Below are positions 1 to 64,000 of a stretch of DNA of 64,000 bases, one piece after another. The translations under genes were made by a program, and so were the position numbers. The notes under the pieces are model-generated. The model ran no database searches, was not told the origin of the DNA, and worked only from the letters and a program-made list of their open reading frames with translations. Origin of the DNA: Schwartzia sp. (in: firmicutes). Its GTDB lineage: Bacteria > Bacillota > Negativicutes > Selenomonadales > Selenomonadaceae. The stretch is from the NCBI GenBank assembly GCA_017383125.1, contig JAFNYY010000096.1, forward strand, positions 9,026-73,025, in the 5' to 3' direction. How positions within the stretch are numbered: the stretch's first letter is position 1; the number at the start of each line of letters is the position of its first letter.

Positions 1-2324
1 GCATCCGCCTGCATGACTACTTTCCAGGTACGACCGAAGTTGTTAAAGTCGTTGACCTCCATGCCGCCGAGGAATGACTGCAGGGTCGAGAAGACATCGG
101 ATACAGGAACACCTAGAGCCTGACACTTTTCACGATTTACATCGAATATCAGACCTGGGGTATCGGTATTGAAAGTAGTGTAGGCAACTGCAATGGACGG
201 TTCCATGTTCGCCCGCTTGACGAACTCCTTGGCGTACTTGTCCATGACCTGAACACTGTCGCCACCGAGATTCATAACATAGAGGGAAAGGCTGCCTGTC
301 TCGGACAGACCGGGGAGCGCCGGCATATTGAAGGCCATGACATTTACTTCCGGCATGGATGCTCCGATGCCGAATATCTGCCCAATTACCTGATGCGAGG
401 TAACATCTCGCTCGGCAAAGGGCTTCAGCGCAACCGGCATCAGACCGGCGGAAGCCTTCGGCGCACCGGAGAGAATATCGTAGCCGGCAACACCCATGGA
501 GTGAGCAACGCCGGGAATCTCAGCAATACGACGCTCCAACTCCTGCATTATCTGAATGCCGCGGTTACCGGAGGCACCCTCTGCCAGACTATAGCTAGCC
601 ATGATCATGCCCTGATCTTCTTCCGGAACATAGGAGGTGGGGGTCATATGTGCAGCCACACCGGTGAGACCTACGATAAGGATAAGACCGATGACCATCA
701 GCTTGGCATGAGCGATGCAGATGCCGACCATGTTGGTGTATTTTTCCAAGGTACGGTTGAACCATCGGTTGAATCCGCCGATGATCCTATCCAAAAAGCC
801 GGTACCGGCCGACTCGGAAGCAGCGTGCTCTTCCTTGAGGAGAGTTGCGCACAGAGCTGGAGTCAGAGACAGGGCAACGAAAGCCGACAGGCCCATGGAT
901 ACGGAGATGGTAAGAGCGAACTGCTTATAAAGCTCACCTGTAGTACCACCCATAAAGGCCGTAGGAACGAATACTGACGCCAATACCGCCGCAATGGCAA
1001 CAACCGGGCCGGAAACCTCGTCCATAGCGCGGTAAGTTGCTTCCTTCGGAGACAGACCGTTATCCTGAATGTGATGCTCGACGGCCTCAACTACAACGAT
1101 AGCGTCGTCGACAACGAGACCGATAGCCAGAATCATGGCGAAAAGGCTGATGGTGTTGATGGTAAAGCCCATGAGGACGAAGGCACCGAAGGTACCGACG
1201 AGAGATACCGGAACCGCCAGCATGGGGATGAGGGTAGCCCGCCAGCTGCCCAGGAAAATATAAACAACTATAAGAACGAGGACGAGAGCCTCAAAGAAGG
1301 TATGGGCAACCTTGGAGAGAGATTCCTTGATGAACTCACTGTTATCCTGGAAGATACCCAGCTCCATATCAGACGGCAGACGAGTTTGAGCATCCTTAAT
1401 TACCTCTCTGATACCGTCAGCCGTTTCGATAGCATTTGCATCGGAAGTAATAGCTACGGCGAAGGCAACGGATTCAGCATTGTCAACTTCTGAATAAGGG
1501 ACGTCCATTCGAGAACCTTCCTTGACATTGGCAACATCCCGTATCCGGAGAGTCTGACCATTCTCCGAGCGAATGATGATGTTTTTGAATTCCTCAACCT
1601 TCTTCAATCGGCCTTCAGCGGAAGCAGCGTAGGTCATTTCCTGCTGCTCTGCGGTCGGACGGGAACCGATGGAGCCTACCGGTGCCTGAATGTTCTGGGT
1701 CTTGATCGCTGAAGCGACATCTGATACCGTGAGCCCCAGCTGAGCCAGCTTGTCCGGCATCAGCTCGATACGCATAGCGTACTCCGGGCCGTACTCACTG
1801 ATGGAAGATACGCCCTTGACTCGCTTCATGGCATCCAGGAAGTTTGCCATAGCATAGGTACGCAGGAACATACCGTCATAGGTCTTGTTGGGAGATGACA
1901 GCTGGAAGAACATCAGCGTCTGGGGAGATTTCTTCGCCGTGGTGATACCGTAAGATGTTACCTCAATCGGCATGGAGGTAGATGCCTGAGAAACACGGTT
2001 CTGAACCTCTACCGCCGCAATATCGGCATCCTTCTCCAGATTGAAAGTAACATCCAGCGTGTAGTTACCGGTGTTGGTAGAGGTCGAGCGCATATCGCGC
2101 ATGTTCTCAACACCGTTTACCTTCTGCTCGATAGCCTGAGCAACGGCCTCTTCAACAGTGGTGGAACTGGCACCTACATAGTTAGTCGTTACGGATATTT
2201 GCGGCTTTGTTATGTCCGGGTATTGGGCGATAGGCAAGCTAAAGCCGGCAATAGCACCGATAAGGGTGATGAGTATTGACAAGGCCATCGCGAAGATAGG
2301 TCGGTCAATGAAAAATCTTGCCAT
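1..2324 (-). CDS. RND (HAE1/AcrB-type) efflux permease, C-terminal part cut by the window edge
   Basis: Absent from the ORF track because it has no stop in the window. Hand translation of the reverse strand from ATG 2324-2322 gives MARFFIDRPIFAMALSILITLIG. Mid-gene (around 1139) reads AMILAIGLVVDDAIVVVEA, and the window edge reads EVNDFNNFGRTWKVVMQAD, all in the same frame. It starts 17 nt after the adaptor gene's stop. Confidence 0.93.
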   Translation of the reverse strand, partial: MARFFIDRPIFAMALSILITLIGAIAGFSLPIAQYPDITKPQISVTTNYVGASSTTVEEAVAQAIEQKVNGVENMRDMRSTSTNTGNYTLDVTFNLEKDADIAAVEVQNRVSQASTSMPIEVTSYGITTAKKSPQTLMFFQLSSPNKTYDGMFLRTYAMANFLDAMKRVKGVSSISEYGPEYAMRIELMPDKLAQLGLTVSDVASAIKTQNIQAPVGSIGSRPTAEQQEMTYAASAEGRLKKVEEFKNIIIRSENGQTLRIRDVANVKEGSRMDVPYSEVDNAESVAFAVAITSDANAIETADGIREVIKDAQTRLPSDMELGIFQDNSEFIKESLSKVAHTFFEALVLVLIVVYIFLGSWRATLIPMLAVPVSLVGTFGAFVLMGFTINTISLFAMILAIGLVVDDAIVVVEAVEHHIQDNGLSPKEATYRAMDEVSGPVVAIAAVLASVFVPTAFMGGTTGELYKQFALTISVSMGLSAFVALSLTPALCATLLKEEHAASESAGTGFLDRIIGGFNRWFNRTLEKYTNMVGICIAHAKLMVIGLILIVGLTGVAAHMTPTSYVPEEDQGMIMASYSLAEGASGNRGIQIMQELERRIAEIPGVAHSMGVAGYDILSGAPKASAGLMPVALKPFAERDVTSHQVIGQIFGIGASMPEVNVMAFNMPALPGLSETGSLSLYVMNLGGDSVQVMDKYAKEFVKRANMEPSIAVAYTTFNTDTPGLIFDVNREKCQALGVPVSDVFSTLQSFLGGMEVNDFNNFGRTWKVVMQAD

Positions 2325-2341
2325 TCTTCAGAAACCTCCTG

Positions 2342-3490
2342 TCAGCGAGCTACAGCCTTGTCAAGCTCGGCCTCGGTCATGGGCTGAGCGGTTACGGTCA
2401 CACCATTGTTTACATTCTGAATGCCCTCGACGACGATGTTCTCGTTGCCCTCAAGTCCGGACTCGACCATGATGAGGCGGCCAACGAGCTTTCCGACCTG
2501 GACTTCCTTCAGCTGTATCTTATTTTCGCTGTCGATAACCGCGACGAACTTCTTGTATAGAATATCCTTTATCGCGCGCTGCGGAATGAGGATAGCATTC
2601 TTCCTTATGCCGGCACTGGCCTGAACACGGGCGAACATTCCCGGCAGGAGCAGTCTCTCATTGTTGGGGAACTGAGCCTTGATGGTGAGAGTACCATCGC
2701 CGATTCCGCGATCGACCTCAGTGACTTTTCCCTTTTCCTTATATACGCTGTTATCGGTGAGGACGAGGGACAGGTCAGCCAGCTCGCTGTTTCCCTTTGC
2801 CCGCATCAAAGAGAGATATTCTTTTTCAGAGATGGAGAACTTTACCTTCACCGGGTTCACATCGCTCATCTTCAGCAGGACAGTTTGACCAGCGGTTACG
2901 AAGTTGCCCACGGAAAGGTCGCTCGTATTGACCCGGCCGCCAAATGGTGCTCTGACCTCAGTCTCGCCCAAATCGACCTCGGCATTGCGCAGTGCTGCGC
3001 CGGCAGCAGCTGCCGTAGCCTCAGCCTGAGCGGCCTGAGATACTGCCAAATCATATTGCTGGCGGGAAATTGCGGCCTGTGCATACAGCTTTTCGTAGCG
3101 CTCCAGATCCTGACTGAGGCGGAGCTGATCGGCCTGCGCCCGGGCATAATTTGCCTTCGCACTCAAATAAGCTCCCTCATAGAGACGGTTGTCAATGGTA
3201 TAGAGGAGCTGACCTTCCTCTACCTGCTCACCGCCGATGAAGTGCTTGCCGGTTATCTTTCCGCTGACCTGAGCCTGAAGTACGGCTTCCTTCTCAGCCT
3301 CGATAAAGCCGGTGAATTCATAAACATCGGGAGTGTCCCGACGAATAACATTCATAGATTTTACCAGCACCTGCTGAGGTCCCTTTGCCTGCTGCTGTTT
3401 GCCGCAGCCGAAGAAGGATACCGATGCAGCGATGGTCAGTCCCAGTGCCATTGCTCTGAGCCTGCTGCGTTTTGCTCCAAATAAAAACAT
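2342..3490 (-). CDS. RND efflux periplasmic adaptor (membrane fusion protein, AcrA/HlyD family), probable lipoprotein
   Basis: 382 aa ORF with a signal peptide ending in FFGC. It has a coiled-coil hairpin (ANYARAQADQLRLSQDLERYEKLY...) and beta-barrel segments typical of MFPs, and lies directly upstream of the RND permease. Confidence 0.88.
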   Translation of the reverse strand: MFLFGAKRSRLRAMALGLTIAASVSFFGCGKQQQAKGPQQVLVKSMNVIRRDTPDVYEFTGFIEAEKEAVLQAQVSGKITGKHFIGGEQVEEGQLLYTIDNRLYEGAYLSAKANYARAQADQLRLSQDLERYEKLYAQAAISRQQYDLAVSQAAQAEATAAAAGAALRNAEVDLGETEVRAPFGGRVNTSDLSVGNFVTAGQTVLLKMSDVNPVKVKFSISEKEYLSLMRAKGNSELADLSLVLTDNSVYKEKGKVTEVDRGIGDGTLTIKAQFPNNERLLLPGMFARVQASAGIRKNAILIPQRAIKDILYKKFVAVIDSENKIQLKEVQVGKLVGRLIMVESGLEGNENIVVEGIQNVNNGVTVTAQPMTEAELDKAVAR

Positions 3491-3792
3491 AATCTATATG
3501 CCTCCCTGATATTTACGGAAATTCCCTGACACCTATCCATAGAGAGCCTATGTATCTAAAATGCGAAGTCACATACTTCGCCCATGTGCCTATTTAGATA
3601 ATATACTATAAAAATCCGTATTAGTAAACAGTTATTTACTATTTTTTCAAAATTTGCCCCAAAGTCAAAATTTCATGAACAAAGTCTGGCGAAAACACTC
3701 TCCCATTCTTAATAAGCATAACAATTTTATCAAAGGCTCTTTTCATGAAGCTTTACATAAAAAGGGCGGTAAATTTTACCGCCCCGGCTCTT

Positions 3793-4158
3793 CTATTGTT
3801 TATAGGTAAGCGCCTTCAGATCAACGAATGTATCCTTGTCCACCTTAGCCAGGAATTTCTGCCCATCCTTCAGTTCACCGGCTATCGTGATTTCCTTCTC
3901 ATTTCCGGCGAAGAAAAGGCCTGCCGCCAGTCCGATAGGCCCGAGGACGAGGCTGCCCAGTGCGCCCCAACCGGCCTTTGCCAGGAAGCTGGCTTTATTT
4001 TCCTCCGTCAACTGCTCCAGTGTCACTAGATTTCCTTCCAGCTCGATCTCCTCATTACTTAAGAGTCCCGTGCTTCGCTCCAGATAATAGCCTGAAACAA
4101 GGCCCTTCTTCAGCTCGTATTTGTTGTCATTCATTCCGGCAATCATTTCAAATTTCAT
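3793..4158 (-). CDS. Hypothetical small protein with a central Gly-rich hydrophobic segment
   Basis: The ORF is 3793..4167. AGGGAGG abuts the first ATG, so the second ATG (4158, MKFEMIAG) has the better SD spacing. The segment AGWGALGSLVLGPIGLAAGLFFAG looks membrane-embedded. No family was recognised. Confidence 0.5.
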   Translation of the reverse strand: MKFEMIAGMNDNKYELKKGLVSGYYLERSTGLLSNEEIELEGNLVTLEQLTEENKASFLAKAGWGALGSLVLGPIGLAAGLFFAGNEKEITIAGELKDGQKFLAKVDKDTFVDLKALTYKQ

Positions 4159-4284
4159 GGTGGTCATCCTCCCTTACATGGTCGATGATTCATCAGTTCA
4201 ACTTACAGATTTATTATAATTCTTCCGTCGGCTGCTGACAATAGAACTGCCGCCGATTTAACCTAACTTTAATGAAAGTCGAAA

Positions 4285-4324
4285 GTCCCCTGCCGCCGAC
4301 GGAATATCCGCCGCAGCAGGGGAC
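4285..4324 (-). terminator. GC-rich hairpin downstream of the aminotransferase gene
   Basis: GTCCCCTGC (4285-4293) pairs with GCAGGGGAC (4316-4324), with further inner GC pairs. On the minus-strand RNA it is followed by TTTCGACTTTC; on the plus strand by TGGTTTTC. Confidence 0.55.
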
Positions 4325-4353
4325 TGGTTTTCATCATTTCAATTCAGCTAGGA

Positions 4354-5199
4354 TTACTGAGCCTTGCACTCTTCCTCAACGGCGTTGATACGATACTCCT
4401 GCAGCTTCTTTACCAGCTCGGGAGCCTTGCCGCCAACCGGCTTGCCGTCAAGCTCTACGGCCTGGAGGCAGAAGCGGCTGGAAGCGGTTACGAGGACTTC
4501 GTCGGCATTCCGGAGATCGTCCAGGGTGTAGAAGGTCTCATCGACAGCCATGCCGATAGCCTTGGCAGCCTTGATAAGATGAGCGCGGCCGATGCCCGGC
4601 AGGATGTGATGATCTGCGGGATGGGTCAGAAGCTTGCCGTCCTTGATGATGTGGCAGTTGGAGTGAGCGCACTCGGTAACGATGTCACCGCGGTGGAAGA
4701 TGACCTCATCACAGCCGGCCTTCCTGGCAGCCTCGGCAGCCAGCACGGACGGAATGAGATTCAGAGTCTTGATATTGCAGTACTCAAAGCGGTGATCCTC
4801 ATAGCTGATGAGCTTCAGCTTCTGATAGGTATCCGGCTTGCCGGTCGGAGTCAGGGTAACAATGAGGTTTGCCTTGACACCCTCGGGGTACTCATGCTTA
4901 CGGGGTGCGGTACCGCGGGTAACGGACCAGTATACGAACTGCTCCGGGGACTCTACCTTGGCAACGAGATCCTTAAGGAGCTGGGAAAGCTCTTCCTTGC
5001 TCATGGGGATTACGATGTCCAGCAGAGCAGCGCTGTTGTAGAAGCGCTCGATATGATCCTCAAGAGCCCAGATTACATGATTGTGAGCAAAGGAAGCATC
5101 ATAAACGCCATCGCCGTAGTACATAGCACGGTCGTTTAGGGGAATCCTCATATCTGCAATTTCGGTGATCTCTCCATTATAATAAGCCAGTGTTTTCAT
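4354..5199 (-). CDS. dat: Class IV PLP aminotransferase, D-amino-acid (D-alanine) aminotransferase-like
   Basis: The ORF is 4354..5262, but the likely start is MKTLAYYNGE at 5199, preceded by GGAGGGG. The length and the N-terminal pattern (YYNGE..., DRA.YYGDGVYD) fit the Dat/IlvE fold-type IV family. Confidence 0.72.
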   Translation of the reverse strand: MKTLAYYNGEITEIADMRIPLNDRAMYYGDGVYDASFAHNHVIWALEDHIERFYNSAALLDIVIPMSKEELSQLLKDLVAKVESPEQFVYWSVTRGTAPRKHEYPEGVKANLIVTLTPTGKPDTYQKLKLISYEDHRFEYCNIKTLNLIPSVLAAEAARKAGCDEVIFHRGDIVTECAHSNCHIIKDGKLLTHPADHHILPGIGRAHLIKAAKAIGMAVDETFYTLDDLRNADEVLVTASSRFCLQAVELDGKPVGGKAPELVKKLQEYRINAVEEECKAQ

Positions 5200-5574
5200 T
5201 TTTACCCCTCCGTAAAAAATAGTCGGTGTTCTGTTCATATTTCTTTGGAAATATAGTCGCATTATACTCCCGACTGATTGCTCTGTAAAGATTTTATTTA
5301 GGTATACAAGTATTCATAAAATTATAATGTTTCAGAATTATTTAATCTTAAAATTTTCGGACAACAAGCTCTCTTTCCGGGAAAATTTATCCTAGCTTGT
5401 AACAAGTTAAATTTATATAATGTAGCCCGATAACCCCAATAAGCAAGACGGAGGGATACCATGTACAAAGAAATACTCGGAAAACTCACAGCCAAACAGA
5501 ATATGACACAGGCGGATGTCGTGGACTGTGAAAAATGGTTGCTCGTTTTTCACAGCCTCTTTTTTATTCTCTGT

Positions 5575-6294
5575 TTATTCGTCTATTCTGAAATACTTCA
5601 TCCAAGCCTTAAATTTATCCTGCGCCGCCAGACAGGTATCACGAAGATATGCTCTGTCGTTCTCCCACTCATTCAATCCCCTGTAATAGTAAAATTTCAA
5701 ATCATCATCTATCACGAAAGGAACAATTCCGTTGCGAAGGCACTCTTTCAGCATAATCAGTCTGCCCACACGACCGTTGCCGTCCTGAAAGGGATGTATC
5801 CGTTCAAAGCGATAATGGAAATCTATAATCTCTTCCAGATTTCTAGTTTCGACGCTTTTGTATTCTGCAAGCAAATTCTCCACCGCTCCGGCTACATCCT
5901 CCGGTAAAGTTGTTTCTTTGCCAGCGACTTCATTCGGCAATTTTTTATAATCACCTATAGCAAACCATTCCTTCGCCGCATCGGTGGTGTTTTCCTTTAG
6001 TTTACGATGTAGCTCTTTTATAAAATTCTCCGTCAACGGCTCATCAACAGAATCAATCACCATGTCAATACAGCGAAAATGACCGGCTGTTTCCAGTATG
6101 TCATCCACCAATACTGCCTCTTCACTAACTCCGATAGTGTTCGTTTCATATATCAGCCGAGTCTGCTCATAAGACAGGCAGCTTCCCTCCATGTGATTGG
6201 AATTATATGTCATTTCCACCTGAAGCTTGTGATAGATTCCACCCTTAATTTTTCCTTTTTTCTCTTCCAGCAGGACTGTCTTCAAGTCTCTCAA
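5575..6294 (-). CDS. fic: Fic family protein (AMPylase-type), class II with an N-terminal inhibitory motif
   Basis: It carries the canonical Fic motif HPFQDGNGRVGRL. An (S/T)xxxE(G/N) inhibitory motif, SNHMEG, lies near residue 31. The TTG start at 6294 directly follows the secretin's TAA (6295-6297), with AGGTG 6 nt upstream. The gene is visibly A/T-rich relative to its neighbours. Confidence 0.9.
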   Translation of the reverse strand: MRDLKTVLLEEKKGKIKGGIYHKLQVEMTYNSNHMEGSCLSYEQTRLIYETNTIGVSEEAVLVDDILETAGHFRCIDMVIDSVDEPLTENFIKELHRKLKENTTDAAKEWFAIGDYKKLPNEVAGKETTLPEDVAGAVENLLAEYKSVETRNLEEIIDFHYRFERIHPFQDGNGRVGRLIMLKECLRNGIVPFVIDDDLKFYYYRGLNEWENDRAYLRDTCLAAQDKFKAWMKYFRIDE

Positions 6295-7851
6295 TTATTT
6301 CACCTGCCTTTTTATTTCTTTTCCATCCGACTGAGCAGCTGCCGCCCGTTCCTCGGCCTGAGCCGTTGACAGCCGTATCCGGTTGTCGTCCAGCACATGA
6401 GCTGTCAGGAAAATCATTATCTCACTGTCGGTCTTTGACTTCTTCACATTCCGGAAAAAAGCTCCTAATATAGGCAAATCTCCCAAGAACGGTACCTTTG
6501 ACAGCGTCTTTGCTTCTTCACTGCCAATCAGCCCTCCGATGACCATCGTTTCTCCGTCCCGAAGCCGCACCGTAGTATCGGCACTGCGGGACTGAAATCG
6601 ATAGGCCTTCATCTCCTCAACATAGAGCGGCGAGCTGACCTCCGTATGCACCTCGGCGGTGATTGTTCCATCGCCGTTTACCCGCGGTGTATATCGGAGG
6701 ATAATTCCCGCCTCCTTATAGCTTATGGAGGTGGTTGTGGTAGAATTCGTCACCGAGGTTTCCGTCACCGGGACTTCGCCGCCGATATTTATGACAGCCT
6801 CGTGCCCCTGTATGGTTGTAATGTTCGGTCTGGCCAGCACCTTCGCTTTGCCGTCGGTGATAAGGGCATTGATAGTGGCACCGTAATAAAACTCAAAGGG
6901 ATGTCCCTCGGGCCCCCGGCCAAACTGGATAATGCCGTAAGAATTATTTCCCCACCTGCGGCTGACCGTGGTCTTCGGCACATCGACGGTAACTGTGCTG
7001 TAAGTGCCGTCCGGATTCTGCACTACCTGCCGGCGGGATTCGTTGGAAGTTTCCCGTTCGGGATATTGCGGCACGCTCGACCACTGCCATTGGACGCCGA
7101 GATTTTTCGCTGCCTCCTTGGAGATTGCCAGCACTCTTGCCTCCAGGGCAATCTGCTTAGCGGGAACATCCAGTTCCTTCACCATACGGCGTACCTGTTC
7201 CGCTTCGGCAGAGGTCCCGTAGAAAATCAGTGAATTGGTCTGGTAGTCACAGCTTACCCGTCGGTCATCGTCGGAGCTGCTGCGTCCCCGACGATTGTTC
7301 AGTCTTTCATTCCTCCGGTTTACGGTGTTTCCTGCAGTCCCAGAGTGCTGTCCGTAATCCTTGCCGTTCTGCCGGGTTCGATAGGTGTCGCCTGTCCCGG
7401 TGTCATTCCGGCGTTCTCTGCCGTAGCTGTAATCATCGTAGTCATCGCTGCCCCCGAAAGCCATGTCCACGGCCTCGGCAATGGTGTCCAGCTCGGCGTT
7501 TTCTATCCGGAACACATGGACTCCATAGAGACTGCTGCCCCCTACACCACCGGTAGTGACAACCAGTGTATCCCCTCGGCGGCTGATTGACAGGCCTCTG
7601 GTCATGGCCACTATCTCCGCCGCTTCCCAGGGATCCACATCCTTCAGCGATATCGTCAGCCGGCCCTTTACAGATTCATCCATTACGAGGCCGATGCCGC
7701 CCAGCTCAGCAATCTGGGTGAATACTCCCCGGACATCGGCGTTGCGAAAATCCAGAGAAATCGCCTCGGCGGAGGCAGAGGTCAATCCACTGCCGTATAA
7801 CATTGCACCGACACATACGGCAGTCAGTTTTCTACAAAAGCAATTCTTCAT
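6295..7851 (-). CDS. pilQ: Type IV pilus-type secretin (PilQ-like)
   Basis: 518 aa with a signal peptide. It has an N0/STN-like domain (ISLDFRNADVRGVFTQIAELGGIGLVMDESVKGRLTISLKDV) and a secretin core (KVLARPNITTIQGHEAVINIGGEVPV; VPFLGDLPILGAFFRNVKKSKTDSEIMIFLTAHVL). Confidence 0.9.
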   Translation of the reverse strand: MKNCFCRKLTAVCVGAMLYGSGLTSASAEAISLDFRNADVRGVFTQIAELGGIGLVMDESVKGRLTISLKDVDPWEAAEIVAMTRGLSISRRGDTLVVTTGGVGGSSLYGVHVFRIENAELDTIAEAVDMAFGGSDDYDDYSYGRERRNDTGTGDTYRTRQNGKDYGQHSGTAGNTVNRRNERLNNRRGRSSSDDDRRVSCDYQTNSLIFYGTSAEAEQVRRMVKELDVPAKQIALEARVLAISKEAAKNLGVQWQWSSVPQYPERETSNESRRQVVQNPDGTYSTVTVDVPKTTVSRRWGNNSYGIIQFGRGPEGHPFEFYYGATINALITDGKAKVLARPNITTIQGHEAVINIGGEVPVTETSVTNSTTTTSISYKEAGIILRYTPRVNGDGTITAEVHTEVSSPLYVEEMKAYRFQSRSADTTVRLRDGETMVIGGLIGSEEAKTLSKVPFLGDLPILGAFFRNVKKSKTDSEIMIFLTAHVLDDNRIRLSTAQAEERAAAAQSDGKEIKRQVK

Positions 7852-7878
7852 TCCCTGTCAACCAACCTGTCCTCTATC

Positions 7879-8385
7879 TTACGGCTGTGAATCCACCAGT
7901 CTCAGCACCCGCTGTCCCGACGGGCCATTTATAACGACGGCCCGACTCGCCTCATCAATTTCTATCAGAGTTATTCCGGACTTTGTTTCACCTTCTGCCA
8001 AAGTGATAACCGACTGTCCCTGTTCGATTACCGCTCTTACGCCCCGACTGCTCTTAGCCAGACCCGTCAGCCTCATGCCGCCACTCACAGGAACAGCCGT
8101 ACTGCTGTCGGCTGGCTGCCTCATCTCATCAAAGGGAGAAGCAAATACATATCCCGTCTCCGGCTCCAGCTTCAGATGTCCGTCCGACCGGAGACTAGGC
8201 CGGTAGAGAGATGAACCTCCGGCTGCTTTTTCCTTCGGCAGGGAATTGTTTCCCTTTGGCGCAGCGGACACTGGAGCAGCCTGTGAGGCTTCTGTCACCG
8301 GTCTGTCGGTCACGATTCCCCATACCGGCTTCAGCACCAGCAGCGAAGCAGAGAAAAAGACGAGGAGATATATTATGCGCTGCAT
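7879..8385 (-). CDS. Secreted hypothetical protein upstream of the secretin; possibly a PilP-like partner
   Basis: 168 aa with a signal peptide and a Pro/Ala-rich linker. The C-terminal segment GVRAVIEQGQSVITLAEGETKSGITLIEIDEASRAVVINGP resembles the PilP beta-sandwich pattern. The label rests on position and pattern only. Confidence 0.4.
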   Translation of the reverse strand: MQRIIYLLVFFSASLLVLKPVWGIVTDRPVTEASQAAPVSAAPKGNNSLPKEKAAGGSSLYRPSLRSDGHLKLEPETGYVFASPFDEMRQPADSSTAVPVSGGMRLTGLAKSSRGVRAVIEQGQSVITLAEGETKSGITLIEIDEASRAVVINGPSGQRVLRLVDSQP

Positions 8386-8427
8386 AGTATCTCCTCGCCT
8401 TCTTTATATTCTATAAATTTTACTCAT

Positions 8428-8568
8428 CGCTGTAACCATACCTATCGAAAACACGCTCTCGCTCAGAAATCAACGCAGCGGATACAAGGCTCCTGCTTCG
8501 TACGCTTGCTTGCAGGTCGCCAAGTACCGGCATTGATTTATTGTTTTCTTATAGGCATGGTTACAGCG
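8428..8568. repeat. MITE-like 141 bp element with 18 bp terminal inverted repeats (copy A)
   Basis: CGCTGTAACCATACCTAT (8428-8445) pairs with ATAGGCATGGTTACAGCG (8551-8568), matching 17/18 as an inverted repeat. The reverse complement of the interior shares long stretches with 54088-54224, for example GCCGGTACTT[G/A]GCGA[C/T]CTGCAAGCA and GCAGGAGC. Confidence 0.7.
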
Positions 8569-8587
8569 AAATTACTTTTTAGAGAAA

Positions 8588-10024
8588 TCAGCCAAGCTTC
8601 TTTGCCAGCAGCTGATTGACCATGCCCGGGTTTGCCTTTCCCTTGCTGGCCTTCATTACCTGACCGACAAGAGCGCCGATAGCCTTCTTATTGCCGCCCT
8701 TGTAGTCGGCTACAGCCTTTTCGTTGTTGGCGATGACTTCATCAACGATTGCTTCAATAGCACCGGTATCGGTAATCTGAACAAGTCCCTTGGCCTCGAC
8801 AATCTTCTCCGGCTCATCGGGGCAGTTCCACATCTCAGCGAATACGGTCTTGGCAATCTTGGAGGAAATGGTTCCCTTGCTGATGAGAGCTATCATCTTA
8901 GCCAGTCGTCCAGCCTCCACCGGAGACTCGGTGATGGTCTTGCCCTCGGCATTCAGGTTCTTGGACAGGTCGCCCATAATCCAGTTGGCGGCCAATTTCG
9001 CATCAGCACCGCCCTCAACAACAGCATCGAAATACTCTGCCATTGCGCGGGAAGCCGTGATTACACCGGCATCATAAGCGGTGAGTCCCATCTCTACCAG
9101 ACGAGCCCGACGGGCATCCGGAAGCTCCGGAAGCTTCTTGCGGTATTCCTCGATTTCCTCGTCGGTGGTGACGATGGGAACGAGATCCGGCTCCGGCATA
9201 TAGCGGTAATCCTGCGCTTCTTCTTTGGAGCGCATGGAGAGAGTGATTCCCTTATTGGGATCCCAGGTGCGGGTTTCCTGACGGATGGTTCCGCCGTCCT
9301 CAACCACTTCAATCTGGCGCTGAATCTCATAAGCCAGAGAGTCCTCAACAGCCTTGAAGGAGTTGATATTCTTCATTTCGGTACGGGTACCGAGCTTCGT
9401 CTCGCCCACCGGACGGACGGAAACATTCAGGTCGGCGCGGAGATTGCCCTGCTCCATACGGCAGTTGGAAACATCCACATATTCCAGAATACTCTTGACC
9501 TTCTCCATGTAGGCACGAGCCTCTTCGGGGCTGCTCATGTCCGGCTCGGAGACGATTTCGATAAGGGGTACACCGGTACGGTTGTAATCTACATTGGAGG
9601 AATCGGAGTCCTTGATCGTGCTGCCGGAGTGAACCAGCTTACCGGCATCCTCCTCCATGTGAATACGGGTGATTCGGATACGCTTCGGCCCGTTGACGGT
9701 ATCGATATCCACATAGCCATGCTCACAGATGGGCAGGTCAAACTGAGAGGTCTGGAAGTTCTTCGGCAAATCCGGATAGTAGTAGTTCTTGCGGTCAAAT
9801 TTGCTGAAATGGTTGATTTCGCAATTCATAGCGAGACCGGCCTTGATGGCAAACTCAACGACCCGACGGTTTACTACCGGCAGAACGCCGGGCAGTCCGA
9901 GGCAGACCGGGCAGACATGGGTATTCTGTTCGGCACCGAAGCTGGTAGCGCAGCCGCAGAAAATTTTCGTATTGGTTTTCAGCTCGCTGTGAATCTCGAG
10001 ACCGATTACTGCTTCGTATTTCAT
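8588..10024 (-). CDS. gatB: Asp/Glu-tRNA amidotransferase subunit B
   Basis: 478 aa. [25 protein letters not shown]...[14 protein letters not shown] is a hallmark GatB N-terminus. The gene sits in gatC-gatA-gatB order. Confidence 0.97.
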
Positions 10025-11493
10025 TATTCGGCGCCTCCTTCCGGTACAAGAGTTTTGTGATAATCCTGAGTCTGCTCGTAGGCGTAAGCTGCCCGGAGAA
10101 CAGTCATCTCGTCAAGGGGCTTGCCCATGAGCTGCAGTCCGATTGGCAGTCCGTCCGCTGCGACGCCGCAGGGGAGCGAAATACCCGGCAGACCGGCAAG
10201 GTTCAAGGGAACGGTAGAAATATCCATCATGTACATTGCCAGCGGGTCGGACACCATGGAACCAATCTTGTAGGCAGGGGTCGGTGCCGTGGGGCAGGCA
10301 ATGACATCTACGGACTTAAAGGCTTCGGTGAAGTCACGCTGAATGAGGGTACGAACCTTCAGGGCCTTCAGATAATATGCATCATAGTAGCCGGCGGAGA
10401 GTGCGTAGTTGCCGATCATAATGCGGCGCTTTACCTCCGGGCCGAACTTCTGAGTGCGGGTGTTGGTCATCATTTCCACGATATCGGCACCCTCTACCCG
10501 GGCACCGAAGCTGACGCCGTCATAGCGGGCCAGATTCGTAGCTGCCTCAGCGGGAGCAATGAGATAGTAGGTGGAAACGGCGTATTCGGTATGGGGGAGA
10601 GAAATCTCCGTTACCTCAGCACCCAGCTTGGTGAGCTGCTCGATAGCTGCCTTGACGGAGGAAGCAACCTCCGGGGCAATACCGGCACCGAAGTATTCCT
10701 TCGGCAGACCGATTTTCAGTCCCTTAACATCACCGGTGAGAGCCTTGGTGAAATCAGGCACCTCCGCGGGGCTGGAGGTAGAATCCATCATATCGTGACC
10801 GGAAATGACATTCATGATATTAGCCGCATCGGTAACATCACGGGTCAAGGGACCAATCTGATCCAGAGAAGAAGCAAATGCTACAAGACCGTAGCGGGAT
10901 ACACGGCCATAGGTCGGCTTCAGACCGACAACACCGCAGAAGGATGCCGGCTGACGAATAGAGCCGCCGGTATCGGAGCCCAGCGCCCAGATAGCAGAGC
11001 CGGCTGCCACAGCCGCAGCGCTGCCGCCGGAGCTGCCGCCCGGTACGCAGTCGAGATTGCGGGGATTATGGGTAATCTTCATGGCCGAGTTCTCAGTGGA
11101 ACCGCCCATGGCGAATTCATCCATGTTTGTCTTACCGACGACAACCGGATTCTCAGCCGCCAGCTTTGTCATGACAGTAGCATCATAGGGTGCCACAAAA
11201 TTCTCCAGCATTTTGGAGGCACAGGTGGTTTTTATGCCCTTAGTGCAGATATTATCCTTGATGGCACCGGGGATACCGGCCAAAAAGCCAATCTTCTCTC
11301 CGGCAGCAATTTTTTCATCTACTGCTTTTGCCTGAGCCATAGCCTCGTCGGCAAGAGTAGTGATATAAGCGCCCACCTTTTCTTCAGTGGCTGCCTGCTG
11401 AGCCAGCACCGATTCGGTGAGCTCTGCTGCTGATATTTCCTTAGCGACGAGCATATCGTGGAGCTCGTGCGCGGTCTTTGCGTATAGCTTCAA
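10024..11493 (-). CDS. gatA: Asp/Glu-tRNA amidotransferase subunit A (amidase signature enzyme)
   Basis: 489 aa with the amidase signature [14 protein letters not shown]. It overlaps the gatB start by 1 nt. Confidence 0.97.
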
Positions 11494-11506
11494 AGCTGTC
11501 GCCTCC

Positions 11507-11797
11507 TTATTCTTCCAAAACCTTCGGTACTTTGAAATAGCCGTCTTCCTTCTCCGGTGCGTTCAGGAGAGCAAGCTCCCTGTCGATGGAGGGACGAACC
11601 ACATCCTCACGCAGAACATTCTGCATGGGGAGAGCGTGAGCCGTCGGCGGCACATCAGCGGTATCCGCCTTCTGCAGAATATCCATATAGTCAATAATGG
11701 CACTGAACTTCTCTGCATACTCCGTCATTTCCTCCGGGGAAAACGACAGGCGGGAAAGCACAGCGACGGTATTGACATCCTTCTCCGTTACCTTCAT
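11507..11797 (-). CDS. gatC: Asp/Glu-tRNA amidotransferase subunit C
   Basis: 96 aa. Size, position and sequence pattern ([13 protein letters not shown]...) fit GatC. Confidence 0.9.
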
Positions 11798-11886
11798 GAT
11801 TTCACCATCCGTTAATTTTTTCTATTGTACTGCGGATAAATTACATAGATAAATAATTATATCATGTTATAAGCTGTATTTCCAGC

Positions 11887-13224
11887 TCAAGCCTTGATTT
11901 CTCCGTTCAGCAGTCCTGCAGCGGAGGTGGCAATAACCTTCACGGAAAGACCGAGAACGGCCTCATCAAAGGTAAAGTGCGCATCGTGATGGCCGGCAGC
12001 CAGCTTTGCTCCAATGTTCAGATAGGCAGCCTGACCGCCATTGTTCTGAACCCGCTGCATGAAGTAGCTGCAATCCTCGCTGCCGCCGAAATCAACCGGC
12101 TCCTCCACAATTTCGCTGAAAATACCAAGTTCCCTGGCATGCTCGGTAAGTGCGTCTGCCAGTGCCGGTGAATTCTCAGCACCGGCTGCGCCGCCGGCCC
12201 GGCTGATATCTACAGTTACGCCGTACATATCGGCGGCCGCCTTTATGATGCGCTGTGCTTCAGACGCCACATACTCATTGACCTCGGTGGAAATTCCGCG
12301 GGTCTCAAGCTGCAGCAGAGCCTTGTCGCCGATGACATTGCGGCCGGAACCGGCAATCAGCTTGCCGACATTTATACGGCTGGTACCGCCGGAGTGACGG
12401 CTGATGGCATGGAGATTGAGGGCAGCGCAAGCCGCAGCCAGCAAAGCATTCTTGCCCTGCTCCGGAGCCATACCGGCATGAGCCGGTACGCCGGTGAAGT
12501 TTGCATCGAATTTAGTGGTAGCCAGCATGCCGTAGATGCGGGCAGCGATGGCACCGGTACGGGGCAGCTTCATTCCGATATGAGCACCCAGCAGATAGTC
12601 GGCATCATCAACGACACCGGCCTCAACCATTGCATAGGCGCCGCGGACGCCTTCCTCTGCCGGCTGGAATATCATCTTTACGGTACCCTTCAGCTCCTCC
12701 TTCAGTTCCGCGAGGATTTTGGCTACTGCCAGACCGATGGTGGTATGACCATCATGGCCGCAGGCATGCATACCCCAGTCATGGACGGAGGCAAAGCCCT
12801 TCTCCAGCGGCTCGTGTCCAGCATCGGTGGTCTCCATGAGGTCAAGGGCATCCATATCGAAGCGCAGGGCAACCACCGGGCCGTCACCGGCACACTTCAT
12901 GGTACCTACGACACCGGTGAGGCCGCCGGCCATTTTTTCTACCCACTGCGGATCTGCTCCCTCAGAGACAGCCCGCTCCATTTCCTTTGCGAGGCGTTCA
13001 TCAGAAGGAACGCCCATCATGGCTTCCTTCTTCACTACTGCGGCACCGGCCTCCACGGCATAGCCCAGTTTCGTCAGCTCTCCGGCCACCATTGCGGCGG
13101 TGCGGAACTCAGTCCAGCCCGGCTCGGCGTATTTATGCAGGTCACGGCGACGGGTGACCATTTCATCATTCATTGCATCGGCGGCGGCAAAAATCTTCTC
13201 CACCAGGGCATTACTCTGTTTCAT
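11887..13224 (-). CDS. M20-family amidohydrolase (AbgA/HipO-like)
   Basis: 445 aa with the metal-site pattern MHACGHDGHT and the acidic EE pair in FQPAEEG. Confidence 0.8.
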   Translation of the reverse strand: MKQSNALVEKIFAAADAMNDEMVTRRRDLHKYAEPGWTEFRTAAMVAGELTKLGYAVEAGAAVVKKEAMMGVPSDERLAKEMERAVSEGADPQWVEKMAGGLTGVVGTMKCAGDGPVVALRFDMDALDLMETTDAGHEPLEKGFASVHDWGMHACGHDGHTTIGLAVAKILAELKEELKGTVKMIFQPAEEGVRGAYAMVEAGVVDDADYLLGAHIGMKLPRTGAIAARIYGMLATTKFDANFTGVPAHAGMAPEQGKNALLAAACAALNLHAISRHSGGTSRINVGKLIAGSGRNVIGDKALLQLETRGISTEVNEYVASEAQRIIKAAADMYGVTVDISRAGGAAGAENSPALADALTEHARELGIFSEIVEEPVDFGGSEDCSYFMQRVQNNGGQAAYLNIGAKLAAGHHDAHFTFDEAVLGLSVKVIATSAAGLLNGEIKA

Positions 13225-13379
13225 CTTTACTACTCCTTCTGCTTGCTCTGAAACACAGATTGGGACAAAAAAGCCCTCATAAATTGTAGCATGATTGAAA
13301 AAAGAGTCAACCGCTTCTTGTCAAAGGAATGATTTTTACCTACAATATGATTCAGCAACATCATTAAAGGAGATATACC

Positions 13380-14645
13380 ATGATAAGCAAAGAACGACTT
13401 CAAAAGCATCTGGACACCCTTGCCGCCATCGGCAAAAGGGAGGACGGCTTCTACCGTCTGGCCTTCACCGATGATGACTGGCAGGGCCGTGACTATCTTA
13501 TAGGTGAAATGAAAAAGGCCGGTCTCTCCATCCGCGTTGATGCCTTCGGCAATGTCATCGCCCGCCGGGAAGGAACCGACGCCTCTGCCGATGCTCCGGC
13601 TGTGCTGTACGGCTCCCACGCCGACAGTGTCCCCGGCGGCGGCAACTTCGACGGCATCGTCGGTACACTCTGCGCCCTGGAGGTAATGACCAGTCTGCAG
13701 GAGGACGGCTTCGCCAACGAGCTGCCCCTTGAGCAGATCCTCTTCATGTGTGAAGAATCAAGCCGCTTCGGTGCCGCCACCCTCGGCAGCCGGGCCATGC
13801 GTGACGAGCTGACCATCGATGACCTCCATCGTCTGAAGGATAAGCAGGGCGTGACCCTCTACGAGGCTTTGAAGTCCCGTGATCTCCGTCCGGACGAACT
13901 TCCCTCCGCCGTCTACACCGCTCCGGCCAAAGCCTTCCTCGAAGTCCACATCGAGCAGGGAAAGGTGCTGGAAGCCAAGAACATCCCCCTCGGCCTCGTC
14001 ACCGGTATTGCTGCCCCTACCCGTTTCCGCGTACACATTGACGGCAGTGCCGACCATAGCGGTGCCACCCCCATGGGGCTCCGCAGCGACGGAGCCTGCT
14101 TCGCCGCCGAGGTCATCCTGGCCGTGGAGAAAATCGCTTCCGAGTACGGCAAAGACAACGACTTCCCCGCCGTCGTCGGTACTGTCGGCATCGTAAATGT
14201 CACTCCCAATGTAATGAATGTCATCCCCGGCAAGGTCACCCTTGGCATCGACATCCGCAGTATCAGCGCCGAAGCAAAGGCCGATGCCGTCCGCCGGATC
14301 AGAGAATTTGTCGAAGAAGTGTCCAAGCGCCGCGGTATCCCCTACAGCGTAGAGCCAGTTTCCGATGAGAAACCCGCCGTTCTTTCGGAAGCTGCCGTAA
14401 ATCTTTTGGCCGACACAGCCGCCGAAGTACTTCCGGAGGCTGTCACCCTGCGTATGCCCAGCGGTGCCGGACACGACGCTATGCACTGGGCCGAGTACTG
14501 CCCCACCGGCATGATCTTCATTCCCTGCCGGGACGGCATCAGCCACAACGGAGCCGAGCATGCCGAGATAGACGACATCACCGACGCCTGCCGTCTGCTG
14601 GAGGCCGCCGTCAAAAAACTAAGCTGTAAGGATGTGACACTCTGA
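13380..14645 (+). CDS. M20-family Zn amidase of the carbamoylase / allantoate amidohydrolase type
   Basis: 421 aa. N-terminal LQKHLDTLAAIGKREDGFYRLAFTDDD, plus GSHADSVPGGGNFDG and SGAGHDAM, fit the hydantoinase/carbamoylase-family amidases. Confidence 0.78.
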   Translation: MISKERLQKHLDTLAAIGKREDGFYRLAFTDDDWQGRDYLIGEMKKAGLSIRVDAFGNVIARREGTDASADAPAVLYGSHADSVPGGGNFDGIVGTLCALEVMTSLQEDGFANELPLEQILFMCEESSRFGAATLGSRAMRDELTIDDLHRLKDKQGVTLYEALKSRDLRPDELPSAVYTAPAKAFLEVHIEQGKVLEAKNIPLGLVTGIAAPTRFRVHIDGSADHSGATPMGLRSDGACFAAEVILAVEKIASEYGKDNDFPAVVGTVGIVNVTPNVMNVIPGKVTLGIDIRSISAEAKADAVRRIREFVEEVSKRRGIPYSVEPVSDEKPAVLSEAAVNLLADTAAEVLPEAVTLRMPSGAGHDAMHWAEYCPTGMIFIPCRDGISHNGAEHAEIDDITDACRLLEAAVKKLSCKDVTL

Positions 14646-15055
14646 TGGCAGACAATGTAGATGTATCCGTCCCCCACGGAGTAGAGCAGAATATAAAGAT
14701 GGAGCTTCTCGCCATGATTCACAGCGGAGAGAGTCCCTACCTTATCATTGACCATGTGGCCCGCTATCTGGAGGAAGCATCGGCAGAGCCGGGCTATGCC
14801 AACCACATACGGGAAAATATGCGGGCAGTCTACGGCTGCGCCCTCCTTCAGAAGAAGCTTCTTACCGATGAGCTGTCAGATGTAGAGGCACGGCTGAAAA
14901 AAATCGAAAAAGCTCAGACCGAAGGAGATTTCACCGACGAGGAAAAGACCCGTATCGGTTTCGCCATCGGTCTCCATCAGAAAAATATCCAGCGCCTGAA
15001 GGGACTTATCGAGCTGAGCGAACAGGATGGAACCGACCCCTACATTGAGAAATAA
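14645..15055 (+). CDS. Hypothetical 136 aa protein, translationally coupled to the amidase
   Basis: The ATG overlaps the upstream TGA (TGATG at 14643-14647). The protein is helical and acidic. No family was recognised. Confidence 0.5.
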   Translation: MADNVDVSVPHGVEQNIKMELLAMIHSGESPYLIIDHVARYLEEASAEPGYANHIRENMRAVYGCALLQKKLLTDELSDVEARLKKIEKAQTEGDFTDEEKTRIGFAIGLHQKNIQRLKGLIELSEQDGTDPYIEK

Positions 15056-15070
15056 AAATCAGATAAAGAA

Positions 15071-15123
15071 ACAGCCGCAGCGACAGGCATAATAACTGCT
15101 TGTCACTGTGGCTGTTTGTTTGT
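15071..15123. terminator. Bidirectional terminator between convergent genes
   Basis: An 18 bp imperfect stem, ACAGCCGCAGCGACAGGC (15071-15088) with GCTTGTCACTGTGGCTGT (15098-15115), is followed by TTGTTTGT. Confidence 0.6.
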
Positions 15124-15143
15124 CGCTGCTGCTGAGATATACC

Positions 15144-16925
15144 TCAGTGTTTTGTGTCGCTTATCGGCAGCGGAACCTTTTGACTCTGATTCAGTCTGTC
15201 TTTGGCGGCTGCCCGCTGGTCATATCCCGGCACCAGATAGGTGCTGAGAAGGGCCGGTCGGAATTTCAGCGGATCACCGTCTGCCCGCTTCTCATTTTCC
15301 GTCAGCAGGAGGTCCAGGGCTCTGGCCGTATATTTTGCCGAGGCAGTCATGTGCATGACGATTACGGAGCCGGAGCGAACCCGGTTTTTCCCATCGTAAA
15401 TTCCCGACTGAATTGCCCCCACCATTGCGCTGAGAATCGGCGACTTGTAATCGGTGGTGCTGGCAAAGCCGGAGACAATATAGGTAAAACCTGCATCGAA
15501 AATCGACTGTACGCCGTTCTTATTCAGTGCCAGCGTCGGCGGGCGCATAAGCCTGGTCAGCGGATGACGGCCATCCACTACCACATCACCTACCGTCATC
15601 GCCAGCTTCTCGTATGACTCCGCCACATCCTTGGCGTAGGTTTCCTTGTCCTGCATTGCCTCGGTGCGGCGAGTTTTTTCGTTGTACCGGGCCATCGCCT
15701 TGTGACCGTCGGTATGACTGGCTATATCGTGACCGTCCTGTGCAATAGCCCGCAGGAGGTTTGGATTGTTCGGCATATTCCAGGTGATTATGAAGAATGT
15801 AGCCGGCACATGATGCTTTCGCAGCACATACAGCAGCTTGTTTATGGAGTCATCGTTGCCCCAGTCATCGAAGGTAAGGAAAACCGTCCCCTCCGGCACA
15901 TTCTTAATGACGCCGGTCTTGTCCGCCTTTGCAATCTCCGCGGAGGAAAAGCCCAGCATACGGTCACCGCCGTCAACCGAGGGAGAGCCGATGTATCGCT
16001 TATAGAACTCCGTCTTCAGGTTTTCCCGGCTCACCGGCATGGCAATCGTCTCCGGCTTCAGCTCATAGGGCAGCTTATCCGGTGCCACAGGATAGTCGTA
16101 GAGTTTTCCCGAATTGTTCAGTACTTCCTGCAGTGATGCCGCCCGATAGGCCGAGTCGTTCTGCGGATTTCTCTCCGGCGTATCATCAAGGGACCGGTAA
16201 GCGATATTGTCAATCTTCTGATGCTTTACTGCCAGCATCATGTCCCCGGCCAGCGTCTCCTTTTCGTAAAAATCCGTGCGGATATAGACAATCTGCCCTC
16301 TGCCCAGAGAACGCACACCCTTGCCGAAAAGGGTTTCCATTACTTCCTCGGCGCTTTTTGCATTCTTGTCCTTTGTCCGCACCACATTTACGCTTTGGCC
16401 CATCAGCCGGCAGCCCATAGCGGACACCGCTTCAAACATGAAATCCTCGTTTGAGCCGGTCATTTCCCGAACAAGATTCGTATCTGTTCCATAGTCTTCG
16501 CTCAAAATGCTGCGGACGCGCTCTATCTGACCGCAGATGGAGTCAAAATCATCCGGCTTGTCGGCATCCTGACTTACTCTGATACCGATGGCCAGCTCGT
16601 GACCCCGGGATACAATCATGTCGATATTATCCCGGTTTCGCTCCAGCTCGCGTTCCGTGACAAAGAAGGTGCCGCGCATAGACTCCTCGTCCATTTTGTC
16701 CAGCACATATTCCAGAGCCCCGCGCTTGGACAAACCGCCGAAGGTAAAGACCACCGCCTGCTCCGTCGTATAGACGAAGCGCTGACGCTCTGCCTTGCGG
16801 CCTGCATTAGCCTGCCGTTCGGTGCTGTAGGCAGACTGTGCCTGAGCAAACGAGGCAGGCTGCATCGCCCATGACGAAAAGGTCAGGGTAAAGGCTGCCA
16901 ATCCTGCAGCAATCAATCTCTTCAT
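15144..16925 (-). CDS. Secreted tandem NodB-domain protein: degenerate first domain, intact second polysaccharide deacetylase domain
   Basis: The ORF is 15144..16955. The likely start is MKRLIAAG at 16925, with GGAGA 8 nt upstream. Domain 1 reads VVFTFGGLS...GHELAIG, so the DD and HxxxH motifs are lost. Domain 2 reads VFLTFDDWGND...GHDIASHTDGH, so both motifs are intact. Confidence 0.82.
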   Translation of the reverse strand: MKRLIAAGLAAFTLTFSSWAMQPASFAQAQSAYSTERQANAGRKAERQRFVYTTEQAVVFTFGGLSKRGALEYVLDKMDEESMRGTFFVTERELERNRDNIDMIVSRGHELAIGIRVSQDADKPDDFDSICGQIERVRSILSEDYGTDTNLVREMTGSNEDFMFEAVSAMGCRLMGQSVNVVRTKDKNAKSAEEVMETLFGKGVRSLGRGQIVYIRTDFYEKETLAGDMMLAVKHQKIDNIAYRSLDDTPERNPQNDSAYRAASLQEVLNNSGKLYDYPVAPDKLPYELKPETIAMPVSRENLKTEFYKRYIGSPSVDGGDRMLGFSSAEIAKADKTGVIKNVPEGTVFLTFDDWGNDDSINKLLYVLRKHHVPATFFIITWNMPNNPNLLRAIAQDGHDIASHTDGHKAMARYNEKTRRTEAMQDKETYAKDVAESYEKLAMTVGDVVVDGRHPLTRLMRPPTLALNKNGVQSIFDAGFTYIVSGFASTTDYKSPILSAMVGAIQSGIYDGKNRVRSGSVIVMHMTASAKYTARALDLLLTENEKRADGDPLKFRPALLSTYLVPGYDQRAAAKDRLNQSQKVPLPISDTKH

Positions 16926-16951
16926 AAAATCGTCTCCTAAGTATCCTCCGC

Positions 16952-17971
16952 TCACTTCACCCCAGCCAGGTTGAGATTGCCCCCAAGCCTCCAGATATTC
17001 ACCGACTTAATTCCGTTGGCTTCAATCTCATTGAGCCACATATTCAGTGTAGTCTCGTCGGCATACCAGACCTCGGTCTTTTGTCCGGCCCGGTTTCTGA
17101 AGGAAAAATGCAGAACTCCGCTGTCATCCTCACGAGCCGGCTTGGCTTCCTGCTCTTTTGCCATGGCCACTGCCTCAGCCTCGGTGATGTACTGCTTCTT
17201 CCCGCTTTCCTCCCACAGACAGCCGCCGGTGGAAACAGCGGCCTCCACATTACCCGGAAGCTGCCGCATCTTCTTCAGGGTCTTTGCAATGAAAGCAAAG
17301 TCCGCCTTCGGCCCCGGCCCGCTGTGCAAACCGTAGAGATTGTACAGCATCACAACATAATCCGGACCCTTGCAGTAATCAAGAGAAACATCTGCCGACG
17401 GCTCAAGCACCACCCGCAGCTTCAAATCATTCTTAACCGCCGCATACTGCAGCTTGGAAATCAGCCAGACGAACTTCTTCGCCAGTGCCTCGTCCTTGAA
17501 TACCCTTTCGTAGTCAAGCTCAATGCCGTTGAAGCCCTTTTCCTTCGTCAGCCGCACCAGCTCCGCCACATGAGCGTTCATTGACGGCTCATCCTTCAGC
17601 ACCCGCTGCAGGACAGCCAAATCCTTCTGCACTGCCGTCCCCTTACCGGGAACGAAATCATTGGTAAAGGAAAGATACTCTCCCGGCCGCTCCAGACTCC
17701 GGCTGCCCTTCAGCGACAGCAGAGAGTCCGGCACCACGATTTTATCGCCATCGGTAAAATAGGTGCGGAAATAAACCATCGACCGGAGGTCGTGCCTGAT
17801 TTTTTCCCCGTCCTCCCGGCCACTTTCCGCATCCCAGTCAGCAACCCAGGCCGTCATCAGCATCGGACCATGCTGACTGCTGTGGGGCTTGGCACTGCAT
17901 CCCGTGAGCATCAGCAGGCTGACTCCAGCCGCCAATGCCCCGGCAACTATCTTACTGTGCAAGCGTTTCAC
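16952..17971 (-). CDS. Lipoprotein with a GH18-like glycoside hydrolase signature
   Basis: 339 aa with the lipobox LMLTGC. GFNGIELDYE fits the GH18 G-F-(D/N)-G-x-x-x-D-(W/F/Y)-E catalytic strand. Confidence 0.6.
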   Translation of the reverse strand: MKRLHSKIVAGALAAGVSLLMLTGCSAKPHSSQHGPMLMTAWVADWDAESGREDGEKIRHDLRSMVYFRTYFTDGDKIVVPDSLLSLKGSRSLERPGEYLSFTNDFVPGKGTAVQKDLAVLQRVLKDEPSMNAHVAELVRLTKEKGFNGIELDYERVFKDEALAKKFVWLISKLQYAAVKNDLKLRVVLEPSADVSLDYCKGPDYVVMLYNLYGLHSGPGPKADFAFIAKTLKKMRQLPGNVEAAVSTGGCLWEESGKKQYITEAEAVAMAKEQEAKPAREDDSGVLHFSFRNRAGQKTEVWYADETTLNMWLNEIEANGIKSVNIWRLGGNLNLAGVK

Positions 17972-17992
17972 GCCGCACCATCCTTCCGTTGT

Positions 17993-19909
17993 TTACAAGT
18001 TAGTTATGAAAGCATCCAGCAGCTTCTCCCAGTATTCTTCTGCCTGCATCCGGTAAAGTTCCATGCCAACCGGCATCGCTGAGAACAGCTTCTGCTCTTC
18101 CTTTGCCTCCGGCGCGGGCACGGAAATCTCCAGTCCCTTGAATACGCCGTCATAGACATCATCGGCCAGATTGCGCTGGCTCCAGGCATCCTTATTCCAG
18201 CTGCCTTCAAAATAAATGCTGCCATTTTGTTTCACTCTGACTGCGGCATCGCGACAGATTTCCGTTCCGTCCATGGTGACGGTGAGCCTATCGCCCTGCA
18301 GGACAATATCCAGTGCTCTGTCCCCCCGGGAGTTTACCGGAATGGGCGGCACATACTCTTTTCCGCCCTCGGCCAAACTCTGTGCCGGCTCTTCGGCTCG
18401 CTTCGCTGCCTTGGCCAGATAGTACTGAGCCAACTCCGTGGACGGTGCATAGCGGGCAAAGGTCTCCAGCTCCTGCACCTCCACCGCTCTCTTATCCTCT
18501 GCCACCGAAACCGGCTCTACACCGTCCAGCTTCGTCAGCTTCGCCCGGAAAAGTTCGCGGTAATTTTCGTTGTCCAGCTCATTGACCACCAGCTGCCCGT
18601 TAGCCAGGCAGACACATACATAGTCCAGCATAGAATCGCTGGCCCGCAAATAAATTCTCTGATTACCGAATACATTGCCCTGCAGCCGGACCTTCAGATG
18701 AACATCTCCGAATTCCTCGCTGCCCTTCAGCCGGACCATGCCCTTGTTCTCCGGCTCGCTGGTGACGGTGAGGGTATCTCCGGTAAACTCCATCGCTCCC
18801 TGCAGCAAATCAAATTCCTCCGCCTTGGGAGATTTGCCGGTCTCAAAGGTAATGTACTGGTTTATATCGTGCTTTATCCGCATCAGCAGATGATTGGTGG
18901 ACCAGTGGGGCTGCGGCTGCATTCGGGTCAGGTCGTAAATGCTGGCGCCGCGCTGATTGAAGCAGTAGCCCTCACGATTGAAGTTCATCGTGAAAATCTC
19001 GCGAATCCACTTCTCATTCACATCGCTGACCTGCCGATTATTGCCGAAGGCACCGGTATTGGCGTGCATGATGGCATAGAGGCGGGGCACATAGTCAAGC
19101 TGCGTGGCATACAAATACCGGAGCCGCTCGTAGTCATAGCTGATGCGCCGCTTCATGTGGTTATAGCTTTCCTTCGGCTGCTCTTCCTTATCCCGTATGT
19201 AATCCATCAGATAATGATTGTACCGGTTCACAAGACAGCCGCGTAGCTTGGCAAATCTCACCGGGTCCAACTCGCCAAGGTAATTGCCGTGACGGTCAAA
19301 GACATTGATAAACTGCAGACGGTAGCCGTTGCTTCCCATCTCCCAGAAGGAAGTCCTCTCCAAATCCTTCAGCTCCTCCGGCGACAGGAACTTCAGATCC
19401 TTGTTGTCGAATTTTTCCGGATAGGTGAGCATTGTTGCCTTGAAGTTGTACTTCTCCAGAATTTTCTGAGCGAAAATCGCGGTATCCCGGCGTCCGTCCT
19501 CAAACATCAGGAAGAGGGAACGGTCCGGCAGACGCTTTCCTTCCTTATAGTATTCCTCGATGTCCGTCTGGGTGATTGTCACATAGCCCTGACGGTGCAA
19601 AGCGGCCAGATGCTGCTCCAGCACATCCTTGCCAATCAAATCCGACTTGTTTCCGATTCTGTCCACGCCGAAGTAGGACAGTGCAACAAAGCCGGTATCT
19701 GACATCCCCGGCTCCGCTTCCTCGTCCGCCTCAGCAGGAACATAAGTCCCGTGATGGAAAAGGCCCATCCAGACGACATAGGAAAATAAAGCCAGAATAA
19801 GCACCTGCAGAAGAGTACGAAATCTCTTCCGACGGTTTTTCCGCCTGGTATATTTATGGTCTCCGATGACAACTGCAGCGTTTTCCTTTTTATCCATTCT
19901 GCCTGTCAC
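17993..19909 (-). CDS. Membrane-anchored NodB-like protein with C-terminal jelly-roll (lectin/LamG-like) repeats
   Basis: 638 aa with an N-terminal TM segment (LLQVLILALFSYVVWMGLF). The deacetylase-like segment is GFVALSYFGVDR...SLFLMFEDGRRDT. The C-terminus has two beta-rich repeats. The start is ambiguous: GTG at 19909 or ATG at 19897, and both overlap the end of the upstream gene. Confidence 0.6.
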   Translation of the reverse strand: MTGRMDKKENAAVVIGDHKYTRRKNRRKRFRTLLQVLILALFSYVVWMGLFHHGTYVPAEADEEAEPGMSDTGFVALSYFGVDRIGNKSDLIGKDVLEQHLAALHRQGYVTITQTDIEEYYKEGKRLPDRSLFLMFEDGRRDTAIFAQKILEKYNFKATMLTYPEKFDNKDLKFLSPEELKDLERTSFWEMGSNGYRLQFINVFDRHGNYLGELDPVRFAKLRGCLVNRYNHYLMDYIRDKEEQPKESYNHMKRRISYDYERLRYLYATQLDYVPRLYAIMHANTGAFGNNRQVSDVNEKWIREIFTMNFNREGYCFNQRGASIYDLTRMQPQPHWSTNHLLMRIKHDINQYITFETGKSPKAEEFDLLQGAMEFTGDTLTVTSEPENKGMVRLKGSEEFGDVHLKVRLQGNVFGNQRIYLRASDSMLDYVCVCLANGQLVVNELDNENYRELFRAKLTKLDGVEPVSVAEDKRAVEVQELETFARYAPSTELAQYYLAKAAKRAEEPAQSLAEGGKEYVPPIPVNSRGDRALDIVLQGDRLTVTMDGTEICRDAAVRVKQNGSIYFEGSWNKDAWSQRNLADDVYDGVFKGLEISVPAPEAKEEQKLFSAMPVGMELYRMQAEEYWEKLLDAFITNL

Positions 19910-22295
19910 CGTCCTTTTCCTTCAATTCCTCCGCCTTCCTTTTCTTCATGGCGCTGTCAATGCTTACCACATTCCCAGCCCCTTTGTTTTTCTCAGTCTT
20001 CCTTCCTGCGGCGGCCCGCTCCGCCATTTCGACGGCTCTCTGGAGAGTCTCCTGCTTCAGCGTCTTTTCCCGCCGTGCTGCCAAAGGCTGGTAAACGACT
20101 ACCGCTACCAGCTTTTTCATTTTCAGTGGCTTTATCCGCTGTACCGGCCGTGCCGTCTGTTCATCGGCAGACTCAGCAGCTTCAGCCTCGGAAGAGTCTT
20201 CAGTCGGCTCGACCTGCTGGACAGGCTCAGTTTCCTCAGTCTGTGCAGCTTCTGTCACCGACATATCTTCCGCCTCTTCGGGAATTTCGGCAGCTTCAGT
20301 TTCAGCCGCCGTTTTTGCTTCCTCGACATCGTTTTCCCCGGCAATGATTTCTTCTTCCGGTTCCTGCTTTGTCACTGCTGCTCCGGCCGCTGCTGCCAGC
20401 GGCTCCTCGGCCTTCACCGGTTTAGCTTCTTCAGCCGCGGCAGTATTCATCTCGGCCTTTGCTTCTGCTTTTATCTCCGCCTTTTGCGTATCTGCCTTTG
20501 CCTCGCCCTTCTTATCGGCCTGCAGCTCAGCAAGGTCAGCCGGCGTCATTCTGGTACCCCAGGTAGACTTCCAGAAGGTGAACCAGGCGATAGGCATCTG
20601 CCACAGCAGAACGGCCTCATAATAAATGCAGAACCAGATTCCGTAGGCCCAGGTAGTACTGCGGCGCAGGAAAAGCTGTGCCATACTCATCAGGGATGCC
20701 ATCATTACCATTCCGATAAGGAAGGTGGTGGGGAAAACCCGATGCAGCAGCGGCACATAAACAAGATTGTACAGTACGATGATAGGCGCCAAAATCGGTA
20801 CGGCAAGACCCATGTAGAAGCACAGGGACATGAAAGGCTCCTTGCGCCACATATACTTTGCCCCGATAAGAGACTCTCTGAGCCAGGAGCGCTTCCAGCG
20901 CATCTGCTGCTTCAGGAACATCTTGTGGGTATTTGGAACGATGGTGGAACAGACAGCAGTATCCTGATAAGTAGTCCTGTTATGCCGCAAAATAAAATTC
21001 GTCATTGACCGGTCATCACCGAAGGTTGCCCTCTGACCGAGGAATTTTTGATTCAGCCAGTCATCGGCATACTTCAGAACGAGATCCTTGCGATAGCAGG
21101 AAAGCGGACCGGACAGACAGGTAACCGCGTCGAAATAGCCCTCGGCCGCTTTCATTACCCGGAAGGCGATATAATAGCGGACTGACTGCATCTTCGTCAG
21201 CGCGTTTGTGTAGGTATTGGCTACATCGGTACGGCCGGAAACGCCGCCCATCTCTTCGTCCTTAAAAGGCTGGACAATATTGCGGACAGCGAAGGGGTCA
21301 AGGAAGCTGTCGGAATCTACAAATACCAGCAGCTCATGCTTTGCCAGCTTCGCACCTACCGCCATGGCCTCACGCTTGCCCTGGTTGACCGGCTGCACAT
21401 AGTAGTTCAGACGCTCGGCCACATTGTACCGGTCGCCCTCTGCCTTCAGCCGTTCGATTATTTCCTTGATTTTCTCTACCGAGCGGTCGGTAGAGCAGTC
21501 ATCCACTACCATGACCTCCAGCTTCTCCGCCGGATAATCCTGATTGATACAGCTCAATATCGTCCGCTGTATCCACTCCTCTTCATTGAAGCAGGGAACT
21601 ATGACGGTAACACCGGGAGTGAAATCCGGATCAATCTCCACCGGCCGATAGAAAATTGCAAAGAGGTAACGGCTCAAAAGGAAAATTGCCGCGATAATAC
21701 TGTAGAAGTAAAGGAATTTGTTGAACTCAAAATAAATTACCGACTCGGCCCTCATCAGCACGATAATGAGGGTAACAAGCAACAGGAAGCAGGAAGCAAC
21801 GCCCAGCATATAGCGGCCCCGCTTGCGGTTCACATAATGGGACAAAATCTCATCAAACTGGAAAGCGTAGCCCATCGTTCCGTCCGGAAACTCGACCACA
21901 CGGACACAGTGAGCCCCCAGCTTCCTGACATTCATCTCATAGCCTTCGACCATAGACCCCGGCGTTATTTCAAAATCCAGCTTTGCGGCACTGCCCTCTT
22001 TGAGCACTGCCGTCTTCTCCTCCGTGCAGACCATTATGCCGCTTCCGGATATATCCTTTGCTACGGAGGAAATCTTGAACTCCCGACCCACCTTATTGCG
22101 AACCCTGACGGTCACCGGAAAGTCAACAATATAGCGCTGCCCTTCCTTTTCGCTGTTGATATAGTCGCGAAAATCCCGAATCTCAACATCGTTGTGGCGG
22201 CGATCACGGTTGCTTCTCTGCTGCTCGCCGTCCGGAACATGGGAAAGGAGACGCCTATCATGTTTTTCTTTTAATACTATGTCCTCAATACTCAA
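19890..22295 (-). CDS. PilZ domain fused to a class I hyaluronan-synthase-like processive GT2, with a long acidic disordered C-terminal tail
   Basis: 801 aa. The N-terminus has DISGSG (DxSxxG), with KEGQR 27 aa upstream and an Arg-rich stretch RSNRDRRHNDVEIRDFRD further upstream. The GT2 core motifs are VVDDCSTD, FVDSDS, SGPLSCYR, FGDDRSMTN, KQQMRWKRSW (QxxRW) and TWGTR. The last roughly 230 aa are E/A/K-rich low complexity. Confidence 0.85.
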   Translation of the reverse strand: MSIEDIVLKEKHDRRLLSHVPDGEQQRSNRDRRHNDVEIRDFRDYINSEKEGQRYIVDFPVTVRVRNKVGREFKISSVAKDISGSGIMVCTEEKTAVLKEGSAAKLDFEITPGSMVEGYEMNVRKLGAHCVRVVEFPDGTMGYAFQFDEILSHYVNRKRGRYMLGVASCFLLLVTLIIVLMRAESVIYFEFNKFLYFYSIIAAIFLLSRYLFAIFYRPVEIDPDFTPGVTVIVPCFNEEEWIQRTILSCINQDYPAEKLEVMVVDDCSTDRSVEKIKEIIERLKAEGDRYNVAERLNYYVQPVNQGKREAMAVGAKLAKHELLVFVDSDSFLDPFAVRNIVQPFKDEEMGGVSGRTDVANTYTNALTKMQSVRYYIAFRVMKAAEGYFDAVTCLSGPLSCYRKDLVLKYADDWLNQKFLGQRATFGDDRSMTNFILRHNRTTYQDTAVCSTIVPNTHKMFLKQQMRWKRSWLRESLIGAKYMWRKEPFMSLCFYMGLAVPILAPIIVLYNLVYVPLLHRVFPTTFLIGMVMMASLMSMAQLFLRRSTTWAYGIWFCIYYEAVLLWQMPIAWFTFWKSTWGTRMTPADLAELQADKKGEAKADTQKAEIKAEAKAEMNTAAAEEAKPVKAEEPLAAAAGAAVTKQEPEEEIIAGENDVEEAKTAAETEAAEIPEEAEDMSVTEAAQTEETEPVQQVEPTEDSSEAEAAESADEQTARPVQRIKPLKMKKLVAVVVYQPLAARREKTLKQETLQRAVEMAERAAAGRKTEKNKGAGNVVSIDSAMKKRKAEELKEKDGDRQNG

Positions 22296-22321
22296 CCTGA
22301 TACATCCTCACTCTTCCCTGC

Positions 22322-23461
22322 TTAATCTTCAGCAGGTTCCTCCGGCTCCCCTTCTTCGGGGACATCCTCCTCCAACGGTTCACCTTCTTCGGAGCTGCCG
22401 TTATCCGTCGGTGCGCCCTCTTCTGAGGCACCGCTTTCTGCCGGTGTTCCCGTCTTGGTGGCAACATTCCCCGCAGGTTTCCCCTGTGCGGGGACACCGT
22501 TTTCCGGCACGGCCTTCGGAGCGCCTTCTTCAACCTCCATCGGAGCGACCGGAATATACTTGATTTTTGAGAAATAATTTACATCCGCGAAGACAACGCC
22601 CTTTTTGTCAAAGGCCGTCAGAATATATTCAAGGCGCTCGGCGAAATTTGGCCCGCTGCTTCCGGCTGCCTTCTGCACCGTCGAATCCTTGATTGTCGGC
22701 TTCTTATCGATTGCTGGTCTCTGTTCGCGAGGGACAGCCGCTTTAGCCGGCGGCTCCACCGTAAGACCTAGCTTCATGGACAGGATGCTGCCGTTAGGTA
22801 CGCTGAGTGCAAAATTATCGGCATCGGCCTGACTGTTAATCGTCGCCATGTCGATATAGACATTTGCTCTCACCGCCGCTTCCAGCCCGCAGGCATTGAC
22901 TGCCTTCAGCACATCCGGCGTATAAACGGTGCGGTTGGCCATGAACAGCTTCGGTGCCGTACCGGTCTGCGCCCGGATAACCTTCTGTGTCCTGCACAGC
23001 TCACCGATTATCTTGGTTATTGGTTGTCTGTCCAGACGGCTGGCACCAACGAAAGTATAATTGCCCAGGGGAAAACCGCCCTCGGTAATCAGCTTGATGG
23101 TCTCATCTTCCTCTGCCGCATTCATGCCTTCGGCAAAGAAAACGGCGTTTGCCTTATGCTTCGTCAGGCAATCCACAATCTGTGCCGTCATCACCCTGTC
23201 AGGCAGACCTTCCACCACCAGCGCTACCTGCGGCAGTTCATTGCGGTTGGCCACAATGACAAGAGCCGGCTCCGGATGCTCAATGATTTTTTCCCTCGCT
23301 GCCGCGATTTCATCATCAGCCTGCCAGAACATATCCAGCTCGTTTATGCCGCCGGGTATGTCCGCCTTCTGAGCGAAATCTTCCCACGGCGCCCACCAGT
23401 AAATCAAACCGCAGACCACGGATATGATTACGGTGTAAAGCATTTTTATCTGGAAATTCAA
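22322..23461 (-). CDS. Membrane-anchored NodB-like protein with degenerate catalytic motifs and an acidic Pro/Glu-rich tail
   Basis: The ORF is 22322..23539. The likely start is TTG at 23461, 6 nt after GGAGAA and just after the dehydrogenase's TAA; ATG at 23443 is the alternative. The fold-like segment is VALVVEGLPDRVMTAQIVDCLTKHKANAVFFAEG, with no TFDD or HxxxH. The tail ends ...EEGEPLEEDVPEEGEPEEPAED. Confidence 0.6.
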   Translation of the reverse strand: MNFQIKMLYTVIISVVCGLIYWWAPWEDFAQKADIPGGINELDMFWQADDEIAAAREKIIEHPEPALVIVANRNELPQVALVVEGLPDRVMTAQIVDCLTKHKANAVFFAEGMNAAEEDETIKLITEGGFPLGNYTFVGASRLDRQPITKIIGELCRTQKVIRAQTGTAPKLFMANRTVYTPDVLKAVNACGLEAAVRANVYIDMATINSQADADNFALSVPNGSILSMKLGLTVEPPAKAAVPREQRPAIDKKPTIKDSTVQKAAGSSGPNFAERLEYILTAFDKKGVVFADVNYFSKIKYIPVAPMEVEEGAPKAVPENGVPAQGKPAGNVATKTGTPAESGASEEGAPTDNGSSEEGEPLEEDVPEEGEPEEPAED

Positions 23462-23471
23462 GATTTTCTCC

Positions 23472-24785
23472 TTACAAACTCCAAACCCGGAAGTCCTGCT
23501 GGGCCAGGCTGCTGCTGTCAAACATACTCTTGACATCAATCAGCAGCTTTCTGCCGTCGGTCTTTTTATAGAGCTGCTTGAGCTGCTCCGCCGAAAGATT
23601 GCGGAACTGCTGATGCGCCACGAGGAAAACAAGACAATCCGCATCCTTCACCTCATCCAGTGAAGTAAGCTCGATTCCGTATTCCTTGGCGAAGATTTCC
23701 CGGTCGGCCACCGGGTCGACCGCCGTCAGCTTCAGTCCCATTTCCGCCAATTCGTTGTAAACATCCACAGCCCGGGAGTTGCGGGTATCGATGCAGTCCT
23801 CCTTGAAGGTCATGCCGCAGAGTACCACATTGGCCCGGCTGACATCTATTCCTTCCACAATCATTTCTCTGACGACGGAACGAGCCACAAATTCGCTCAT
23901 GCCGTCATTAATCCGGCGGCCTGCCGCGATAAGCTGAGAATGGTACCCCAGCTTCTCTGCCTCGTAAATGAAATAGTAAGGATCAACGCCGATGCAGTGA
24001 CCGCCTACCAGACCGGGACGGAAGCCCAGAGCGTTCCACTTCGTATTCATGGCCTCAACGACCTCATGGGTTGAGATACCCATTCTGTTAAAGGCCATGG
24101 CCAGCTCATTCATAAAAGCAATGTTAATGTCCCGCTGAGAATTTTCCGCTACCTTGGCAGCCTCGGCCACCTTGATGCTGCCGGCACGATGAACACCGGC
24201 TTCGATAATCAGACTGTAGACATTTGCCACCAGCTCCAGAGTTGCCTCATCCATGCCGGAAACAATTTTCACGATATTTTTCAGACGATGCACCGGGTCT
24301 GCCGGATTGATACGCTCCGGCGAATAACCGATGAAGAACTCACTGCCCAGCTGCAAGCCGGATTTCTCCGCCAAAATCGGACCGCAGACATCCTCCGTAA
24401 CTCCGGGATAAACGGTGGACTCAAAGACAACCACCGTATCCTTCTTCATATTTGCGCCCACCAGAGCCGAGGCACTTCTGATAGGCTCAAGGTCCGGCGT
24501 CTTATCACCATTTACCGGAGTAGGTACCGCAACGATGATGAAAGCCGCTTCCTGCAGAGCAGCCGCATCAGAGGTAAACTCCACTCCGCTGCAGCGCACC
24601 GCCTCGTCACCGGCTTCCTGTGTCGGGTCAATACCGGCCTTATACGCAGCAATCTTCTCCGCATTCAAGTCGAAGCCTATTACCCGGAAATGCTTTGCAA
24701 AGGCAACTGCCAGCGGCAAGCCCACATAGCCAAGCCCTACTACAACCAAAGCTCTTTTTCTTTCTGTCAGTTCATCGAAAATCAT
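23472..24785 (-). CDS. NAD-dependent UDP-aminosugar 6-dehydrogenase (WbpO/TviB/CapL-like nucleotide-sugar dehydrogenase)
   Basis: 437 aa. VVGLGYVGLPLAVAFAKHFRVIGFDLNAEKIAAYKAGIDPTQE, YSPERINP, AENSQRDINIAFMNELA and GLVGGHCIGVDPYY match my recollection of the WbpO/TviB subgroup rather than HasB/Ugd. Confidence 0.7.
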   Translation of the reverse strand: MIFDELTERKRALVVVGLGYVGLPLAVAFAKHFRVIGFDLNAEKIAAYKAGIDPTQEAGDEAVRCSGVEFTSDAAALQEAAFIIVAVPTPVNGDKTPDLEPIRSASALVGANMKKDTVVVFESTVYPGVTEDVCGPILAEKSGLQLGSEFFIGYSPERINPADPVHRLKNIVKIVSGMDEATLELVANVYSLIIEAGVHRAGSIKVAEAAKVAENSQRDINIAFMNELAMAFNRMGISTHEVVEAMNTKWNALGFRPGLVGGHCIGVDPYYFIYEAEKLGYHSQLIAAGRRINDGMSEFVARSVVREMIVEGIDVSRANVVLCGMTFKEDCIDTRNSRAVDVYNELAEMGLKLTAVDPVADREIFAKEYGIELTSLDEVKDADCLVFLVAHQQFRNLSAEQLKQLYKKTDGRKLLIDVKSMFDSSSLAQQDFRVWSL

Positions 24786-24813
24786 TTCACTAACCCACCT
24801 AATTCATAAGGTA

Positions 24814-26556
24814 TCAGCTATGATAAAAGAAGGACAAGGCCAGCCAAACCGTATTGTTAATCCGGTTGGTGGTCATTTCCTTTAAGTGATCAAATTCCAG
24901 CGTAGCCATCAGATTTTTCACCAGAGTACGGGTCACGCCGATGCCCCAGCCCCTGAAGCCGTTCATCCTGTCCGCCACACCGTTCATGGTGTGCTGTACA
25001 TAGGTGGCCCGGGGCTGATGATAATACTTCAGATAGTATGAAGTGCGTCCCGGCTCCTCGCTCCAGGGAGTACCGTGCTGCAGTGTAAGCACATATCCGT
25101 TGCCGTTCCCCACATAACTGTCGCGGCCCATAAGGAACATTGCCCCGAAATCGAACTGACGGCCCAATGGCACATGACCGTTCAGCATATAGATATTCCG
25201 CCGTCCGCCGCCGTTCATGCCAAATCCGAAATATCCGGCCTCCAGACTGTATTTACCCGGCACTGCATATCCGGCGGTAAAGGTGGCTACATTCCTTGCC
25301 GAGTTTACTGAGCCGTACCGGGCCGCGAAATTTATTTTATCGCCGCCCTCCAGCATCATGCCCTTGAAGCTGCTGTCGTAGACATTGCCCTCTGCCATGG
25401 TGGCGCCCATCTTGCCCGCAGTAGCCCGGACCGCTCCCACATTACCGGTCAGATAATAGCGCTCCAGTCTGAGCCAGTGGTCATCTCCGGAGCCGGACAG
25501 ATTCTTTTCCGACTCCACCATAGCAACGGCATGCCAGTTTCCGTCAATATTATAGTCACCGTAAAGACGGTTTCTCAGACGCAGTCTCTTATCATTAGAG
25601 ACATCACCGTTGTCATTTTTGTAGTCAAGTCTCAGCTCACCGTTGAGATTGAAGCGCCGCGCCTCTTTTACAGAGCTTTCCCAAGCCTCCTGATTGCGGG
25701 CCTGAGCCTGAGCCGCTTCATCCTCAAAATAGCCAAGCTCCTGCAGCTCGGTTCCCAGCTTTGCCCGAAGCCTGCCGGCTGCCCGAATATACTTATCGTC
25801 GATGTCGGGATATTTTCCCTCATCCATTTCCAAAAGAAACGCGGCCGTTTTCTCCGCCGCTTCTTCACGGCTGAGTGTTCTCGGAGATTTTCCCTCCAAA
25901 TCAATGAAGCCGCCCTCGGCCAAAGTCTCCAGCTCCAGACTGTCGGTGAAATCCACCTTGTCCTGCTCCGCCATGTCCCGGAGGTAAGCAGCGGCGTATT
26001 CCTCAGCCGCCTCCTTCAGCTTCTCACGGCAGCGGTTCACTTTTTCGTTCAGAGCAACGACCTCGTCCATCTCATCGCCGGGCTTATTGGTGCTGCTGTA
26101 GAGCCGGTATACTTTCCGCTGGAGCTTGCGGGAAAGTTTCTCCGTCCGCTTCTCCAGTTCCTCCAGTTCCGCAGACGCGGGAGTCTTCTTTGCCGGGTTT
26201 GTATTTGCCGTGCCTCTGCCGTTCTGCAAAAGCTCATCCTGATGCTTTTCCCATTCCTTCAGAATCATTTCCCGCTGCCGGACATTCTGTTCCAGTTTTT
26301 CCTTTCGGCTCAGCCGATCTTCCGGCACATTCTTTTCCTTTGCCAGCTTTTTGGTAACATTTTCCAGTTTCTTCTTCAGTACCTTGTAGCGGCCCTCATC
26401 TTCTGCCCGCAGAGCCGTCGTCTCGGCATATTCCTGTGCCGCCCTCTGGGCTCTGCTGTCCTTTGGGGGCTGTATCGTTTTATCTCTCGTTGCAGCGGCG
26501 GTACACGCCAGAAGCGTGAATACACCCAAAAGTGCCGCAATCTTTCGCTTGTTCAT
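24814..26556 (-). CDS. Outer-membrane protein: signal/lipobox-like N-terminus, about 280 aa coiled-coil region, C-terminal beta-barrel-like domain. Candidate polysaccharide export porin.
   Basis: 580 aa. The N-terminus ends in TLLAC. The first half is highly charged with heptad-like repeats. The last roughly 270 aa show an alternating hydrophobic/polar strand pattern (RFNLNGELRLDYKND, RLRLRNRLYGDYNIDGNWHAVAMVE, WLRLERYYLTGNV, ...NTVWLALSFFYHS). It is the first gene of the EPS operon. Confidence 0.55.
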   Translation of the reverse strand: MNKRKIAALLGVFTLLACTAAATRDKTIQPPKDSRAQRAAQEYAETTALRAEDEGRYKVLKKKLENVTKKLAKEKNVPEDRLSRKEKLEQNVRQREMILKEWEKHQDELLQNGRGTANTNPAKKTPASAELEELEKRTEKLSRKLQRKVYRLYSSTNKPGDEMDEVVALNEKVNRCREKLKEAAEEYAAAYLRDMAEQDKVDFTDSLELETLAEGGFIDLEGKSPRTLSREEAAEKTAAFLLEMDEGKYPDIDDKYIRAAGRLRAKLGTELQELGYFEDEAAQAQARNQEAWESSVKEARRFNLNGELRLDYKNDNGDVSNDKRLRLRNRLYGDYNIDGNWHAVAMVESEKNLSGSGDDHWLRLERYYLTGNVGAVRATAGKMGATMAEGNVYDSSFKGMMLEGGDKINFAARYGSVNSARNVATFTAGYAVPGKYSLEAGYFGFGMNGGGRRNIYMLNGHVPLGRQFDFGAMFLMGRDSYVGNGNGYVLTLQHGTPWSEEPGRTSYYLKYYHQPRATYVQHTMNGVADRMNGFRGWGIGVTRTLVKNLMATLEFDHLKEMTTNRINNTVWLALSFFYHS

Positions 26557-26783
26557 AATACTTCTCCAAGAAACCTAATACTATTGTCCTATAATTTCCG
26601 ATTACATCATCCGGGCCTATGCACTACTATCAGCGCAGTCACTGCTCCATTCAAAACCGGTACGGTTCTTCTTACGGCTCCGTATGATAATCAGTCGGTT
26701 TCATCTTGACTTGTACAGCATTATCGCGCTGTACAACTTATCTATATTAAACCACTAACGCTAAATAATTTCAACTGTTTTAC

Positions 26784-26811
26784 ATTATTAGAAAACAATG
26801 TTTTCTGTCAA
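26784..26811 (-). promoter_or_regulatory. Candidate sigma70 promoter of the EPS operon, with a palindromic operator filling the spacer
   Basis: The minus strand reads TTGACA (26811-26806), a 16 nt spacer, then AATAAT (26789-26784). The spacer contains the perfect palindrome GAAAACA-A-TGTTTTC (26791-26805). The predicted leader to the ATG at 26556 is about 220 nt. Confidence 0.45.
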
Positions 26812-26968
26812 TCCCCTTATCTGCCGGACTTTCGCCAATTCGCGCCTGCATCATTATGATACTTTAGTCCCGTGATGTATCACGAATGCGCTTTTAGTCT
26901 CAAAACCAAACAACCGCCATGCAAATGACCATATCATCTGCACCGCGGTCGTTTTATTAATTGCTTGC

Positions 26969-27682
26969 TTATAGTGTTATCCCTGTTGCCCGGACAATCG
27001 CCGCGGCAATGGCAAAATACGGCCCGTAGGCGAAGAACTCATCCTTCTTTTTCTTCGTGACTATCAGCAGCACCGCCGCCGCCAGGCCCCCAAGAATGAA
27101 GCCGAAGGCCACTGCCGATGAAGTATACCCTGCTCCCAGCCACATTCCCAATGCCGTTATCAGTTTAATGTCCCCGCCGAAAATACTGCCTTTAAGCACG
27201 ACCGCCAGCAAAAGCATTATGCCTCCGGCCGCCAGACCAGTAAGCAGCGACTCCAAGGGTTCCGGCGGCGGCACCGGCATACCGGGAGGCAGTGCCAGAC
27301 AATCGGGCATATACGATTTCAGAAGCGACTGAACGATACCAGCCGCCGCCAAAAACATAACCGCCGAATCAAAAATAATATACTGTTCCCAATCTGTAAT
27401 CGAAATAAACAGAAGGGTCAGATAAAAGCAAAGATTAAAAATTCCTGCCGCCGGATATGAAGTATCAACCCCAAAATAAGCAGCTGCACATCCGACAAAA
27501 AGCAGCGGCAGGCGCAAAACGGCCCTGCTCCTCTTTTCCTCCGGAAAGCTCAATTCCGTTTTTTCGCGGCTGTACAATAGGTCTATCAACCTAGAAAGCC
27601 CGACAGTTGTTATTCCCGCCAGAGCTGCCGTCAATATTATACGCAGCACAAACATCACCCAAAAATAAATATTTAATATCAC
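26969..27682 (-). CDS. tadV: A24-family prepilin peptidase (TadV/CpaA-like)
   Basis: 237 aa polytopic membrane protein. It has the GGDIKLITALGMWLG motif and an upstream ITD aspartate motif. It is divergent from the tad operon. Confidence 0.85.
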   Translation of the reverse strand: MILNIYFWVMFVLRIILTAALAGITTVGLSRLIDLLYSREKTELSFPEEKRSRAVLRLPLLFVGCAAAYFGVDTSYPAAGIFNLCFYLTLLFISITDWEQYIIFDSAVMFLAAAGIVQSLLKSYMPDCLALPPGMPVPPPEPLESLLTGLAAGGIMLLLAVVLKGSIFGGDIKLITALGMWLGAGYTSSAVAFGFILGGLAAAVLLIVTKKKKDEFFAYGPYFAIAAAIVRATGITL

Positions 27683-27743
27683 AATAAAACATCAACAGCC
27701 CGTAGTCAACCTCATATTACTGACGATAAAATAAAAAAAACTG

Positions 27744-27772
27744 TTGAGAAAATTTAGAAAGACTTCTATAAT
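27744..27772 (+). promoter_or_regulatory. Candidate sigma70 promoter of the tad operon
   Basis: TTGAGA (27744-27749), a 17 nt spacer, then TATAAT (27767-27772). An A-tract (ATAAAATAAAAAAAA) lies upstream. The cpaB start is 75 nt downstream. Confidence 0.5.
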
Positions 27773-27846
27773 GGTTATATACTTGTAAAAATAGCTTTAT
27801 CTATCATAAAGTCGGTACTAAAATTCACATAAGGACGTAGTAAATT

Positions 27847-28779
27847 ATGCCTAAAAACGTGCGTGACATATTCAAGCAATTAAGTGACAAGCTTACATAC
27901 AGACACTGGATGATTATTGCCGGCGTTGTAAGCTGTATTTTGGGAATCCTCGTATACCTGTCGCTGGGCAGCGACTCGACGGATAATAAATCCCCCGTCC
28001 AGCTGCCCCAAAAGAAGATGGTCTGGGTTCTGGCCGCAAATAAAAACATCCCGCCCAGAGCCACCATTCAGGAGAATATGCTCACTCTTGTGGAGCTTCC
28101 CGAAGAATCTGTTCCGGAGGGTGCTCTATCCGACATAAAGGCAGTGAACAACCACCCCGCCGCCGTCATCATCATGAAGGGCGATATCATCACGAAGCAA
28201 AAGCTTATGAGCGATCCCAAAATGGCCGGCTTCACGGGAACAATCCCCCCCGAATGCCGTGCGATTTCCGTCGGTATCAGTGATGTGACCGGTGTGGCCG
28301 GCTTTGCCGCTGCCGGTGATTATGTCGATGTCATGGTTGTAACCGGCCGGAAGGAAGAAGGCCAGCTCGTAGGCAAGCTGGTACTGCAGAATGTCCTCCT
28401 TCTCGGCATAAACAAATCCGGCAGCGGTGCCAATGAAAAGCCCGCCAAACTGGACAGCGATAAAAACCAGGACAACTCCATCAAGGCCGCCAAAGAAGCA
28501 ATGGCTACCGCTACTCTGGCTCTGACTCCGGAGGACGCCCTGCAGCTTGCTACTACCGCACAAAACGGCGTCGTTTATCTGGCCCTGCGTCCATACAAGC
28601 CTAAGGAAGAGGTCGTCGTCGCTCACGACTATGTTGTTCATACCGAAAGGTCCGTTGAGCCGAGAAGGCCCTTACGGCCTCAGACCTCCGCACCTGCCGC
28701 CCGTTATCCGGCATCGTCCTCAGGCGGCTCAGTCGAAGTCATCAGAGGTACAACTGCCACAAGGGAAGGAGGGCGCTGA
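27847..28779 (+). CDS. cpaB: Flp pilus assembly protein CpaB/RcpC (SAF domain)
   Basis: 310 aa with an N-terminal TM segment. It has a SAF-like segment (VLAANKNIPPRATIQENML) and an RcpC segment (ISVGISDVTGVAGFAAAGDYVDVMVV). Confidence 0.85.
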   Translation: MPKNVRDIFKQLSDKLTYRHWMIIAGVVSCILGILVYLSLGSDSTDNKSPVQLPQKKMVWVLAANKNIPPRATIQENMLTLVELPEESVPEGALSDIKAVNNHPAAVIIMKGDIITKQKLMSDPKMAGFTGTIPPECRAISVGISDVTGVAGFAAAGDYVDVMVVTGRKEEGQLVGKLVLQNVLLLGINKSGSGANEKPAKLDSDKNQDNSIKAAKEAMATATLALTPEDALQLATTAQNGVVYLALRPYKPKEEVVVAHDYVVHTERSVEPRRPLRPQTSAPAARYPASSSGGSVEVIRGTTATREGGR

Positions 28780-28781
28780 TA

Positions 28782-30143
28782 ATGCTGAGACGAATAAGAA
28801 GACATCTTGAGCGCTTTCTATCCAAAAAGCTTCTGGCCGGTGCCGCGCTGGCTGTATTGCTGATGTCCGGCAACGTCAAAGCGGAAGCCGCTAAACCGGA
28901 GCAGCTTTATCTGGAAATGAACCAGGCCTACCATCTCTATCCCAGTGATGATGACCTGACTATCATCCGCGTAGCAGTCACCAATCCCGCCATCGCTGAT
29001 GTACGGGTTATAGATAACACCAGTCTGAACATCGTCGGATACAAGGACGGCTCTACCAGCCTGACTGTATGGTATTCCGACGAATCAATGGAAGACTACA
29101 ATATAACTGTTGCTCCCACTGATACGGGCTATGCCGATCTGATAAAGAGAATAATGAATGTCCCCGGCGTACAGGTCGAAAAAATCGCCGACCGGGTACT
29201 GCTCCGAGGCTCAGTCAATAACCAGTATCAGAAAAATCAGGCTCAGATGATTGCCGAAATGTTTGCCGATAAGGAGCATGTCATCAATCTTCTGAAAACG
29301 ACAAAGCCGCTTCAAATAAATCTGGCGGCTCTGGTTATCGATATTTCTTCAAACGATGCAAAAGACATAGGATTTTCTTACGGAAACTCCAATGTAGATA
29401 CAAATTCGAAAGGCAATGTCAGCGTCAGCGACATTACCTTTGGTACTGTCGGCACCTTCTACGGCGGTCAGAACTACCATCACATTTCCGGCAAGGTAGG
29501 TGCACCGGTAGATGTCATGCTCCGGGCACTCATCAGTCAGGGCAAGGCAGAAATTCTCTCCCGCCCCAACATTACTACCCTCAGCGGTGAGGAAGCCAAT
29601 ATCCTCATCGGCGGCGAAATCCCGGTACCTACCTCAAAGGACGGCGAAATCTCCGTCACCTGGCGTGACTACGGTATCAAGCTCAACATTGAGCCGACCT
29701 CTGACGATGCGGAGAACATAACCGCAAAGGTTCAGGCGGAAATCAGCACTCTGGACTATGCGCATCAGGTATCAACCTCGGCCGGCACGATTCCTGCCCT
29801 CACCTCACGCAAGGCCGGAACCTCCGTCAGCCTGAAATCCGGTACGGCACTGGCCATCGGCGGTCTTCTGAACAGCGAAGATGCCAAGACCGTAACAAAA
29901 ATACCTCTCCTGGGCGACATCCCCATCATCGGCCAGTTCTTCCGTCATACATCCACCAGCAAGGAAAAGAGAGAAATGCTCATCCTGCTGGTACCCAGTA
30001 TCGTAGATGAGTACACACCGGTGTCCACCACCGAAAAAATGGCTGACGTTCTTAACAAGAGCAAGCTTGAACAGGAAGCCATGCCCAAGGTTAATGTCAA
30101 CGCTCCGCCCAGCCGTAACGAAAAAGTAAGAAGAATGCCCTAA
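28782..30143 (+). CDS. rcpA: Tad secretin CpaC/RcpA
   Basis: 453 aa with a signal peptide. The secretin core reads ILSRPNITTLSGEEANILIGGEIPVP and VTKIPLLGDIPIIGQFFRHTSTSKEKREMLILLVPSIV. Confidence 0.9.
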   Translation: MLRRIRRHLERFLSKKLLAGAALAVLLMSGNVKAEAAKPEQLYLEMNQAYHLYPSDDDLTIIRVAVTNPAIADVRVIDNTSLNIVGYKDGSTSLTVWYSDESMEDYNITVAPTDTGYADLIKRIMNVPGVQVEKIADRVLLRGSVNNQYQKNQAQMIAEMFADKEHVINLLKTTKPLQINLAALVIDISSNDAKDIGFSYGNSNVDTNSKGNVSVSDITFGTVGTFYGGQNYHHISGKVGAPVDVMLRALISQGKAEILSRPNITTLSGEEANILIGGEIPVPTSKDGEISVTWRDYGIKLNIEPTSDDAENITAKVQAEISTLDYAHQVSTSAGTIPALTSRKAGTSVSLKSGTALAIGGLLNSEDAKTVTKIPLLGDIPIIGQFFRHTSTSKEKREMLILLVPSIVDEYTPVSTTEKMADVLNKSKLEQEAMPKVNVNAPPSRNEKVRRMP

Positions 30144-30153
30144 GATAAAGAAG

Positions 30154-30993
30154 GTGAAGGACATGATAGAGGATAAAATCAGTGGTGTCGTCATTACCTT
30201 TTTCAGCACCGCTTCTGCTGTCGGCAAAACCCTTATCAGTATAAATATGGCTGCCGAGCTGGCCAGACAGGGCTATCGTGTCTGTCTGGCTGATTTCGAC
30301 CTGCAGTTCGGCGATGTAGCAAATTATCTGCAGATGCAGGGTTCCACTACTGTTTACAATGCAGGTCAGCGACTTGCGGAAAACAGTGACTACCCACTGG
30401 AGGAGCTTGCCTCCGTGTGCACCTACAACGATGTAAGCTTCGGCGTCCTCGCTGCTCCGGAGGAGCTTTCACAGGCCTACAACTTTACCGCTGACACGGC
30501 CGAGCGGATAGTGAACCGCCTCCGGATGCACTATGACTATGTCATTATCGACACCACATCCATGTTCAGCGTGCTGAACCTTACTCTGCTTGATTTAAGT
30601 ACAATCATCACCTTCCTTGGGGTTGTCGATTTCATCCCGACCATAAAGAACATGAAAATCGGCAACGAAACTCTGCAGTCCCTTAACTACGACGCAAATA
30701 AAATCCGTCTGGTGCTGAACCGCAGCGACTCAGCTACGCAGCTCAGCATCCGGGAAGTCGAAGAAAAGACACTGGGCAGCTCCTTTTATCATGTCCTTTC
30801 CAATGATTTCCATGCCGCCAACGAGTCAGTCCAGACCGGGATCCCCCTCGTTCTCCGCAAGAACAACAATCAGCTGACAAAGGATTTGCGGCAGCTGGTT
30901 GCCCTCTATACGAATCATACCTATCAGGAAGACGCCGATTTTGACGAACCGACCCGAAAGTCCGGTGGCTGGTTCTCGAAGCTCTTTAGCTGA
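30154..30993 (+). CDS. ParA/MinD-like ATPase, TadZ/CpaE paralog without a receiver domain
   Basis: 279 aa. The P-loop region is VITFFSTASAVGKTLISINMAAELARQG. GTG 30154 or ATG 30163 could be the start. Confidence 0.7.
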   Translation: MKDMIEDKISGVVITFFSTASAVGKTLISINMAAELARQGYRVCLADFDLQFGDVANYLQMQGSTTVYNAGQRLAENSDYPLEELASVCTYNDVSFGVLAAPEELSQAYNFTADTAERIVNRLRMHYDYVIIDTTSMFSVLNLTLLDLSTIITFLGVVDFIPTIKNMKIGNETLQSLNYDANKIRLVLNRSDSATQLSIREVEEKTLGSSFYHVLSNDFHAANESVQTGIPLVLRKNNNQLTKDLRQLVALYTNHTYQEDADFDEPTRKSGGWFSKLFS

Positions 30994-31006
30994 GGTGGTT
31001 TAAGCT

Positions 31007-32128
31007 ATGCTATATAATGTACTGATTGTAGAGCGAAACAGATTATATCTGGAAAAAATGGCCGCCGTCATCCAGAGCCTGCCCGGCTTTGAGCTGGCTG
31101 CCCGTTTTCAGGAGCCGCTGGAAGCCCTCGGTCAGGGAAAGGTTTTTAAGCCAAACCTGATTCTCCTTGACATAGATATGGATGATGCCAGCTCTCTGGT
31201 CAAGGACTTTACCGAAGAATTCCCAAAAGCATCCATCGTCTGCACCGGTGAGAAATGGCAGGGTGACAGTGCCAGCCACTTCGTCAAAGCCGGCGCCCGC
31301 GGCTACCTGATTAAGCCCTTCACTGCCAATGAATTCAAATCGGCCATCGAAAGCTTTGCCAAAAGCGGCATGGAGTCCGCTTCTCAGGTACTGACCTTCT
31401 TCAGTCCCAAGGGAAAAAGCGGCAAGACCACTCTGGTGGCAAGCCTTGCCCTGGCACTGGCCAGAACCACCGGCGAACAGGTCGGCGTCATTGATGCAGA
31501 TTTACAGTTCTGCGATATGGGACTCTTCTTCAACCTTGACCCGGCCAGCACCATCGTGGAAGCAGTGCGGGATATAAATTTCCTGTCCCCCATCTCTCTA
31601 GCCTCTTACTTCTGTGAAGTAGAGCCAAATCTCCGTGTACTATGCGGCACGCGAAATCCAAGCCTTATCGACAGGGTGGACATCCCATCCTTTGAAGCTC
31701 TGATAAAAATGTCCCGGAGCCTTTTCCGCTATGTTCTGATAGATGTCCCGTCCGGCTTCTGCCCTACATCTATCGCCGCCGCCGAAATGTCCGATACGAC
31801 TTACCTTATGACCATGCTCAGCGGCACCTACGAGCTGCAGCATCTCAGCCGGGCAAGAGAAATGTTCCAGGACTGGGAAGATATTGATGAACGGCTGAAG
31901 GTAGTGATTACCCGCGTATCGCCCTGCAGCGAGAAGGAACGCCAGCGCCTCTCCAATGACCTGGGTTACTCTGTAGAGGCAATAATTCCCAACGAATACA
32001 AGCTGGTTTCTGAAGCAGCAAATGCGGGCCGCATTGCCCTTGATGTCGGCGGAGCTTCTCTCTTTTCCCTGGCTGTCGGACGACTGGCCGAATCCATAAG
32101 CCTTCACCATCATTGGGAGGCACCATGA
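31007..32128 (+). CDS. tadZ: TadZ/CpaE: receiver-like domain plus ParA/MinD-like ATPase
   Basis: 373 aa. The N-terminal REC-like domain includes VLIVERN...LILLDIDMDD...KAGARGYLIKPF. The ATPase part begins FFSPKGKSGKTTLVASLALALA. Confidence 0.8.
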   Translation: MLYNVLIVERNRLYLEKMAAVIQSLPGFELAARFQEPLEALGQGKVFKPNLILLDIDMDDASSLVKDFTEEFPKASIVCTGEKWQGDSASHFVKAGARGYLIKPFTANEFKSAIESFAKSGMESASQVLTFFSPKGKSGKTTLVASLALALARTTGEQVGVIDADLQFCDMGLFFNLDPASTIVEAVRDINFLSPISLASYFCEVEPNLRVLCGTRNPSLIDRVDIPSFEALIKMSRSLFRYVLIDVPSGFCPTSIAAAEMSDTTYLMTMLSGTYELQHLSRAREMFQDWEDIDERLKVVITRVSPCSEKERQRLSNDLGYSVEAIIPNEYKLVSEAANAGRIALDVGGASLFSLAVGRLAESISLHHHWEAP

Positions 32129-33096
32129 ATGTCCTGATCGCTTTCCTCACCTCTCTGCTCTGCTACATACTTTTTTACCTTTTCCTGCGCCGCCGGCAAG
32201 CCGCCAAAGAAGCCCTGCGCCAGCGGATGGCCAAGCTGGAAAACACAGGCAGTGGAGAATCACAGGACAGCTCCGATGAGGAAAACGGTATCGGTCTGCC
32301 CGCATTTCGTTTTGTCAAGATCATCGCTAAACAGCTCCGAAAAATTCACAACTACGCCGACCTTGACTTCCGGATGCAGCAGGCGGACTGGCCGCTGCTT
32401 GGCTCCGAGTTTATTGTTATTATATTTTCTATCGGCCTTCTGCTGGGAGGAATACTTTTTCTCCTGACGCTTCAGTCACTCAATCTTTTCCTCGGTATCG
32501 GGGTTGGCGTATTCTCCGGGTTGTTCTACCTGAGCAGAAGCATACGAATCCGACGGCAGAGATTTGTCAACCAGCTTGGTGACTGCCTCATGATGGTGGC
32601 AAATGCCCTGCGGGCCGGCTTCAGCTTCATGCAGGCCATGGAGCTTGTTTCCCGGGAAATGGATGCTCCTCTGGGCAGTGAATTCCGAAAGGTTATCGGG
32701 GAAATGAATGTAGGCTCTTCTCTGGAAAAGGCCTTATCCAATATGAGTAAGCGAATGGAATCATCCGACTTTGATTTAGTTGTGACTGCCGTACTAATTC
32801 AAAGACAAGTTGGGGGTAATTTGTCCCAAATTTTAGACACAATCAGTGATACCATTCGCGAGCGAATCCGGATGAAGGCGGAAATACTGACTTTGACCGC
32901 TCAGGGAAGATTTTCCGGTCTGATACTTTTGGCCTTGCCTTTTGTCGTATGTGGGTTTATAATGGTTATGAACCCAGGATATCTTCAGCCCATGCTAAGT
33001 TCTACCGCAGGGAAAATTGCCCTGCTTTTGGGTATGATTCTTGAGTTTATCGGGTATGTGATTATCAAGCGCATCGTAAATATCGACTGCGCATAG
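32125..33096 (+). CDS. tadB: Type II secretion F-family inner-membrane platform protein (TadB-like)
   Basis: The ORF is 32113..33096. The likely start is ATG 32125, which overlaps the upstream TGA (ATGA) and has GGGAGG 6 nt upstream. The T2SSF pattern is GFSFMQAMELVSREMDAPLGSEF. Confidence 0.85.
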   Translation: MNVLIAFLTSLLCYILFYLFLRRRQAAKEALRQRMAKLENTGSGESQDSSDEENGIGLPAFRFVKIIAKQLRKIHNYADLDFRMQQADWPLLGSEFIVIIFSIGLLLGGILFLLTLQSLNLFLGIGVGVFSGLFYLSRSIRIRRQRFVNQLGDCLMMVANALRAGFSFMQAMELVSREMDAPLGSEFRKVIGEMNVGSSLEKALSNMSKRMESSDFDLVVTAVLIQRQVGGNLSQILDTISDTIRERIRMKAEILTLTAQGRFSGLILLALPFVVCGFIMVMNPGYLQPMLSSTAGKIALLLGMILEFIGYVIIKRIVNIDCA

Positions 33097-33117
33097 GACT
33101 TTAGGGAGGTATGGAAA

Positions 33118-33312
33118 ATGAAAAAATTCATGGAAAAGTATCTTGGCAAAAAGGGTCAGGGAATGGTTGAGTACGCTCTGATTATTGCATTCGTTGTCGG
33201 TATTGCTGCTGTCGCATTCGGCGGTGAATCCGGTCTCGGCAAAGCAATTAAGGACACCTTCACAAAGGCAACTACCACTCTGAACACCCTTGCCGGCAAC
33301 AAAACGACCTGA
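33118..33312 (+). CDS. flp: Flp-family type IVb prepilin
   Basis: 64 aa. MKKFMEKYLGKKGQG/MVEYALIIAFVVGIAAVAF has the G/xxxxEY Flp processing motif and a hydrophobic helix. Confidence 0.9.
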   Translation: MKKFMEKYLGKKGQGMVEYALIIAFVVGIAAVAFGGESGLGKAIKDTFTKATTTLNTLAGNKTT

Positions 33313-33363
33313 TAAAGCAACTATATTATTGAAGGATAACGGGAACGAGTTGTCCTCCAAAAA

Positions 33364-33399
33364 GGCAGTCTTCTTACATCGGAGAAGACTGCCTTTTTT
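33364..33399 (+). terminator. Intrinsic terminator/attenuator immediately after flp
   Basis: GGCAGTCTTCT (33364-33374) pairs with AGAAGACTGCC (33383-33393) and is followed by TTTTTT (33394-33399). It lies inside the operon, ahead of tadE. Confidence 0.8.
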
Positions 33400-33420
33400 C
33401 ATAACAGAAGGAGGCTTGGC

Positions 33421-33876
33421 ATGAAAAACCAAAAAGGACAGGGCATACTGGAGTTTGCCATTATCCTGCCGCTGTTTCTTCTTTTATCTATCGGTGCCAT
33501 TTTCTTCGGCATGATGTTCGCCGACTATGTGGCTATCAACTCCATCGCCAGCCGCTCCGCCAGAGAAGCCTCACTGATAACCGCCAGCGAATACACGAGC
33601 TCCGGCTACAACTATGAAGCCATACGGCAGAAATTCTCTACTCAGACTATGCCGGCCGGCATTTACACCTGGGACTACAGCAAGGACAGCGATTTCCACA
33701 TCGAATACGATAAACCAAATCAGGCTGTACTGGTCGAGGTAACAGCCACCATAGATAAGACATCCGGTTTTTATCCGGCCGTGGGAAATCTCCTGGAGGG
33801 CAGTGCCTTGGAAAAGCTGACTGTCACCTATCGGATGTTCAGCGAAGAAAAGCTGCCGGATAAGCCGAGCGAATAA
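33421..33876 (+). CDS. tadE: TadE-like pseudopilin/minor pilin
   Basis: 151 aa. MKNQKGQGILEFAIILPLFLLLSIGAIFFG is a TadE N-terminal motif. Confidence 0.8.
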   Translation: MKNQKGQGILEFAIILPLFLLLSIGAIFFGMMFADYVAINSIASRSAREASLITASEYTSSGYNYEAIRQKFSTQTMPAGIYTWDYSKDSDFHIEYDKPNQAVLVEVTATIDKTSGFYPAVGNLLEGSALEKLTVTYRMFSEEKLPDKPSE

Positions 33877-33902
33877 CATTGAAATATTGAGGGGGTGAGC
33901 AA

Positions 33903-35282
33903 GTGTCAATACTAACAAGACTGGGCTGTAAGGACGGCGAAAATGTTCAGGTACGGATTTTCTCCGCAGGAAAAACCGAATCATCAGCCGACTCACTGAT
34001 GCAGCTAAAGCTAAAAATCCATCAGCACATTGTCGAAGAAATCAGTCCCGAGGAGCAGGCCATCCTGTCACAGGCCGGCCATGATTCACAGCAGGCCGAG
34101 GACATCATCGACCGTTATTTCCAGAGTGTACTGGAGGACAATCCCTTTGAAGTACCGATGGGTGTACGGCGCCGCATTATCCTCGACATGCGTGATGAGA
34201 TGCTTGGACTCGGCCCTATCGAGCCCCTGCGTAAGGATGACAGCGTCACCGAAATAATGATAAACGGCCCCCAGCAGGTATTCGTCGAGCGGCTTGGCAA
34301 GCTCCAGCTCACCAATGTACACTTCCACGATGACACCCACCTGATGAACATAATCGACAGGATTTTGACCCCCCTCGGCCGCCGCATCGACGAAGCATCT
34401 CCGCTGGTTGATGCCCGCCTTGATGACGGTTCCCGTGTCAATGTCATAATCCCACCGCTCTCGCTGGTTGGTCCATGTGTCACGATCCGCAAATTCTCCA
34501 AGACACCGTTCTCTGTAGAGAATCTCATCAGCTTCGGCACTATTGATGAGAAGATGGCCATGTTTTTACGGGGCTGCGTAAAGGCGCGAATTAACATTCT
34601 TGTTTCCGGCGGCACCGGCTCCGGTAAAACAACCACCCTGAATGTCCTGTCCTCCTTCATCCCCAACGACGAGCGCATCGTCACCATCGAGGACGCTGCC
34701 GAGCTGCGGCTGCAGCAGCAGCATGTTGTAACCCTTGAAGGTCGCCCTGCCAACATCGAGGGCAAGGGACAGATAACAATCCGCGATCTGGTTCGCAACG
34801 CCCTGCGTATGCGTCCCGACCGCATCGTCGTCGGCGAGGTTCGCTCCGGTGAAGCCCTCGATATGCTGCAGGCCATGAATACCGGACACGACGGCTCTCT
34901 GACCACCGCCCATGCCAACAGCCCCCGCGACGCCCTCAGCCGCCTGGAGACAATGGTACTGATGTCCGGCCTTGAGCTGCCGGTACGGGCAATCCGTGAG
35001 CAGGTAGCTTCCGCTATTGATATAATCATCCAGCAGTCCCGCATGAAGGACGGCAGCCGCAAGGTAACCCATATCACCGAGGTGCAGCACATGGAAGGCG
35101 ATACAATCACTACTCAGGACATATTCCGCTTTGAGCAGACAGGTCTTGACTCCGATGGCAAAATCCAGGGCTTCTTCTCCCCCACCGGACTGCTGCCGGG
35201 ATTCCTCGATAAATTCCGCCTCAGCGGCGTTACTCTGCCAGAAGGATTTTTTACACAGACAGGGACGGAGATGGACTACTAA
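33903..35282 (+). CDS. tadA: Tad secretion ATPase CpaF/TadA
   Basis: 459 aa with a GTG start after GAGGGGG. Motifs: Walker A VSGGTGSGKTT, Walker B RIVVGEVR, His box GHDGSLTTAHAN. Confidence 0.93.
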   Translation: MSILTRLGCKDGENVQVRIFSAGKTESSADSLMQLKLKIHQHIVEEISPEEQAILSQAGHDSQQAEDIIDRYFQSVLEDNPFEVPMGVRRRIILDMRDEMLGLGPIEPLRKDDSVTEIMINGPQQVFVERLGKLQLTNVHFHDDTHLMNIIDRILTPLGRRIDEASPLVDARLDDGSRVNVIIPPLSLVGPCVTIRKFSKTPFSVENLISFGTIDEKMAMFLRGCVKARINILVSGGTGSGKTTTLNVLSSFIPNDERIVTIEDAAELRLQQQHVVTLEGRPANIEGKGQITIRDLVRNALRMRPDRIVVGEVRSGEALDMLQAMNTGHDGSLTTAHANSPRDALSRLETMVLMSGLELPVRAIREQVASAIDIIIQQSRMKDGSRKVTHITEVQHMEGDTITTQDIFRFEQTGLDSDGKIQGFFSPTGLLPGFLDKFRLSGVTLPEGFFTQTGTEMDY

Positions 35283-36266
35283 ATGCTAAAGCTTCTTTTT
35301 TCTATCTCAGTAAGCGTCTTTGTCTTCCTCCTTATAACGGTGTATATTCGTAAGCTGGTATTGCCAAATCTGGAAGTACAGAAGCGTATGCGCGGTATCT
35401 CGCAGAATTCGGTGCAAAACAGCCCGGAAAAACTAAATACCCCTCAGCCAAACATAGACTGGCGCAGAAGGACTGCCGGACGAAATCTTGCTGACATCCC
35501 CTTCTCCCAGCGAGTCCTGCTGCCCTTTATACACTCCGCCGAGGGATATGTCCGGCTCCTCGCTCCGGCTGAAATATCAGCCATGATAGAGCGCAAGCTG
35601 ATTTTGGCGGGACTTCAATACAGCTGGACTCCGGGGCGGGTCATTGTCATCATGCTGATTCTTGGCGTGCTCACACTGGCCGCCGTCTCCTATCGACTGT
35701 ATCATGCCGATATGCTGATGATACAGAAAATCATCCTGACGACCATTTCCACCTTCTCTGCTGCCGCTATGCCTATCGTCATCCTGAACATAAAGATTGA
35801 AAGCCGCAAGAAGAAAATCTTCTACCAGCTTCCGGAGGTTCTTGACCTGCTAAGCGTCAGCGTTGAAGCAGGGCTCTCCTTTGACGGTGCCATGCGCCGT
35901 ATCGTCGACAGGATGACCGGCCCCCTTGTAGACGAATGCAAGAAGCTCATGGGCGATATCCGCATGGGCATGATTCGCAAAACGGCTCTGCAGAAGATGG
36001 CTGAACGCTGCGGTGTCGATGAGGTGTCTCTCTTCGTCACTTCCATTATTCAGGCGGAGCGTCTTGGTACCAGCATGGGCCGCACTCTGAAAATACAGGC
36101 AGATAATGTCCGGGAACGCCATCGTCAGTATGTCCGGGCCTTAGCTCTGAAGGCTCCGGTAAAAATTGTTTTTCCGCTGGTATTCTTTATCTTCCCCGCA
36201 CTGCTGATTGTAGCCCTTGGCCCGCCGCTAATCACCATCAGCCAAAGATTCTTAGGCGGCCGTTGA
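35283..36266 (+). CDS. tadC: Type II secretion F-family platform protein (TadC-like)
   Basis: 327 aa. T2SSF pattern LPEVLDLLSVSVEAGLSFDGAMRRIVDRM, with C-terminal TM segments. Confidence 0.85.
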   Translation: MLKLLFSISVSVFVFLLITVYIRKLVLPNLEVQKRMRGISQNSVQNSPEKLNTPQPNIDWRRRTAGRNLADIPFSQRVLLPFIHSAEGYVRLLAPAEISAMIERKLILAGLQYSWTPGRVIVIMLILGVLTLAAVSYRLYHADMLMIQKIILTTISTFSAAAMPIVILNIKIESRKKKIFYQLPEVLDLLSVSVEAGLSFDGAMRRIVDRMTGPLVDECKKLMGDIRMGMIRKTALQKMAERCGVDEVSLFVTSIIQAERLGTSMGRTLKIQADNVRERHRQYVRALALKAPVKIVFPLVFFIFPALLIVALGPPLITISQRFLGGR

Positions 36267-36649
36267 GGAATAAATTCATGGCAAGAATAAGCGAATACGA
36301 AATCAAAGGAGCTTCTGCCGAGAAAAAAAAATATCCGCTGCTTCGTCTTGAAGCAGCGGATAATTTTGTATCTCGTTTTCGGGGGCTGATGCTTCGCAAA
36401 TCCCTTGACGGCATCGACGGTCTGCTTCTCAGTCCCTGCAGCAGTGTTCACATGTGCTTTATGCGTTTTCCACTCGACATAGTGTATCTTGATGAAGACT
36501 ATCGCATCATCAAAATCGTTCCCCGGCTTAATCCGTGGCTGGGGGTGAGCTGCTGTCTCAGGGCGAAGGCTGCCATCGAGCTGGCTGCCGGAAGATCCGC
36601 TGAGCTGGGACTTACAGAAGGATGTTCAATCAATCCTCGTCCCAGGTAA
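36263..36649 (+). CDS. DUF192-family protein at the end of the tad operon
   Basis: 128 aa. FRGLMLRKSLDGIDGLLLSPCSSVHMCFMRFPLDIVYLDEDYRIIKIV fits my recollection of the DUF192 signature. It overlaps the tadC stop (4 nt) and the convergent tadG-like gene (20 nt). Confidence 0.65.
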   Translation: MRNKFMARISEYEIKGASAEKKKYPLLRLEAADNFVSRFRGLMLRKSLDGIDGLLLSPCSSVHMCFMRFPLDIVYLDEDYRIIKIVPRLNPWLGVSCCLRAKAAIELAAGRSAELGLTEGCSINPRPR

Positions 36650-38054
36650 TACCGCTGGGCTGAGAAATCAGATGAACCTCTCTTTTCGGGTTGCCGCTGG
36701 GATCAGTACCGCCGGTTCCGGGAGTGCCCGGACTGCTGCCGCCGTTCCCAAGATAATCAGCATAGTTGTAGGTTCCCTTTGCCTGCAGGTCGAGATTGTT
36801 GGCGATAATACTCCCGTAGAAGTTCCAGCCGTTGTCGTTTATGCTGACCTTGGAAGCGTTGGGCGCATAAATAATGCCTCGGAAGGTTGCCCCCTGGTTG
36901 CCCGTCACCCACAGCTCACTGGTTCCCAAATAGCAGTAGATAATCGGTCGGTTAGTATCTACATTGTTGCCCATTTGTATCTTGGGATTGCCTGCATTGT
37001 CCACAATAACATAAAACGGCTTACTGCTGTCACCGGTCAGACCCGTATTGACCTGAAAATCTCCGCCGTTGTTATTCGTGTAGCGGTATCCGTCATAGGC
37101 GGTACCGTTAGTGTTCAGATCAGAGATATTAAAACTTTGGGAGCCGTTTGACGAACCCTGAAAGGTCGTATTGGCTGCCGCAATCTTCTGTGCCTCGGAT
37201 ATGAAGCCGCTGATAGCGGCTTTATTTAATGTGGGGTCGTATGTCGGTTTTGTTATATATCCGGTCAGACTTTCGTTAAGGGCATCCAGTCCGTTGCCGT
37301 TCTGTCCGTACTTCTCCTTCGCCGCATTGTTGAACAGGAAGGAATTGGTGGTGAGACTTCCGGCCAGCAGAATATCTCCGTCATAGAAGGAGGACATCTC
37401 CATTCGCTGGTTCTCACTCTTTGCTTTCTGTACTCCTTCCGCAGTAGTCAGGTCATATCTTTGAAAAATGTCCGGGTTCTGAGTGGAGTTCAGCCCCACC
37501 ATATTTCCGGCAATGGCAAAAAGATTGTTGAAATACTTGAAGCCGCTGTTTCCGCCGTCACCGCCGGTACTGCCGCTGTTATCACCGCCGTTGCCGCCGC
37601 TGGGACTGGATGCGTCACCGACGATGCGGGCATAGGAAATAGCATCTATCTTTATCGAGTCGCCCAGTACCGACCGGAAATAACGCAGTACATAGTAGGG
37701 AGCATCCTGCTTCAGATGTACCCGGTAGTAGAAATGATTGTCCGCTCCCTGCCTTACCTGAGGCGGCGTCATTTCAATTTCGCTTCGCCGACTGTAGTTC
37801 AGCTGAAGGAATTTCTCCGCCATGGAATCCGCATAGGGATGGTCGCTTACCGTCTCCGGATGTTCCGACAAATTAAAATTCCTCGCACCGGCTACGGCTG
37901 AGGCATCCGCCAGATTCTGCAGACGGGAATGCATGGCATACATATTGCTCAGGTCCACAGCGAGACCGGCACAAGCCAGCAGCAACGGTATCATAAAAGC
38001 CGTCAGCAAAAACACTGCGCCCTTTTGCGATTTTAATAGGTTCTGCTGTATCAT
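36630..38054 (-). CDS. tadG: TadG-like pilus-associated protein (Tad N-terminal motif, Gly-rich and beta-rich body)
   Basis: 474 aa. KSQKGAVFLLTAFMIPLLLACAGLAVDLSNMYAMHSRLQNLADASAVAGA is the TadG-type N-terminal domain. A perfect TATAAT lies at 38092-38087 on the minus strand, with GGAG before the ATG. Confidence 0.75.
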   Translation of the reverse strand: MIQQNLLKSQKGAVFLLTAFMIPLLLACAGLAVDLSNMYAMHSRLQNLADASAVAGARNFNLSEHPETVSDHPYADSMAEKFLQLNYSRRSEIEMTPPQVRQGADNHFYYRVHLKQDAPYYVLRYFRSVLGDSIKIDAISYARIVGDASSPSGGNGGDNSGSTGGDGGNSGFKYFNNLFAIAGNMVGLNSTQNPDIFQRYDLTTAEGVQKAKSENQRMEMSSFYDGDILLAGSLTTNSFLFNNAAKEKYGQNGNGLDALNESLTGYITKPTYDPTLNKAAISGFISEAQKIAAANTTFQGSSNGSQSFNISDLNTNGTAYDGYRYTNNNGGDFQVNTGLTGDSSKPFYVIVDNAGNPKIQMGNNVDTNRPIIYCYLGTSELWVTGNQGATFRGIIYAPNASKVSINDNGWNFYGSIIANNLDLQAKGTYNYADYLGNGGSSPGTPGTGGTDPSGNPKREVHLISQPSGITWDED

Positions 38055-38144
38055 TCAATCAACTCCATTTAGGATTTAGTATCTTTATTATACCGCAAAA
38101 ATTTTTCTAAAGATATAAGATTTCCGATAATGTCGCCGCAATTC

Positions 38145-38190
38145 AAAGGGACTGTGAAAAAAATGAATGCTCATTTTTCACAGTCCCTTT
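38145..38190. terminator. Perfect 17 bp hairpin terminator after the EAL gene (member of the ACTGTGAAAAA hairpin family)
   Basis: AAAGGGACTGTGAAAAA (38145-38161) pairs with TTTTTCACAGTCCCTTT (38174-38190) around a 12 nt loop. T-rich sequence follows on the plus strand. Confidence 0.75.
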
Positions 38191-38241
38191 CTTATTTCGG
38201 CTTTTTTGCCGTGTTTTATTTCTTGCCGACTTCACAGCTGG

Positions 38242-41163
38242 TTAGTTCGGTATCATCCGCCGATCGGTAATATCATAAACTATAGCGTAGGCGTTGTATT
38301 CTCCGTTTTCCAGCTTCTCTGCCGTAAGGGAGGCTCCCAGCCAATAATCCTGACCGTCTTTGGAGATGAAGGGATACTCCAGAGAAACCGGCTTGCCGCT
38401 CTGGCTGGCCTGCTTAAAGGCACGAACCATAACATTCTCGGTTTCTCCGCCGACGATTCTCACCAGATCAAGGTCACTCTCGCTGTTATCGTCGTCCTCC
38501 CATCCATTTATCTTATTCAACCAGCTGCTGGCGAAGACAACCTTCAGGTGGTCATCCATCAGCCGATAGCATCCGATACCACCGGCCACATTTTTCAGCA
38601 GGCCGTCCAATGCCACCGCTTTTTCCCGTTCCTTTGTCACATCCGTCATTGCCAGATAAGCAAAATCGCTTTCACCTTCACTGGCTACAACCCGAATTCT
38701 GGCATGAATATACAGAATCCTGCCGTCGGCGTGTATACGGCGGAAGAGACATTCAGTAACGGCGCTGTCATTCTTTGCCCGATGAATGGCTTTCAGCAGT
38801 TTTTCTCTATCCTCCTGGACAACGCGTTCCAGGGCGTCCTGACCGTTTATATTGCCGGCTGCCTGATCGCCGAATATGGCAGAATAGCCCTCGTTTGCCC
38901 TGATAAGCTCCAGCTTCTCTTCCTTGCACTCGTACAGTCCGACACTCTCGTTGACCGTATTCAGCAGAGTAAGTGCCTGGTTGTCCCAGGACAAGAGCTG
39001 ATGACCCATCTCGCAGTCAAGCAGACTGAGAGGGTGAATATCTGCCGCATGAGGCTCGGAAGCAGTCAGCAGCAGCTTCTCGTATTCGTATACGGGAATA
39101 GGACGGGAGTAAAAATATCCCTGTGCCTGATCACAGCCGATGGAACGAAGGAATTCTACCTGCTGATAAGTCTCGACACCCTCGGCGATTACCTGCATCC
39201 GCAGCCACTTTGCCATGCGGACGACGGAATTCAGGATATTTCCTCCGCGGTCGTTTTCTTCACGGCTGTCGAGGAACTTCAAATCAATCTTCAGTACATC
39301 AACCGGCATATCCTTCAGCATATTGAGAGAAGAATAGCCGCTGCCGAAATCATCCATGAGAATCTTGAAGCCGCGCTCCTGCAGGTGCTTCGTTATCTCG
39401 ATAATCTGCTGCGGATTGTCGGTATATGCACTCTCTGTTACCTCCAGGCCGATAAGCTCCCTGGGGATATCATACTTATTAACGATTGCCTCAATGGTAT
39501 CGCAGAAGTCTTCTCTGTAGAAGTCTACGCGGGACACATTGATGGAAATGGGGAAAGCAGGGCATCCCTCATCAAGCCACTTTCTGAGAAGACGGCAGGT
39601 CTCCTCCCAAATGTACTTGTCCAGCTCAAAAATGAAGCCGTTATGCTCGAATACCGGAATAAATTCCAGCGGAGAAATGAGACCGCGCACCGGATGAATC
39701 CAGCGCACAAGAGCCTCTGCTCCTACTACCGAATCATTAACAAGAGAGTACTTCGGCTGCATATAGACGACGAACTCACCCTTCTTCAGGGCGTTTGTCA
39801 TATCATTGATGATTTCCTGCTCATTGACTATGAGGCGGCGCATTGCCTCATCATATTCACTCCAGCCGGTCACCGCGTCATTCTTTGCCTTGCTGAGAGC
39901 AATGCCGGCCCGGTCAATCATGGTAGTAATCGGCATGTGCCGGTCCACTATCCGGTAGATGCCGAAGGCAAGCTCTATGCGGTAGTCAATACTGTAGCTC
40001 AGCGCCATAGTATTCAGGGCAGAAATGAGACGATTTCTCGTCCGGTCATCCGACGGATAGCAAATGATAAACTGGTCCGAATGCAGACGACCGTAGGCAC
40101 AGTCACTTATATTGATATGCTTGAGGAAATCCGCCAAATAGCAGATGATATTGTCTCCGATGCCCTCACCGAAAAGCTCGTTTATAACCTTGAAGCGCTT
40201 GATATCGAAGCGCATCATCTCAAATTCCACATCGGGCTTCTGCACCATGATATCGTGAGCATACTGAGAGAAGGCGCGCTTGTTGTAGATACCGGTCAAG
40301 TCATCGTAGGACAGCTGGCGCATAAGGCTGCGGCCGGTATTCTTCAGCGGCGTAATATTCAGTATAATGCTGTGGAAAACAGGTCTTCCGTCTTCATCCA
40401 CATCCCGACGGCCGCATTCCAGTACCCAGATATATCCGCCGTCAGCCCGGCGCATCCTGTATTCCAGCTGGCAGATACGCCGCCGTCCCATCTGCTTCGC
40501 CGCCAGTTCATTGATGCGCTCCTTATCCTTCTCCGGTATCAGAGTGTCAAGATAGCCGCCGGAAGCCTTTATGAAATCCTCCTCGCTGTAATAGCCGAGC
40601 ATATTCCATAGCTCGGGGGAGGAAATGTTTATTACCCTGCCATCCTCATAGTGATAATTCACATAGGCACAATCGGAATAGCTGGCTACAAGGCTTACCT
40701 CCGCCTTGCTTTCGCTCTCGTCATCCATCTTCTCCCCAAACATCCTGGCACACACCATCCGATATGTTTCCTCATGATGGAGATCTCTAGTGATATGGAC
40801 ACCGGTGAGGCATGCACTCTCACCGGAAAGCCGGTCATCCATCCGATACATGAAAATCAACCGATGGATTATCGGCATCGGCTCACTATCGGTTCTTATG
40901 ACGACTGTTACCAGCACACTTATCTGCCGGTCATCCTCACGATACTTGTAGCTGCTTTTCATCAGCTTGCAGGGCATGATATAGCGAAGCTCCTGCCGCA
41001 GGCACAGCTCCAGGCCCTCCAGACCGGTATAGAAACGCAGAGAATGGGAACCGAAGGTGACAACATCACCGCCGGCCAGCTCCAGCATTCCACCGATATG
41101 ACCCTTGTTGTAAAATGATTCTACCAGCTCTCTGGTGATATCAAGGAGAAGATTGCGATTCAT
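38242..41163 (-). CDS. Multidomain c-di-GMP phosphodiesterase: N-terminal domain, PAS, degenerate GGDEF, intact EAL, two C-terminal PAS-like domains
   Basis: 973 aa. The GGDEF position reads HSDQF (YGRLHSDQFIICY). The EAL signatures are intact: EALVRW, ISINVS, GLEVTES, DDFGSGYSSL, KIDLKF, AEGVET, QGYFYSRP. About 290 aa of PAS-like sequence follow the EAL domain. Confidence 0.88.
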   Translation of the reverse strand: MNRNLLLDITRELVESFYNKGHIGGMLELAGGDVVTFGSHSLRFYTGLEGLELCLRQELRYIMPCKLMKSSYKYREDDRQISVLVTVVIRTDSEPMPIIHRLIFMYRMDDRLSGESACLTGVHITRDLHHEETYRMVCARMFGEKMDDESESKAEVSLVASYSDCAYVNYHYEDGRVINISSPELWNMLGYYSEEDFIKASGGYLDTLIPEKDKERINELAAKQMGRRRICQLEYRMRRADGGYIWVLECGRRDVDEDGRPVFHSIILNITPLKNTGRSLMRQLSYDDLTGIYNKRAFSQYAHDIMVQKPDVEFEMMRFDIKRFKVINELFGEGIGDNIICYLADFLKHINISDCAYGRLHSDQFIICYPSDDRTRNRLISALNTMALSYSIDYRIELAFGIYRIVDRHMPITTMIDRAGIALSKAKNDAVTGWSEYDEAMRRLIVNEQEIINDMTNALKKGEFVVYMQPKYSLVNDSVVGAEALVRWIHPVRGLISPLEFIPVFEHNGFIFELDKYIWEETCRLLRKWLDEGCPAFPISINVSRVDFYREDFCDTIEAIVNKYDIPRELIGLEVTESAYTDNPQQIIEITKHLQERGFKILMDDFGSGYSSLNMLKDMPVDVLKIDLKFLDSREENDRGGNILNSVVRMAKWLRMQVIAEGVETYQQVEFLRSIGCDQAQGYFYSRPIPVYEYEKLLLTASEPHAADIHPLSLLDCEMGHQLLSWDNQALTLLNTVNESVGLYECKEEKLELIRANEGYSAIFGDQAAGNINGQDALERVVQEDREKLLKAIHRAKNDSAVTECLFRRIHADGRILYIHARIRVVASEGESDFAYLAMTDVTKEREKAVALDGLLKNVAGGIGCYRLMDDHLKVVFASSWLNKINGWEDDDNSESDLDLVRIVGGETENVMVRAFKQASQSGKPVSLEYPFISKDGQDYWLGASLTAEKLENGEYNAYAIVYDITDRRMIPN

Positions 41164-41219
41164 AAATATCGCCCCACATTAAATTAATGCCTTAACATAT
41201 AGCTTCCGGCAGTCATCGC

Positions 41220-41966
41220 TCAGACTGCCAGTAAATAGACATCTACATCCCGCCGGCCAAACTGAATTGCCTCGTCGTAGTCTTCGTAACAGAGGTCGAC
41301 AATATCGCCCTCAATCGCTCCGCCGGTATCAGCCGCCAAAGCAATACCATAGCCCGGTACGAAGATTCTCGTGCCTAGGGGAATAACATCCGGATCCACA
41401 GCCGCTATTCCATAGGCCGCAGGGACTCCGGTTGCCGTAATCCCGTCTCCGGTGCCGTCTTCAGGCAGATAGGCCGTCGCCTCCATCAGGCGATGACCGA
41501 TGATAAGGTGAAGACTGCCTGCCTCATCTTTCACATACTGCACACCGGCCTGAACCACCAGATGCGCTCCGCTGCCGGGATGGTAACGGCCAGTTATGGA
41601 AGGATGCCTTTTTACATATTCGATATCCTGCTGCTCTCTTTTCAGCTCGTCAGCAGTTTTGGACTTCAGGATAATTATCATGCCCTTTTTTACTGTCTCA
41701 GTAAGCGGCTCCGACACATGAAACTTGTCCGGATCAATGCCCTCGCGCTTCAGGCACTCGCCGACTGTGATATTTCCTGCTGCGGTAATCTTTCTCTTTT
41801 CACCATCAATCACCAGTTTCAGATGAACAGGCTTCGCTGCCCTTTCGGTGATGACTACCGTCCTGCCTGCTTCCTTCGGAGAGTTCGGAAGTCGGCCGGC
41901 CGATGCTGTGGAACTTAAAAGGAGAGAATAAAGCAAAACCAACAGAAACGCTTTCAAAACCATCAA
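41220..41966 (-). CDS. Secreted 3D-domain cell-wall protein (YabE/MltA-like double-psi beta-barrel) with a DUF348/G5-like module
   Basis: 248 aa with a signal peptide. The C-terminus is GITATGVPAAYGIAAVDPDVIPLGTRIFVPGYGIALAADTGGAIEGDIVDLCYEDYDEAIQFG, with the three conserved Asp. Confidence 0.75.
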   Translation of the reverse strand: MMVLKAFLLVLLYSLLLSSTASAGRLPNSPKEAGRTVVITERAAKPVHLKLVIDGEKRKITAAGNITVGECLKREGIDPDKFHVSEPLTETVKKGMIIILKSKTADELKREQQDIEYVKRHPSITGRYHPGSGAHLVVQAGVQYVKDEAGSLHLIIGHRLMEATAYLPEDGTGDGITATGVPAAYGIAAVDPDVIPLGTRIFVPGYGIALAADTGGAIEGDIVDLCYEDYDEAIQFGRRDVDVYLLAV

Positions 41967-42286
41967 TTATTGCCCTCCTTTTCCAACATCTAAATTATAT
42001 CAAACCATGGTAAATATTGCAATTAAGACAAATCGTACAAACTCTAGGCTCATTTATCCGTTTTTACCCCATTGTTTCTTTGTCTGTTGCGACTATCGTC
42101 CTTAATAACACCTAATCTTCTTTTGATGCGGACCAATCGCAGAAAAGACTTGCAAGTATTTTGTATTTTTGTGCAATTCGGGGAAAATTTTCTCCTGTCA
42201 TGATATAATTTTGTAGGGTGAGAATGTACTAAACCCCTCACTTCCCATCAGCAAATTTTACTTACTCAGACAAGGAGGAAAATAAA

Positions 42287-43567
42287 TTGGATAAGAAACT
42301 CGGTACAATCTGCGTTCAGGGAGGCTACACCCCGAAGAATGGCGAGCCTCGTCAGATTCCTATCATACAGAGCACCACTTTCAAATACGACACCAGCGAG
42401 GACATGGGCAAGCTCTTCGACCTGGAGGCCAGCGGCTACTTCTATACCCGCCTGCAGAACCCCACCAACGACATGGTGGCCGCCCGCATCTGCGCCCTTG
42501 AGGGCGGCAGTGCCGCTATGCTCACCTCCAGCGGTCAGGCTGCTACCTTCTACTCCGTGTTCAACATCGCCGAGTGCGGCGACCATGTTGTTGCCTCCGC
42601 TACCATCTACGGCGGCAGCTACAATCTCTTCGCCGTCACCATGAAGAAGATGGGCATCGAGTTCACCTTCGTTGACCCGGAGTGCAGCGAAGAAGAGCTG
42701 AATGCCGCTTTCCGTCCCAACACAAAGGCTGTATTCGGCGAGACTATCGCCAACCCGGCTCTCACCGTTCTCGACATTGAAAAATTCGCCAAGGCGGCTC
42801 ACGCTCACGGCGTCCCCCTTATCGTAGACAACACCTTTGCCACTCCCATCAACTGCCGTCCCTTTGAATGGGGCGCCGACATTGTCACCCACTCCACCAC
42901 CAAGTACATGGACGGTCACGGCTCCGGCGTCGGCGGCTGCATCGTCGACAGCGGCAATTTCGACTGGATGGCTCATGCCGACAAGTTCCCCGGACTCACT
43001 CAGCCGGACGAAAGCTACCACGGCATTGTTTACGCAGAGAAATTCGGTCAGGGTGGCGCCTATATCACCAAGGCTACCGTTCAGCTCATGCGTGACTTCG
43101 GCTCCATCCAGTCCCCGCAGAACGCCTTCATTCTCGGCCTCGGTCTGGAAAGCCTCCATGTCCGCATGGCAAAGCACTGCGCCAACGGCCTCGCCGTGGC
43201 TCAGTTCCTTGAGAGCCATCCGAAGATTGAAAAGGTCAACTACTGCGGTCTGGAATCCAGCCCCTACCATGAACGGGCCGACAAATATCTCCCCAACGGC
43301 TCCTGCGGTGTCGTCAGCTTCGAGATAAAGGGCGGTCGCCCTGTAGCCGAAAGATTTATGAAGGAGCTGAAGGTCGCTGCCATCGAGACTCATGTCGCCG
43401 ATGCCCGTACCTGCTGCCTCCATCCCGCCAGCGCTACCCATCGTCAGATGAACGATCAGGAGCTTATCGCCTGCGGCATCTCCGCCGGTCTCGTCCGCTA
43501 CTCCTGCGGTCTTGAGGAAGCCGATGACCTGATTGCCGACTTGAAGCAGGCACTTGATAAGGCGTAA
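42287..43567 (+). CDS. metY: O-acetylhomoserine/O-acetylserine sulfhydrylase (Cys/Met-metabolism PLP enzyme)
   Basis: 426 aa with a TTG start after AAGGAGGAA. Patterns include GGYTPKNGEPRQIPIIQSTTFKYD, YTRLQNPTND and HSTTKYMDGHG (the PLP lysine region). Confidence 0.88.
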   Translation: MDKKLGTICVQGGYTPKNGEPRQIPIIQSTTFKYDTSEDMGKLFDLEASGYFYTRLQNPTNDMVAARICALEGGSAAMLTSSGQAATFYSVFNIAECGDHVVASATIYGGSYNLFAVTMKKMGIEFTFVDPECSEEELNAAFRPNTKAVFGETIANPALTVLDIEKFAKAAHAHGVPLIVDNTFATPINCRPFEWGADIVTHSTTKYMDGHGSGVGGCIVDSGNFDWMAHADKFPGLTQPDESYHGIVYAEKFGQGGAYITKATVQLMRDFGSIQSPQNAFILGLGLESLHVRMAKHCANGLAVAQFLESHPKIEKVNYCGLESSPYHERADKYLPNGSCGVVSFEIKGGRPVAERFMKELKVAAIETHVADARTCCLHPASATHRQMNDQELIACGISAGLVRYSCGLEEADDLIADLKQALDKA

Positions 43568-43585
43568 TTAGTGCTATTTACACCC

Positions 43586-43753
43586 AAAGGCTCCCCTCTA
43601 GGGGAGCTGGCGCCGCAGGCGACTGAGGGGTGACAGCAATACGCATTCCTCTATTCACCTCACCCACCGGCTACGCCGGTCCCCCCTCCCCAATGGGGAG
43701 GGTAAATACCTTCCCCTCTGGGGAAGGTGGCTCGCGAAGCGAGACGGATGATG
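43586..43753. repeat. GC-rich hairpin repeat cluster I (unit 1 plus unit 2)
   Basis: Unit 1 (43586-43630) is AAAGGCTCCCCTCTAGGGGAGCTGGCGCCGCAGGCGACTGAGGGG and recurs at 48564 and 48628. Unit 2 (43657-43753) contains CTCCCCAATGGGGAGG and CTTCCCCTCTGGGGAAGG hairpins and recurs inverted at 54278-54368. Confidence 0.85.
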
Positions 43754-43792
43754 TCTATGTCTTGAAGTAGTAACAGCAATACATACACCAAA

Positions 43793-43825
43793 GGGAGGCT
43801 GCTCATCCAGCAGCCTCCCTTTTTA
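43793..43825. terminator. Bidirectional terminator between metY and hsdR
   Basis: GGGAGGCTGCT (43793-43803) pairs with AGCAGCCTCCC (43809-43819) and is followed by TTTTT. An A-rich run precedes it, which suits the opposite strand. Confidence 0.8.
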
Positions 43826-43834
43826 TTCGTCATT

Positions 43835-46800
43835 TTACTTATTTGTCCCCTCTGCTGCTATGCTCATAGTCATATCAGCATTATTATACGATTTTGCCGC
43901 AGCCGCAGTCACCTTCACCGCATTTTCCCGGACGGCTCTCACAGCCTCCAGCAGCTTCGTCCGTATATTCGCATCGAACAGATTGCCGAACGCCACCGGC
44001 CGGTCAAAGGGCGCCTTCTTGAGGGCATCCACATTCTCGATGTAGCCGTTGGCCTCCACATAGCTTATCACCTTCCGCACGAAGGCTATCTGCTTCTGAT
44101 TCAGCGACTCATCGTTGATGAACTCCGAGAAAGCCTCCATCGCCGCCTCGTGATCCAGCTTGGCAATCTTCCTGATGATGAGCCCGAATGGCGTCTCGCC
44201 GTACTCCCTCGCATAGTCCTCCTTCGATCCCAGCTCCTCAGTGAAGACTCTCTCCAGCTCGCTGTAGTCCAGAGCCGTCAGTGCCACATTATGAGTCAGC
44301 TTGTAGATGGCCAGCATATTGCCGTTCTCGTTCACGAAGCGGTTGACCTTCGCCTTGTAATCCTCGAAGTCATAGCCACTGTCGATGGTCTGACCGCCGG
44401 TACTTCCCACCACGGCATCCTTCAGGTCGGTTACGATTATCCTTTTTCCTTCTCCGCCAAGGAACTTTATCAGCCCACGCAGCTCTACCCGTACTCTTTC
44501 CAGCGGCAGTACATCCTTCGCCTCCCAGAAAGCGTCCGTATTTATTTCCTTGATAGTAGACAGCTTCTCATTGACCTGCGGTATCGTCGTCTTTTTCTCC
44601 AGCTCCGAGGCGATGCCACGAAGGTTACTCTGCAATCGCTTGAAGCTCTTTCCCTCGCCCATCTCCGCAAGGATAAGCCCATACATGAGATTGTCAAATC
44701 TCTTCGCCGCTTCGTCGTCGTCATCCATCGTCACGAGGGGCGCGATATGAGTCACCAGCTCGCCCTTATCCGTATCCGACAGACTCACATAAGGCTCCGG
44801 CTGACGATACTTCTCCGCATATCGAAGCTGCAGCCGTACCGCTACCAGCTCTCTGTTCAGCGCCGTCACCTGACCACGGCAGATATCTACCAGCTCACGG
44901 CGCCAGTTCCGATACGCCTCCTCGGTATATTCACCCTCCTGCAGCATAGAGATGAGCCTTATCCGCTTGGCGAAGATACTTTCCGTCAGGGATACAGCCT
45001 CATTGCTTTCATACCCTTCCTTATGCTCACGGAAGAATTCAAAGTTGCCGCAATAGTCGAAGATAAGGAACCACCGCTTGCCGGTGTACTCTCCCGACTC
45101 CTCACTGTTGATAGTATCAATGCAGCTCAAATCCTTGCAGAGGCGGGTACCCCGGCCGATCATCTGCCAGAACTTCGTCTTTGACCGCACCTTCTTGAAG
45201 AAGACGAGATTTACTACCTCCGGCACATCAATACCGGTATCCATCATATCTACCGACACGGCGATATGGGGCGCACTCTCAGCCTGCTTGAAGTCGTCGA
45301 TTATCGTCTGGGCGTAGGAGTCATCGCAGATGACTCGCTGAGCGAAAGTCCCCTTGTACTGAGGGTACAGCTTGTCAAACCGCTTGATGATGAATTCCGC
45401 GTGGCGCTTGTTCTGCGCGAAGATGATAGTCTTCCCCAGCCGGTCGCCGCCAGCCACCTTGATACCGCGCTCCATCAAGTCCTGCAGCACCGTATCCACA
45501 GTATCTTCATTGAAAACGAATTTATTCAGCTCCGCCGAGGGAATCTCCTCCGGCAGCCCGCCGTCCTCGGCGAAATCCTCCTCGAAGCGAGCCTTGTCCT
45601 CCGCCGACAGCTCATCGTAGTTGATGCCTTCCTCAAGGAACTTCAGCTTCACCTCATAGTTGTAGTAGGGCACCAGCACCTTGTCAGCGATGGCCGTCTC
45701 ATAGTCATAGGCGAAGGTGGGGACACCATGCTCCATCTCGAAGAAGTCATAGGTATTCCTGTCCACATCAGTCTTCGGAGTTGCCGTCAGACCCACCATA
45801 TAGGCATCGAAGTAGTCAAAGATAGCCCGATACTTCTTGAAAATGCTCCGGTGACTCTCGTCGATGATGATGAGGTCAAAGTGCGCCGGCGTAAACAGCC
45901 GCTCCCCACTCTCATTCTTCTCCCGGTCGATAGCGTTCAGCATAGTGGGATAAGTGGAAAAAACAATGCGGGCATTCCGGTCGTCCCGATTGGTGCAGAG
46001 ATTGCAGAGGGACATATCCGGCAGATAATTCTTGAAGTCATCCCTCGCCTGCTTCACCAGTGCCGTCCGGTCGGCGAGGAAAAGGATATTCGTCACATAG
46101 CCGCCCCGGCTCAGCACATCCGACAGGCTGGCCGCCGTCCTCGTCTTACCGGTGCCGGTAGCCATGACCAGCAGATTGCGGCGTATGCCCTCCGTGATGG
46201 AGTCGCAGACCGCTCTGATGGCCTCCTTCTGATAGACCCGGTCGGTTATCCTGTCATCTATCTTCACCGTGTTCAGCTTCTGCTGACTGCCCCGGCGATT
46301 CATCAGCTTCTGCAGGTCATCCCGGCTGAATATACTGCTCACCGGACGCTGGGGCCCTGTCAGGTCATCCCAGAAATATGTCTCGAAGCCGTTGGTGGTG
46401 AACATCATGGGGCGGCGGCCGAATTTCTTCTCCAGACAGTCAGCGTAGAGGACAGCCTGCTTCCGTCCCACATTGGGGTCTTTCGCAGTCTTCTTCGCCT
46501 CCACTACCGCCAGCGGCAGACCGTCCCGACCGAACAGCACATAGTCGGCAAAGCCCTGCTGACCGGATATACCGGCCATATCCTCCACCGGGTACTCCTC
46601 CCGGACATCCGCCTCGCTGCCGTCGAGCTTCCAGCCCAGCTCCTTCAGCTCCACATCTATGTACATCTTCCGGGTCTTGAATTCCGATATATCCTCCGGA
46701 TTGAATGTACGCTCCGCCTTCTTCTGCTCCTTCTCGGCGGTGAGCTGAGCCGACATAGCCGCTACCTGACGGCGCAGCTTCTCCAGCTCCGCCTCCTTCT

Positions 46801-47278
46801 CGTCCAGCAGGCTCTCCTGTTCCTTTATCTTCCTGGTATCGACGATGACCCGCTCGGCAGGTATCTGCTTCTCGTCGAACTTCCGCTCCTCGTAGTCCGC
46901 TCCGTAGCAGTAGTCAATCCACTGGACGAACTCAAAGAGAGCCTGCAGCGAGGCGAGGGCATTGGCAGAGTTCACGCTCTTTTCTGTGTGGACGGAGAGA
47001 TTGCCCAGCCTCACGATGTAGAGGAGCTTGCCCCAGGTGTTGTAGTCCACCGCATAGCGGAAGGAATTCTCATGGATGAGCGCCATGAGGTTGTCCTTGC
47101 AGGGCATATTCATGGTGTTGTCAGCAGCGTAGACCCACTTCACCGCCAGCTCCAGCGCTTTCCGGCAGCCTACGGCACACATAGCCGGAGAGGTGTCGTA
47201 GACACGCTCCGCCTCTATCGCCGCCGGGCCAAACATAGCGTATTCATTTTTCTCTGCCAAAAAGCTAAAATTCGCCAT
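43835..47278 (-). CDS. hsdR: Type I restriction enzyme R subunit with an N-terminal DUF4145/HEPN-like domain and an EcoEI-type C-terminal domain
   Basis: 1147 aa. The N-terminus carries IVRLGNLSVH (R-x6-H). The helicase motifs are LVMATGTGKTRTAAS and IIIDESHRS. The long C-terminal helical domain includes ...QKQIAFVRKVISYVEANGYI. Confidence 0.92.
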   Translation of the reverse strand: MANFSFLAEKNEYAMFGPAAIEAERVYDTSPAMCAVGCRKALELAVKWVYAADNTMNMPCKDNLMALIHENSFRYAVDYNTWGKLLYIVRLGNLSVHTEKSVNSANALASLQALFEFVQWIDYCYGADYEERKFDEKQIPAERVIVDTRKIKEQESLLDEKEAELEKLRRQVAAMSAQLTAEKEQKKAERTFNPEDISEFKTRKMYIDVELKELGWKLDGSEADVREEYPVEDMAGISGQQGFADYVLFGRDGLPLAVVEAKKTAKDPNVGRKQAVLYADCLEKKFGRRPMMFTTNGFETYFWDDLTGPQRPVSSIFSRDDLQKLMNRRGSQQKLNTVKIDDRITDRVYQKEAIRAVCDSITEGIRRNLLVMATGTGKTRTAASLSDVLSRGGYVTNILFLADRTALVKQARDDFKNYLPDMSLCNLCTNRDDRNARIVFSTYPTMLNAIDREKNESGERLFTPAHFDLIIIDESHRSIFKKYRAIFDYFDAYMVGLTATPKTDVDRNTYDFFEMEHGVPTFAYDYETAIADKVLVPYYNYEVKLKFLEEGINYDELSAEDKARFEEDFAEDGGLPEEIPSAELNKFVFNEDTVDTVLQDLMERGIKVAGGDRLGKTIIFAQNKRHAEFIIKRFDKLYPQYKGTFAQRVICDDSYAQTIIDDFKQAESAPHIAVSVDMMDTGIDVPEVVNLVFFKKVRSKTKFWQMIGRGTRLCKDLSCIDTINSEESGEYTGKRWFLIFDYCGNFEFFREHKEGYESNEAVSLTESIFAKRIRLISMLQEGEYTEEAYRNWRRELVDICRGQVTALNRELVAVRLQLRYAEKYRQPEPYVSLSDTDKGELVTHIAPLVTMDDDDEAAKRFDNLMYGLILAEMGEGKSFKRLQSNLRGIASELEKKTTIPQVNEKLSTIKEINTDAFWEAKDVLPLERVRVELRGLIKFLGGEGKRIIVTDLKDAVVGSTGGQTIDSGYDFEDYKAKVNRFVNENGNMLAIYKLTHNVALTALDYSELERVFTEELGSKEDYAREYGETPFGLIIRKIAKLDHEAAMEAFSEFINDESLNQKQIAFVRKVISYVEANGYIENVDALKKAPFDRPVAFGNLFDANIRTKLLEAVRAVRENAVKVTAAAAKSYNNADMTMSIAAEGTNK

Positions 47279-47317
47279 GACAAATGCTCCTCTGATCGAT
47301 TCTTAAAGGGATAGGCA

Positions 47318-48481
47318 TTAGCCGAAATACTTCTGCATCAGGCTGTCAAATAACAGCTGGGTTTCGTCGAGAGCCTTCTGAACGGAGGCTTTGGATTTGT
47401 TGACTTGGTGGACGAACTCCACAAACTCAATTTGCTCCCTCATTGGTGGAACAAGCAACCGTAATGAGTTTATGGAATTGAAGTTTAGCCCTGCTTTCAC
47501 TGCACTTTGATTTCTTGATTCAAATTGTTCTTTTCCGGCAGGACTTTCCATAAAAAACGCAACATACAATGGGTTGAGAACTTCCTTGTTCAGCCGTATG
47601 CATATCAGATGCTGATTGATGTACGCCCCATGTTCAGCAATTTCTCTTGTAACAACGCCAGTCCTTCCCAAATCAGCGGTAATACTTATGAGCAAATCGC
47701 CTTCTTGTACCTTTGTGCGTTTCGCTTCAGCATTGTCGGGCGCATTGACAGGTTGCATGTTATCAATCGATATATGGCAATCCTTGACATTCTTTATTGT
47801 AATAAACCATTCTGAGCCATCATCCATGCAGTATTTTGCCCAACCGCGGGAACCAGAAGTTAAAAACTGAATGTATTCCGACATCTCACAAACTGGATAA
47901 CCTTTAGGGTTCGTTTTGGGTTCACCAAACATCTCGACAAATCGGGCTTTGATGAGGTCGTCCAGCTTTTGAAGTTCTTGCTTCCTCCAGTTTATAATCC
48001 TCGTTACTTTTTCGAGTTGTTCTACCGCTTTTATTTGTTCAACAACATCGGGTACATTTATTTCAATTTCCGAAACAATTTTCTTTGATATTTCCTTAAA
48101 AGTTGCTCCTCTACCCAGAGAATTAAGATATTCAGTATTACCCTTTAGATACCAGTACAGATACTTATTGCTTATCTTATCCGAGCAAATAAGATTCTTA
48201 AACCCTTGGTTGCAATACATTTCACAACCTGCAATAGCCACTTTGCCAATAGGCGCTCTTGACGAAAGAATGACTGTCCCCTGTGGAAAAGGTGTTAGCC
48301 CTGCACTTTTCGCTCCGGCATCTGTTATCTTTCTCACGCTATCAGCAACAATATATGAATCATCTTTTATTTCTGCTGGAGTAATCCACTTCAAATCTCC
48401 GTCCCAGTATTCTTCGCTAGTTGTCTTCGGGGTACTTCCCGATACGATTTCGCATATATCACCCAACTTATATTTAGCCAT
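47318..48481 (-). CDS. hsdS: Type I R-M specificity subunit (two target-recognition domains)
   Basis: 387 aa with two TRDs. They are separated by the conserved helices QELQKLDDLIKARFVEMFG and QKALDETQLLFDSLMQKYFG. Hand-counted GC is low (23/60 at 47521-47580). Confidence 0.9.
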   Translation of the reverse strand: MAKYKLGDICEIVSGSTPKTTSEEYWDGDLKWITPAEIKDDSYIVADSVRKITDAGAKSAGLTPFPQGTVILSSRAPIGKVAIAGCEMYCNQGFKNLICSDKISNKYLYWYLKGNTEYLNSLGRGATFKEISKKIVSEIEINVPDVVEQIKAVEQLEKVTRIINWRKQELQKLDDLIKARFVEMFGEPKTNPKGYPVCEMSEYIQFLTSGSRGWAKYCMDDGSEWFITIKNVKDCHISIDNMQPVNAPDNAEAKRTKVQEGDLLISITADLGRTGVVTREIAEHGAYINQHLICIRLNKEVLNPLYVAFFMESPAGKEQFESRNQSAVKAGLNFNSINSLRLLVPPMREQIEFVEFVHQVNKSKASVQKALDETQLLFDSLMQKYFG

Positions 48482-48563
48482 AATTGCTCCCTACAAATCC
48501 GAATTTATCTCATCATACCGCTCAATGTATATTGATTGCCTCAGCGATTGCCCGCCACCCGCC

Positions 48564-48820
48564 AAAGGCTCCCCTCTAGGGGAGCTGGCGCCGTAGGCGA
48601 CTGAGGCGACCTATAATCCGTATAGATGGCTCCCCTGAAAGGGGAGCTGGCGCCGTAGGCGACTGAGGGGTTAAAAAGGAAAATTCGATTCTCTTTGCAA
48701 ACCCCTCCGGCACTTCGTGCCACCTCCCCTTTCAGGGGAGGCTTTAGCTGTCGGACAAAAGGCTCGCCTTTATTTCGGGTCGCCTGCGGGCGACCCCTAC
48801 TGTCTCCCTTAGAGAGACAG
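48564..48820. repeat. GC-rich hairpin repeat cluster II (two unit-1 copies, CCACCTCCCCT..AGGGGAGG hairpin, unit 3)
   Basis: Unit 1 is at 48564-48606 and 48628-48670. CCACCTCCCCTTTCAGGGGAGGCT is at 48720-48743. Unit 3 is at 48747-48804 (GCTGTCGGACAAAAGGC...GGTCGCCTGCGGGCGACC...CTACTGTC). A CTGTCTC/GAGACAG hairpin is at 48800-48820. Confidence 0.85.
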
Positions 48821-48986
48821 CTTGCCGACCGATTAACCTCAACACGGGATTCTTTATAAATTCCCTAAAGATTTTCCACTCAGTGAGTGGAAAATTTCCG
48901 AAAGGGGAAGTTTTTTCTTTTTCTTTCAATGCCCATCAATCTCCCCAACTCTTCTACTCCCTGCCGATGTATTTCTCTCCTTAATA

Positions 48987-49014
48987 TTGACAATCGCCGA
49001 AATTATGCTATATT
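48987..49014 (+). promoter_or_regulatory. Near-consensus orphan sigma70 promoter facing the 3' end of the HEPN-like gene
   Basis: TTGACA (48987-48992), a 16 nt spacer, a TG-extended -10 TGCTATATT (49006-49014). No plus-strand ORF follows. A T7 run lies at 49107-49113. Confidence 0.45.
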
Positions 49015-49076
49015 ATTAGTAGTCAACTTGTGACGGAATAAAGCTGGGTTCCCGAATGGGAGTAGGCACTTCGTGC

Positions 49077-50087
49077 TTAGAATTCCTTTGCTCCCGGGGT
49101 TGACTGTTTTTTTGCCAATTTTCCCTTCAGGTCGTCGAGTATCGTACCCGGCGACTTTTTTATTTCTTCAAATATGAAGTCGATAGCCTGCTGTGAATAG
49201 CTGTATTGGGGCTGAGCCGAAACCTGATAGGTAAAGCACATTCTTTCATTTTCCTTCAGACCGAAATACGCCGTGAAGTTGCGGAAATGATACATATTCA
49301 TTTCCACCCCGCTTCCATTGAACAGCAGCGAAATCTTTTCCTTTTGAAGCCGTTTGTTTATTTCTTTTATACAGGCCTTTGCTGTGTATTTATGGGTAGT
49401 ATTGGGGTCCTTGATTTCCTTGATGATTCGGACACCCTCTTCTGCATTCTTGTCGATATGATATAGTTCGGTAGCCTCTTCCCTCTTCTTTGTCAGGTAG
49501 TGATAATGCTCTACCCTGATTGCGAAGGAGCTATTGGCACTTTCCACCATTGGCTGTATTGTCCGACTGGTCGATATCAGCCTATCAGCCACCTGCTTTA
49601 CATACTTTCCTCGAATTTCCGTTTCATCCAATGACTTCAGTCTGACAGACAGTGTTATAAAATTTTCCGGGATAATCTGCGTCATGTCAACGCCGTGAAA
49701 CTCCATGATTTTATCAACGAAATTGAATACGCACGCTTGAAGCAAAGGGATGTAAACCGACTCGTACTCTTCCGTAATGAAGTGGGTACTGGTATTCCTC
49801 AGCTCAACTATTTTTTCAAGATTCTTCCGCAGAGGTGCTTTTTCATTGGTAAATATTTTTTGAAGGCAGTTTTCCAAACTGATGGTGCGGTTGGGTTTGT
49901 TGCTGTAATATATAGAATCCTCGCCAAACTTATTTATCATGTGCGCCTTCAACATCAGCTCCCATGCATTGCAGATGAAAAAGCTAAAGCCTTCCAGTCG
50001 GTACTTGATTGATGGCTTATTATATATCTCTATGGCCATGACAAAAGCCTCTTTTGCTTTGTCGAGTAATTGTTCCTGTAACATCAT
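49077..50087 (-). CDS. Hypothetical protein inserted between hsdM and hsdS. HEPN-like R-x4-H motif; N-terminus resembles DUF3644 from memory.
   Basis: 336 aa. Motifs include AIEIYNKPSIKYRLEGFSFFICNAWELMLKAH and IVELRNTSTHF (RNxxxH). Hand-counted GC is low (19/60 and 27/60 in two 60-nt samples). Confidence 0.6.
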   Translation of the reverse strand: MMLQEQLLDKAKEAFVMAIEIYNKPSIKYRLEGFSFFICNAWELMLKAHMINKFGEDSIYYSNKPNRTISLENCLQKIFTNEKAPLRKNLEKIVELRNTSTHFITEEYESVYIPLLQACVFNFVDKIMEFHGVDMTQIIPENFITLSVRLKSLDETEIRGKYVKQVADRLISTSRTIQPMVESANSSFAIRVEHYHYLTKKREEATELYHIDKNAEEGVRIIKEIKDPNTTHKYTAKACIKEINKRLQKEKISLLFNGSGVEMNMYHFRNFTAYFGLKENERMCFTYQVSAQPQYSYSQQAIDFIFEEIKKSPGTILDDLKGKLAKKQSTPGAKEF

Positions 50088-50134
50088 TTGAGAAACCGCT
50101 TTCTTTTACTAACTTGCCTGCTTATTCGATTATA

Positions 50135-51676
50135 TTATAATCCAAGTAAATTCTCCAGCTCTTCCATTTCCTTGCCGATCTCCAGCTCTATCTCACGGAT
50201 ATTCGCCATGATTTCCTCGGTGGGCGGGTACTCTACCGCCACATATTCTACCTCTTTGTACTTGTTGATACTGAGGTCGTAGTCGTTGGCAGCTATCTCC
50301 TCCTTCGGTACGAGGAAGGATTTCTCCGTCCGCTTCCGATCGGTCTCTGCGGCGAGATTGCCAAATCTCTCTATGATGTCGGGGATGTCGTTCTCCGCCA
50401 CCTCCGAGCGCTTGTCATCCAGACTGAATCCGTCAGCGGTCATGTCGTAGAACCACACTTTGTCCGTACCGCCGTGTCCTGTCTTGGTGAATATCAGTAC
50501 GGCGGTGGAGACTCCGGCGTAAGGCTTGAACACACCGGAGGGCATGGAGATGACTGCCCGCAGCTGATGATTCTCCACCAGCTCACGGCGAATGGCCTTG
50601 TGGGATTTCGATGAGCCGAAGAGTACGCCGTCCGGCACGATACAGGCGCACTGGCCGCCCATCTTCAGCAGGCGGAGGAAGAGGGCCACGAAGAGCAGCT
50701 CTGTTTTCTTCGTGTTGCCGGTGACAGCTTTCAGGTCGTCGTTGATACTCTCGGCGTCTATTGTCCCCTTGAAGGGGGGATTGGCCAGCACCATCGTGAA
50801 TCTGCTGCTGATGTCGTTTGATTTCGATACGCTGTCCTTGTAGTCTATCTCCGGCTTCGTGATGGAGTGGAGCATGAGATTCATGGCGGAGATACGGAGC
50901 ATAGTCCGGTCGGTGTCAAAGCCGGTGAAGGAATCTCCGGCAAATCGCTCCCACTGCTCTACAGTCATATAGTCCTCATATTTCCCACGGATGAACTCAG
51001 CGGCAGAGACGAGGAATCCGGCGGTACCGCAGGCCGGGTCGCAGATAATGTCCTCCGGGGTTGGCTGCAGGAGCTGTACCATCATCTCACGGATGTGCTT
51101 TGGGGTGCGGAACTGTCCGATCTGACCGGCGGTGCCCAGCTTGCCCAGCATATATTCGTAGAAATCGCCCTGCATATCCAGTCCGGCGATGTCATGCTCG
51201 TAGAGGTCGTCCAGTCCGGTGATAATCTTCTGTAAGACCTGCGGAGTCGGGATGAGGAACATGGCGTCGCTCATATAGCGGGCGAAGGCGGTGTCCTCCT
51301 CATGGGCAGCTGAGCCGTCAGCCGACGGCTCAATCATTTCCCCGGCGGCGGTGAAGTCCGGCAGCTTGCCCTGCTTCATGGCCTTGATGGCCGGGAACAG
51401 ACGGCGGCTCATTGTATCGAAGATGTCGGCGGGATGACTGTACTTGAATTTGCTCCAGCGCATCGACTGACCGATGGGTGTCTGGGGGAATATCCGGGGC
51501 TGCTTCTCGCCGGTGTCGTTCTCAAATTCTTCCGCGGCCAGCTCCTTCTCATCCAGCGAGCGGATGAACATGAGGTAGGTCAGCTGCTCAATGACGGTGA
51601 GGGGATTTGTTATTCCGCCAGCGTATATGTCAAGCCAAATTTTGTCGATTTTATTCTTTATCGTTCCGGTAATCAA
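50135..51676 (-). CDS. hsdM: Type I R-M N6-adenine DNA methyltransferase subunit
   Basis: 513 aa with an HsdM N-terminal domain. Motif I is ICDPACGTAGFL and motif IV is VLANPPFKG. Confidence 0.93.
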   Translation of the reverse strand: MITGTIKNKIDKIWLDIYAGGITNPLTVIEQLTYLMFIRSLDEKELAAEEFENDTGEKQPRIFPQTPIGQSMRWSKFKYSHPADIFDTMSRRLFPAIKAMKQGKLPDFTAAGEMIEPSADGSAAHEEDTAFARYMSDAMFLIPTPQVLQKIITGLDDLYEHDIAGLDMQGDFYEYMLGKLGTAGQIGQFRTPKHIREMMVQLLQPTPEDIICDPACGTAGFLVSAAEFIRGKYEDYMTVEQWERFAGDSFTGFDTDRTMLRISAMNLMLHSITKPEIDYKDSVSKSNDISSRFTMVLANPPFKGTIDAESINDDLKAVTGNTKKTELLFVALFLRLLKMGGQCACIVPDGVLFGSSKSHKAIRRELVENHQLRAVISMPSGVFKPYAGVSTAVLIFTKTGHGGTDKVWFYDMTADGFSLDDKRSEVAENDIPDIIERFGNLAAETDRKRTEKSFLVPKEEIAANDYDLSINKYKEVEYVAVEYPPTEEIMANIREIELEIGKEMEELENLLGL

Positions 51677-51948
51677 TGCCGTTTCCTCCTGTCAAAAGAG
51701 TTTTACTCTTATCCTTTTATTATTCTCTGCTCAATCCGATAATCCTGCAAATCACGCCTCTTTTCCTACAGCCTCCTTTGAAGTCTTCTCTGTCTGTGCC
51801 AGATTTTAGCAGCATCGCTATCCAAAAAGAGGTCCATTTAAGCAACATTTTATAATTCTTCTGGCATCGCTTACGGATGTTTTCAACTCTTTACAAAATC
51901 CTGTTGTCTGCTGGTACTTTATATGGTACTATTAAGCAGCGTGAGATT

Positions 51949-52185
51949 ATGAGCCAATTTGAGAAACTGTTGGAGCGAATAAAAAACAATCCAAAATCTG
52001 TACGATTTGAAGAGCTGCAAAAGATTTTGGAAAAGTACGGATTTGTCGGCAGCCAGCCGCAAGGCTGTTCAAGTCATTATACATTTCGCCGGACTGATGG
52101 CAAAAAAGTGACTATCCCCAGACATTCGCCTTATGTTAAAGCTATATATGTAAAACTGGTAATAGATTTGATCGGTGAGGAGTGA
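51949..52185 (+). CDS. hicA: HicA-family type II toxin (mRNA interferase)
   Basis: The ORF is 51877..52185; the likely start is MSQFEKLL at 51949. FEELQKILEKYGF...SSHYTFRRTDGKKVTIPRHSPYVKAIYVKLVIDLI fits HicA/YcfA. Confidence 0.8.
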   Translation: MSQFEKLLERIKNNPKSVRFEELQKILEKYGFVGSQPQGCSSHYTFRRTDGKKVTIPRHSPYVKAIYVKLVIDLIGEE

Positions 52186-52553
52186 TAGCTATGGCAACAG
52201 CTGATTATTATATGCGTCTTCCCTACAAAGAAGTAATTGAGCCGGCGGATGAGGGCGGCTATGTAGCGTATCTCCCGGACTTACAGGGCTGCATTACTCA
52301 GGGAGAAACAAAAGAAGAAGCCATATCCATGCTCGATGATGCAAAACTAGCCTGGATAGAGTGTGCCCTGGATGCTGGTGATGAGATACCCGTGCCGGAA
52401 AAGGACGAAGACTTCAGCGGCAAATTCAATCTGCGATTACCAAAGAGTATGCACAGACGGCTGTCGGTTCTTGCCCGCCGCGAAGGTGTGAGCTTAAACC
52501 AGCTTGCAGTGTCACTGCTGGCGATGGGCATCGGTGCCAACTCCAGACTGTAA
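52182..52553 (+). CDS. hicB: HicB-family antitoxin with a C-terminal RHH DNA-binding domain
   Basis: 123 aa, overlapping hicA by 4 nt. GGYVAYLPDLQGCITQGETKEEAISMLDDA is the HicB fold; FNLRLPKSMHRRLSVLARREGVSLNQLAVSLL is the RHH part. Confidence 0.85.
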   Translation: MIAMATADYYMRLPYKEVIEPADEGGYVAYLPDLQGCITQGETKEEAISMLDDAKLAWIECALDAGDEIPVPEKDEDFSGKFNLRLPKSMHRRLSVLARREGVSLNQLAVSLLAMGIGANSRL

Positions 52554-52604
52554 GCAGCAGCTTGCGTATGGGTGTGCATAGTAAGGGCTTGCCGCAGCAG
52601 GCCC

Positions 52605-52830
52605 GCTGTCGGACAAAGGCAATCCCTTATCTCAGGTCGCCTGCTGGCGACCTCTACGGTCCCTACTGTCACCCCTCCGACCTCGCTATGCGACTCCCTA
52701 AGCTCTGCCGTCGCTTTGCTCGGCAATCGCTAAGGTCGCATGCATGGCACTCACTAAATTCATCCATCGTTTCACTCGGATTCATTAAGTGAGTTAGCCT
52801 AGCTCGGCCACCTCCCCTGAATGGGAGGCT
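52605..52830. repeat. GC-rich hairpin repeat cluster III (unit 3 plus CCACCTCCCCT..GGGAGG hairpin)
   Basis: Unit 3 is at 52605-52670 (GCTGTCGGACAAAGGC...GGTCGCCTGCTGGCGACC...CTACTGTC). CCACCTCCCCTGAATGGGAGGCT is at 52808-52830. An imperfect inverted repeat, ATGCGAC...GGTCGCAT, lies between them. Confidence 0.8.
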
Positions 52831-52863
52831 ATTGGCATCGTACTATATCAAAGAGAGGCTGCT

Positions 52864-54048
52864 ATGGACGAGATAAAAAAACTGTCGGCCGAATTTGCCG
52901 ACTACATTCTTGATATAAGACGACAGCTGCACCGTCATCCGGAGGCCAGCGGTCAGGAGTTCGAGACCACGAAGCTGATTTGCCGTGAGCTTGACAAGCT
53001 CGGCATCTCCCACATAACCGGCTACAAGAGTGTCGGTGTCGTCGGTGTCATACGGGGCAGCCTGCCGGGGTCTGAATACAATGCCATCGCCCTGCGGGCC
53101 GATATGGATGCTCTGCCGGTAACGGAAGAAAACCAGCTTCCGTACAATTCCGAAATCAAGGGCATGATGCATGCCTGCGGTCATGACGGTCACACCGCCA
53201 TGCTGCTTGGAGCGGCAAAGATTCTCAACGCTCTGAGGGACAAATTTTCCGGTACTGTTTACCTCATTTTCCAGCCCTCCGAAGAAAACGGCCATGGGGC
53301 TAAGTACATGATGCGTCAGGGAGACTGGTTTGAGAAGGTCAACCGCATCTTCGGCGCTCATCTGTGGATGGATGTCCCTGCGGGAAAAATCTCTCTGGAG
53401 GATGGGCCGCGGATGGCTGCCGGTGATATTTTCACTATCCGAATTCACGGTCTGGGCGGTCATGGGGCACAGCCGGAAAAAACCATTGACGCGGTCGTGG
53501 TGGCTTCAGCTCTGGTGATGAATCTCCAGTCCATCGTCTCCCGCCGCTACAGTCCCCTCGACAGTGCCGTAGTCACTATCGGCAGCCTAAAGGCCGGAGA
53601 TACCTACAATGTCATCGCCGACGAAGCGGAGCTGCAGGGAGCAGTCCGGTATTTCGACATTGAAAAGGGTGCGGAAATACGGAAGATGATTGAAGAAACC
53701 GCCACCCATACAGCCGCTATCTACGGCGCCTATGTGGATATTGACTACACTCAGCGTATCCCTTCGGTAGTAAAGAACGAGCCTTCTTCGGCCGCCTCAG
53801 CCCGGCGGTCGGTTGCCAAGGTTCTAGGGGAGGATGTATTGACCACGGTTTCTGCTACCATGATTGGAGAGGATTTTTCCTACTATCTTGATGAGAAGCC
53901 GGGATGCTTTGCCTTCATCGGCATAAGAAATCCCGAAAAGGATATTGCATATCCTCATCACAATCCCCGTTTCAACATTGATGAGGATGTGCTGGCCGGT
54001 GGTGCCGCTGTATATGCACAGGTGGCCATCGACTGGCTGGCCGAGTAA
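52864..54048 (+). CDS. M20D amidohydrolase (N-acyl-amino acid amidohydrolase / hippuricase-like)
   Basis: 394 aa. Motifs: IRRQLHRHPEASGQEFET, MHACGHDGHT, FQPSEENG. Confidence 0.85.
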   Translation: MDEIKKLSAEFADYILDIRRQLHRHPEASGQEFETTKLICRELDKLGISHITGYKSVGVVGVIRGSLPGSEYNAIALRADMDALPVTEENQLPYNSEIKGMMHACGHDGHTAMLLGAAKILNALRDKFSGTVYLIFQPSEENGHGAKYMMRQGDWFEKVNRIFGAHLWMDVPAGKISLEDGPRMAAGDIFTIRIHGLGGHGAQPEKTIDAVVVASALVMNLQSIVSRRYSPLDSAVVTIGSLKAGDTYNVIADEAELQGAVRYFDIEKGAEIRKMIEETATHTAAIYGAYVDIDYTQRIPSVVKNEPSSAASARRSVAKVLGEDVLTTVSATMIGEDFSYYLDEKPGCFAFIGIRNPEKDIAYPHHNPRFNIDEDVLAGGAAVYAQVAIDWLAE

Positions 54049-54087
54049 AAAATGATAGCGAGGCTGTCCATACCTTAATGTAAATAA

Positions 54088-54224
54088 ATGGCATAACGGT
54101 CTGTAAAGAAACTGTTATGAACGCCGGTACTTAGCGATCTGCAAGCAGGCTTGCGCCGCAGGAGCTTAGTACCGTTGCGTGAATAATCAAGCGCAAGCGA
54201 GTTTCTGTCAGACTGTTATGCCAT
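54088..54224. repeat. MITE-like 137 bp element with 16 bp terminal inverted repeats (copy B)
   Basis: ATGGCATAACGGTCTG (54088-54103) pairs with CAGACTGTTATGCCAT (54209-54224). The interior is homologous to the reverse complement of 8428-8568. Confidence 0.7.
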
Positions 54225-54277
54225 TTTCGTTCTATAATAAACAAATAAGCTGCGAAAAAGCCTGTAAAAAATATAAC

Positions 54278-54368
54278 CTCATCCGTCAGCCTTCGGCTGC
54301 CACCTTCCCCAAAGGGGAAGGTCTGTACCCTCCCCTCTTGGGGGCTGGTAAAGCCGGTGGGTGAGGTT
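54278..54368. repeat. GC-rich hairpin repeat cluster IV (inverted copy of unit 2)
   Basis: The reverse complement reads AACCTCACCCACCGGCTTTACCAGCCCCCAAGAGGGGAGGGTACAGACCTTCCCCTTTGGGGAAGGTGGCAGCCGAAGGCTGACGGATGAG. This is collinear with 43657-43753. Confidence 0.85.
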
Positions 54369-54439
54369 ATCTCCACAATACAAAACAGCGTCACTGCCGA
54401 CACATAGCCGGCAATGACGCTGTTGCTTTTTATTCTGTT

Positions 54440-55258
54440 TTACCAGGTAGGGAATGCGGAGCCGCCGAAGTGCTCGTCGACGAATTTCTTTATCTCCGGA
54501 GAATGATACGCCTTGATGAGCTGAGCAATCCGCGGATCATCCTTCATATTCTCGCGGGTGACGAGGATATTGGCATAGGGAGAATTGCTGTCCTCACGAG
54601 CCAGCGCGTCCTTGGCCGGTACGAGTCCGGCAGACATTGCATAGTTGCAGTTGATTGCAGCGATAGTGACATCATCGAGGGTACGGGGAATCTGTGCCGC
54701 CTCGCTCTCGATGATTTTCAGATTTTTCCTGTTCTCAACGATGTCAGCCGGAGTAGCCTTGATGCCGAGACCTTCCTTCAGCTTGATGAGTCCCACCTTC
54801 TCCAGCAGGACGAGGGCGCGGCCGCCGTTTGTGGGGTCGTTGGGGAGAGTGATGACAGCGTTGTCACCTACATCCTTGATGTCCTTTATCTTCTTGGAGT
54901 AGATGCCGATGGGGAAAATCATGGTCTTGGCAACAGATACCAGCTTGTAGCCCCGGTCCTTCACCACATTGTCGAGATATGGCTGATGCTGGAAGCTGTT
55001 CACATCTATTTCGCCGTCAGCCAAAGCAGAGTTGGGGGTAACATAGTCGCTGAATTCGATGACCTGTATCTTCAGGCCGTTCTTCTCAGCAATCTTCTTT
55101 ACCTCATCCATTACCTCAGCATGGGGGCCGGGAGTAACGCCGACCTTCAGCGGTGCGTCATTCTTCGCCGCTTTCTTTTCGCCGCCACCACAGCCAGCAA
55201 GTACCACCATAGCAAGCGCCGCAGCAAGCAGCAGCGAAAGCTTCAGAAGCTTTTTCAT
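54440..55258 (-). CDS. metQ: MetQ/NlpA-family methionine-binding lipoprotein
   Basis: 272 aa with the lipobox LAGC. LKVGVTPGPHAEVMDEVKKIAEKNGLKIQVIEFSDYVTPNSALADGEIDVNSFQH is a typical MetQ pattern. Confidence 0.9.
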   Translation of the reverse strand: MKKLLKLSLLLAAALAMVVLAGCGGGEKKAAKNDAPLKVGVTPGPHAEVMDEVKKIAEKNGLKIQVIEFSDYVTPNSALADGEIDVNSFQHQPYLDNVVKDRGYKLVSVAKTMIFPIGIYSKKIKDIKDVGDNAVITLPNDPTNGGRALVLLEKVGLIKLKEGLGIKATPADIVENRKNLKIIESEAAQIPRTLDDVTIAAINCNYAMSAGLVPAKDALAREDSNSPYANILVTRENMKDDPRIAQLIKAYHSPEIKKFVDEHFGGSAFPTW

Positions 55259-55291
55259 ATAAACATCTCCAAACTTAATGTTATGCTGTGC

Positions 55292-55320
55292 ATTGTAGCA
55301 CTATCCGGCCTTCCGGTCAA
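55292..55320 (-). promoter_or_regulatory. Candidate sigma70 promoter for metQ
   Basis: The minus strand reads TTGACC (55320-55315), a 17 nt spacer, then TACAAT (55297-55292), about 35 nt upstream of the ATG. Confidence 0.45.
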
Positions 55321-55341
55321 ATCCCTTGTTCTTCTCCGCTG

Positions 55342-56043
55342 TCAAAGCAATGAGGCGAACAAGGGCGCAAGTGCCACCGTCATCAGGCCCGCCAGTGCAA
55401 GTGCCAGTCCACCCATTGCCCCCTCGGTCATGCCGAACTGAAGGGCGCGGACTGTCCCGATAGCGTGGGAGGCATTGCCCAGAGCCAATCCCCTCGCCAC
55501 CGGCTCCTTTATCCCGAAGATGTCAAAGACCTTCCCCGCTGCCATAAAGCCGAGGTTTCCGGCCACTACGATACAGGCTACGGTCAGGGTCACATAGCCA
55601 CCCAGTTCCTCGCTGATACCCATGCCGATAGGCGTCGTGACCGACTTGGGCATGATGGTCACATAGTGCTCGTGGGTCAGTCCGAATGCCTTGCACATAA
55701 GCAGTATGCTCACAAGGTTCACTATGGTACCGGCAAAAACCGACAGCAGAATGGCCCGCAGATTTTCCACCAGCAATGACAGCTTCTCATAGAGAGGAAT
55801 CGCCATGCAGACAGTGGCCGGTGTCAGGAAATAGGTAATGACGTCCGAGCTTTTTTTATAGGCTTCGTAATCAACATCGAAAAATTTCAGGAAGGCAATA
55901 ATCAGCAGGAGCGCAATAATCACCGGATTGGCAATAGCGTTCTGCAGCTTTCGGTGAACCCAGGTACCAATGATGAATGCCACAATCGTCAAAACTGCCC
56001 CGGCATACGCTGCATGGACAAAAATATCCTGCATACTAATCAT
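55342..56043 (-). CDS. lrgB: LrgB/CidB-family membrane protein
   Basis: The ORF is 55342..56070. The likely start is ATG 56043, which overlaps the lrgA TGA (ATGA) and follows GGAGGGAG. It is a polytopic membrane protein. Confidence 0.85.
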   Translation of the reverse strand: MISMQDIFVHAAYAGAVLTIVAFIIGTWVHRKLQNAIANPVIIALLLIIAFLKFFDVDYEAYKKSSDVITYFLTPATVCMAIPLYEKLSLLVENLRAILLSVFAGTIVNLVSILLMCKAFGLTHEHYVTIMPKSVTTPIGMGISEELGGYVTLTVACIVVAGNLGFMAAGKVFDIFGIKEPVARGLALGNASHAIGTVRALQFGMTEGAMGGLALALAGLMTVALAPLFASLL

Positions 56044-56393
56044 CTCTGCTCCCTCCTTCGGATGAGCCACTGAGCCAACAGACCGGTGACCACCATGACT
56101 CCTACGGTGGTAATCAGTACGACAACGCAGTAGGGTATCAGCACCTCACTGAGAATGCTCCAGGTCTTCAGCAGGCCGACGCTGGGTGCAATAAACATCA
56201 CTATCATTATCTCAATCATGTAGTGACCGGTGTGTGCAACCTGCCCCAGATTAACTATGCCAAAGACCAATGCTAAGAACAGCAGCAGCAGTCCGTATAT
56301 ACCGGCTGGAACCGGCAGGGGAATGAGCAGCTTCACGACTTCCCCCAGCAGGGAGAAGCCTAGTATGACTACCAGCTCCGTCAAGTATTTCAT
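56040..56393 (-). CDS. lrgA: LrgA/CidA holin-like protein
   Basis: The ORF is 56040..56423; the likely start is MKYLTELVVILGF at 56393. It has four TM segments and is paired with lrgB. Confidence 0.8.
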   Translation of the reverse strand: MKYLTELVVILGFSLLGEVVKLLIPLPVPAGIYGLLLLFLALVFGIVNLGQVAHTGHYMIEIMIVMFIAPSVGLLKTWSILSEVLIPYCVVVLITTVGVMVVTGLLAQWLIRRREQR

Positions 56394-56454
56394 TTCTACA
56401 TCCTCTTTCAAATAAAATATCAAATATTATACATTAGTTGTCAAATATCAGGAA

Positions 56455-56489
56455 CAAAAAGGCCGGTTGGTATTGTCCGACGACCGGCC
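56455..56489 (-). terminator. Intrinsic terminator downstream of the esterase gene
   Basis: GGCCGGT (56461-56467) pairs with ACCGGCC (56483-56489). On the minus-strand RNA it is followed by TTTTTG. A second hairpin of the ACTGTGAA family lies at 56516-56545. Confidence 0.7.
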
Positions 56490-56554
56490 AATTATATCCC
56501 CACAAAAAGAAAATACTGTGAAAAATGATTTCTCATCCTTCACAGCCATATATT

Positions 56555-57229
56555 TTACTCTCTCACTACTGCCCTGATGGTATCAGCCAACCGGCTGGCG
56601 GCGTTGGTGAAGTGACCTCCTTCGGTCATTACCAGCTTTGCCATCACGCCCTTCTGATTCATTAAATCCACGACTTCCGCCGTAGCAGCACCAATCCGGG
56701 CAAGACGAGGATTCCTTGCCTTCTCCTCTTTCTTTCCCAAAGACAACTGTATTCGCTCCAGCGAGGCAGCCGGTGTCTTACCCTTCAGATAATCGATAAA
56801 GCCATCATACCACAGGGAGGCCGAGGCAACCGCCACTCTCTCGAAAAGTCCCGATTCCAAGCCGGCGTAAACGCCCCACAATCCCGCCAAAGAATAACCG
56901 GAAATGACCCGGAATTTCGGCTTTAGGATTGTCAGCTGTTCCGCCTTGGGGATAATCTGCTTCCAATACGCCCGGATAAGCTCACGACCCTTGCCTCCGA
57001 ATGTATTCCCACCGTCGCAGAGCGCCGGCTCCGGCCACGGCGACAGTGAATCCTCCCACAGGCCGGGGTCTACCACCGCAATATTCAGCGGCAAATCATC
57101 CAAAAGCGCTACCACACCTTCACCGGATTCAAGGTTGTCGTTGATAAAAACCAGAGGCAGTGAGCCGCCGGCAGCCGACAGGTGCAGACGCATGGCGTGA
57201 TCTCCCACCATTACATCTATAGTTTTCAT
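56555..57229 (-). CDS. Alpha/beta-hydrolase (putative esterase family)
   Basis: The ORF is 56555..57352; the likely start is MKTIDVM at 57229 after GGAGA. The nucleophile-elbow-like sequence is SGYSLAGL. Confidence 0.65.
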   Translation of the reverse strand: MKTIDVMVGDHAMRLHLSAAGGSLPLVFINDNLESGEGVVALLDDLPLNIAVVDPGLWEDSLSPWPEPALCDGGNTFGGKGRELIRAYWKQIIPKAEQLTILKPKFRVISGYSLAGLWGVYAGLESGLFERVAVASASLWYDGFIDYLKGKTPAASLERIQLSLGKKEEKARNPRLARIGAATAEVVDLMNQKGVMAKLVMTEGGHFTNAASRLADTIRAVVRE

Positions 57230-57372
57230 ATTATTCTCCGTACAAATGAGAAATGAAGCTTTTAGTTTAACAATGGCATTATAAAGCTTTAGTACGATAA
57301 AATCAACGCAGACATAAAAAAGAGGACTATCAAAATGACTAAACATTTTCATAGTCCCCGCTTATAAAAATT

Positions 57373-58551
57373 TCAGCTATTGGCCACAGCCAGCCGGACT
57401 TCTTCATCATCGAAGGAGCGGGAGGCTTCTTCCTCTTCCCAGATATAGGTTTTCGCTATATCAAAGCCGTTGAAGTCCGTGGCACTGGCTACGGAATATG
57501 CGCCGCAGTCCGGTACAAGAACTGCATCGCCTATCTCCAGACGAGGCATCATGACGTCACGGGCCACGAAGTCGATGGAGTCACAGCTGGGTCCAAGGAG
57601 AGTGCAGAGCTCACGCTCACCCTTCTTGTAGCTGTGAATAGCGAAGTGCCAGTGGTCGTACATGTGAGCCGAGAAGGAGCCGTACAGTCCTTCATCGAGG
57701 ACATACCAGTGCTGACCGTTCCGCTCCTTGGTGCCGATGACGGAGGTGACGAGATTCACCGCAGTACCGCACATGAAGCGACCTGGCTCAGCCCACAGCT
57801 CCGTATCCGGGAACAGTCTGTCCAGCTGACGATTTATCTGGTCAGCCATACGAGCTACATCGATAGCCAATCCGTTGGCATCAGGCACCGGCAGGCCACC
57901 GCCGATGTCCAGCATATAGAGGTGCATTCCCATCTCCTCAGCCTCATCAAAGAGACGACGGCAGATGAGAAGTGCCTCCTCATGACCCGAGGCACCCAGC
58001 GACTGACTGCCTACATGGAAGGCAATACCGGCGGGAGTAAGTCCCTTTTCCTTTGCCTTCTTCAGCAGGTCCAGAGCCTCCTCCGGTGCACAGCCGAACT
58101 TGGCATTCAAATCTACGAGAGCCTTTTTATTTACTACGCGGATGCGCACCAGCACTTCACCGCCGGGCACAGCCTGCGCCATTTTATCTATTTCCGAAGC
58201 GTCATCAAAGGTAAATCGGTTAACGCCGCACTGCTTTGCGGTCTGCAATCCAGCCGGAGTCTTGACAGGATTTGCGTAAATCATGCGGCTTCCATCAATA
58301 CCCATTGACGCCAGCTGCTTCATTTCTCCGCCGGAGGCCACATCAAAGGATGTGCCGAGATCGGCAAGAGTCCTGATGATCTGTTCGGTGGGATTCGCTT
58401 TCATTGCGTAGAAAACATTTACTCGAGGCAAATGCTCCCGGAAGAATTTATAATTCTCCGCCACCTTATCCACAGACGCCACCAAAAAGGGGGTCGGGTA
58501 TTTCGCCATGAGTTCCTCAATGGCGGTTTTGCTGAGTCGAAAGCTCCTCAT
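57373..58551 (-). CDS. ldc: Fold-type III PLP decarboxylase, lysine/ornithine decarboxylase of the Selenomonas type
   Basis: The ORF is 57373..58653; the likely start is MRSFRLSK at 58551 after GGGAGAG. PTPFLVAS...VFYAMKANP...FDVASGGEM...IYANPVK...HVGSQ...LDIGGGLPV matches ODC-like enzymes and my recollection of S. ruminantium LDC/ODC. Confidence 0.8.
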   Translation of the reverse strand: MRSFRLSKTAIEELMAKYPTPFLVASVDKVAENYKFFREHLPRVNVFYAMKANPTEQIIRTLADLGTSFDVASGGEMKQLASMGIDGSRMIYANPVKTPAGLQTAKQCGVNRFTFDDASEIDKMAQAVPGGEVLVRIRVVNKKALVDLNAKFGCAPEEALDLLKKAKEKGLTPAGIAFHVGSQSLGASGHEEALLICRRLFDEAEEMGMHLYMLDIGGGLPVPDANGLAIDVARMADQINRQLDRLFPDTELWAEPGRFMCGTAVNLVTSVIGTKERNGQHWYVLDEGLYGSFSAHMYDHWHFAIHSYKKGERELCTLLGPSCDSIDFVARDVMMPRLEIGDAVLVPDCGAYSVASATDFNGFDIAKTYIWEEEEASRSFDDEEVRLAVANS

Positions 58552-58807
58552 AACACTCTCCCATTCCGTATGCCTAAGGATCAACGAGAACGCTCTAAGG
58601 CGCGTCCTTAACGCATTTGTTTGATGTCGGTCTCGATTCTCCTCCGAGACCAAACTTTATAACTGCGGTAATAATAATACAGTAGGGGACAGAACGCAAC
58701 AATTATTTTTCTTCTGGAGAAAATAAAAATCCCCTTCGATAATGTCGGCTGCCATATCAGCTCACCACATCTGTCAAAGGGGACTATACCTCATATTTTT
58801 TCAATTG

Positions 58808-59602
58808 TCACAGAGCAAGAACAGCCTTAGTAAAATTCTCCAAAGACATACCCGCCCGACGGGCTGCATCTGACTCAGAAATAACGCCGTCCTTCACTAG
58901 CGCAAACAGCGTCTTTAGCATACCTTTTTCTACCCCCTTCTCTATACCCTTTTCCTCTACTTCCATCAAGGTCTGACTGTATGTCATATACAATGCCCTC
59001 CTTCCGTCATCTTCCCGCTGCATCTCTACTTCCTCCTGCAGCTGACGAGTAAAATCATCCTTCGGCTCGTTGCCGTTTATATAGTCAAGCAGATTTGCCA
59101 GCTCCTTACTTATTCGGTGCTTATCGCCTTGAGTATTAAGAAAAATCTTAAAAACATCATCTTCCAGCGACAGCCCGCCTTCTTCATGACACAGACTGCT
59201 AAAAGTATACCTTCCAAAATTTTTGCCAAATGGGTCAAAGGTGCAGATGAAAATAATGACAGTCTTTCTCAGTCTAGTATACAGCTCACCTTTTTTCAGA
59301 GAATCGTTATCCAGCACTGACTGATAGTATCTCGTCCGCTTAGCGAGGCTATCTTTTGACGAGTCTGCGGTCTGCATTTCTACATCTATGACAGTTCCAT
59401 CCGTCAGCGTCACATATATATCCAGCCTTACACCCTTGCTTGTCAACTGTGCCTCAAGGCTTTTCTCGCCTTCCGGATAAACTATATCTGTTATCTTCAC
59501 ATCAAGTACCCGTTCCAAAAGCTGCCGACACAACTCCGGTTTCTCCATTACTAGCCGGAACATAAAGTTGTTGCTTATGGTCGCTGTCCTCAGGTCATTC
59601 AT
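58808..59602 (-). CDS. Rpn-family recombination-promoting nuclease / PD-(D/E)XK putative transposase
   Basis: 264 aa. NNFMFRLVMEKPELCRQLLERVL...VRLDIYVTLTDGTVIDVEMQ is the Rpn/YhgA-like nuclease core. The region is low in GC. Confidence 0.8.
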   Translation of the reverse strand: MNDLRTATISNNFMFRLVMEKPELCRQLLERVLDVKITDIVYPEGEKSLEAQLTSKGVRLDIYVTLTDGTVIDVEMQTADSSKDSLAKRTRYYQSVLDNDSLKKGELYTRLRKTVIIFICTFDPFGKNFGRYTFSSLCHEEGGLSLEDDVFKIFLNTQGDKHRISKELANLLDYINGNEPKDDFTRQLQEEVEMQREDDGRRALYMTYSQTLMEVEEKGIEKGVEKGMLKTLFALVKDGVISESDAARRAGMSLENFTKAVLAL

Positions 59603-59662
59603 CTTCTCACCTTCTCGATTGGATTATACCATAACGCTATCAATATGAATAGAAAAGAAAAA

Positions 59663-60145
59663 TTAGCTCTCGTCCTTACCCAACAATTCATATATTTGTC
59701 CTGGTGAGCAGCATACAGCATGAGCCAATTTATTCCGACAATCATGAAGAAACTTAATTCTTTTTCGATCTCCTTCATCTGGTATATACAGAATGTACAT
59801 CCCATCTTCTTTTCTGCTCATCAGATAACATAATGTCCCCAATTCAGTATCTAGGGCATTAGTAAGCTGCTCATGATACTGTTCAATATAATCACTATCC
59901 AAAACATTCTGTATTTCGGTTTTATACTTTTGAATCAAACTTACTCTTTCAATTTCAATAACTGGAAACAAAACTTGCACCTGTGCAGCCCAAATTCTAT
60001 GCTCAATTTCAGATAACTTACCACTTCTGTAATACCACAGAATATGTTTAGATGAACCGTCTTTTCCGCGGCGTAAAAACTCTTCCATTTCCGCAATGTT
60101 CTTTATACCATTAAGAACCGAAAATTGCAATAACAAATTGAACAA
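59663..60145 (-). CDS. Hypothetical protein with a C-terminal R-x4-H (HEPN-like) motif; the 5' end is uncertain or truncated
   Basis: 160 aa ORF. FLHDCRNKLAH lies near the C-terminus. The ORF begins only 19 nt after the upstream terminator. An internal TTGCAA-17-TATAAA promoter-like site precedes Met20 (60088). Confidence 0.4.
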   Translation of the reverse strand: MFNLLLQFSVLNGIKNIAEMEEFLRRGKDGSSKHILWYYRSGKLSEIEHRIWAAQVQVLFPVIEIERVSLIQKYKTEIQNVLDSDYIEQYHEQLTNALDTELGTLCYLMSRKEDGMYILYIPDEGDRKRIKFLHDCRNKLAHAVCCSPGQIYELLGKDES

Positions 60146-60163
60146 AAATCTGAATTAAGCAAC

Positions 60164-60210
60164 TAAAAAGAGCTGCTGCATTGATGAAAAATCATCTAAT
60201 GCGGCAGCTC
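60164..60210 (-). terminator. Intrinsic terminator after the secreted-protein gene
   Basis: A 13 bp stem, GAGCTGCTGCATT (60170-60182) with AATGCGGCAGCTC (60198-60210), contains one G-U pair. On the minus-strand RNA it is followed by TTTTTAG. Confidence 0.8.
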
Positions 60211-60226
60211 CTTACTGTTGAATTAC

Positions 60227-61186
60227 TTATTTTGTTTTCGGAACGGGCGGCATATCGGTACGGTAGCGGTTCAGCCAGTAGGTGTATCCCTTGCTGAATG
60301 CCCGAAGGCGGGCAAGTCCCTTCTCTGCCTGTGTGCCTTTCTTTATTTCCCGATAGGTACCATCCAGTCCGCCGGTGACATCCTTCCAGCCGTCCTTGGT
60401 GTCCCAGCTGCGGCAGGCCATGGTCTTATAGGTTCCCTGCGGGAGATTCACTGCCTTCTTGGAGAATTTAACCTCGATGATATTACCGGCAGCGTCCTTG
60501 GTCTCGCTCCACTCCCAGTAGATGATGTTGTCGCCCCGCAGGCGCATGGTGGTAGTGTCGGCGATGACATCGGTCTTGCTCTTGTCCGGCATAGTGGCCG
60601 ACCAGAGGGTAATCCAGCGGTCCTCTGCCTTCTGTCTTGCTACCTCGCCGTGACGGAATATATGGTCAACCAGCACGGCGTAGAAGTCCTCATCAAAGGC
60701 TTGGGAATTTATTTCCTTCACGGTACGGGGCTCATAAATTTTCTGCCAGATGGAGGTACCGTTCTTGTCGTAGAAGTTTTCCTGAACATATTCTATAGTC
60801 CGCTCCTGCGGGCAAACCTCCACGAGGGAAAGGGTATATGCCAGCTGTGAGGGATCGGGAATCTGGGAGTTTATCTCGTAGTTGTCGATGGTCTCCTTCG
60901 CTCCGGCAGGAGAGAAAAGAGTTTTCAGCCAGGCACTGATACGGGTAGCCACACCGTTGGACTGGGCAACGATTTTCACATTGGCCGGGGAGAAAAATTT
61001 CCCGTACTTCTCATCAGAGGAAATCCAGCTCCAGCCAGCTCCGCCGTTCTTCGTAACCATTCCGGCTTCCTGGACTGCCTGAGCGGCCGCTGCCTGTCCT
61101 ATGAAGCTGTCCGAAACGAAGGCGGTAGTCGTCACTGCCGCAGTAAGGGCAAGTCCGGCAAAAAATTTCTTTGCTGTATTGTTCAT
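60227..61186 (-). CDS. Secreted hypothetical protein
   Basis: 319 aa with a clear signal peptide (FFAGLALTAAVTTTAFV...AAAAQA). No family was recognised. Confidence 0.6.
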   Translation of the reverse strand: MNNTAKKFFAGLALTAAVTTTAFVSDSFIGQAAAAQAVQEAGMVTKNGGAGWSWISSDEKYGKFFSPANVKIVAQSNGVATRISAWLKTLFSPAGAKETIDNYEINSQIPDPSQLAYTLSLVEVCPQERTIEYVQENFYDKNGTSIWQKIYEPRTVKEINSQAFDEDFYAVLVDHIFRHGEVARQKAEDRWITLWSATMPDKSKTDVIADTTTMRLRGDNIIYWEWSETKDAAGNIIEVKFSKKAVNLPQGTYKTMACRSWDTKDGWKDVTGGLDGTYREIKKGTQAEKGLARLRAFSKGYTYWLNRYRTDMPPVPKTK

Positions 61187-61195
61187 AGCTTTCTC

Positions 61196-61900
61196 CTATT
61201 CATTCAGCCCCACCAGCTGCCGTACAACTGCTCCGGCAATAATGAGGCCTGCTGCCGACGGCACGAAGGAAACGCTGCCGGTAGGCGGCCGTCCTTCTCC
61301 TGTCCAGTGGATATCAGCCGGTTTCTCCTTTGAGTATACCACAGGCAGGTGTTCAATTCCTCTTTTTTTCAGCTCCCGGCGCATAACTCTGGCCAATGGG
61401 CAGACGCTGGTCTCGGATATATCTGCCAGCTCCAGCTGCTCCGGATGGAGCTTGTTGCCTGCTCCCATCGCACTGATGACAGGCGTCCCCGCCTCTCTCG
61501 CTGCCGCTATCAGAGCCAGCTTACTGTACACGCTGTCTATCGCATCTACAACAAAATCATATACCTTGAAATCAAAATCGTCAACTTTGCCCATGTCAAA
61601 GCACATCTGACGGCAGTTCACGACTATATCCGGATTTATTGACCGCAGCCGCTCCGCAAAGACTTCTACCTTCGGCCGGCCTACAGTCCCGGTGGTAGCG
61701 ATTATCTGACGGTTACAGTTGGTTATGTCCACATCGTCATCGTCCACCAGCTCCAGCGTACCTAAACCGGCCCGAGCCAGAGCTTCGACCACATAGCCGC
61801 CCACGCCGCCCACGCCGAAGACGATGACCTTGGCCAAGCGAAGCCGCTCAACACCATCGTCCCCCAGCAGCAGGGCAGTTCTCTCATTCCATTGCGCCAT
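61196..61900 (-). CDS. tcdA: tRNA threonylcarbamoyladenosine dehydratase (ThiF/E1-like, TcdA/CsdL)
   Basis: 234 aa. Motifs: VIVFGVGGVGGYVVEALARAGLGTLELVDDDDVDITNCNRQ and VCPLARVMR. Confidence 0.85.
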   Translation of the reverse strand: MAQWNERTALLLGDDGVERLRLAKVIVFGVGGVGGYVVEALARAGLGTLELVDDDDVDITNCNRQIIATTGTVGRPKVEVFAERLRSINPDIVVNCRQMCFDMGKVDDFDFKVYDFVVDAIDSVYSKLALIAAAREAGTPVISAMGAGNKLHPEQLELADISETSVCPLARVMRRELKKRGIEHLPVVYSKEKPADIHWTGEGRPPTGSVSFVPSAAGLIIAGAVVRQLVGLNE

Positions 61901-61925
61901 TGCTTTTCTCTTTTAGTCCCTTATA

Positions 61926-62603
61926 TCAGCTTTCCAGCGGATCGGCACCGTGACGGTTCGCACCCCGGACACCGGTATTAAACAGGATGTAAAGGCTCAT
62001 GAGAGTGTTCAGTATCCATGCCCAATCCCATACCCAGCCGGCAAAAATAAAGCCGAGGTAGGCACCCATGCGAAGTACCATGAAATTATGGTCGGTGTTG
62101 TCCGCAGGCTCCATGTCGTGAAAGCGGCGGACAACGAGGCAGATGCTGGCTATCTGAGCGCCGATGATGATGCCCACGAGAGCAAGTCCGCCCATGACGG
62201 CGTGGTCCATGCCGATGAGTATGCCGCTGATGATAATAAGTACCAGGGCGATACCAGCGATACCCATGCAACGCTTGAAATAGCGCAAGCGGTTCAGGCG
62301 TCCCTTCGTAGTGAAGAACTGCGCCACGATTCCGCTCTCCGGGAAAGGATTATAGGCATTTTCAGCCGATTTCTGCTCCCAGGGATAACCGGCAGCTCCC
62401 GTGGCACCGGTATTATTCGTGCCGGCATTACCGCGACGGTATGGGTTGTCCCCTGCACCGATAACCGGCGACACCCGCTCCGACATCTGCTGCGCTGCCG
62501 GAGCCTGGGCAGGCTCATCCTGCATAAGCCTTGTCCCACAGTTCTCACAAAACTTTGCCCCGGGCTTGATTTCCGCTCCGCAGTTACTGCAAAAATTAGC
62601 CAT
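61926..62603 (-). CDS. Zinc-ribbon plus DUF805 membrane protein
   Basis: 225 aa. The N-terminus is CSNCGAEIKPGAKFCENCG. The C-terminal part has GRLNRLRYF...RRFHDM with TM segments, which is DUF805-like. Confidence 0.7.
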   Translation of the reverse strand: MANFCSNCGAEIKPGAKFCENCGTRLMQDEPAQAPAAQQMSERVSPVIGAGDNPYRRGNAGTNNTGATGAAGYPWEQKSAENAYNPFPESGIVAQFFTTKGRLNRLRYFKRCMGIAGIALVLIIISGILIGMDHAVMGGLALVGIIIGAQIASICLVVRRFHDMEPADNTDHNFMVLRMGAYLGFIFAGWVWDWAWILNTLMSLYILFNTGVRGANRHGADPLES

Positions 62604-62673
62604 TATCTATTCTCTCCCTCAAAAGCTATGAGAAATAATCTTCATTATCTATATCGTAACAATCACGAATTTC

Positions 62674-63735
62674 CTAAACCTTTACGGTCATGAAGCCATA
62701 ATCAAGCAGTCGGGAGGCGGCTATGAACCTGTCATCCGACTCATCTCCACCCATGACCACGACGAGAAGCCGATGGCCATCCCGCTCCGCTGCCGCAGCG
62801 AGGCAGAAGCCGGCCGCATTTGTGTAGCCGGTTTTTATTCCGTAGCATCCGGGATAGTCGTAGACAAGGTCGTTGGTATTCTCGGCAAAAACCCGATGAC
62901 GCTTCGGGTAAATGCAGGTTATATTTCTGGTCTTCATTCCCACTATCGGCTTCAAGTCCTTGTCCTTCAGCAGATAGCGGGCGATAATCGACAAATCTCT
63001 GGCTGTACTGACATGACCGGGGGCAGGCAGTCCGGAGGCATCGGCGAAGTAGCTGCTGTTGAGCTTCATAGCTCCGGCATACTCATTCATCCGACGGTAG
63101 AAGCCGGCCTGGCCGTCCCTTCCCTGTCCGTCACTGCCGATTTGTCTGGCGACCGCATAGGCGGCACCGTTGTCAGAGATTATCAGCATCTGCGCCAGAG
63201 CCTCCGACAGGGGGAGTATCTCGCCGGCTACCAGATAGTCCGTTTCCTCCGCCTCATCCCTTCTTACATTTATGGGACGGTTCAGCTTCAGCTTTCGGTA
63301 ATTACTCTCCTTCACCGCTACCAGCGCCGTCAGCATTTTTGTAAGGCTGGCCGGTGCCCTGTTCACATCGGCATTGCGTTCATACAGCACCTTCGCTTCC
63401 GGCAGGGGCGGGAAGAAAACAGTCGGGTCAATACCACCCTGTTCCCCGGATGCCTTCCGGCTATCCAGTCTTACAGCGGTAGTGCTTCCTTTCGTTCTCC
63501 GACGCTGCTCCCTTTCTTCCTTCCGGCGCTGTTTTTCCAGTTCCCTTTTCCGGCGCTTCATTTCTCTGGGGCTGAGCTTCTCCAGGGCAGCCGCTGCATC
63601 GTCTGCGGTAATGTCCAGCAGTATGGCAGCTCTGGCCGGGATGGACGGTGGAATGTGGATTACCGCCATTGCCGTTTCGGAAATTATCATCAGCAGCAGT
63701 ATTACAGGTACGGCTATTTTCTTACGGATATACAT
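62674..63735 (-). CDS. D-alanyl-D-alanine carboxypeptidase (S11 low-MW PBP)
   Basis: 353 aa. SxxK (ASLTKM), SxN (ISDNG) and KTG (IKTGYT) are all present. A charged linker, KRRKRELEKQRRKEEREQRRR, follows the signal anchor. Confidence 0.88.
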   Translation of the reverse strand: MYIRKKIAVPVILLLMIISETAMAVIHIPPSIPARAAILLDITADDAAAALEKLSPREMKRRKRELEKQRRKEEREQRRRTKGSTTAVRLDSRKASGEQGGIDPTVFFPPLPEAKVLYERNADVNRAPASLTKMLTALVAVKESNYRKLKLNRPINVRRDEAEETDYLVAGEILPLSEALAQMLIISDNGAAYAVARQIGSDGQGRDGQAGFYRRMNEYAGAMKLNSSYFADASGLPAPGHVSTARDLSIIARYLLKDKDLKPIVGMKTRNITCIYPKRHRVFAENTNDLVYDYPGCYGIKTGYTNAAGFCLAAAAERDGHRLLVVVMGGDESDDRFIAASRLLDYGFMTVKV

Positions 63736-63765
63736 TTAAACTTTCAACAATCTTTCTATGTGATA

Positions 63766-64000
63766 TTACATCGCCCCTACAATTTCCTTAGCAATATTTA
63801 CTGCAGCCACTCCGTCCTTCGCGTAGGAGTCGGCTCCGCAGTCACGGGCATAGTCATCGGTAACAGCGGCACCGCCGACCATTACCTTCGCTGGACTTCC
63901 GGCGGCTTTCAGCTTTTCGATTACGATGTCAAGCTCCGGCATGGTGGTAGTCATGAGTGCGCAGAGACCTACTATATCTGCCTTGTTTTCATTCGCTGCA
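63766..64000 (-). CDS. Cobalamin (B12)-binding domain protein, C-terminal part only (gene continues beyond the window)
   Basis: The reverse-strand translation ...ANENKADIVGLCALMTTTMPELDIVIEKLKAAGSPAKVMVGGAAVTDDYARDCGADSYAKDG fits a corrinoid-binding Rossmann domain. Confidence 0.7.
   Translation of the reverse strand, partial: AANENKADIVGLCALMTTTMPELDIVIEKLKAAGSPAKVMVGGAAVTDDYARDCGADSYAKDGVAAVNIAKEIVGAM

Follow-up and report, generated by a model that had tools for sequence, protein, structure and literature searches.

A seven-gene Selenomonadaceae operon for the probable synthesis and export of a partly deacetylated, chitin-like polymer under c-di-GMP control

Operon structure and gene content

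Seven minus-strand genes in a 64,000-nucleotide stretch of Schwartzia sp. DNA (here called the window) had been predicted to form an exopolysaccharide locus around a PilZ-fused, hyaluronan synthase-like enzyme, which raises the question of what polymer they make and whether the set corresponds to a known system. The ORF listing of the window contained all seven ORFs at the positions originally predicted (Table 1), and on four metagenome contigs the same genes with the same starts were called independently. The gaps between the genes ranged from −8 to +28 nt, as is typical for an operon and as the original prediction of short or overlapping junctions had implied. The locus behaves as an operon, with synteny in 80 species (see below). 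The synthase region matched a Selenomonadaceae (Negativicutes) MAG with 97%. The seven-gene operon is a real one of a rumen/gut Selenomonadaceae bacterium; its most probable role, under c-di-GMP control, is the synthesis and export of a chitin-like sugar polymer that is partly deacetylated and may be acidic.

Domains were searched with Pfam and NCBIfam, structures were predicted with AlphaFold2 and compared by Foldseek, and orthologue profiles were run against the PDB. A supported domain assignment was reached for every gene, in agreement with the predicted domain calls; the protein encoded at 24814-26556 had no Pfam match and was assigned by Foldseek instead. The proposal of a promoter with a palindromic operator did not hold up in the same way: both sequences are present, but neither is conserved outside the species. 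The promoter-like site, separated from the first start codon by ~228 nt, is a candidate only, its function being uncertain because the spacer of the closest relative (L006) carries an 11-nt insertion. The inverted repeat (one match versus none expected from shuffles) was confined to loci of the same species; it might serve as an operator for a protein or form a hairpin in the RNA.

Table 1. Positions of the operon features and of a c-di-GMP turnover gene in the window
Feature	Residues	Position (nt)	Strand	Basis or remark
Promoter-like TTGACA-16 nt-AATAAT		26784..26811	-	Consensus scan, 11/12 matches
Perfect inverted repeat TTGTACAGC-N8-GCTGTACAA (9+9)		26711..26736		Operon 5′ leader
Outer-membrane protein, putative polymer exporter		24814..26556	-	AlphaFold2, Foldseek
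Exporter, coiled coil	34-198	25963-26457	-	
Exporter, SLH-like motif	~207-245		-	After the coiled coil
Exporter, 16-strand beta-barrel	302-579	24820-25653	-	AlphaFold2, barrel pLDDT ~90
Putative UDP-N-acetyl-aminosugar 6-dehydrogenase, TviB/WbpO/WbpA type		23472..24785	-	Pfam, NCBIfam
Membrane-anchored degenerate CE4 (NodB-fold) protein, acidic low-complexity tail		22322..23461	-	Polysacc_deac_1, E 1.7e-12
PilZ-GT2 synthase		19890..22295	-	Pfam PilZ, Glycos_transf_2, Chitin_synth_2
Synthase, Arg-rich N-terminal segment and PilZ barrel	~10-150	21846-22268	-	
Synthase, TM/GT2/channel core	216-585	20541-21650	-	DD, DxD, GDDR, QQMRW, WGTR motifs
Synthase, E/A/K-rich tail	600-801	19893-20498	-	
Single-pass membrane partner protein, 638 aa		17993..19909	-	AlphaFold2 pLDDT 78, pTM 0.75
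Partner protein, TM helix	18-50		-	
Partner protein, PgaB/IcaB-like CE4 fold	70-350	18860-19702	-	Without metal-binding histidines
Partner protein, concanavalin-like jelly roll, then C-terminal helix	366-610	18080-18814	-	
GH18-family lipoprotein, putative polymer hydrolase		16952..17971	-	Pfam GH18, orthologue profile
Secreted tandem CE4 protein		15144..16925	-	Two Polysacc_deac_1 stretches, 106 bits; PdaB, NodB, PgdA models match
Tandem CE4 protein, C-terminal domain, catalytic motifs intact		~15276-15902	-	TFDDWG, HTDGH, RPP, VMH
PAS-GGDEF-EAL-PAS protein (c-di-GMP turnover)		38242..41163	-	Pfam EAL 7.5e-67, GGDEF 2.4e-17, PAS domains

Synthase, precursor enzyme and chain-modifying proteins

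The best PDB matches of the synthase were the class I hyaluronan synthases (HAS) 8smm and 7sp7 (E ~1e-34), with an alignment running through the GDDR, QQxRW and WGT motifs and the C-terminal channel helices. The NCBIfam models scored 172 bits for NodC, 107 for PgaC/IcaA and 32 for CelA, the scores for HAS and BcsA were 120 and 27 bits, and the motifs DD, DxD, GDDR, QQMRW and WGTR were invariant in a comparison of 81 sequences. Judged from its sequence, the enzyme belongs to the HAS/NodC/chitin synthase branch, and the prediction of a HasA-like rather than PgaC- or BcsA-like synthase agrees with both the PDB matches and the scores. Assignments as PgaC/IcaA (cut-off, 422 bits) and as BcsA or another cellulose synthase were rejected on these scores. 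With NodC as the best model and NodB models matching the deacetylases, one might think of short, modified chito-oligosaccharides made in Nod factor (NodBC) style instead of a polymer. We regard this as very improbable, as the NodC score is far under its cut-off of 550 bits, the alignment with HAS takes in the gating motif WGTR as well as the C-terminal channel helices, and a dedicated outer-membrane barrel (with TPR repeats in Sporomusa), a hydrolase and a periplasmic lectin-like partner are traits of systems that secrete polymers.

All three UDPG_MGDP_dh Pfam domains and the catalytic cysteine motif GGHCIGVDP were present in the dehydrogenase. In line with the predicted WbpO/TviB-like type, TviB was its best NCBIfam model (428 bits, under the equivalog cut-off of 592), followed by UDP-ManNAc dehydrogenase (207 bits) and UDP-glucose dehydrogenase (at most 153 bits). 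UDP-ManNAc dehydrogenases were its best PDB matches, and since no TviB or WbpO structure was among these matches, the substrate assignment is based on the NCBIfam scores. The predicted reaction is the oxidation of UDP-GlcNAc to UDP-GlcNAcA.

Catalytic motifs were kept in only one of the five CE4-like domains of the operon. In the membrane-anchored protein, motif reading gave VVEGLP for TFDDGP, GNYTFVG for HSxxH and MKL for LxH, and the N-terminal domain of the tandem protein is likewise degenerate (TFGGL). The 3′ end of the synthase gene overlaps with the partner gene. The partner protein had a weak NodB/PgaB match at the N-terminus by sequence, and matched the PgaB N-domain (3vus, E 2e-10) and CBM66 (4b1m, E 4.5e-7) by Foldseek and PgaB (5.6e-8) by a profile search against the PDB. 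The GH18 lipoprotein, which has an LTGC lipobox, scored under the Pfam cut-off as a single sequence (E 1.7e-5), and a profile of 19 orthologues matched YdhD (3cz8, E 8e-18) and also SleL/YaaH; D153-x-E155 of the DxxDxDxE motif, an M-x-Y-N motif and a terminal Trp were invariant among the orthologues. The lipoprotein thus belongs to the YdhD/SleL subgroup of GH18, in which the known members have spore peptidoglycan rather than chitin as their substrate.

The locus is conserved in hundreds of related species. Synteny was evaluated in 80 species-level loci, with an evaluable subset that differed from gene to gene, and the locus was kept throughout: a CE4 deacetylase protein adjoined the synthase in all 80 loci, the partner protein followed immediately downstream in 72/72 and the GH18 gene lay beside the synthase in 70/70. 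In Sporomusaceae and Clostridia the degenerate CE4 protein is fused to the tandem deacetylase. The TviB-type dehydrogenase was found in 59 of 69 evaluable loci and was absent within 10 kb in the other 10, mostly labelled Clostridia, leaving a four-gene core of CE4 protein, PilZ-GT2, partner protein and GH18 protein. The core machine can therefore do without the uronic acid, and the acidic sugar may be accessory. The same machine could even make a neutral or cationic GlcNAc/GlcN homopolymer (chitin/chitosan- or PNAG-like), with the dehydrogenase serving another glycan or decorating the chain in some lineages. Besides the dehydrogenase-free core, this would fit the requirement of GH18 enzymes for an N-acetyl group at subsite −1, the action of CE4 enzymes on GlcNAc, and a partner folded like the PNAG deacetylases PgaB and IcaB. 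We nevertheless consider it unlikely: in 45/47 loci that carry the barrel and have flanks long enough for classification, the dehydrogenase gene is part of the operon, with the exporter gene on one side and the deacetylase genes on the other, the triad of synthase, dehydrogenase and deacetylase recurs in fungi and chloroviruses (PMC5122149), and the synthase scores far under the PgaC/IcaA cut-off.

Outer-membrane barrel and c-di-GMP control

Structure prediction and Foldseek analysis of the outer-membrane protein, which carries a signal peptide or lipobox, revealed a coiled coil and a 16-strand, OmpM-like barrel. The best match was Veillonella OmpM1 (8bys, E 2e-16), and no solved exopolysaccharide exporter was among the 50 Foldseek matches listed; the protein resembles general porins and the outer-membrane tether OmpM. 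An SLH domain was not detected by Pfam. Relatives carry an N-terminal motif that resembles SLH and weakly matches 8bz2 (E 0.0076). TPR repeats are a hallmark of the exporters PgaA, BcsC and PelB. The original prediction of an exporter lacking TPR or PgaA-like architecture held for the window protein, in which neither Pfam nor the AlphaFold2 model showed TPR repeats, but not for its Sporomusa orthologues: Sporomusa encodes a TPR-barrel protein in the corresponding place of the operon, the C-terminus of this protein is homologous to the window's barrel, and its TPR repeats take the place of the SLH/coiled-coil module. The system is thus nearer to the PgaA/BcsC layout than had been assumed. The barrel was present in every Negativicutes-labelled locus and was absent from all 8 loci that could be evaluated among those with the labels Lachnospiraceae, Oscillospiraceae, Clostridiaceae or unclassified Bacillota. 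Clostridia have a single membrane.

The claim that an N-terminal PilZ domain is the c-di-GMP module was confirmed in part. The domain scored above the Pfam cut-off (25.7 versus 22.5 bits), but its RxxxR motif is non-canonical, being split by an insertion of ~18 residues. Among 81 sequences the first Arg position was K in only 39, and the (D/N)xSxxG motif and five arginines were 100% conserved; the canonical DRRxxxR occurs in more distant PilZ-GT2 relatives. Given the split motif and the K variants, c-di-GMP binding is not assured. A c-di-GMP-I riboswitch was found by Rfam directly upstream of the first gene in 9/9 Sporomusaceae-type loci (59-84 bits, cut-off 35) and by our own covariance model in the leaders of 18 Sporomusaceae-type operons; in the leader of the window's own operon, neither search detected a riboswitch, and no Rfam family matched. 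As read from these leaders, the riboswitches support c-di-GMP control independently of the PilZ domain. A gene for a PAS-GGDEF-EAL-PAS protein is located 11.7 kb from the operon. A Tad pilus locus also neighbors the operon in the window.

The resemblance of the barrel to OmpM1, an outer-membrane attachment porin of Negativicutes, the weak SLH-like motif of its relatives and the fact that the nearest GH18/CE4 relatives (YdhD, SleL, PdaB, PgdA) are peptidoglycan or spore cortex enzymes would suit a cell envelope glycopolymer, i.e., a capsule or secondary cell wall polymer tied to an OmpM-type tether between outer membrane and peptidoglycan, rather than a conditionally secreted biofilm matrix. 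This appears quite improbable to us, as the 18 riboswitch leaders and the PilZ fusion suggest that control is conditional and tied to sessile growth, the Sporomusa exporter has TPR repeats instead of the SLH/coiled-coil module, and the locus is not universal in Negativicutes, with no Veillonella among the 80 loci listed.

Proposed pathway and comparison with known systems

We consider it likely that the operon serves synthase-dependent exopolysaccharide biosynthesis and export. The polymer, its linkage and its composition are what we infer from the gene set, and our best guess is a partly de-N-acetylated chain of beta-linked GlcNAc, in which GlcNAcA may or may not occur. The TviB-type dehydrogenase would convert part of the cytoplasmic UDP-GlcNAc pool to UDP-GlcNAcA. 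The inner-membrane PilZ-GT2 would polymerize a beta-linked GlcNAc-based chain, with GlcNAcA probably built in where the dehydrogenase is present, and extrude it via its own membrane channel, switched on by c-di-GMP at the N-terminal PilZ domain in analogy to BcsA. The partner, translationally coupled to the synthase, has an inactive PgaB-like fold and a lectin-like jelly roll; its most likely role resembles that of BcsB, taking over the growing chain in the periplasm and guiding it. The intact C-terminal CE4 domain of the last gene product would partly de-N-acetylate the chain and three degenerate domains probably just bind it, the GH18 lipoprotein may trim or release chains like BcsZ, PgaB-C and PelA in the respective systems, and the OmpM-like barrel would carry the polymer across the outer membrane. 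If this is true, adhesion and biofilm formation would be served by a chitin-like matrix or capsule polymer that is partly deacetylated and possibly zwitterionic.

In agreement with the original prediction that the combination is not a described system, full-text literature searches turned up no account of this bacterial system. With pgaABCD/icaADBC it has in common a processive membrane GT2, CE4 de-N-acetylation for the mature polymer, c-di-GMP control, a PgaB/IcaB-type fold in the partner, a dedicated glycoside hydrolase and, as in PgaA, a 16-strand outer-membrane barrel that is TPR-fused in the Sporomusa orthologues. It differs in that the synthase does not qualify as a PgaC/IcaA equivalog (107 versus 422 bits), a fused N-terminal PilZ stands in for the PgaC-PgaD interface as c-di-GMP module, the hydrolase is GH18 instead of GH153, a UDP-GlcNAc 6-dehydrogenase is added, and the window's exporter has a coiled-coil/SLH-like module instead of TPR. 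Among solved structures, class I HAS come closest to the synthase core, with which they share GDDR, QQxRW(K/R)S and WGT(R/S), and the has operon (hasA-hasB) also contains a nucleotide-sugar 6-dehydrogenase. That enzyme is a UDP-glucose dehydrogenase, however, whereas the one described here is of the TviB/WbpO type (UDP-GlcNAc), and deacetylases, GH18 protein, outer-membrane exporter and PilZ are present in addition; these differences argue that the product is not hyaluronan.

Fungi and chloroviruses have a conserved cluster of a HAS-like synthase, a UDP-GlcNAc 6-dehydrogenase and a polysaccharide deacetylase, with a presumed chitin-like product containing GlcNAcA (PMC5122149, PMC4059230, PMC7053769). 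This cluster (CHS8-type chitin synthase, UNGD, deacetylase) unites the same enzymatic triad, but it is eukaryotic or viral and without PilZ, GH18 partner, exporter or c-di-GMP. NfrB-NfrA of E. coli, a c-di-GMP-controlled poly-ManNAc synthase system, likewise combines a GT2 fused to a c-di-GMP receptor domain with a dedicated outer-membrane protein and a dedicated UDP-aminosugar-converting enzyme, but its receptor domain is a C-terminal MshEN instead of PilZ, its precursor enzyme is the epimerase WecB, and it has neither deacetylases nor GH18 (PMC8669469). A coiled-coil stalk followed by a 16-strand barrel and an SLH-like motif are common to the exporter and OmpM1 of Veillonella parvula (TM 0.74-0.79 on the target); the exporter differs in its ~20% identity, in the position of this motif after the coiled coil, in the dedication of its gene to an exopolysaccharide operon and in that TPR repeats replace the periplasmic module in Sporomusa. 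Compared with BcsA, the PilZ domain is N-terminal with a split RxxxR, the GT2 is distant (27 bits) and the substrates are aminosugars, but the PilZ-gated GT2, the periplasmic hydrolase and the outer-membrane barrel recall BcsA-BcsB-BcsZ-BcsC, and the partner resembles BcsB as a single-pass periplasmic protein with jelly-roll carbohydrate-binding domain(s) whose gene adjoins that of the synthase.

A conserved seven-gene operon and its surroundings

Seven consecutive ORFs, joined by junctions of +28, +10, +26, -8 (an overlap), +21, and +26 nt, form the operon. On four independent metagenome contigs with an identical synthase, gene callers gave the same seven genes, in agreement with the genes and starts originally proposed, and three ambiguous starts could be settled from these calls as yielding proteins of 379, 634, and 593 aa. 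As the synthase region of the window matched a Selenomonadaceae metagenome-assembled genome (MAG; JAUNIB010000003) at 97%, the host is a diderm Firmicute. The coordinates of the features are listed in the table. The observation of the original prediction, a seven-gene exopolysaccharide (EPS) locus, was confirmed, and its interpretation was supported with the refinements described below.

Features of the window and of orthologous loci (L numbers)
Feature	Position	Strand	Remarks
Seven-gene operon	15144-26556	-	
Tandem CE4 protein	15144-16925	-	secreted; two NodB domains
GH18 lipoprotein	16952-17971	-	
Partner membrane protein	17993-19909	-	638 aa; overlaps end of synthase gene
PilZ-GT2 synthase	19890-22295	-	
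E/A/K-rich tail of synthase	19893-20498		residues 600-801
Degenerate NodB-fold protein	22322-23461	-	membrane-anchored
Acidic P/E/G-rich tail	about 22322-22550		C-terminus of degenerate NodB-fold protein
TviB-type dehydrogenase	23472-24785	-	
Outer-membrane protein (OMP), barrel	24814-26556	-	first gene
SLH-like motif of OMP	25830-25950		residues about 207-245
9+9 palindrome	26711-26736		
Promoter-like site	26811-26784		
11-nt spacer indel	26790-26805; L006:5330-5745		window versus L006
Tad/Flp pilus locus	26969-38054		complete; abuts operon
PAS-GGDEF-EAL-PAS protein	38242-41163	-	973 aa; beside Tad locus
TPR-barrel first gene	L028:2563-5895		Sporomusa malonica; likewise in L031, L045, L055, L057, L061, L077
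c-di-GMP-I riboswitches	L028:2325-2417; L035:4101-4195; L037:4167-4262	coding	15 further loci

When one genome per species was scanned, synthase relatives turned up in 399 stretches. The best 80 of these 399 loci were taken with 10-kb flanks, and their genes were assigned with phmmer, using the window proteins as queries. Within this set, the synthase was adjoined by a CE4 protein in 80 of 80 evaluable loci, by the partner in 72 of 72, and by the GH18 protein in 70 of 70, so that the locus proved syntenic in relatives. The dehydrogenase was found next to it in 59 of 69 evaluable loci and the outer-membrane barrel in 41 of 49. The presence of the barrel tracked the diderm or monoderm label of the contigs; it was absent from the monoderm-labelled loci among the 80, as expected of an outer-membrane exporter.

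Three layouts were distinguished, with taxa taken from record titles or labels. Layout A has the gene order of the window and occurred in Selenomonas, Mitsuokella, Megamonas, and contigs labelled Megasphaera or Dialister. In layout B (Sporomusa, Pelosinus, Propionispora, Anaerospora, and Pectinatus) the two deacetylase genes form a single fused gene (~880 aa) upstream of the synthase. Layout C, from contigs labelled Lachnospiraceae, Oscillospiraceae, or Clostridiaceae, is a four- or five-gene core that keeps PilZ, has no barrel, and usually has no dehydrogenase. The labels of MAGs are not fully reliable, and some contigs were clearly mis-binned. Three loci labelled Anaerotignum (L008), Bacteroides (L068), and Acholeplasmataceae (L073) carried an operon of Negativicutes or Clostridia type, L073 even with the barrel; they probably are mis-binned MAG contigs, and taxon labels in this data set therefore need care.

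Two loci contained additional copies of operon parts. In L080 ("uncultured Veillonellaceae"), a second barrel gene and a second tandem deacetylase gene lie directly downstream of the seven-gene operon. In L024 (Selenomonas ruminantium ATCC 12561), a distant GT2 protein (430 aa, 57 bits) and a partner-like protein (615 aa, 25 bits) are encoded on the opposite, minus strand upstream of the operon and may represent a paralogous synthase-partner module.

Upstream of the first gene, a candidate promoter and a palindromic operator had been proposed. Both are real sequence features, and neither was borne out by conservation outside the species. The closest relative, the orthologous locus L006 (97% identical), has an 11-nt insertion (CTACGGGGAAA) placed exactly in the -35/-10 spacer, which would be 16 nt long in one of the two sequences and 27 nt in the other; the promoter reading was not upheld on this ground. 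The palindrome was confined to contigs of this species, so that conservation cannot support a function as operator. No Rfam match was obtained, whether for the entire window (gathering thresholds) or for the ~228-nt leader (E values up to 5).

The neighbouring Tad/Flp pilus locus comprises genes for an A24 prepilin peptidase, RcpC, a secretin, two ParA/TadZ-like proteins (one with a receiver domain), the TadA ATPase, two T2SSF proteins, TadE, and a TadG-like protein. The peptidase gene shares the strand of the operon and lies 412 nt upstream of it. For both adhesion systems, the PAS-GGDEF-EAL-PAS protein could act as a local source or sink of c-di-GMP. A functional linkage of Tad and EPS was considered and rejected: among the best 80 of 399 loci the adjacency was seen in this species only, and the two loci therefore do not form a conserved functional unit.

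Domain families and motifs of the enzymes

Pfam placed a PilZ domain at residues 53-150 of the synthase (25.7 bits, cut-off 22.5), followed by GT2 and Chitin_synth_2 matches. The GT2 motifs DD265-266, D327xD329, GDD426-428, and Q463QMRW467 were invariant in 15 homologues, and the protein aligned with hyaluronan synthase (HAS) through the C-terminal transmembrane region. It is therefore predicted to be a processive, membrane-embedded GT2 enzyme with channel helices, a generic trait of synthase-dependent EPS systems. Its nearest solved relatives were Xenopus HAS1 and Chlorella virus HAS (E values of 3e-34 and 8e-34), and these alignments run through GDDR-x-(L/M)TN. The sequence signature of class I hyaluronan synthases (GDDR-x-LTN, QQxRW-x-(K/R)S, and WGT(R/S)) could be matched position by position to 8smm and 7sp7 (114-120 bits). 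The scores remained below the equivalog cut-offs for PgaC/IcaA (TIGR03937; 107.4 versus 422.3 bits) and NodC (TIGR04242; 171.7 versus 550 bits) and below the CelA cut-off (31.7 versus 699 bits). BcsA in the PDB was matched with an E value of 1e-5, covering just the N-terminal part of the GT2 domain, and a C-terminal PilZ domain would be expected of BcsA/CelA, whereas that of the window synthase is N-terminal. These results agree with the original view of a HasA-like rather than PgaC- or BcsA-like enzyme. Judged by curated HMM scores, the synthase is placed in the HAS/NodC/chitin-synthase branch as a member of none of the named families.

The synthase ends in an E/A/K-rich low-complexity tail of ~200 residues. 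Most orthologues lack this tail; a homologue with 86% identity (P0002) has a shorter version. The acidic tail of the degenerate NodB-fold protein is likewise missing from most orthologues.

Among the NCBIfam models, TviB gave the highest score for the dehydrogenase (428.5 bits, cut-off 592), twice that of any other subfamily model; UDP-ManNAc dehydrogenase scored 207 bits and UDP-glucose dehydrogenases at most 153 bits. The catalytic cysteine motif GGHCIGVDP is present. The proposed WbpO/TviB-like subtype is thus favoured by sequence comparison. Since the PDB hits, headed by UDP-ManNAc dehydrogenases, included no TviB- or WbpO-type structure, the substrate call holds at the subfamily level only. 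The acidic sugar may be a lineage-specific accessory, because the dehydrogenase was missing from 10 of 69 loci (best 80 of 399).

One of the five CE4-like domains of the operon looks catalytically active. Of the five CE4 motifs, which include the Asp-His-His metal triad and the catalytic Asp and His, a full set was seen only in the C-terminal domain of the tandem protein (TFDDWG, HTDGH, RPP, and VMH); the N-terminal domain of this protein is degenerate (TFGGL). In the membrane-anchored protein with a NodB fold (E value of 1.7e-12) every catalytic motif position is substituted, and the five motifs are also incomplete in the PgaB-like domain of the partner. The AlphaFold2 model of the partner (pLDDT 78, pTM 0.75) comprises one transmembrane helix, a PgaB/IcaB-like CE4 fold, and a jelly roll. 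Foldseek matched the PgaB fold (3vus, E value of 2e-10) and the concanavalin-like jelly roll of CBM66 (4b1m, E value of 4.5e-7, TM 0.73), and a profile of 27 homologues matched the PgaB N-domain at 5.6e-8. The partner's CE4 domain is probably non-catalytic, because both metal-binding histidines are replaced (WEMGSNGYRL in place of E-x-G-x-H-S-x-x-H). A PL7-type lyase was considered for the jelly roll, as it would fit a uronic polymer, and was rejected because the structural match was poor (TM 0.15/0.36 and an rmsd of about 16 A, versus TM 0.73 for CBM66; sequence E value of 0.3).

The GH18 lipoprotein has an LTGC lipobox. As a single sequence it matched GH18 weakly (E value of 1.7e-5); a profile of 19 orthologues matched the YdhD, SleL, and YaaH structures with E values of 8e-18 to 1e-14. 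The catalytic DxxDxDxE motif of the family takes the form (D/N)G-x-(E/D)-x-D153-x-E155, with D153 and E155 invariant in the 19 orthologues; the M-x-Y-N motif and a terminal Trp showed the same invariance. With the Pfam and NCBIfam searches, the profiles, and the AlphaFold2 and Foldseek results taken together, the domain assignments of the original prediction were upheld.

PilZ, riboswitches, and c-di-GMP

Within the PilZ region, (D/N)81-x-S83-x-x-G86, which represents the (D/N)xSxxG motif, was conserved in 81 of 81 sequences, as were R54, G52, D13-R14-R15, R27, and R32-R33. A contiguous RxxxR just before the first PilZ strand was not found in these sequences; the position i-4 of the invariant R54 is K in 39 of 81, and an invariant D31-R32-R33 precedes R54 by about 20 residues. 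In distant PilZ-GT2 relatives from a 50%-identity library, the motif preceding this strand is contiguous and canonical (DRRGAIRY, DRRRAPRF, and ERRHHKRF), from which it follows that the motif is split in the window family. An insertion of ~18 residues appears to have occurred inside DRRG...G-x-RY. All arginines are kept despite this insertion, which suggests that c-di-GMP binding may be retained.

A second line of evidence came from RNA. In each of the nine layout-B loci scanned, Rfam placed a c-di-GMP-I riboswitch immediately before the first operon gene and in coding orientation, with scores of 59-84 bits against a cut-off of 35. With our own covariance model, built from these hits, the riboswitch (RF01051) was found in 18 loci, all of Sporomusaceae type (Sporomusa, Pelosinus, Propionispora, Anaerospora, and Massilibacillus); the same model did not detect it in layout A, layout C, or the window. 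The riboswitches support the link to c-di-GMP independently of the PilZ domain, whose ligand binding is predicted.

Proposed export and pathway, and relation to known systems

The first protein of the operon matched no Pfam or NCBIfam family. Its AlphaFold2 model, based on 25 homologues, has a mean pLDDT of 76.5 (about 90 in the barrel) and contains a signal peptide, long helices (residues 34-198), and a β-barrel of 16 strands (residues 302-579). The best PDB match in Foldseek was OmpM1 of Veillonella parvula (8bys; E value of 2e-16, target TM 0.74-0.79), followed by general porins, and the coiled coil and 16-strand barrel of the model are as expected of an OmpM porin. The barrel as a homologue of PgaA, BcsC, or AlgE was rejected, as no such structure was among the Foldseek matches listed.

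In Sporomusa, the protein at the first position has ~1100 aa; homology to the window barrel spans residues 827-1110 (138 bits), and residues 234-531 consist of TPR repeats. TPR repeats joined to a 16-strand barrel are the architecture of PgaA, BcsC, and PelB. The proposal of an exporter without TPR therefore applies to the window and does not extend to the whole family, which includes classical TPR-barrel exporters. The export role of the barrel is argued from synteny, taxonomy, and this TPR fusion, and the modelled barrel would provide the outer-membrane exporter typical of EPS systems.

Seven OMP orthologues showed no SLH domain by Pfam, and the OMP relatives gave a weak SLH-like profile match (E value of 0.0076). 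The SLH-like motif G-[YF]-I-D-L...LSR-x-E-x-A follows the coiled coil in the window and its three closest relatives and is N-terminal, before the coiled coil, in other Selenomonadaceae orthologues (P0125-P0169); a domain seems to have been rearranged here. The periplasmic module of the Selenomonadaceae exporters consists, like that of OmpM, of a coiled coil and an SLH-like motif, and that of the Sporomusa exporter of TPR repeats, so that this module has been swapped between lineages.

The following pathway is proposed. The dehydrogenase would oxidise UDP-GlcNAc to UDP-GlcNAcA, and the HAS-like synthase, upon binding of c-di-GMP to PilZ, would polymerise and translocate a β-linked GlcNAc chain with or without GlcNAcA. 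The partner would guide the chain by analogy with BcsB, the one active CE4 domain would partly de-N-acetylate it, three degenerate CE4 domains would bind it, the GH18 protein would trim it, and the barrel would export it. Cleavage by GH18 enzymes depends on an N-acetyl group beside the bond that is cut, and GlcNAc is the residue that CE4 enzymes modify; on both counts, a backbone containing GlcNAc is favoured.

Carriers of synthase relatives include rumen and gut Selenomonas, Mitsuokella, and Megamonas, oral Selenomonas, Pectinatus, Megasphaera, Sporomusa, Pelosinus, and contigs labelled Lachnospiraceae or Oscillospiraceae. Pectinatus and Megasphaera are beer-spoilage, biofilm-forming genera, and Sporomusa and Pelosinus are electro-active. 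We know of no matrix polysaccharide system of diderm Firmicutes, and no description of one was found in the literature searched. The operon is worth experimental follow-up: if confirmed, it would give Negativicutes their first pair of c-di-GMP effector and output, add a polymer chemistry that is new and of interest for biomaterials, hint at the function of the synthase-UNGD-deacetylase clusters found in fungi and giant algal viruses, and offer a natural experiment in which one EPS machine operates with or without an outer-membrane exporter across the monoderm/diderm divide.

The boldest reading, which we consider less likely than not, takes the operon as the founding example of an uncharacterised Firmicutes-wide EPS family with a new biopolymer as its product, a partly de-N-acetylated, zwitterionic, β-linked GlcNAc/GlcNAcA chain ("chitin-uronic acid"), a counterpart of the orphan fungal and chlorovirus synthase-UNGD-deacetylase clusters, controlled by riboswitch and split PilZ and exporting in diderms through a repurposed OmpM-type porin. 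A description of the bacterial operon was not found in full-text literature whose coverage leaves out most subscription journals, and a 2020 survey of synthase-dependent EPS operons mentions neither Negativicutes nor GH18 (PMC7112194).

Class I HAS uses UDP-GlcA and UDP-GlcNAc and is partnered by a UDP-glucose dehydrogenase, whereas the dehydrogenase of the window is predicted to be of TviB type. Because this predicted subtype is the wrong one and deacetylases are present, the operon is unlikely to be a hyaluronan system. Its closest enzymatic parallel is the conserved cluster of a HAS-like chitin synthase, a UDP-GlcNAc 6-dehydrogenase, and a polysaccharide deacetylase in fungi and chloroviruses (PMC5122149, PMC4059230, PMC7053769). 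Functionally, the operon most likely belongs with the synthase-dependent EPS systems Pga, Bcs, Pel, Alg, and Nfr; rather than a categorically new machine, it apparently represents a widespread, undescribed variant of these systems with an unusual parts list and, plausibly, a new polymer.

Follow-up and report, generated by a model that had tools for sequence, protein, structure and literature searches.

An open reading frame in Schwartzia sp. raises the question of whether an enzyme resembling hyaluronan synthase (HAS) could be under direct control of c-di-GMP, and of what polymer it would make. The first-pass annotation of the window, by which we mean the whole 64-kb stretch of DNA that was analysed, had described a PilZ domain fused to a class I HAS-like synthase with a lysine variant of the c-di-GMP switch, and had proposed hyaluronan-like synthesis. 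An 801-aa reading frame with a TTG start fills exactly the coordinates that were claimed, 19890..22295, on the minus strand, and every string that had been quoted is present in its translation. A GAGG Shine-Dalgarno-like sequence lies 9 nt 5' of the TTG, and the same 801-aa product, identical throughout, is called on 7 public contigs. The family to which it belongs is found in at least 547 species genomes across much of the Negativicutes; in the literature we found no paper that describes these PilZ-HAS-like synthases.

A PilZ domain joined to a HAS-type core

The protein is a membrane sugar-polymer enzyme of the hyaluronan/chitin synthase type with a PilZ domain at its N-terminus, and the fusion is genuine, being conserved among homologues. 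The PilZ beta-barrel (residues ~53-150; 21846..22136) scores above the Pfam cutoff of 22.5 bits both within the whole protein (25.7 bits) and as an isolated N-terminus (29.8 bits), 34 of 35 homologue N-termini also match the family, and AF2 models the barrel with pLDDT >90. The fold search agrees, the top PDB matches being MotI (5vx6), BcsA (4hg6), YcgR (5y6g) and Alg44 (4rt1), nearly throughout c-di-GMP-binding PilZ domains; this is thus a genuine PilZ fold, as had been proposed. Its [D/N]xSxxG motif reads DISGSG (residues 81-86) and does lie 27 residues past the switch motif (R54 to D81). S83, G86 and R54 are invariant, each of the 94 homologues has D or N at position 81, and a loop, PGSM(P/V)EGYEM (residues 112-121), is invariant and specific to the family.

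Residues ~151-215 (21651..21845) connect the barrel to the membrane: DSSP on the full-length AF2 model gives one helix (151-188) in which the C-terminal helix of PilZ continues unbroken into TM1, followed by TM2 (190-215), and BLASTP aligns this stretch with residues 13-60 of Streptococcus pyogenes HasA, its two N-terminal TM helices. The collinearity with class I HAS covers residues ~165-585, with residues 170-582 aligned to HasA 13-412 (E 2e-50, 421 aa), albeit at only 28% identity. The reference used was the exact database entry HASA_STRP6, against which the HasA strings given in the first-pass annotation are correct, and the four motif pairs are all in register in the alignment, falling in the synthase at SGPLSCYRKD (residues 395-404), NQKFLGQRATFGDDRSMTNF (415-434), LKQQMRWKRSWLRES (461-475) and TWGTR (578-582), the last containing the WGTR gating loop (579-582). 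The GT2 catalytic domain with its interface and TM helices (residues ~216-585; 20541..21650) also carries the processive GT2 motifs that had been listed, namely DD at 265-266 (in VVDD, 263-266), DSD at 327-329 (in DSDS, 327-330) and QxxRW as QQMRW at 463-467, together with GDDR at 426-429.

Pfam matches in the core are Glycos_transf_2, Glyco_tranf_2_3 and Chitin_synth_2 (95.6 bits; residues 313-603). Among NCBIfam models NodC scores best (171.7 bits, residues 222-536), though far under its equivalog cutoff of 550, and PgaC reaches 107 bits where its cutoff is 422. The best PDB sequence matches are Xenopus HAS1 (8smm, 3e-34) and Chlorella virus HAS (CvHAS; 7sp7, 8e-34), and the best Foldseek match is again HAS1 (8smn, 1.4e-20). 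HAS structures are matched at 1e-34 in the sequence search and at 1e-20 in the fold search, as compared with 1e-5 and 1e-13 for BcsA, which places the catalytic and membrane region clearly in the class I HAS / NodC / Chitin_synth_2 type and not among generic GT2 enzymes.

The protein ends in an acidic Ala/Glu/Lys-rich low-complexity cytoplasmic tail (residues ~586-801; 19890..20540), on which, as on the minus strand, the first-pass annotation was silent. This tail of ~220 residues (from ~583) is lineage-specific: most homologues stop ~20-40 residues past WGTR, with lengths of 598-650 aa as against 801 aa, and comparison showed the tails of P0002 and P0121-P0123 to be as variable.

The switch motif and the arginine-rich tail

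Conservation was assessed by column counts over 94 homologues, by alignments A1 and A2, and by motif statistics over 82 species loci. The sequence KEGQR (residues 50-54) had been read as a KxxxR variant of the switch, and its placement stands, since hmmsearch and MAFFT align the canonical RRxxxR of distant homologues there, making K50 the position of the first arginine. Lysine is also the commonest residue at this position (51/94 proteins, 40/82 species), and with a HAS-like core this would suit a working KxxxR switch in which K50 replaces the first arginine towards c-di-GMP and the product is hyaluronan-like. However, in roughly half of the species the residue is E, N, A, Q, L, D, S or I, and it is never R, so a lysine contact cannot be a requirement of the family and K50 is not a conserved functional substitute; we regard such a switch, with such a product, as improbable.

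What is invariant lies further upstream, in the Arg-rich region that had been taken as secondary. The N-terminal tail (residues 1-54; 22134..22295) holds the invariant residues D13-R14-R15, V20-P21-D22, R27, N29 and D31-R32-R33, the last three elements opening the Arg-rich stretch RSNRDRRHNDVEIRDFRD (residues 27-44), and the five arginines R14, R15, R27, R32 and R33 are kept in all 94 proteins and 82 species. A variable, helical linker of 17-25 residues (~34-51) follows, and then an invariant G52-x-R54-Y55 right before strand 1; in the AF2 model pLDDT stays <60 over residues 1-40, and residues 42-51 form a helix. In known PilZ domains an N-terminal arm wraps the ligand, and the tail of the synthase is predicted to be disordered likewise. 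The invariant S and G of [D/N]xSxxG, the second arginine and the five tail arginines form the pattern expected of a nucleotide-binding arm. Ligand contacts would come from D81, S83 and G86 and from R54 and, because the canonical first arginine is missing, the others would be left to the disordered tail (R14/R15, R27, R32/R33), which may close around c-di-GMP, either a single molecule or an intercalated dimer.

Arginine occupies position 50 in 0/82 species, which speaks against binding of c-di-GMP; indeed in characterised PilZ proteins mutation of the first arginine usually abolishes it, Alg44 R17A being an example (summarised in PMC12564702). The PilZ domain may then be a degenerate one that has lost the ligand and has a structural or protein-interaction role, mediating oligomerisation, for instance, or the docking of a partner or another receptor. 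The DRR tail would in that case bind something else, such as a partner protein, acidic phospholipids or acidic surfaces on the enzyme itself. Non-binding PilZ folds are well documented as "divergent" xPilZ domains (bioRxiv 10.1101/814665). Nor is there a consistent genomic link to diguanylate cyclases: the 64-kb window has no GGDEF or EAL genes, and GGDEF ORFs flank the operon in 6/82 loci, not clearly above chance, which likewise counts against regulation by c-di-GMP. In favour of such regulation, PMC5478684 states, with reference to Romling et al. 2013, that Selenomonas genomes encode GGDEF, EAL and PilZ proteins. Yet the non-binders documented in 10.1101/814665 have lost both motifs, whereas here the S/G pair and the second arginine are invariant and five more invariant arginines stand in the disordered arm. 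Furthermore, distant PilZ-HAS-like fusions found elsewhere, such as in Mariprofundaceae, are fully canonical, with a textbook (D/E)RRxxxR, a [D/N]xSxxG and Pfam PilZ scores of 30-44 bits, which makes a canonical c-di-GMP receptor the ancestor of the PilZ domain in the synthase. Loss of binding would thus seem rather unlikely, if a serious alternative.

The non-canonical arginine motif might also suggest that the domain reads a different nucleotide messenger (c-di-AMP, cGAMP or (p)ppGpp) through its altered arginines, and c-di-AMP is in wide use among Firmicutes. The guanine-reading [D/N]xSxxG is intact, however, and we know of no PilZ domain specific for another messenger; there is very little to recommend this explanation.

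A conserved operon and its probable product

The synthase belongs to an uncharacterised exopolysaccharide gene cluster that is conserved in hundreds of Negativicutes species. Gene content and order are kept in Mitsuokella, Anaerosinus and another 80 species, and all genes of the cluster lie on the minus strand. The first (24814..26556; 62/82 loci) encodes a 580-aa protein that has a lipoprotein-like signal peptide, contains a coiled-coil region and is rich in Gly/Tyr/Asn over its C-terminal half; the Pfam search gave no family. The protein, a probable outer-membrane export component, is lacking precisely where loci are labelled as monoderm Clostridia, every Lachnospiraceae and Oscillospiraceae locus included, which favours that role. 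Next is a TviB/WbpA/Cap5O-like UDP-N-acetylhexosamine 6-dehydrogenase (23472..24785; 65/82 loci) with three UDPG_MGDP_dh Pfam domains, which scores 428.5 bits with NCBIfam TviB as against 122-153 for the UDP-glucose dehydrogenases TuaD and AglM, and for which Cap5O is the best PDB match (1e-51), UDP-glucose dehydrogenases reaching 1e-30 or weaker. Its absence from 17/82 loci, some of these on truncated contigs, weighs against the model given below. A CE4 polysaccharide deacetylase (22322..23461; 379 aa per public gene callers; Polysacc_deac_1 1.7e-12; NodB and PdaB-like NCBIfam matches; 76/82 loci) precedes the synthase.

Downstream, the start of a membrane-anchored ~634-aa protein (17993..19897) overlaps the synthase stop by 8 nt. 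No other partner of the synthase is as well conserved (81/82 loci); the protein carries a TM segment at its N-terminus, a CE4 domain that is PgaB-like but divergent (NCBIfam PgaB/IcaB 1e-5 to 6e-7, below the curated thresholds; PDB PgaB 3vus 6.8e-6) and a C-terminal beta-rich domain. It is followed by a GH18-like, chitinase-fold protein of 339 aa (16952..17971; 73/82 loci; Glyco_hydro_18 25.1 bits, under the 29.6 cutoff); that both domains fall short of their thresholds is a further point against the model. The last gene encodes a second CE4 deacetylase of 593-603 aa (15144..16955; Polysacc_deac_1 1.6e-30; PdaB, NodB and PgdA-like NCBIfam matches; 76/82 loci), which in Sporomusaceae is fused to, or adjacent upstream of, the synthase.

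This gene content is at odds with the hyaluronan-like synthesis that had been proposed: the dehydrogenase is TviB/Cap5O-like and not of the HasB type, no UDP-glucose dehydrogenase (HasB) is present among the genes of the operon, and three CE4-type deacetylases are conserved beside a GH18-like protein. Hyaluronan is therefore an unlikely product. The dehydrogenase, the deacetylases, the hydrolase and the probable outer-membrane protein instead suggest that it is probably a de-N-acetylated GlcNAc-based polymer, possibly with GlcNAcA, the sugars being deduced from the neighbouring genes alone.

Our preferred model, in which we place a fair but by no means full measure of trust, is that of a HAS/NodC-type synthase of a GlcNAc-based polymer, gated by c-di-GMP through the PilZ domain and the arginine tail. 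The synthase would be the inner-membrane part of a synthase-dependent exopolysaccharide system typical of the Negativicutes, which are diderm Firmicutes, polymerising the chain and translocating it through its own TM channel. A second or alternative substrate, UDP-GlcNAcA, probably comes from the TviB-like dehydrogenase, two genes upstream. The PgaB-like protein and the two CE4 enzymes would de-N-acetylate the polymer in the periplasm, and the GH18-like protein would trim it, before it leaves, presumably, through the 580-aa protein. The cytoplasmic PilZ domain, with its helix continuous with TM1, most likely renders polymerisation c-di-GMP-dependent, in the manner of BcsA and Alg44/Alg8.

Comparison with known systems

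The c-di-GMP-gated cellulose synthase BcsA (4hg6, 4p00) is likewise a processive membrane GT2 with QxxRW, a gating loop and a fused PilZ domain, encoded within a synthase-dependent exopolysaccharide operon, and its PilZ superposes on part of the N-terminal domain model (Foldseek 2e-4). However, that PilZ is C-terminal, after TM8, whereas here it precedes TM1, the relationship between the cores is remote (phmmer 1.5e-5; Foldseek ~1e-12 to 1e-13), and no BcsB-like partner was seen for the synthase. BcsA has a canonical RxxxR, the first arginine of which, absent here, tethers the gating loop. In Alg44/Alg8 an N-terminal cytoplasmic PilZ joined to a TM helix acts on a GT2 polymerase, and Alg44 PilZ structures (4rt0, 4rt1) are among the fold matches of the synthase N-terminus, but the two domains are on separate proteins rather than one polypeptide and Alg44 has a periplasmic membrane-fusion domain that the synthase lacks. 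The Alg44 switch is canonical, R17xxxR21 (PMC12564702).

Class I HAS enzymes (HasA; CvHAS 7sp6-9; Xenopus HAS1 8smm-p) are the closest by sequence and fold, HasA being collinear from TM1 to the WGTR loop with SGPLxxYR, GDDRxxTN, QQxRWxKS and WGTR in common. HAS enzymes are not known to carry a PilZ or any other nucleotide-sensing domain, though, and the has operon supplies UDP-GlcA via HasB where this one has the UDP-N-acetylhexosamine dehydrogenase, deacetylases and GH18-like protein. The NodB-like CE4 and GH18-like neighbours fit the beta-1,4-GlcNAc chemistry of NodC and chitin synthases, but these have GEDR where the synthase has GDDR, as in HAS, and NodC, which lacks a PilZ domain, produces short oligomers.

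The PgaABCD/IcaADBC systems for poly-beta-1,6-GlcNAc share a GT2 synthase, a membrane or periplasmic PgaB-like CE4 and, in diderms, an outer-membrane exporter, and Pga is controlled by c-di-GMP at the protein level through PgaC/PgaD (PMC12564702). The ligand is bound there at the PgaC-PgaD interface and not by PilZ, and homologues of PgaD and PgaA are absent from the synthase operon. Finally, a parallel in concept is NfrB of E. coli, reportedly a GT2 synthase of a non-cellulose exopolysaccharide that a fused receptor renders directly dependent on c-di-GMP and that works with an outer-membrane partner; its receptor is said to be a C-terminal MshEN domain, its GT2 to be of another subfamily and its product to be a ManNAc polymer.

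The synthase gene and its catalytic core

The synthase is encoded by a single ORF of 801 codons on the minus strand (19890-22295), with a TTG start and a GAGG 9 nt 5' of it; a plus-strand reading of the same interval was discarded, as its translation is stop-ridden. Seven metagenomic contigs carry an identical 801-aa product in the predictions of public gene callers, and a genome scan located a copy with 98% identity in a MAG assigned to the Selenomonadaceae (locus L007). Close homologues run to thousands, the best 120 being 64-86% identical. The first-pass annotation had described the protein as a PilZ domain fused to a class I HAS-like synthase, and every sequence string that it quoted was found in the translation at the relative positions stated there.

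The Pfam matches of the synthase are Glycos_transf_2, Glyco_tranf_2_3 and Chitin_synth_2 (95.6 bits, residues 313-603). Its best NCBIfam models are NodC (TIGR04242, 171.7 bits; cutoff 550) followed by PgaC/IcaA (TIGR03937, 107.4 bits; cutoff 422.3), both far under their equivalog cutoffs, and the cellulose synthase family BcsA (TIGR03030 / PRK11498) is matched at only 31.7 bits, where the cutoff is 699, over residues 216-276 only. In the PDB, sequence similarity is strong only to hyaluronan synthases, those of Xenopus (HAS1, 3e-34) and Chlorella virus (8e-34), with BcsA at 1.5e-5. The same order is returned by fold: the AF2 model, which covers residues 1-605 (mean pLDDT 77, pTM 0.76), has HAS1 (8smn) as its top Foldseek match (1.4e-20, TM 0.56/0.65), followed by CvHAS (1e-16 to 1e-19), BcsA (~1e-12 to 1e-13) and yeast Chs1 (~1e-10).

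An alignment to Streptococcus pyogenes HasA had been proposed as a check and was made with the exact database entry, BLASTP pairing residues 170-582 of the synthase with 13-412 of HasA at 28% identity (E 2e-50) and placing all four motif pairs of the first-pass annotation in register. The architecture is therefore that of a class I HAS, collinear GT2 and TM segments with SGPLxxYR, GDDR, QQxRW and WGTR, and because the profile, PDB sequence, fold and HasA results agree, the label "class I HAS-like" is correct for architecture and motifs. The synthase is no orthologue of HasA, NodC or PgaC; it belongs to the HAS / NodC / Chitin_synth_2 superfamily without reaching any equivalog threshold and without a HasB partnership.

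Beyond the core, residues ~586-801 (19890-20540, minus strand) form a ~220-residue acidic tail rich in Ala, Glu and Lys, which ends in a basic segment and is probably disordered. This tail is restricted to the lineage of the window, with a shorter version in the homologue P0002; the long C-terminal tails of three other homologues (P0121-P0123) are unrelated to it, and some have coiled-coil-like ends.

The PilZ domain and its arginines

Residues 53-150 are matched by Pfam PilZ (PF07238), whose gathering cutoff of 22.5 is exceeded both by the full protein (25.7 bits) and by the isolated N-terminus, residues 1-166 (29.8 bits), and 34 of 35 homologue N-termini match the family at E <= 0.01. AF2 folds residues 1-166 into a six-stranded barrel with pLDDT >90 (strands 55-66, 72-82, 86-91, 103-110, 121-135 and 141-147) and then a C-terminal helix from residue 151. 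A search of PDB sequences with the profile of the N-terminal alignment gave no PilZ structure, only chance matches with E > 0.2, because PilZ domains are too divergent, and a fold search was therefore needed. The best Foldseek matches of the model in the PDB are nearly all PilZ domains, namely MotI/DgrA, the PilZ part of BcsA, YcgR, Alg44, MrkH, PP4397, VCA0042 and PlzA. In the full-length AF2 model the C-terminal helix runs unbroken into TM1 (helix 151-188). Judged by these models the N-terminal domain is a real PilZ fold, cytoplasmic and rigidly joined to the membrane domain, and the PilZ assignment made from the sequence holds by Pfam score, by predicted barrel and by fold matches alike. 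The position of the domain is N-terminal, not C-terminal as in BcsA.

Conservation of the ligand-binding motifs was counted in 94 non-redundant N-termini. The [D/N]xSxxG motif is present as DISGSG (residues 81-86) and is borne out as a family feature, with S83 and G86 invariant and position 81 occupied by D in 77 homologues and N in 17. Just before strand 1 the synthase has KEGQR in place of RxxxR, and the Pfam match begins at profile position 6, bypassing that motif. The second arginine, R54, is invariant, as is G52, and Y55 is almost so. The first-pass annotation had read the sequence as a KxxxR variant of the switch, a name that does not survive the comparison: K50 is K in only 51 of the 94 N-termini and in 40 of 82 species-level loci, the remaining loci having E (13), N (12), A (7), Q (6) or, in one each, L, D, S and I, and never R.

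Upstream of the barrel there is complete or near-complete invariance at D13-R14-R15, V20-P21-D22, R27, N29 and D31-R32-R33, and the 17-25 residues that separate the second DRR from G52 are free to change in both sequence and length. The first 40 residues are modelled by AF2 at low confidence and without secondary structure, with a short helix at 42-51. Within the barrel the loop PGSM(P/V)EGYEM (112-121) is invariant and is retained as PxGxxPE in distant fusions; as PilZ domains do not generally have it, we suggest that it contacts the GT domain.

It is the PilZ domain that would most likely confer c-di-GMP dependence on the synthase, the predicted contacts being [D/N]xSxxG, R54 and the disordered DRR...R...DRR arm, and the signal may travel by the continuous connection of PilZ helix and TM1, by the conserved 112-121 loop, or by both. 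The main rival to such gating is that the PilZ is degenerate and has lost c-di-GMP binding, as would fit both the absence of the first arginine throughout the 82 species and the want of linked cyclase genes, there being no GGDEF ORF in the 64-kb window and such ORFs at only 6 of the 82 loci. The intact second motif and the invariant arginine arm speak against this rival, and we consider loss of binding unlikely.

The GGDEF-motif ORFs at the six loci (L022, L028, L040, L065, L068 and L075) lie ~4.5-7 kb upstream of the synthase on the same strand, in genomes that include Pectinatus haikarae, Anaerospora hongkongensis and a Sporomusaceae MAG; their proximity may be a matter of chance in GGDEF-rich genomes.

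A HMMER search of 1.84 billion cluster representatives returned 592 proteins at E <= 1e-30, and roughly 30 of the best 150 of these cover or contain the N-terminal PilZ. Several of these distant fusions carry a canonical motif just before strand 1, namely ERRHHKR (P0134), ERRSCER (P0137), DRRRAPR (P0132), DRRRSPR (P0148) and DRRGAIR (P0131); these canonical proteins score 30-44 bits on Pfam PilZ along with Chitin_synth_2, and several distant fusions have been annotated "hyaluronan synthase" by JGI. Because several distant fusions have the canonical motif, the PilZ-HAS-like fusion is an old and widespread architecture that began with a canonical c-di-GMP receptor, and it is the clade of the window that specifically lost the first arginine of RxxxR. 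One of the canonical proteins, P0148, is the product of an orphan gene in a zetaproteobacterial MAG (Mariprofundaceae, JAWPNL010000009.1; locus L087, 8001-9617), beside which no deacetylase, GH18 or dehydrogenase genes were found.

Two histories of the loss are possible. The motif may have been split, DRR(31-33) being the old RR of RRxxxR moved off R54 by the 17-25-residue insertion, and two homologues in which a DRRG-type block abuts xRY, P0131 (DRRGAIRY) and P0126 (SRRGIHQRY), speak for this. Alternatively the ancestor had a DRR tail and RxxxR side by side, and the first arginine was lost later. The homologue P0128 speaks for this second history and against a split, as its DRR...DRR tail and insertion are accompanied by a canonical R-L-S-I-R ahead of strand 1. 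The positional alignment points the same way, hmmsearch placing the canonical motifs at K50-R54. Under either history the prediction is the same, that the invariant arginine tail and not K50 supplies the missing contacts.

The operon and its predicted polymer

The synthase is the fourth of seven co-directional genes. The first, whose place at the head of the operon is conserved in Negativicutes, encodes a 580-aa protein (24814-26556, minus strand) that has no Pfam family and joins a signal of the lipoprotein type to a long coiled coil and a C-terminal half rich in Gly, Tyr and Asn; the second encodes a nucleotide-sugar dehydrogenase and the third a CE4 deacetylase. Downstream of the synthase are a ~634-aa protein that is anchored in the membrane and bears a divergent, PgaB-like deacetylase domain, a GH18-like protein that is under the Pfam threshold and a second CE4 deacetylase. 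By the 634-aa gene call, the PgaB-like gene starts inside the stop-codon region of the synthase, with an overlap of 8 nt (19890-19897) that suggests translational coupling of the two. The dehydrogenase scores 428 bits as TviB (UDP-GlcNAc 6-dehydrogenase) and 122-153 bits only on UDP-glucose dehydrogenase models, and its best solved relative is Cap5O; it is therefore not the hasB-type UDP-glucose 6-dehydrogenase that supplies UDP-GlcA to a hyaluronan synthase.

The operon proteins were counted by tblastn against the 82 loci from other species, among which many absences are contigs too short for the whole cluster. The PgaB-like partner is matched in 81 loci, the two CE4 deacetylases in 76 each, the GH18-like protein in 73, the dehydrogenase in 65 and the 580-aa protein in 62. 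The 580-aa protein is missing from all loci labelled Lachnospiraceae, Oscillospiraceae or Butyrivibrio, and so is the dehydrogenase with the exception of two (L050 and L053), MAG labels not being fully reliable. Absence of the 580-aa protein from monoderm-labelled loci fits an outer-membrane component needed in diderms only, and it is possible that this is a new outer-membrane polysaccharide exporter of diderm Firmicutes. In Sporomusaceae-type loci, such as that of Anaerosinus massiliensis (L005, 7237-9864), the two CE4 deacetylases do not flank the cluster but are either fused in one protein of ~875 aa or both encoded upstream of the synthase.

Taken with this context, the operon would encode a synthase-dependent EPS system in which a chain based on GlcNAc is both built and translocated by the HAS/NodC-type enzyme, with UDP-GlcNAcA from the TviB-like enzyme as a likely co-substrate or alternative substrate. 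The polymer would be de-N-acetylated in the periplasm by the CE4/PgaB-like enzymes, trimmed by the GH18-like protein and exported via the 580-aa protein. In its most far-reaching form the reading is of a hitherto uncharacterised, Negativicutes-wide system with a polymerase of HAS/chitin-synthase type, gated by c-di-GMP through a new PilZ site (a bipartite disordered DRR...R...DRR tail and one kept arginine replacing RxxxR); its product would be a new acidic, partly de-N-acetylated chitin-like polymer of GlcNAc, GlcN and GlcNAcA, exported in diderm Firmicutes by a new family of outer-membrane proteins. We hold this far-reaching form to be less likely than not. The EPS logic is analogous to that of Pga, Bcs and Alg, and the synthase would work like BcsA and Alg44/Alg8 whilst being a member of neither. 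Of this picture the analysis shows the folds, motifs, conservation and context; the sugars, the path of export, ligand binding and what the tail does are inferences.

Distribution, precedents and neighbouring genes

The family has members in at least 547 species genomes. Among its carriers are Selenomonas ruminantium, S. infelix, Mitsuokella multacida, Megasphaera cerevisiae and members of Megamonas, Anaerovibrio, Pectinatus, Dialister, Sporomusa, Pelosinus, Propionispora and Anaerospora. Negativicutes of the gut, the rumen and the mouth and others that spoil beer are thus represented (Selenomonas, Mitsuokella, Megamonas, Dialister, Megasphaera, Pectinatus, Sporomusa). To our knowledge the biofilm matrices of these carriers are essentially unstudied, and the operon gives candidates for polymer export across the diderm Firmicute outer membrane.

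Direct control of a polysaccharide synthase by c-di-GMP through a fused PilZ is, as far as we know, experimentally established for cellulose synthase only, where the PilZ is C-terminal, and the alginate system has the same control through a separate PilZ protein. The present family would add a third wiring of PilZ to synthase, with an N-terminal PilZ and a helix into TM1, in the HAS / NodC / chitin synthase lineage. Furthermore, a first arginine that is always absent beside an invariant upstream arginine tail makes the family a natural test of the minimal PilZ need for c-di-GMP. Should the PilZ prove non-binding, the finding would shrink to an unremarkable glycosyltransferase with a degenerate PilZ.

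Reviews and PilZ surveys describe PilZ on cellulose synthase and Alg44, and in the literature including these we found no N-terminal PilZ on a HAS-like synthase, nor this operon or the DRR tail; an earlier passing mention is possible. The combination of PilZ and synthase domains appears uncharacterised, but as it is present in precomputed Pfam annotations it is not hidden, and one of the reviews and surveys remarks in general terms that glycosyltransferase is among the domains often paired with PilZ in multidomain proteins (10.1101/2020.02.11.943704).

Directly upstream of the EPS operon, and divergent from it, is a Tad/Flp-type pilus locus (26969-33096; 26969-27682 on the minus and 27847-33096 on the plus strand) with genes for an A24 prepilin peptidase, RcpC/CpaB, a secretin, a ParA/TadZ-like ATPase, a receiver-domain-CbiA protein and T2SSF. 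We rejected these genes as part of the EPS system, as the adjacency recurs in L007 only and not in the other 81 loci. Downstream of the cluster are two divergent genes for M20-family peptidases (11887-14645), with GatCAB genes further on, and both sets appear unrelated to the EPS finding.

Follow-up and report, generated by a model that had tools for sequence, protein, structure and literature searches.

The analysed window is a stretch of 64,000 nucleotides from Schwartzia sp. (in: firmicutes), in which we examined the open reading frame at positions 24814-26556 of the minus strand. This frame is a genuine gene encoding 580 amino acids, with GGAG located 8 nt upstream of its ATG. It opens a run of seven genes in the same direction, separated by short intergenic gaps (28 nt to the dehydrogenase gene), and a promoter-like site lies within the 412-nt intergenic region upstream, which bears out its description in the original prediction as the first gene of an exopolysaccharide (EPS) operon. 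The promoter-like site and the six genes downstream of the barrel gene are as follows.

26784..26811, minus strand: promoter-like site TTGACA-16 nt-AATAAT
23472..24785, minus strand: nucleotide-sugar dehydrogenase, nearest to UDP-GlcNAc 6-dehydrogenase TviB
22322..23539, minus strand: CE4 polysaccharide deacetylase
19890..22295, minus strand: processive GT2 synthase with N-terminal PilZ domain
17993..19909, minus strand: membrane-anchored PgaB-like protein, 638 aa
16952..17971, minus strand: GH18-like protein
15144..16955, minus strand: CE4 deacetylase, matched over two stretches; final gene of the operon

The promoter-like site was found with a consensus scan (11/12 matches) and is a consensus match only. 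If it is used, the leader to the start codon is about 230 nt long. An Rfam search of this leader returned no family at E<=1, and a riboswitch in the leader was rejected for this reason.

The enzymes of the operon were assigned from Pfam and NCBIfam matches and from solved relatives. The dehydrogenase contains the N-terminal, central, and C-terminal UDPG_MGDP_dh domains and matches the NCBIfam TviB model at E 2.5e-128, which is under that model's cutoff. The synthase matches PilZ (25.7 bits versus a cutoff of 22.5), Glycos_transf_2, and Chitin_synth_2; the best matches among solved structures are hyaluronan synthases (E 3e-34), and its identity is 60-74% across Negativicutes and 57-65% in Clostridia. 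The N-terminal domain of the PgaB-like protein aligns with the deacetylase domain of PgaB (3vus, E 7e-6; 4f9d, E 3.5e-5), and the protein matches the NCBIfam PgaB model (E 5.6e-7). Both deacetylases match Polysacc_deac_1 (E 1.7e-12 for the upstream gene and 1.6e-30 for the last gene), and the GH18-like protein matches Glyco_hydro_18 at E 1.7e-5, under the cutoff; all three genes are syntenic across loci. The barrel protein is the sole outer-membrane protein predicted by Pfam and NCBIfam in the operon.

Architecture of the barrel protein

The product of the first gene, hereafter the window protein, begins with MNKRKIAALLGVFTLLAC and could be divided into the following regions.

26491..26556, minus strand: signal peptide, residues 1-22, read from the sequence
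25960..26457, minus strand: charged periplasmic helical region, residues 34-199
25798..25938, minus strand: degenerate SLH-derived module, residues 207-253 (LELETLAEGGFIDLEGKSPRTLSREEAAEKTAAFLLEM...)
25678..25797, minus strand: stalk helices, residues 254-293, directly N-terminal of the barrel
24820..25653, minus strand: 16-stranded OmpM-type beta-barrel, residues 302-579

Residues are numbered from Met1; in alignments A1 and A2 and in model m84da25891bbe, which are without Met1, residue i is true residue i+1. A signal sequence with TLLAC and a C-terminus of FFYHS had been noted earlier, and both are present in the translation. The lipobox-like LLAC occupies residues 15-18, with cleavage by signal peptidase I after AAA at residue 22 as the alternative. 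The lipobox Cys is common to the window protein and its close relative P0002 but is missing in P0003 and P0004; lipidation is therefore doubtful, and we rejected a lipoprotein reading.

AlphaFold2 predicted 16 beta-strands in residues 302-579, in agreement with the outer-membrane barrel originally proposed for the C-terminal ~270 aa. The top Foldseek matches were the structures of Veillonella parvula OmpM1 (8bys, 8bym, and 8byt; E 7e-15 to 1e-13), with a target-normalised TM score of 0.71-0.75 for the superposition on the whole OmpM1 barrel, followed at about E 1e-10 by general porins with 16 strands. In BLASTP, the window protein shared 30% identity over 319 aa (E 2e-37) with L076, a canonical OmpM with a Pfam SLH match at E 1e-13. 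A PDB sequence search with the single protein gave nothing below E 0.7, and homologs of the window protein gave weak matches to Pfam Porin_4. The top 50 Foldseek matches were OmpM and general porins and did not include the barrels of PgaA, BcsC, or AlgE. We rejected a new barrel fold, since Foldseek and BLASTP place the barrel in the OmpM type, and also rejected membership of the PgaA, BcsC, AlgE, or Wza groups, for which there was no Pfam or NCBIfam match and no high-ranking structural match. These models and alignments indicate that the window protein is an OmpM-derived outer-membrane barrel protein of a diderm Firmicute, the window itself belonging to a metagenome-assembled genome of the Selenomonadaceae. 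By analogy with OmpM, the barrel is probably trimeric.

The majority of the conserved barrel positions are common to canonical OmpM and include the motifs AEGNxYD, around loop 3, and Q..T..H.MNG, in predicted loop 7; in the window protein they are kept as MAEGNVYDS (residues 387-395) and KYYHQPRATYVQHTMNG (residues 510-526). In OmpM1, loops 3 and 7 form a constriction with a radius of only ~3.7 Å (PMC10628300). The pore of the window protein may therefore be as narrow as that of a nutrient porin. The homology to OmpM extends into the stalk, which carries the family-wide motif RLRA..G.EL.ELGYF.DE with columns invariant or nearly so in A1 and A2. The BLASTP alignment to canonical OmpM begins at window residue 256, corresponding to OmpM residue 71 in its coiled-coil stalk. 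The proposal of a new type of porin is thus not upheld, as barrel and stalk are both homologous to OmpM.

The earlier statement that SLH is absent holds at the Pfam threshold but not at the level of profile comparison. With hhalign, residues 207-253 matched the N-terminal SLH-like domain of sister proteins (97.1% probability, E 5.6e-11), and that domain in turn matched the canonical OmpM SLH (96.6% probability, E 7e-10). In addition, the family profile found 8bz2_A, the crystal chain covering the SLH and stalk of OmpM1 (E 0.006), the rest being coiled-coil noise. The ligand residues of OmpM1 are W34, Y36, and Y65 (PMC10628300). Their equivalents are not kept in the window protein, and the TRYE-like motif is reduced to its Arg (LSREE); what it carries is an internal remnant rather than an N-terminal SLH domain with W34, Y36, and TRYE. 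Among the sister SLH-like domains, the W34-equivalent Trp is found in 34 and the Y36-equivalent Tyr in all of 35 distinct sequences, and Acidaminococcales versions have an SLH of canonical appearance in which W, Y, and TRYE are kept. Sporomusa and Pelosinus versions keep the barrel and have no SLH recognisable by Pfam or by motif census.

The region ahead of the barrel had been read as a coiled coil of about 280 aa. It is indeed charged and helical: D, E, K, and R make up 40% of residues 30-296, which AlphaFold2 predicted as helical with a pLDDT of 80-95, and the charged stretches quoted originally are residues 58-76 and 132-152. However, AlphaFold2 resolved residues 34-199 into four helices of 27-40 residues each (34-73, 79-112, 129-155, and 163-199; pLDDT 80-95) joined by Pro/Gly-rich linkers and followed by the small module and the stalk of ~40 aa. 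The heptad phasing is moderate, with a constant register over residues 31-107 and per-helix shuffle p values of 0.04 to 0.6. A single unbroken 280-aa coiled coil was rejected on these grounds. The N-terminal helical extension is restricted to the closest relatives (P0001-P0004). A Foldseek search of the separate N-terminal model against PDB returned no matches at E<=1e-3, which led us to reject a TolC-like or other known periplasmic helical domain. The comparison with TolC-like proteins suggested originally was also negative, as the model of the periplasmic region matched TolC, VceC, MtrE, and CusC only at E>1 (TM 0.14-0.22).

Pfam finds no TPR, Wza, or AlgE signature in the window protein, as noted earlier. 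In Sporomusa, the orthologs at the same operon position are 1084-1136 aa long and fuse a TPR array (TPR_19, E 7e-27) to the barrel (38% identity, E 5e-52); P0081 also carries TPR. The claim that the export problem is solved differently from PgaA, BcsC, or PelB therefore does not hold throughout, as TPR is joined to the barrel in the Sporomusa relatives.

Linkage of the barrel gene to the operon

We scanned genomes with the barrel, taking one genome per species, and obtained 77 loci, comprising 72 clade loci and 5 canonical OmpM loci. By taxon label, 74 of the 77 are Negativicutes, and three are metagenome-assembled genomes (MAGs) with broader or conflicting labels. At least one partner gene was present in 69 of the 72 clade loci, and the remaining three reach a contig edge right after the barrel gene. 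Where at least 9 kb of downstream sequence was available, at least five of the six partners were found in 49 of 50 clade loci and all six in 45 of 50. The co-occurrence with the PilZ-GT2 operon that had been put forward as a check is therefore evident. The dehydrogenase gene lies directly 3' of the barrel gene in 59/64 loci. In contrast, the canonical OmpM loci (n = 5) contained none of the six partner genes. The linkage spans Selenomonadales, Veillonellales, Acidaminococcales, and Sporomusales, with barrel identities of 30-45% and some changes in gene order. In a neighbor-joining tree, the operon-linked barrels all fell in one clade and the canonical OmpMs, an outgroup of 9 sequences from one family, in another. 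A generic porin occurring free of EPS genes, which would have spoken against the original prediction, is thus a true description of the wider OmpM family but not of the operon-linked clade.

Four loci were also picked by the synthase alone. The three of these that have the dehydrogenase gene, one of them in a named Negativicutes genome, also have the barrel gene. The fourth has no barrel gene, and its PgaB-like protein has its nearest named relatives in Clostridia. The synthase homolog search listed only close Negativicutes relatives; Clostridia were reached when the query was the PgaB-like protein from the locus without a barrel gene. The CE4-GT2-PgaB-like-GH18 core was present there in monoderms, namely, Butyrivibrio, Thermotalea, Anaerocolumna, and a Lachnospiraceae-like MAG, with the dehydrogenase gene in two of the four loci. 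None of these four monoderm loci gave a barrel match, even at E 10.

Proposed export role and comparison with known systems

We propose that OmpM was duplicated and that one copy took on outer-membrane export for a synthase-dependent exopolysaccharide system specific to Negativicutes; from the sequence comparisons, we give this reading a probability of about 0.65. The barrel is OmpM derived and is found only heading a c-di-GMP-linked synthase operon, and it therefore probably moves the polymer across the outer membrane. Going by homology, the PilZ-bearing GT2 synthase would polymerise a GlcNAc-type chain, possibly containing GlcNAc-uronate, and thread it across the inner membrane; c-di-GMP would activate this synthase, by analogy with others that bear PilZ. 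The CE4, PgaB-like, and GH18-like proteins may then modify the chain in the periplasm, and the chain would exit through, or at, the 16-stranded barrel. The charged helices and the decayed SLH module could serve as a periplasmic stalk or scaffold, the role of TPR in PgaA, BcsC, and PelB. We infer passage through the barrel pore itself from comparative genomics; the operon linkage indicates a shared role, which is not necessarily that of the conduit.

A broader version of this proposal, which we consider evenly balanced, is that OmpM duplication gave Negativicutes an exporter of their own whose periplasmic head was swapped several times, from a canonical SLH to a decayed SLH with long charged helices, to 'FAYEM' helical repeats, or to a TPR array. 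If so, the TPR-barrel exporter design arose independently of PgaA, BcsC, and PelB, and some unexplained OmpM copies of Negativicutes would gain a function.

Tethering is an established role of OmpM (PMC10628300), and the barrel protein might instead be an outer-membrane anchor or scaffold whose SLH-derived module binds peptidoglycan or the polymer, with the polymer remaining beneath the outer membrane or leaving by another route. The W34- and Y36-equivalent residues of the sister domains and the canonical-looking SLH of Acidaminococcales are consistent with such a role, as are the conserved pore motifs, which are those of a narrow nutrient porin, and the binding of secondary cell-wall polysaccharides by SLH domains elsewhere (PMC10628300). 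However, the aromatic ligand residues are gone from the window protein, Sporomusa and Pelosinus versions keep the barrel without a recognisable SLH, and the operon encodes no second outer-membrane component. TPR joined to a barrel is moreover an exporter signature, and PilZ control suggests a secreted biofilm polymer. We therefore regard anchoring as unlikely, although it is the strongest of the alternatives to export.

A second alternative is uptake. The fold is nearest to diffusion porins by Foldseek, the operon contains GH18-like and CE4 enzymes, and 16-stranded trimeric chitoporins are able to translocate chito-oligosaccharides; a substrate-specific porin, for example, a chitoporin-like one for GlcNAc oligomers, could thus act in sugar recycling or import. 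Against this, the operon is biosynthetic, encoding a nucleotide-sugar dehydrogenase and a processive synthase akin to hyaluronan synthases, and long periplasmic helical or TPR modules would be needless for uptake. The monoderm operons keep the GH18-like and CE4 genes without a porin, which fits a role in crossing the outer membrane but is silent on direction. We regard uptake as quite improbable. We give still less credence to a reading in which the protein is simply one of the OmpM paralogs, serving as general porin and tether, and adjoins the operon with no functional link. The many OmpM copies of Negativicutes and the clearly OmpM-like barrel and stalk would suit such a paralog, but the linkage is kept over four orders despite the divergence of the barrels and the changes in gene order, the operon-linked barrels form a separate clade, the periplasmic region is remodelled, and the intergenic gaps are short.

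The literature searched contained no description of the route of biofilm polysaccharides across the outer membrane of diderm Firmicutes and nothing tying OmpM-type barrels to polysaccharide export. Members of the Negativicutes can have as many as about twenty copies of OmpM, and published work gives the reason as unknown. The operon-linked clade offers a testable answer to both the export route and the OmpM multiplicity, and nature provides a clean comparison, with the barrel gene in the operons of diderms and without it in the four sampled monoderm loci. If export is the role, a general porin was turned into a dedicated secretion component, and TPR was gained convergently. The bacteria concerned are anaerobes of the gut, rumen, and mouth, and polymers of this kind could shape biofilms there.

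What appears to be new here is the operon context of a distinct clade of OmpM-type barrels, the fold itself being known. The OmpM/Mep45 proteins (V. parvula OmpM1, 8BYM/8BYS/8BYT and 8BZ2; S. ruminantium Mep45) come from the same bacterial class and share the 16-stranded C-terminal barrel, the helical stalk ahead of it, an SLH-derived module, and the AEGNxYD and Q..T..H.MNG motifs. OmpM proteins are trimers with a triple coiled-coil stalk; they bind polyaminated peptidoglycan and tether the outer membrane. Unlike theirs, the SLH module of the window protein is degenerate, with no Pfam match and without the W/Y ligand residues, and it is internal, preceded by an N-terminal helical extension of 170 aa. 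The window gene heads an exopolysaccharide operon rather than lying in an OmpM array or an outer-membrane cluster, and it belongs to a separate clade in which some members swap SLH for TPR or other helical repeats. General and sugar-specific porins (OmpF, OmpC, OmpU, and chitoporin) share the 16-stranded fold but have no periplasmic domain, serve substrate uptake rather than export, and are not linked to a synthase. TolC-like outer-membrane factors combine a long alpha-helical periplasmic barrel with a 12-stranded trimeric beta-barrel, whereas 16 strands per chain are predicted for the window protein.

Among polysaccharide exporters, AlgE/AlgK and Wza have in common with the proposed role the passage of polysaccharide through the outer membrane. 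However, the AlgE barrel has 18 strands and acts together with a distinct TPR lipoprotein, and the outer-membrane channel of Wza is an alpha-helical octamer; neither showed similarity to the window protein in Pfam or Foldseek. PgaA, BcsC, PelB, and NfrA, the TPR-barrel exporters of Proteobacteria, are closer in organization. Their genes, too, accompany those of a processive GT2 synthase and a PgaB-like deacetylase, with control by c-di-GMP, and the window gene likewise lies in one operon with a processive synthase and enzymes that modify the polymer. A requirement for export of the polymer rather than for its synthesis would be a further trait of such exporters, and the lack of the barrel gene in the four sampled monoderm operons would support it indirectly. 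In both, a 16-stranded barrel follows a long helical periplasmic domain, which in the Sporomusa orthologs is a true TPR array. The window protein differs in lacking a TPR domain and a barrel homologous to that of PgaA or BcsC, the barrels being dissimilar in sequence (Pfam) and in the top 50 Foldseek matches; its own barrel derives from a family of trimeric general porins and is preceded by charged helices instead of TPR.

Layout of the operon and its predicted product

The window protein (580 aa) is encoded at 24814-26556 on the minus strand, with GGAG 8 nt upstream of its ATG. As the original prediction had it, this gene heads an operon, and six further genes follow downstream on the same strand.

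Genes downstream of the barrel gene, in operon order
Starting 28 nt 3' of the barrel gene, same strand: TviB-like nucleotide-sugar dehydrogenase
22322-23539, minus strand: CE4 deacetylase, after the dehydrogenase
Same strand: PilZ-GT2 synthase, after the first CE4 gene
Same strand: 638-aa protein, after the synthase
Same strand: GH18-like protein, after the 638-aa protein
Same strand: second CE4 deacetylase, last of the six

The TTG start listed for the CE4 gene at 22322-23539 implies a 68-nt overlap with the dehydrogenase gene, which makes the real start uncertain; the C-terminus of its product is an acidic Glu/Pro-rich tail. The 412-nt intergenic region 5' of the barrel gene carries a promoter-like TTGACA-16-AATAAT site. 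Between this site and the start codon lies a leader of ~230 nt (window 26557-26811) with a 9-bp hairpin at 26711-26736, and no Rfam family, c-di-GMP riboswitches included, matched the leader at E<=1. Immediately 5' of the operon, at 26969-27682 on the minus strand, is a gene for a prepilin peptidase (Peptidase_A24, E 8e-10). The homologous operon of Anaerocolumna (locus L089) is closely followed by type IV pilus genes, a prepilin peptidase gene among them, and such genes may be a recurring neighbourhood.

Among solved relatives of the synthase, hyaluronan synthases matched best (E 3e-34), and NodC and PgaC models were also matched. Its PilZ domain scored above the Pfam cutoff and contains DISGSG, which fits the D.S..G motif. 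In the 638-aa protein, one domain resembles the deacetylase domain of PgaB (3vus, E 7e-6). It is reasonable to infer that the operon would make a polymer based on GlcNAc, with some de-N-acetylation and possibly with uronate. The synthase has 801 aa compared to 600-650 aa in most homologs, most of which span only 73-77% of the window query; the extra ~190 aa form an Ala/Glu/Lys-rich low-complexity tail (window 19890-20480, minus strand). Directly downstream of the operon in metagenome contig L085 are two GGDEF-domain genes (15036-18353), one of them also with dCache and EAL domains, an arrangement that fits c-di-GMP control.

An OmpM-type barrel with a segmented helical region

Searched singly, the window protein retrieved nothing from Pfam, NCBIfam or PDB sequences. 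Its relatives in a large protein collection (49 at 90% clustering) are all metagenomic, and none has a Pfam domain. The structure was predicted with AlphaFold2 from a 50-sequence alignment (mean pLDDT 76), which gave 16 beta-strands between residues 302 and 579. The best Foldseek matches in the PDB were to OmpM1 of Veillonella parvula (8bys, 8bym, and 8byt; E 7e-15 to 1e-13), over its whole 308-323-residue chain at 19-20% identity and a target-normalised TM of 0.71-0.75. This superposition over the full OmpM1 barrel suggests a closed barrel, in line with the original prediction. The general 16-stranded porins OmpU, OmpF, and OmpK36 came next (~E 1e-10), and PgaA, BcsC, and AlgE were not among the top 50 PDB matches. 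By BLASTP, the window protein aligned with a canonical OmpM (L076; Pfam SLH, E 1e-13) at 30% identity over 319 aa (E 2e-37), beginning in the stalk, and with a Sporomusa protein at 38% identity over 287 aa (E 5e-52). Barrel and stalk are thus OmpM family members; where the original prediction saw a candidate new type of export porin, the barrel is not of a new type.

When 1.84 billion representatives were searched exhaustively with the barrel domain, just 220 matched at E<=1e-3, ranging from ~100 to 1116 aa, the shortest being fragments; canonical OmpMs (ANPFSDVPAGHWAY...) appeared from about E 1e-24 downward. In a midpoint-rooted neighbour-joining tree of barrel domains, in which the canonical outgroup comprised only nine sequences, all of Acidaminococcaceae type, all operon-linked barrels stood apart from canonical OmpMs. 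Two of the representatives, P0094 and P0103, have an N-terminal domain of ~200 aa without a Pfam match, a stretch of which (GAFVIEAEELKAYPQTVQLITHEGHKI...) resembles a decayed CE4 motif by eye.

The sequence features reported for the window protein were all located, namely, the signal sequence ending in TLLAC (residues 14-18), the charged stretches KVLKKKLENVTKKLAKEKN (residues 58-76) and EELEKRTEKLSRKLQRKVYRL (residues 132-152), and the C-terminal FFYHS. D/E/K/R make up 40% of residues 30-296, and in the barrel part Gly and aromatic residues account for 13% each. The lipobox-like LLAC (residues 15-18, window 26503-26514) also occurs in the homolog P0002 and not in P0003 or P0004; if this site is used, the protein would be lipid-anchored at the end opposite its outer-membrane barrel.

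The original prediction placed a single coiled coil of ~280 aa before the barrel. The AlphaFold2 model instead has four separate helices (residues 34-73, 79-112, 129-155, and 163-199), short helices at 207-245, and stalk helices at 254-293, and a separate model of residues 27-296 (pLDDT 80, pTM 0.59) reproduced them. Heptad phasing is moderate: the register holds constant over residues 31-107, but shuffle tests of the individual helices gave p-values between 0.04 and 0.6. Together with the split helices, this indicates a segmented charged helical domain rather than one 280-aa rod. The separate model had no Foldseek match at E<=1e-3, the top matches being designed helical bundles. A TolC-like fold was rejected, as TolC-family proteins matched only at E>1 with TM 0.14-0.22.

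An SLH domain had been reported as absent, and Pfam indeed finds none. However, a decayed copy was detected at residues 207-253 by way of sister proteins. Most Selenomonad-type members carry a P.W.YDA...L...GY........LSR.EL motif right after the signal peptide, and by hhalign their N-terminal domain matches the canonical OmpM SLH (96.6% probability, E 7e-10). Window residues 207-253 match this sister domain (97.1%, E 5.6e-11), whereas their direct match to the canonical SLH is weak (E 0.013); the family profile matches the OmpM1 SLH/stalk crystal chain 8bz2_A (E 0.006). The proposed ligand residues of OmpM1 are W34, Y36, G58, and TRYE 63-66 (PMC10628300). Among distinct sister domains the Trp is kept in 34/35 and the Tyr in 35/35, but neither survives in the window protein, where the Arg alone remains, as LSREE. 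The protein thus runs from its signal peptide through a helical extension of 170 aa, a decayed SLH domain, and a stalk of ~40 aa to the barrel. This layout is rare (two species among the genome representatives and a few metagenome proteins).

Linkage to the operon in diderm and monoderm genomes

When one genome per species was scanned with the barrel, 77 loci were recovered, and the window itself matched a Selenomonadaceae MAG at 99% identity. Of the 77 loci, 74 are labelled as Negativicutes taxa, including Selenomonas, Megamonas, Mitsuokella, Megasphaera, Acidaminococcus, Phascolarctobacterium, Sporomusa, Pelosinus, Anaerospora, and Propionispora; the other three are MAGs with broader or conflicting labels. 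The window-protein clade accounts for 72 loci. The six partner proteins were compared with all loci by tblastn, and co-occurrence with the PilZ-GT2 operon, which the original prediction had put forward as a check, holds across genomes.

Partner genes of the barrel gene
At least one partner: 69/72 clade loci; in the remaining 3, the sequence stops 0-13 nt past the barrel gene
Dehydrogenase directly downstream: 59/64 loci with at least 1.5 kb downstream
Other 5 of these 64: at least four partners each; 3 without the dehydrogenase gene, 2 with the barrel gene at the opposite operon end
All six partners: 45/50 loci with at least 9 kb downstream
At least five partners: 49/50 loci with at least 9 kb downstream
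Canonical OmpM loci (tandem arrays, Pfam SLH): 0 partners in 5 loci

The metagenome contigs of homologs P0031 and P0003 have the same seven-gene order as the window. The canonical tandem arrays of L070, L072, and L076 (Phascolarctobacterium, Acidaminococcaceae) hold two or three copies, with no polysaccharide genes nearby.

In the reverse test, four loci (L083 to L086) were picked by the GT2 synthase alone. Three have the barrel gene in the operon, and the same three carry the dehydrogenase gene: L083 (Anaerosinus massiliensis, Negativicutes) and the metagenome contigs L085 and L086, in which the dehydrogenase gene precedes the barrel gene. L084 has neither gene, and the closest named relatives of its PgaB-like protein are from monoderm Clostridia (Lachnospiraceae, Butyrivibrio, Thermotalea, and Anaerocolumna). 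The same core of fused CE4, GT2, PgaB-like, and GH18-like genes is present in Butyrivibrio sp. M55, Thermotalea metallivorans, and Anaerocolumna xylanovorans, with the dehydrogenase gene as well in two of the three. Compared with the window proteins, the synthase is 57-65% identical, the PgaB-like protein 39-45%, and the GH18-like protein 32-36%. No barrel homologue was matched in the Clostridia operon loci even at E 10. The barrel gene is thus in every diderm operon version examined and in 0/4 monoderm versions, which is the strongest argument that its job concerns the outer membrane. A fusion of the two CE4 genes, encoding a single protein of 875-1088 aa, occurs in Clostridia L084, L087, L088, and L089 as well as in L083, L085, and L086, and in Sporomusales the second CE4 gene is placed before the synthase gene.

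Predicted role and comparison with known export systems

The best-supported reading is that an OmpM duplicate was recruited as the outer-membrane module of a polysaccharide system, most simply as a predicted exit pore, with the helical region as a putative periplasmic scaffold. Its main rival is that the protein would serve as an anchor or scaffold instead of an exit pore. The main caution concerns the width of the pore. In OmpM1, loops 3 and 7 form an eyelet of 3.7 A radius (PMC10628300). The conserved barrel positions are nearly all common to canonical OmpM, including AEGNxYD around loop 3 and Q..T..H.MNG in predicted loop 7, so the pore of the window protein may be narrow. Sugar porins of such pore size pass linear glycan single-file, and for the exit-pore reading we assume, by analogy, that a glycan could pass through this barrel likewise.

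Four types of periplasmic head are joined to the same barrel at the same operon position.

Head types of the operon-linked barrel proteins
Acidaminococcales: 401 aa; SLH of canonical appearance, in which W, Y, and TRYE are present
Selenomonadales and Veillonellales: 540-820 aa; SLH-like domain and a helical part of ~200 aa or more
Pelosinus, Anaerospora, and Propionispora: 470-505 aa; helical repeats of the FAYEM type, without a Pfam match
Sporomusa (7 genomes): 1084-1136 aa; FAYEM repeats together with a TPR array (TPR_19, E 7e-27)

In Sporomusa, a single ORF combines a ~600-aa TPR array, three FAYEM repeats, and the OmpM-type barrel (L042 7439-10849; also L044, L045, L047, L053, L061, and L062).

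The OmpM literature states as unknown why so many OmpM copies exist. In the literature searched, no paper ties OmpM-type barrels to polysaccharide export or describes such an operon in Negativicutes. The TPR-plus-barrel layout of the Sporomusa proteins is the hallmark of PgaA, BcsC, PelB, and NfrA. Both the barrel family and the export logic are known; their combination and the clade are new.
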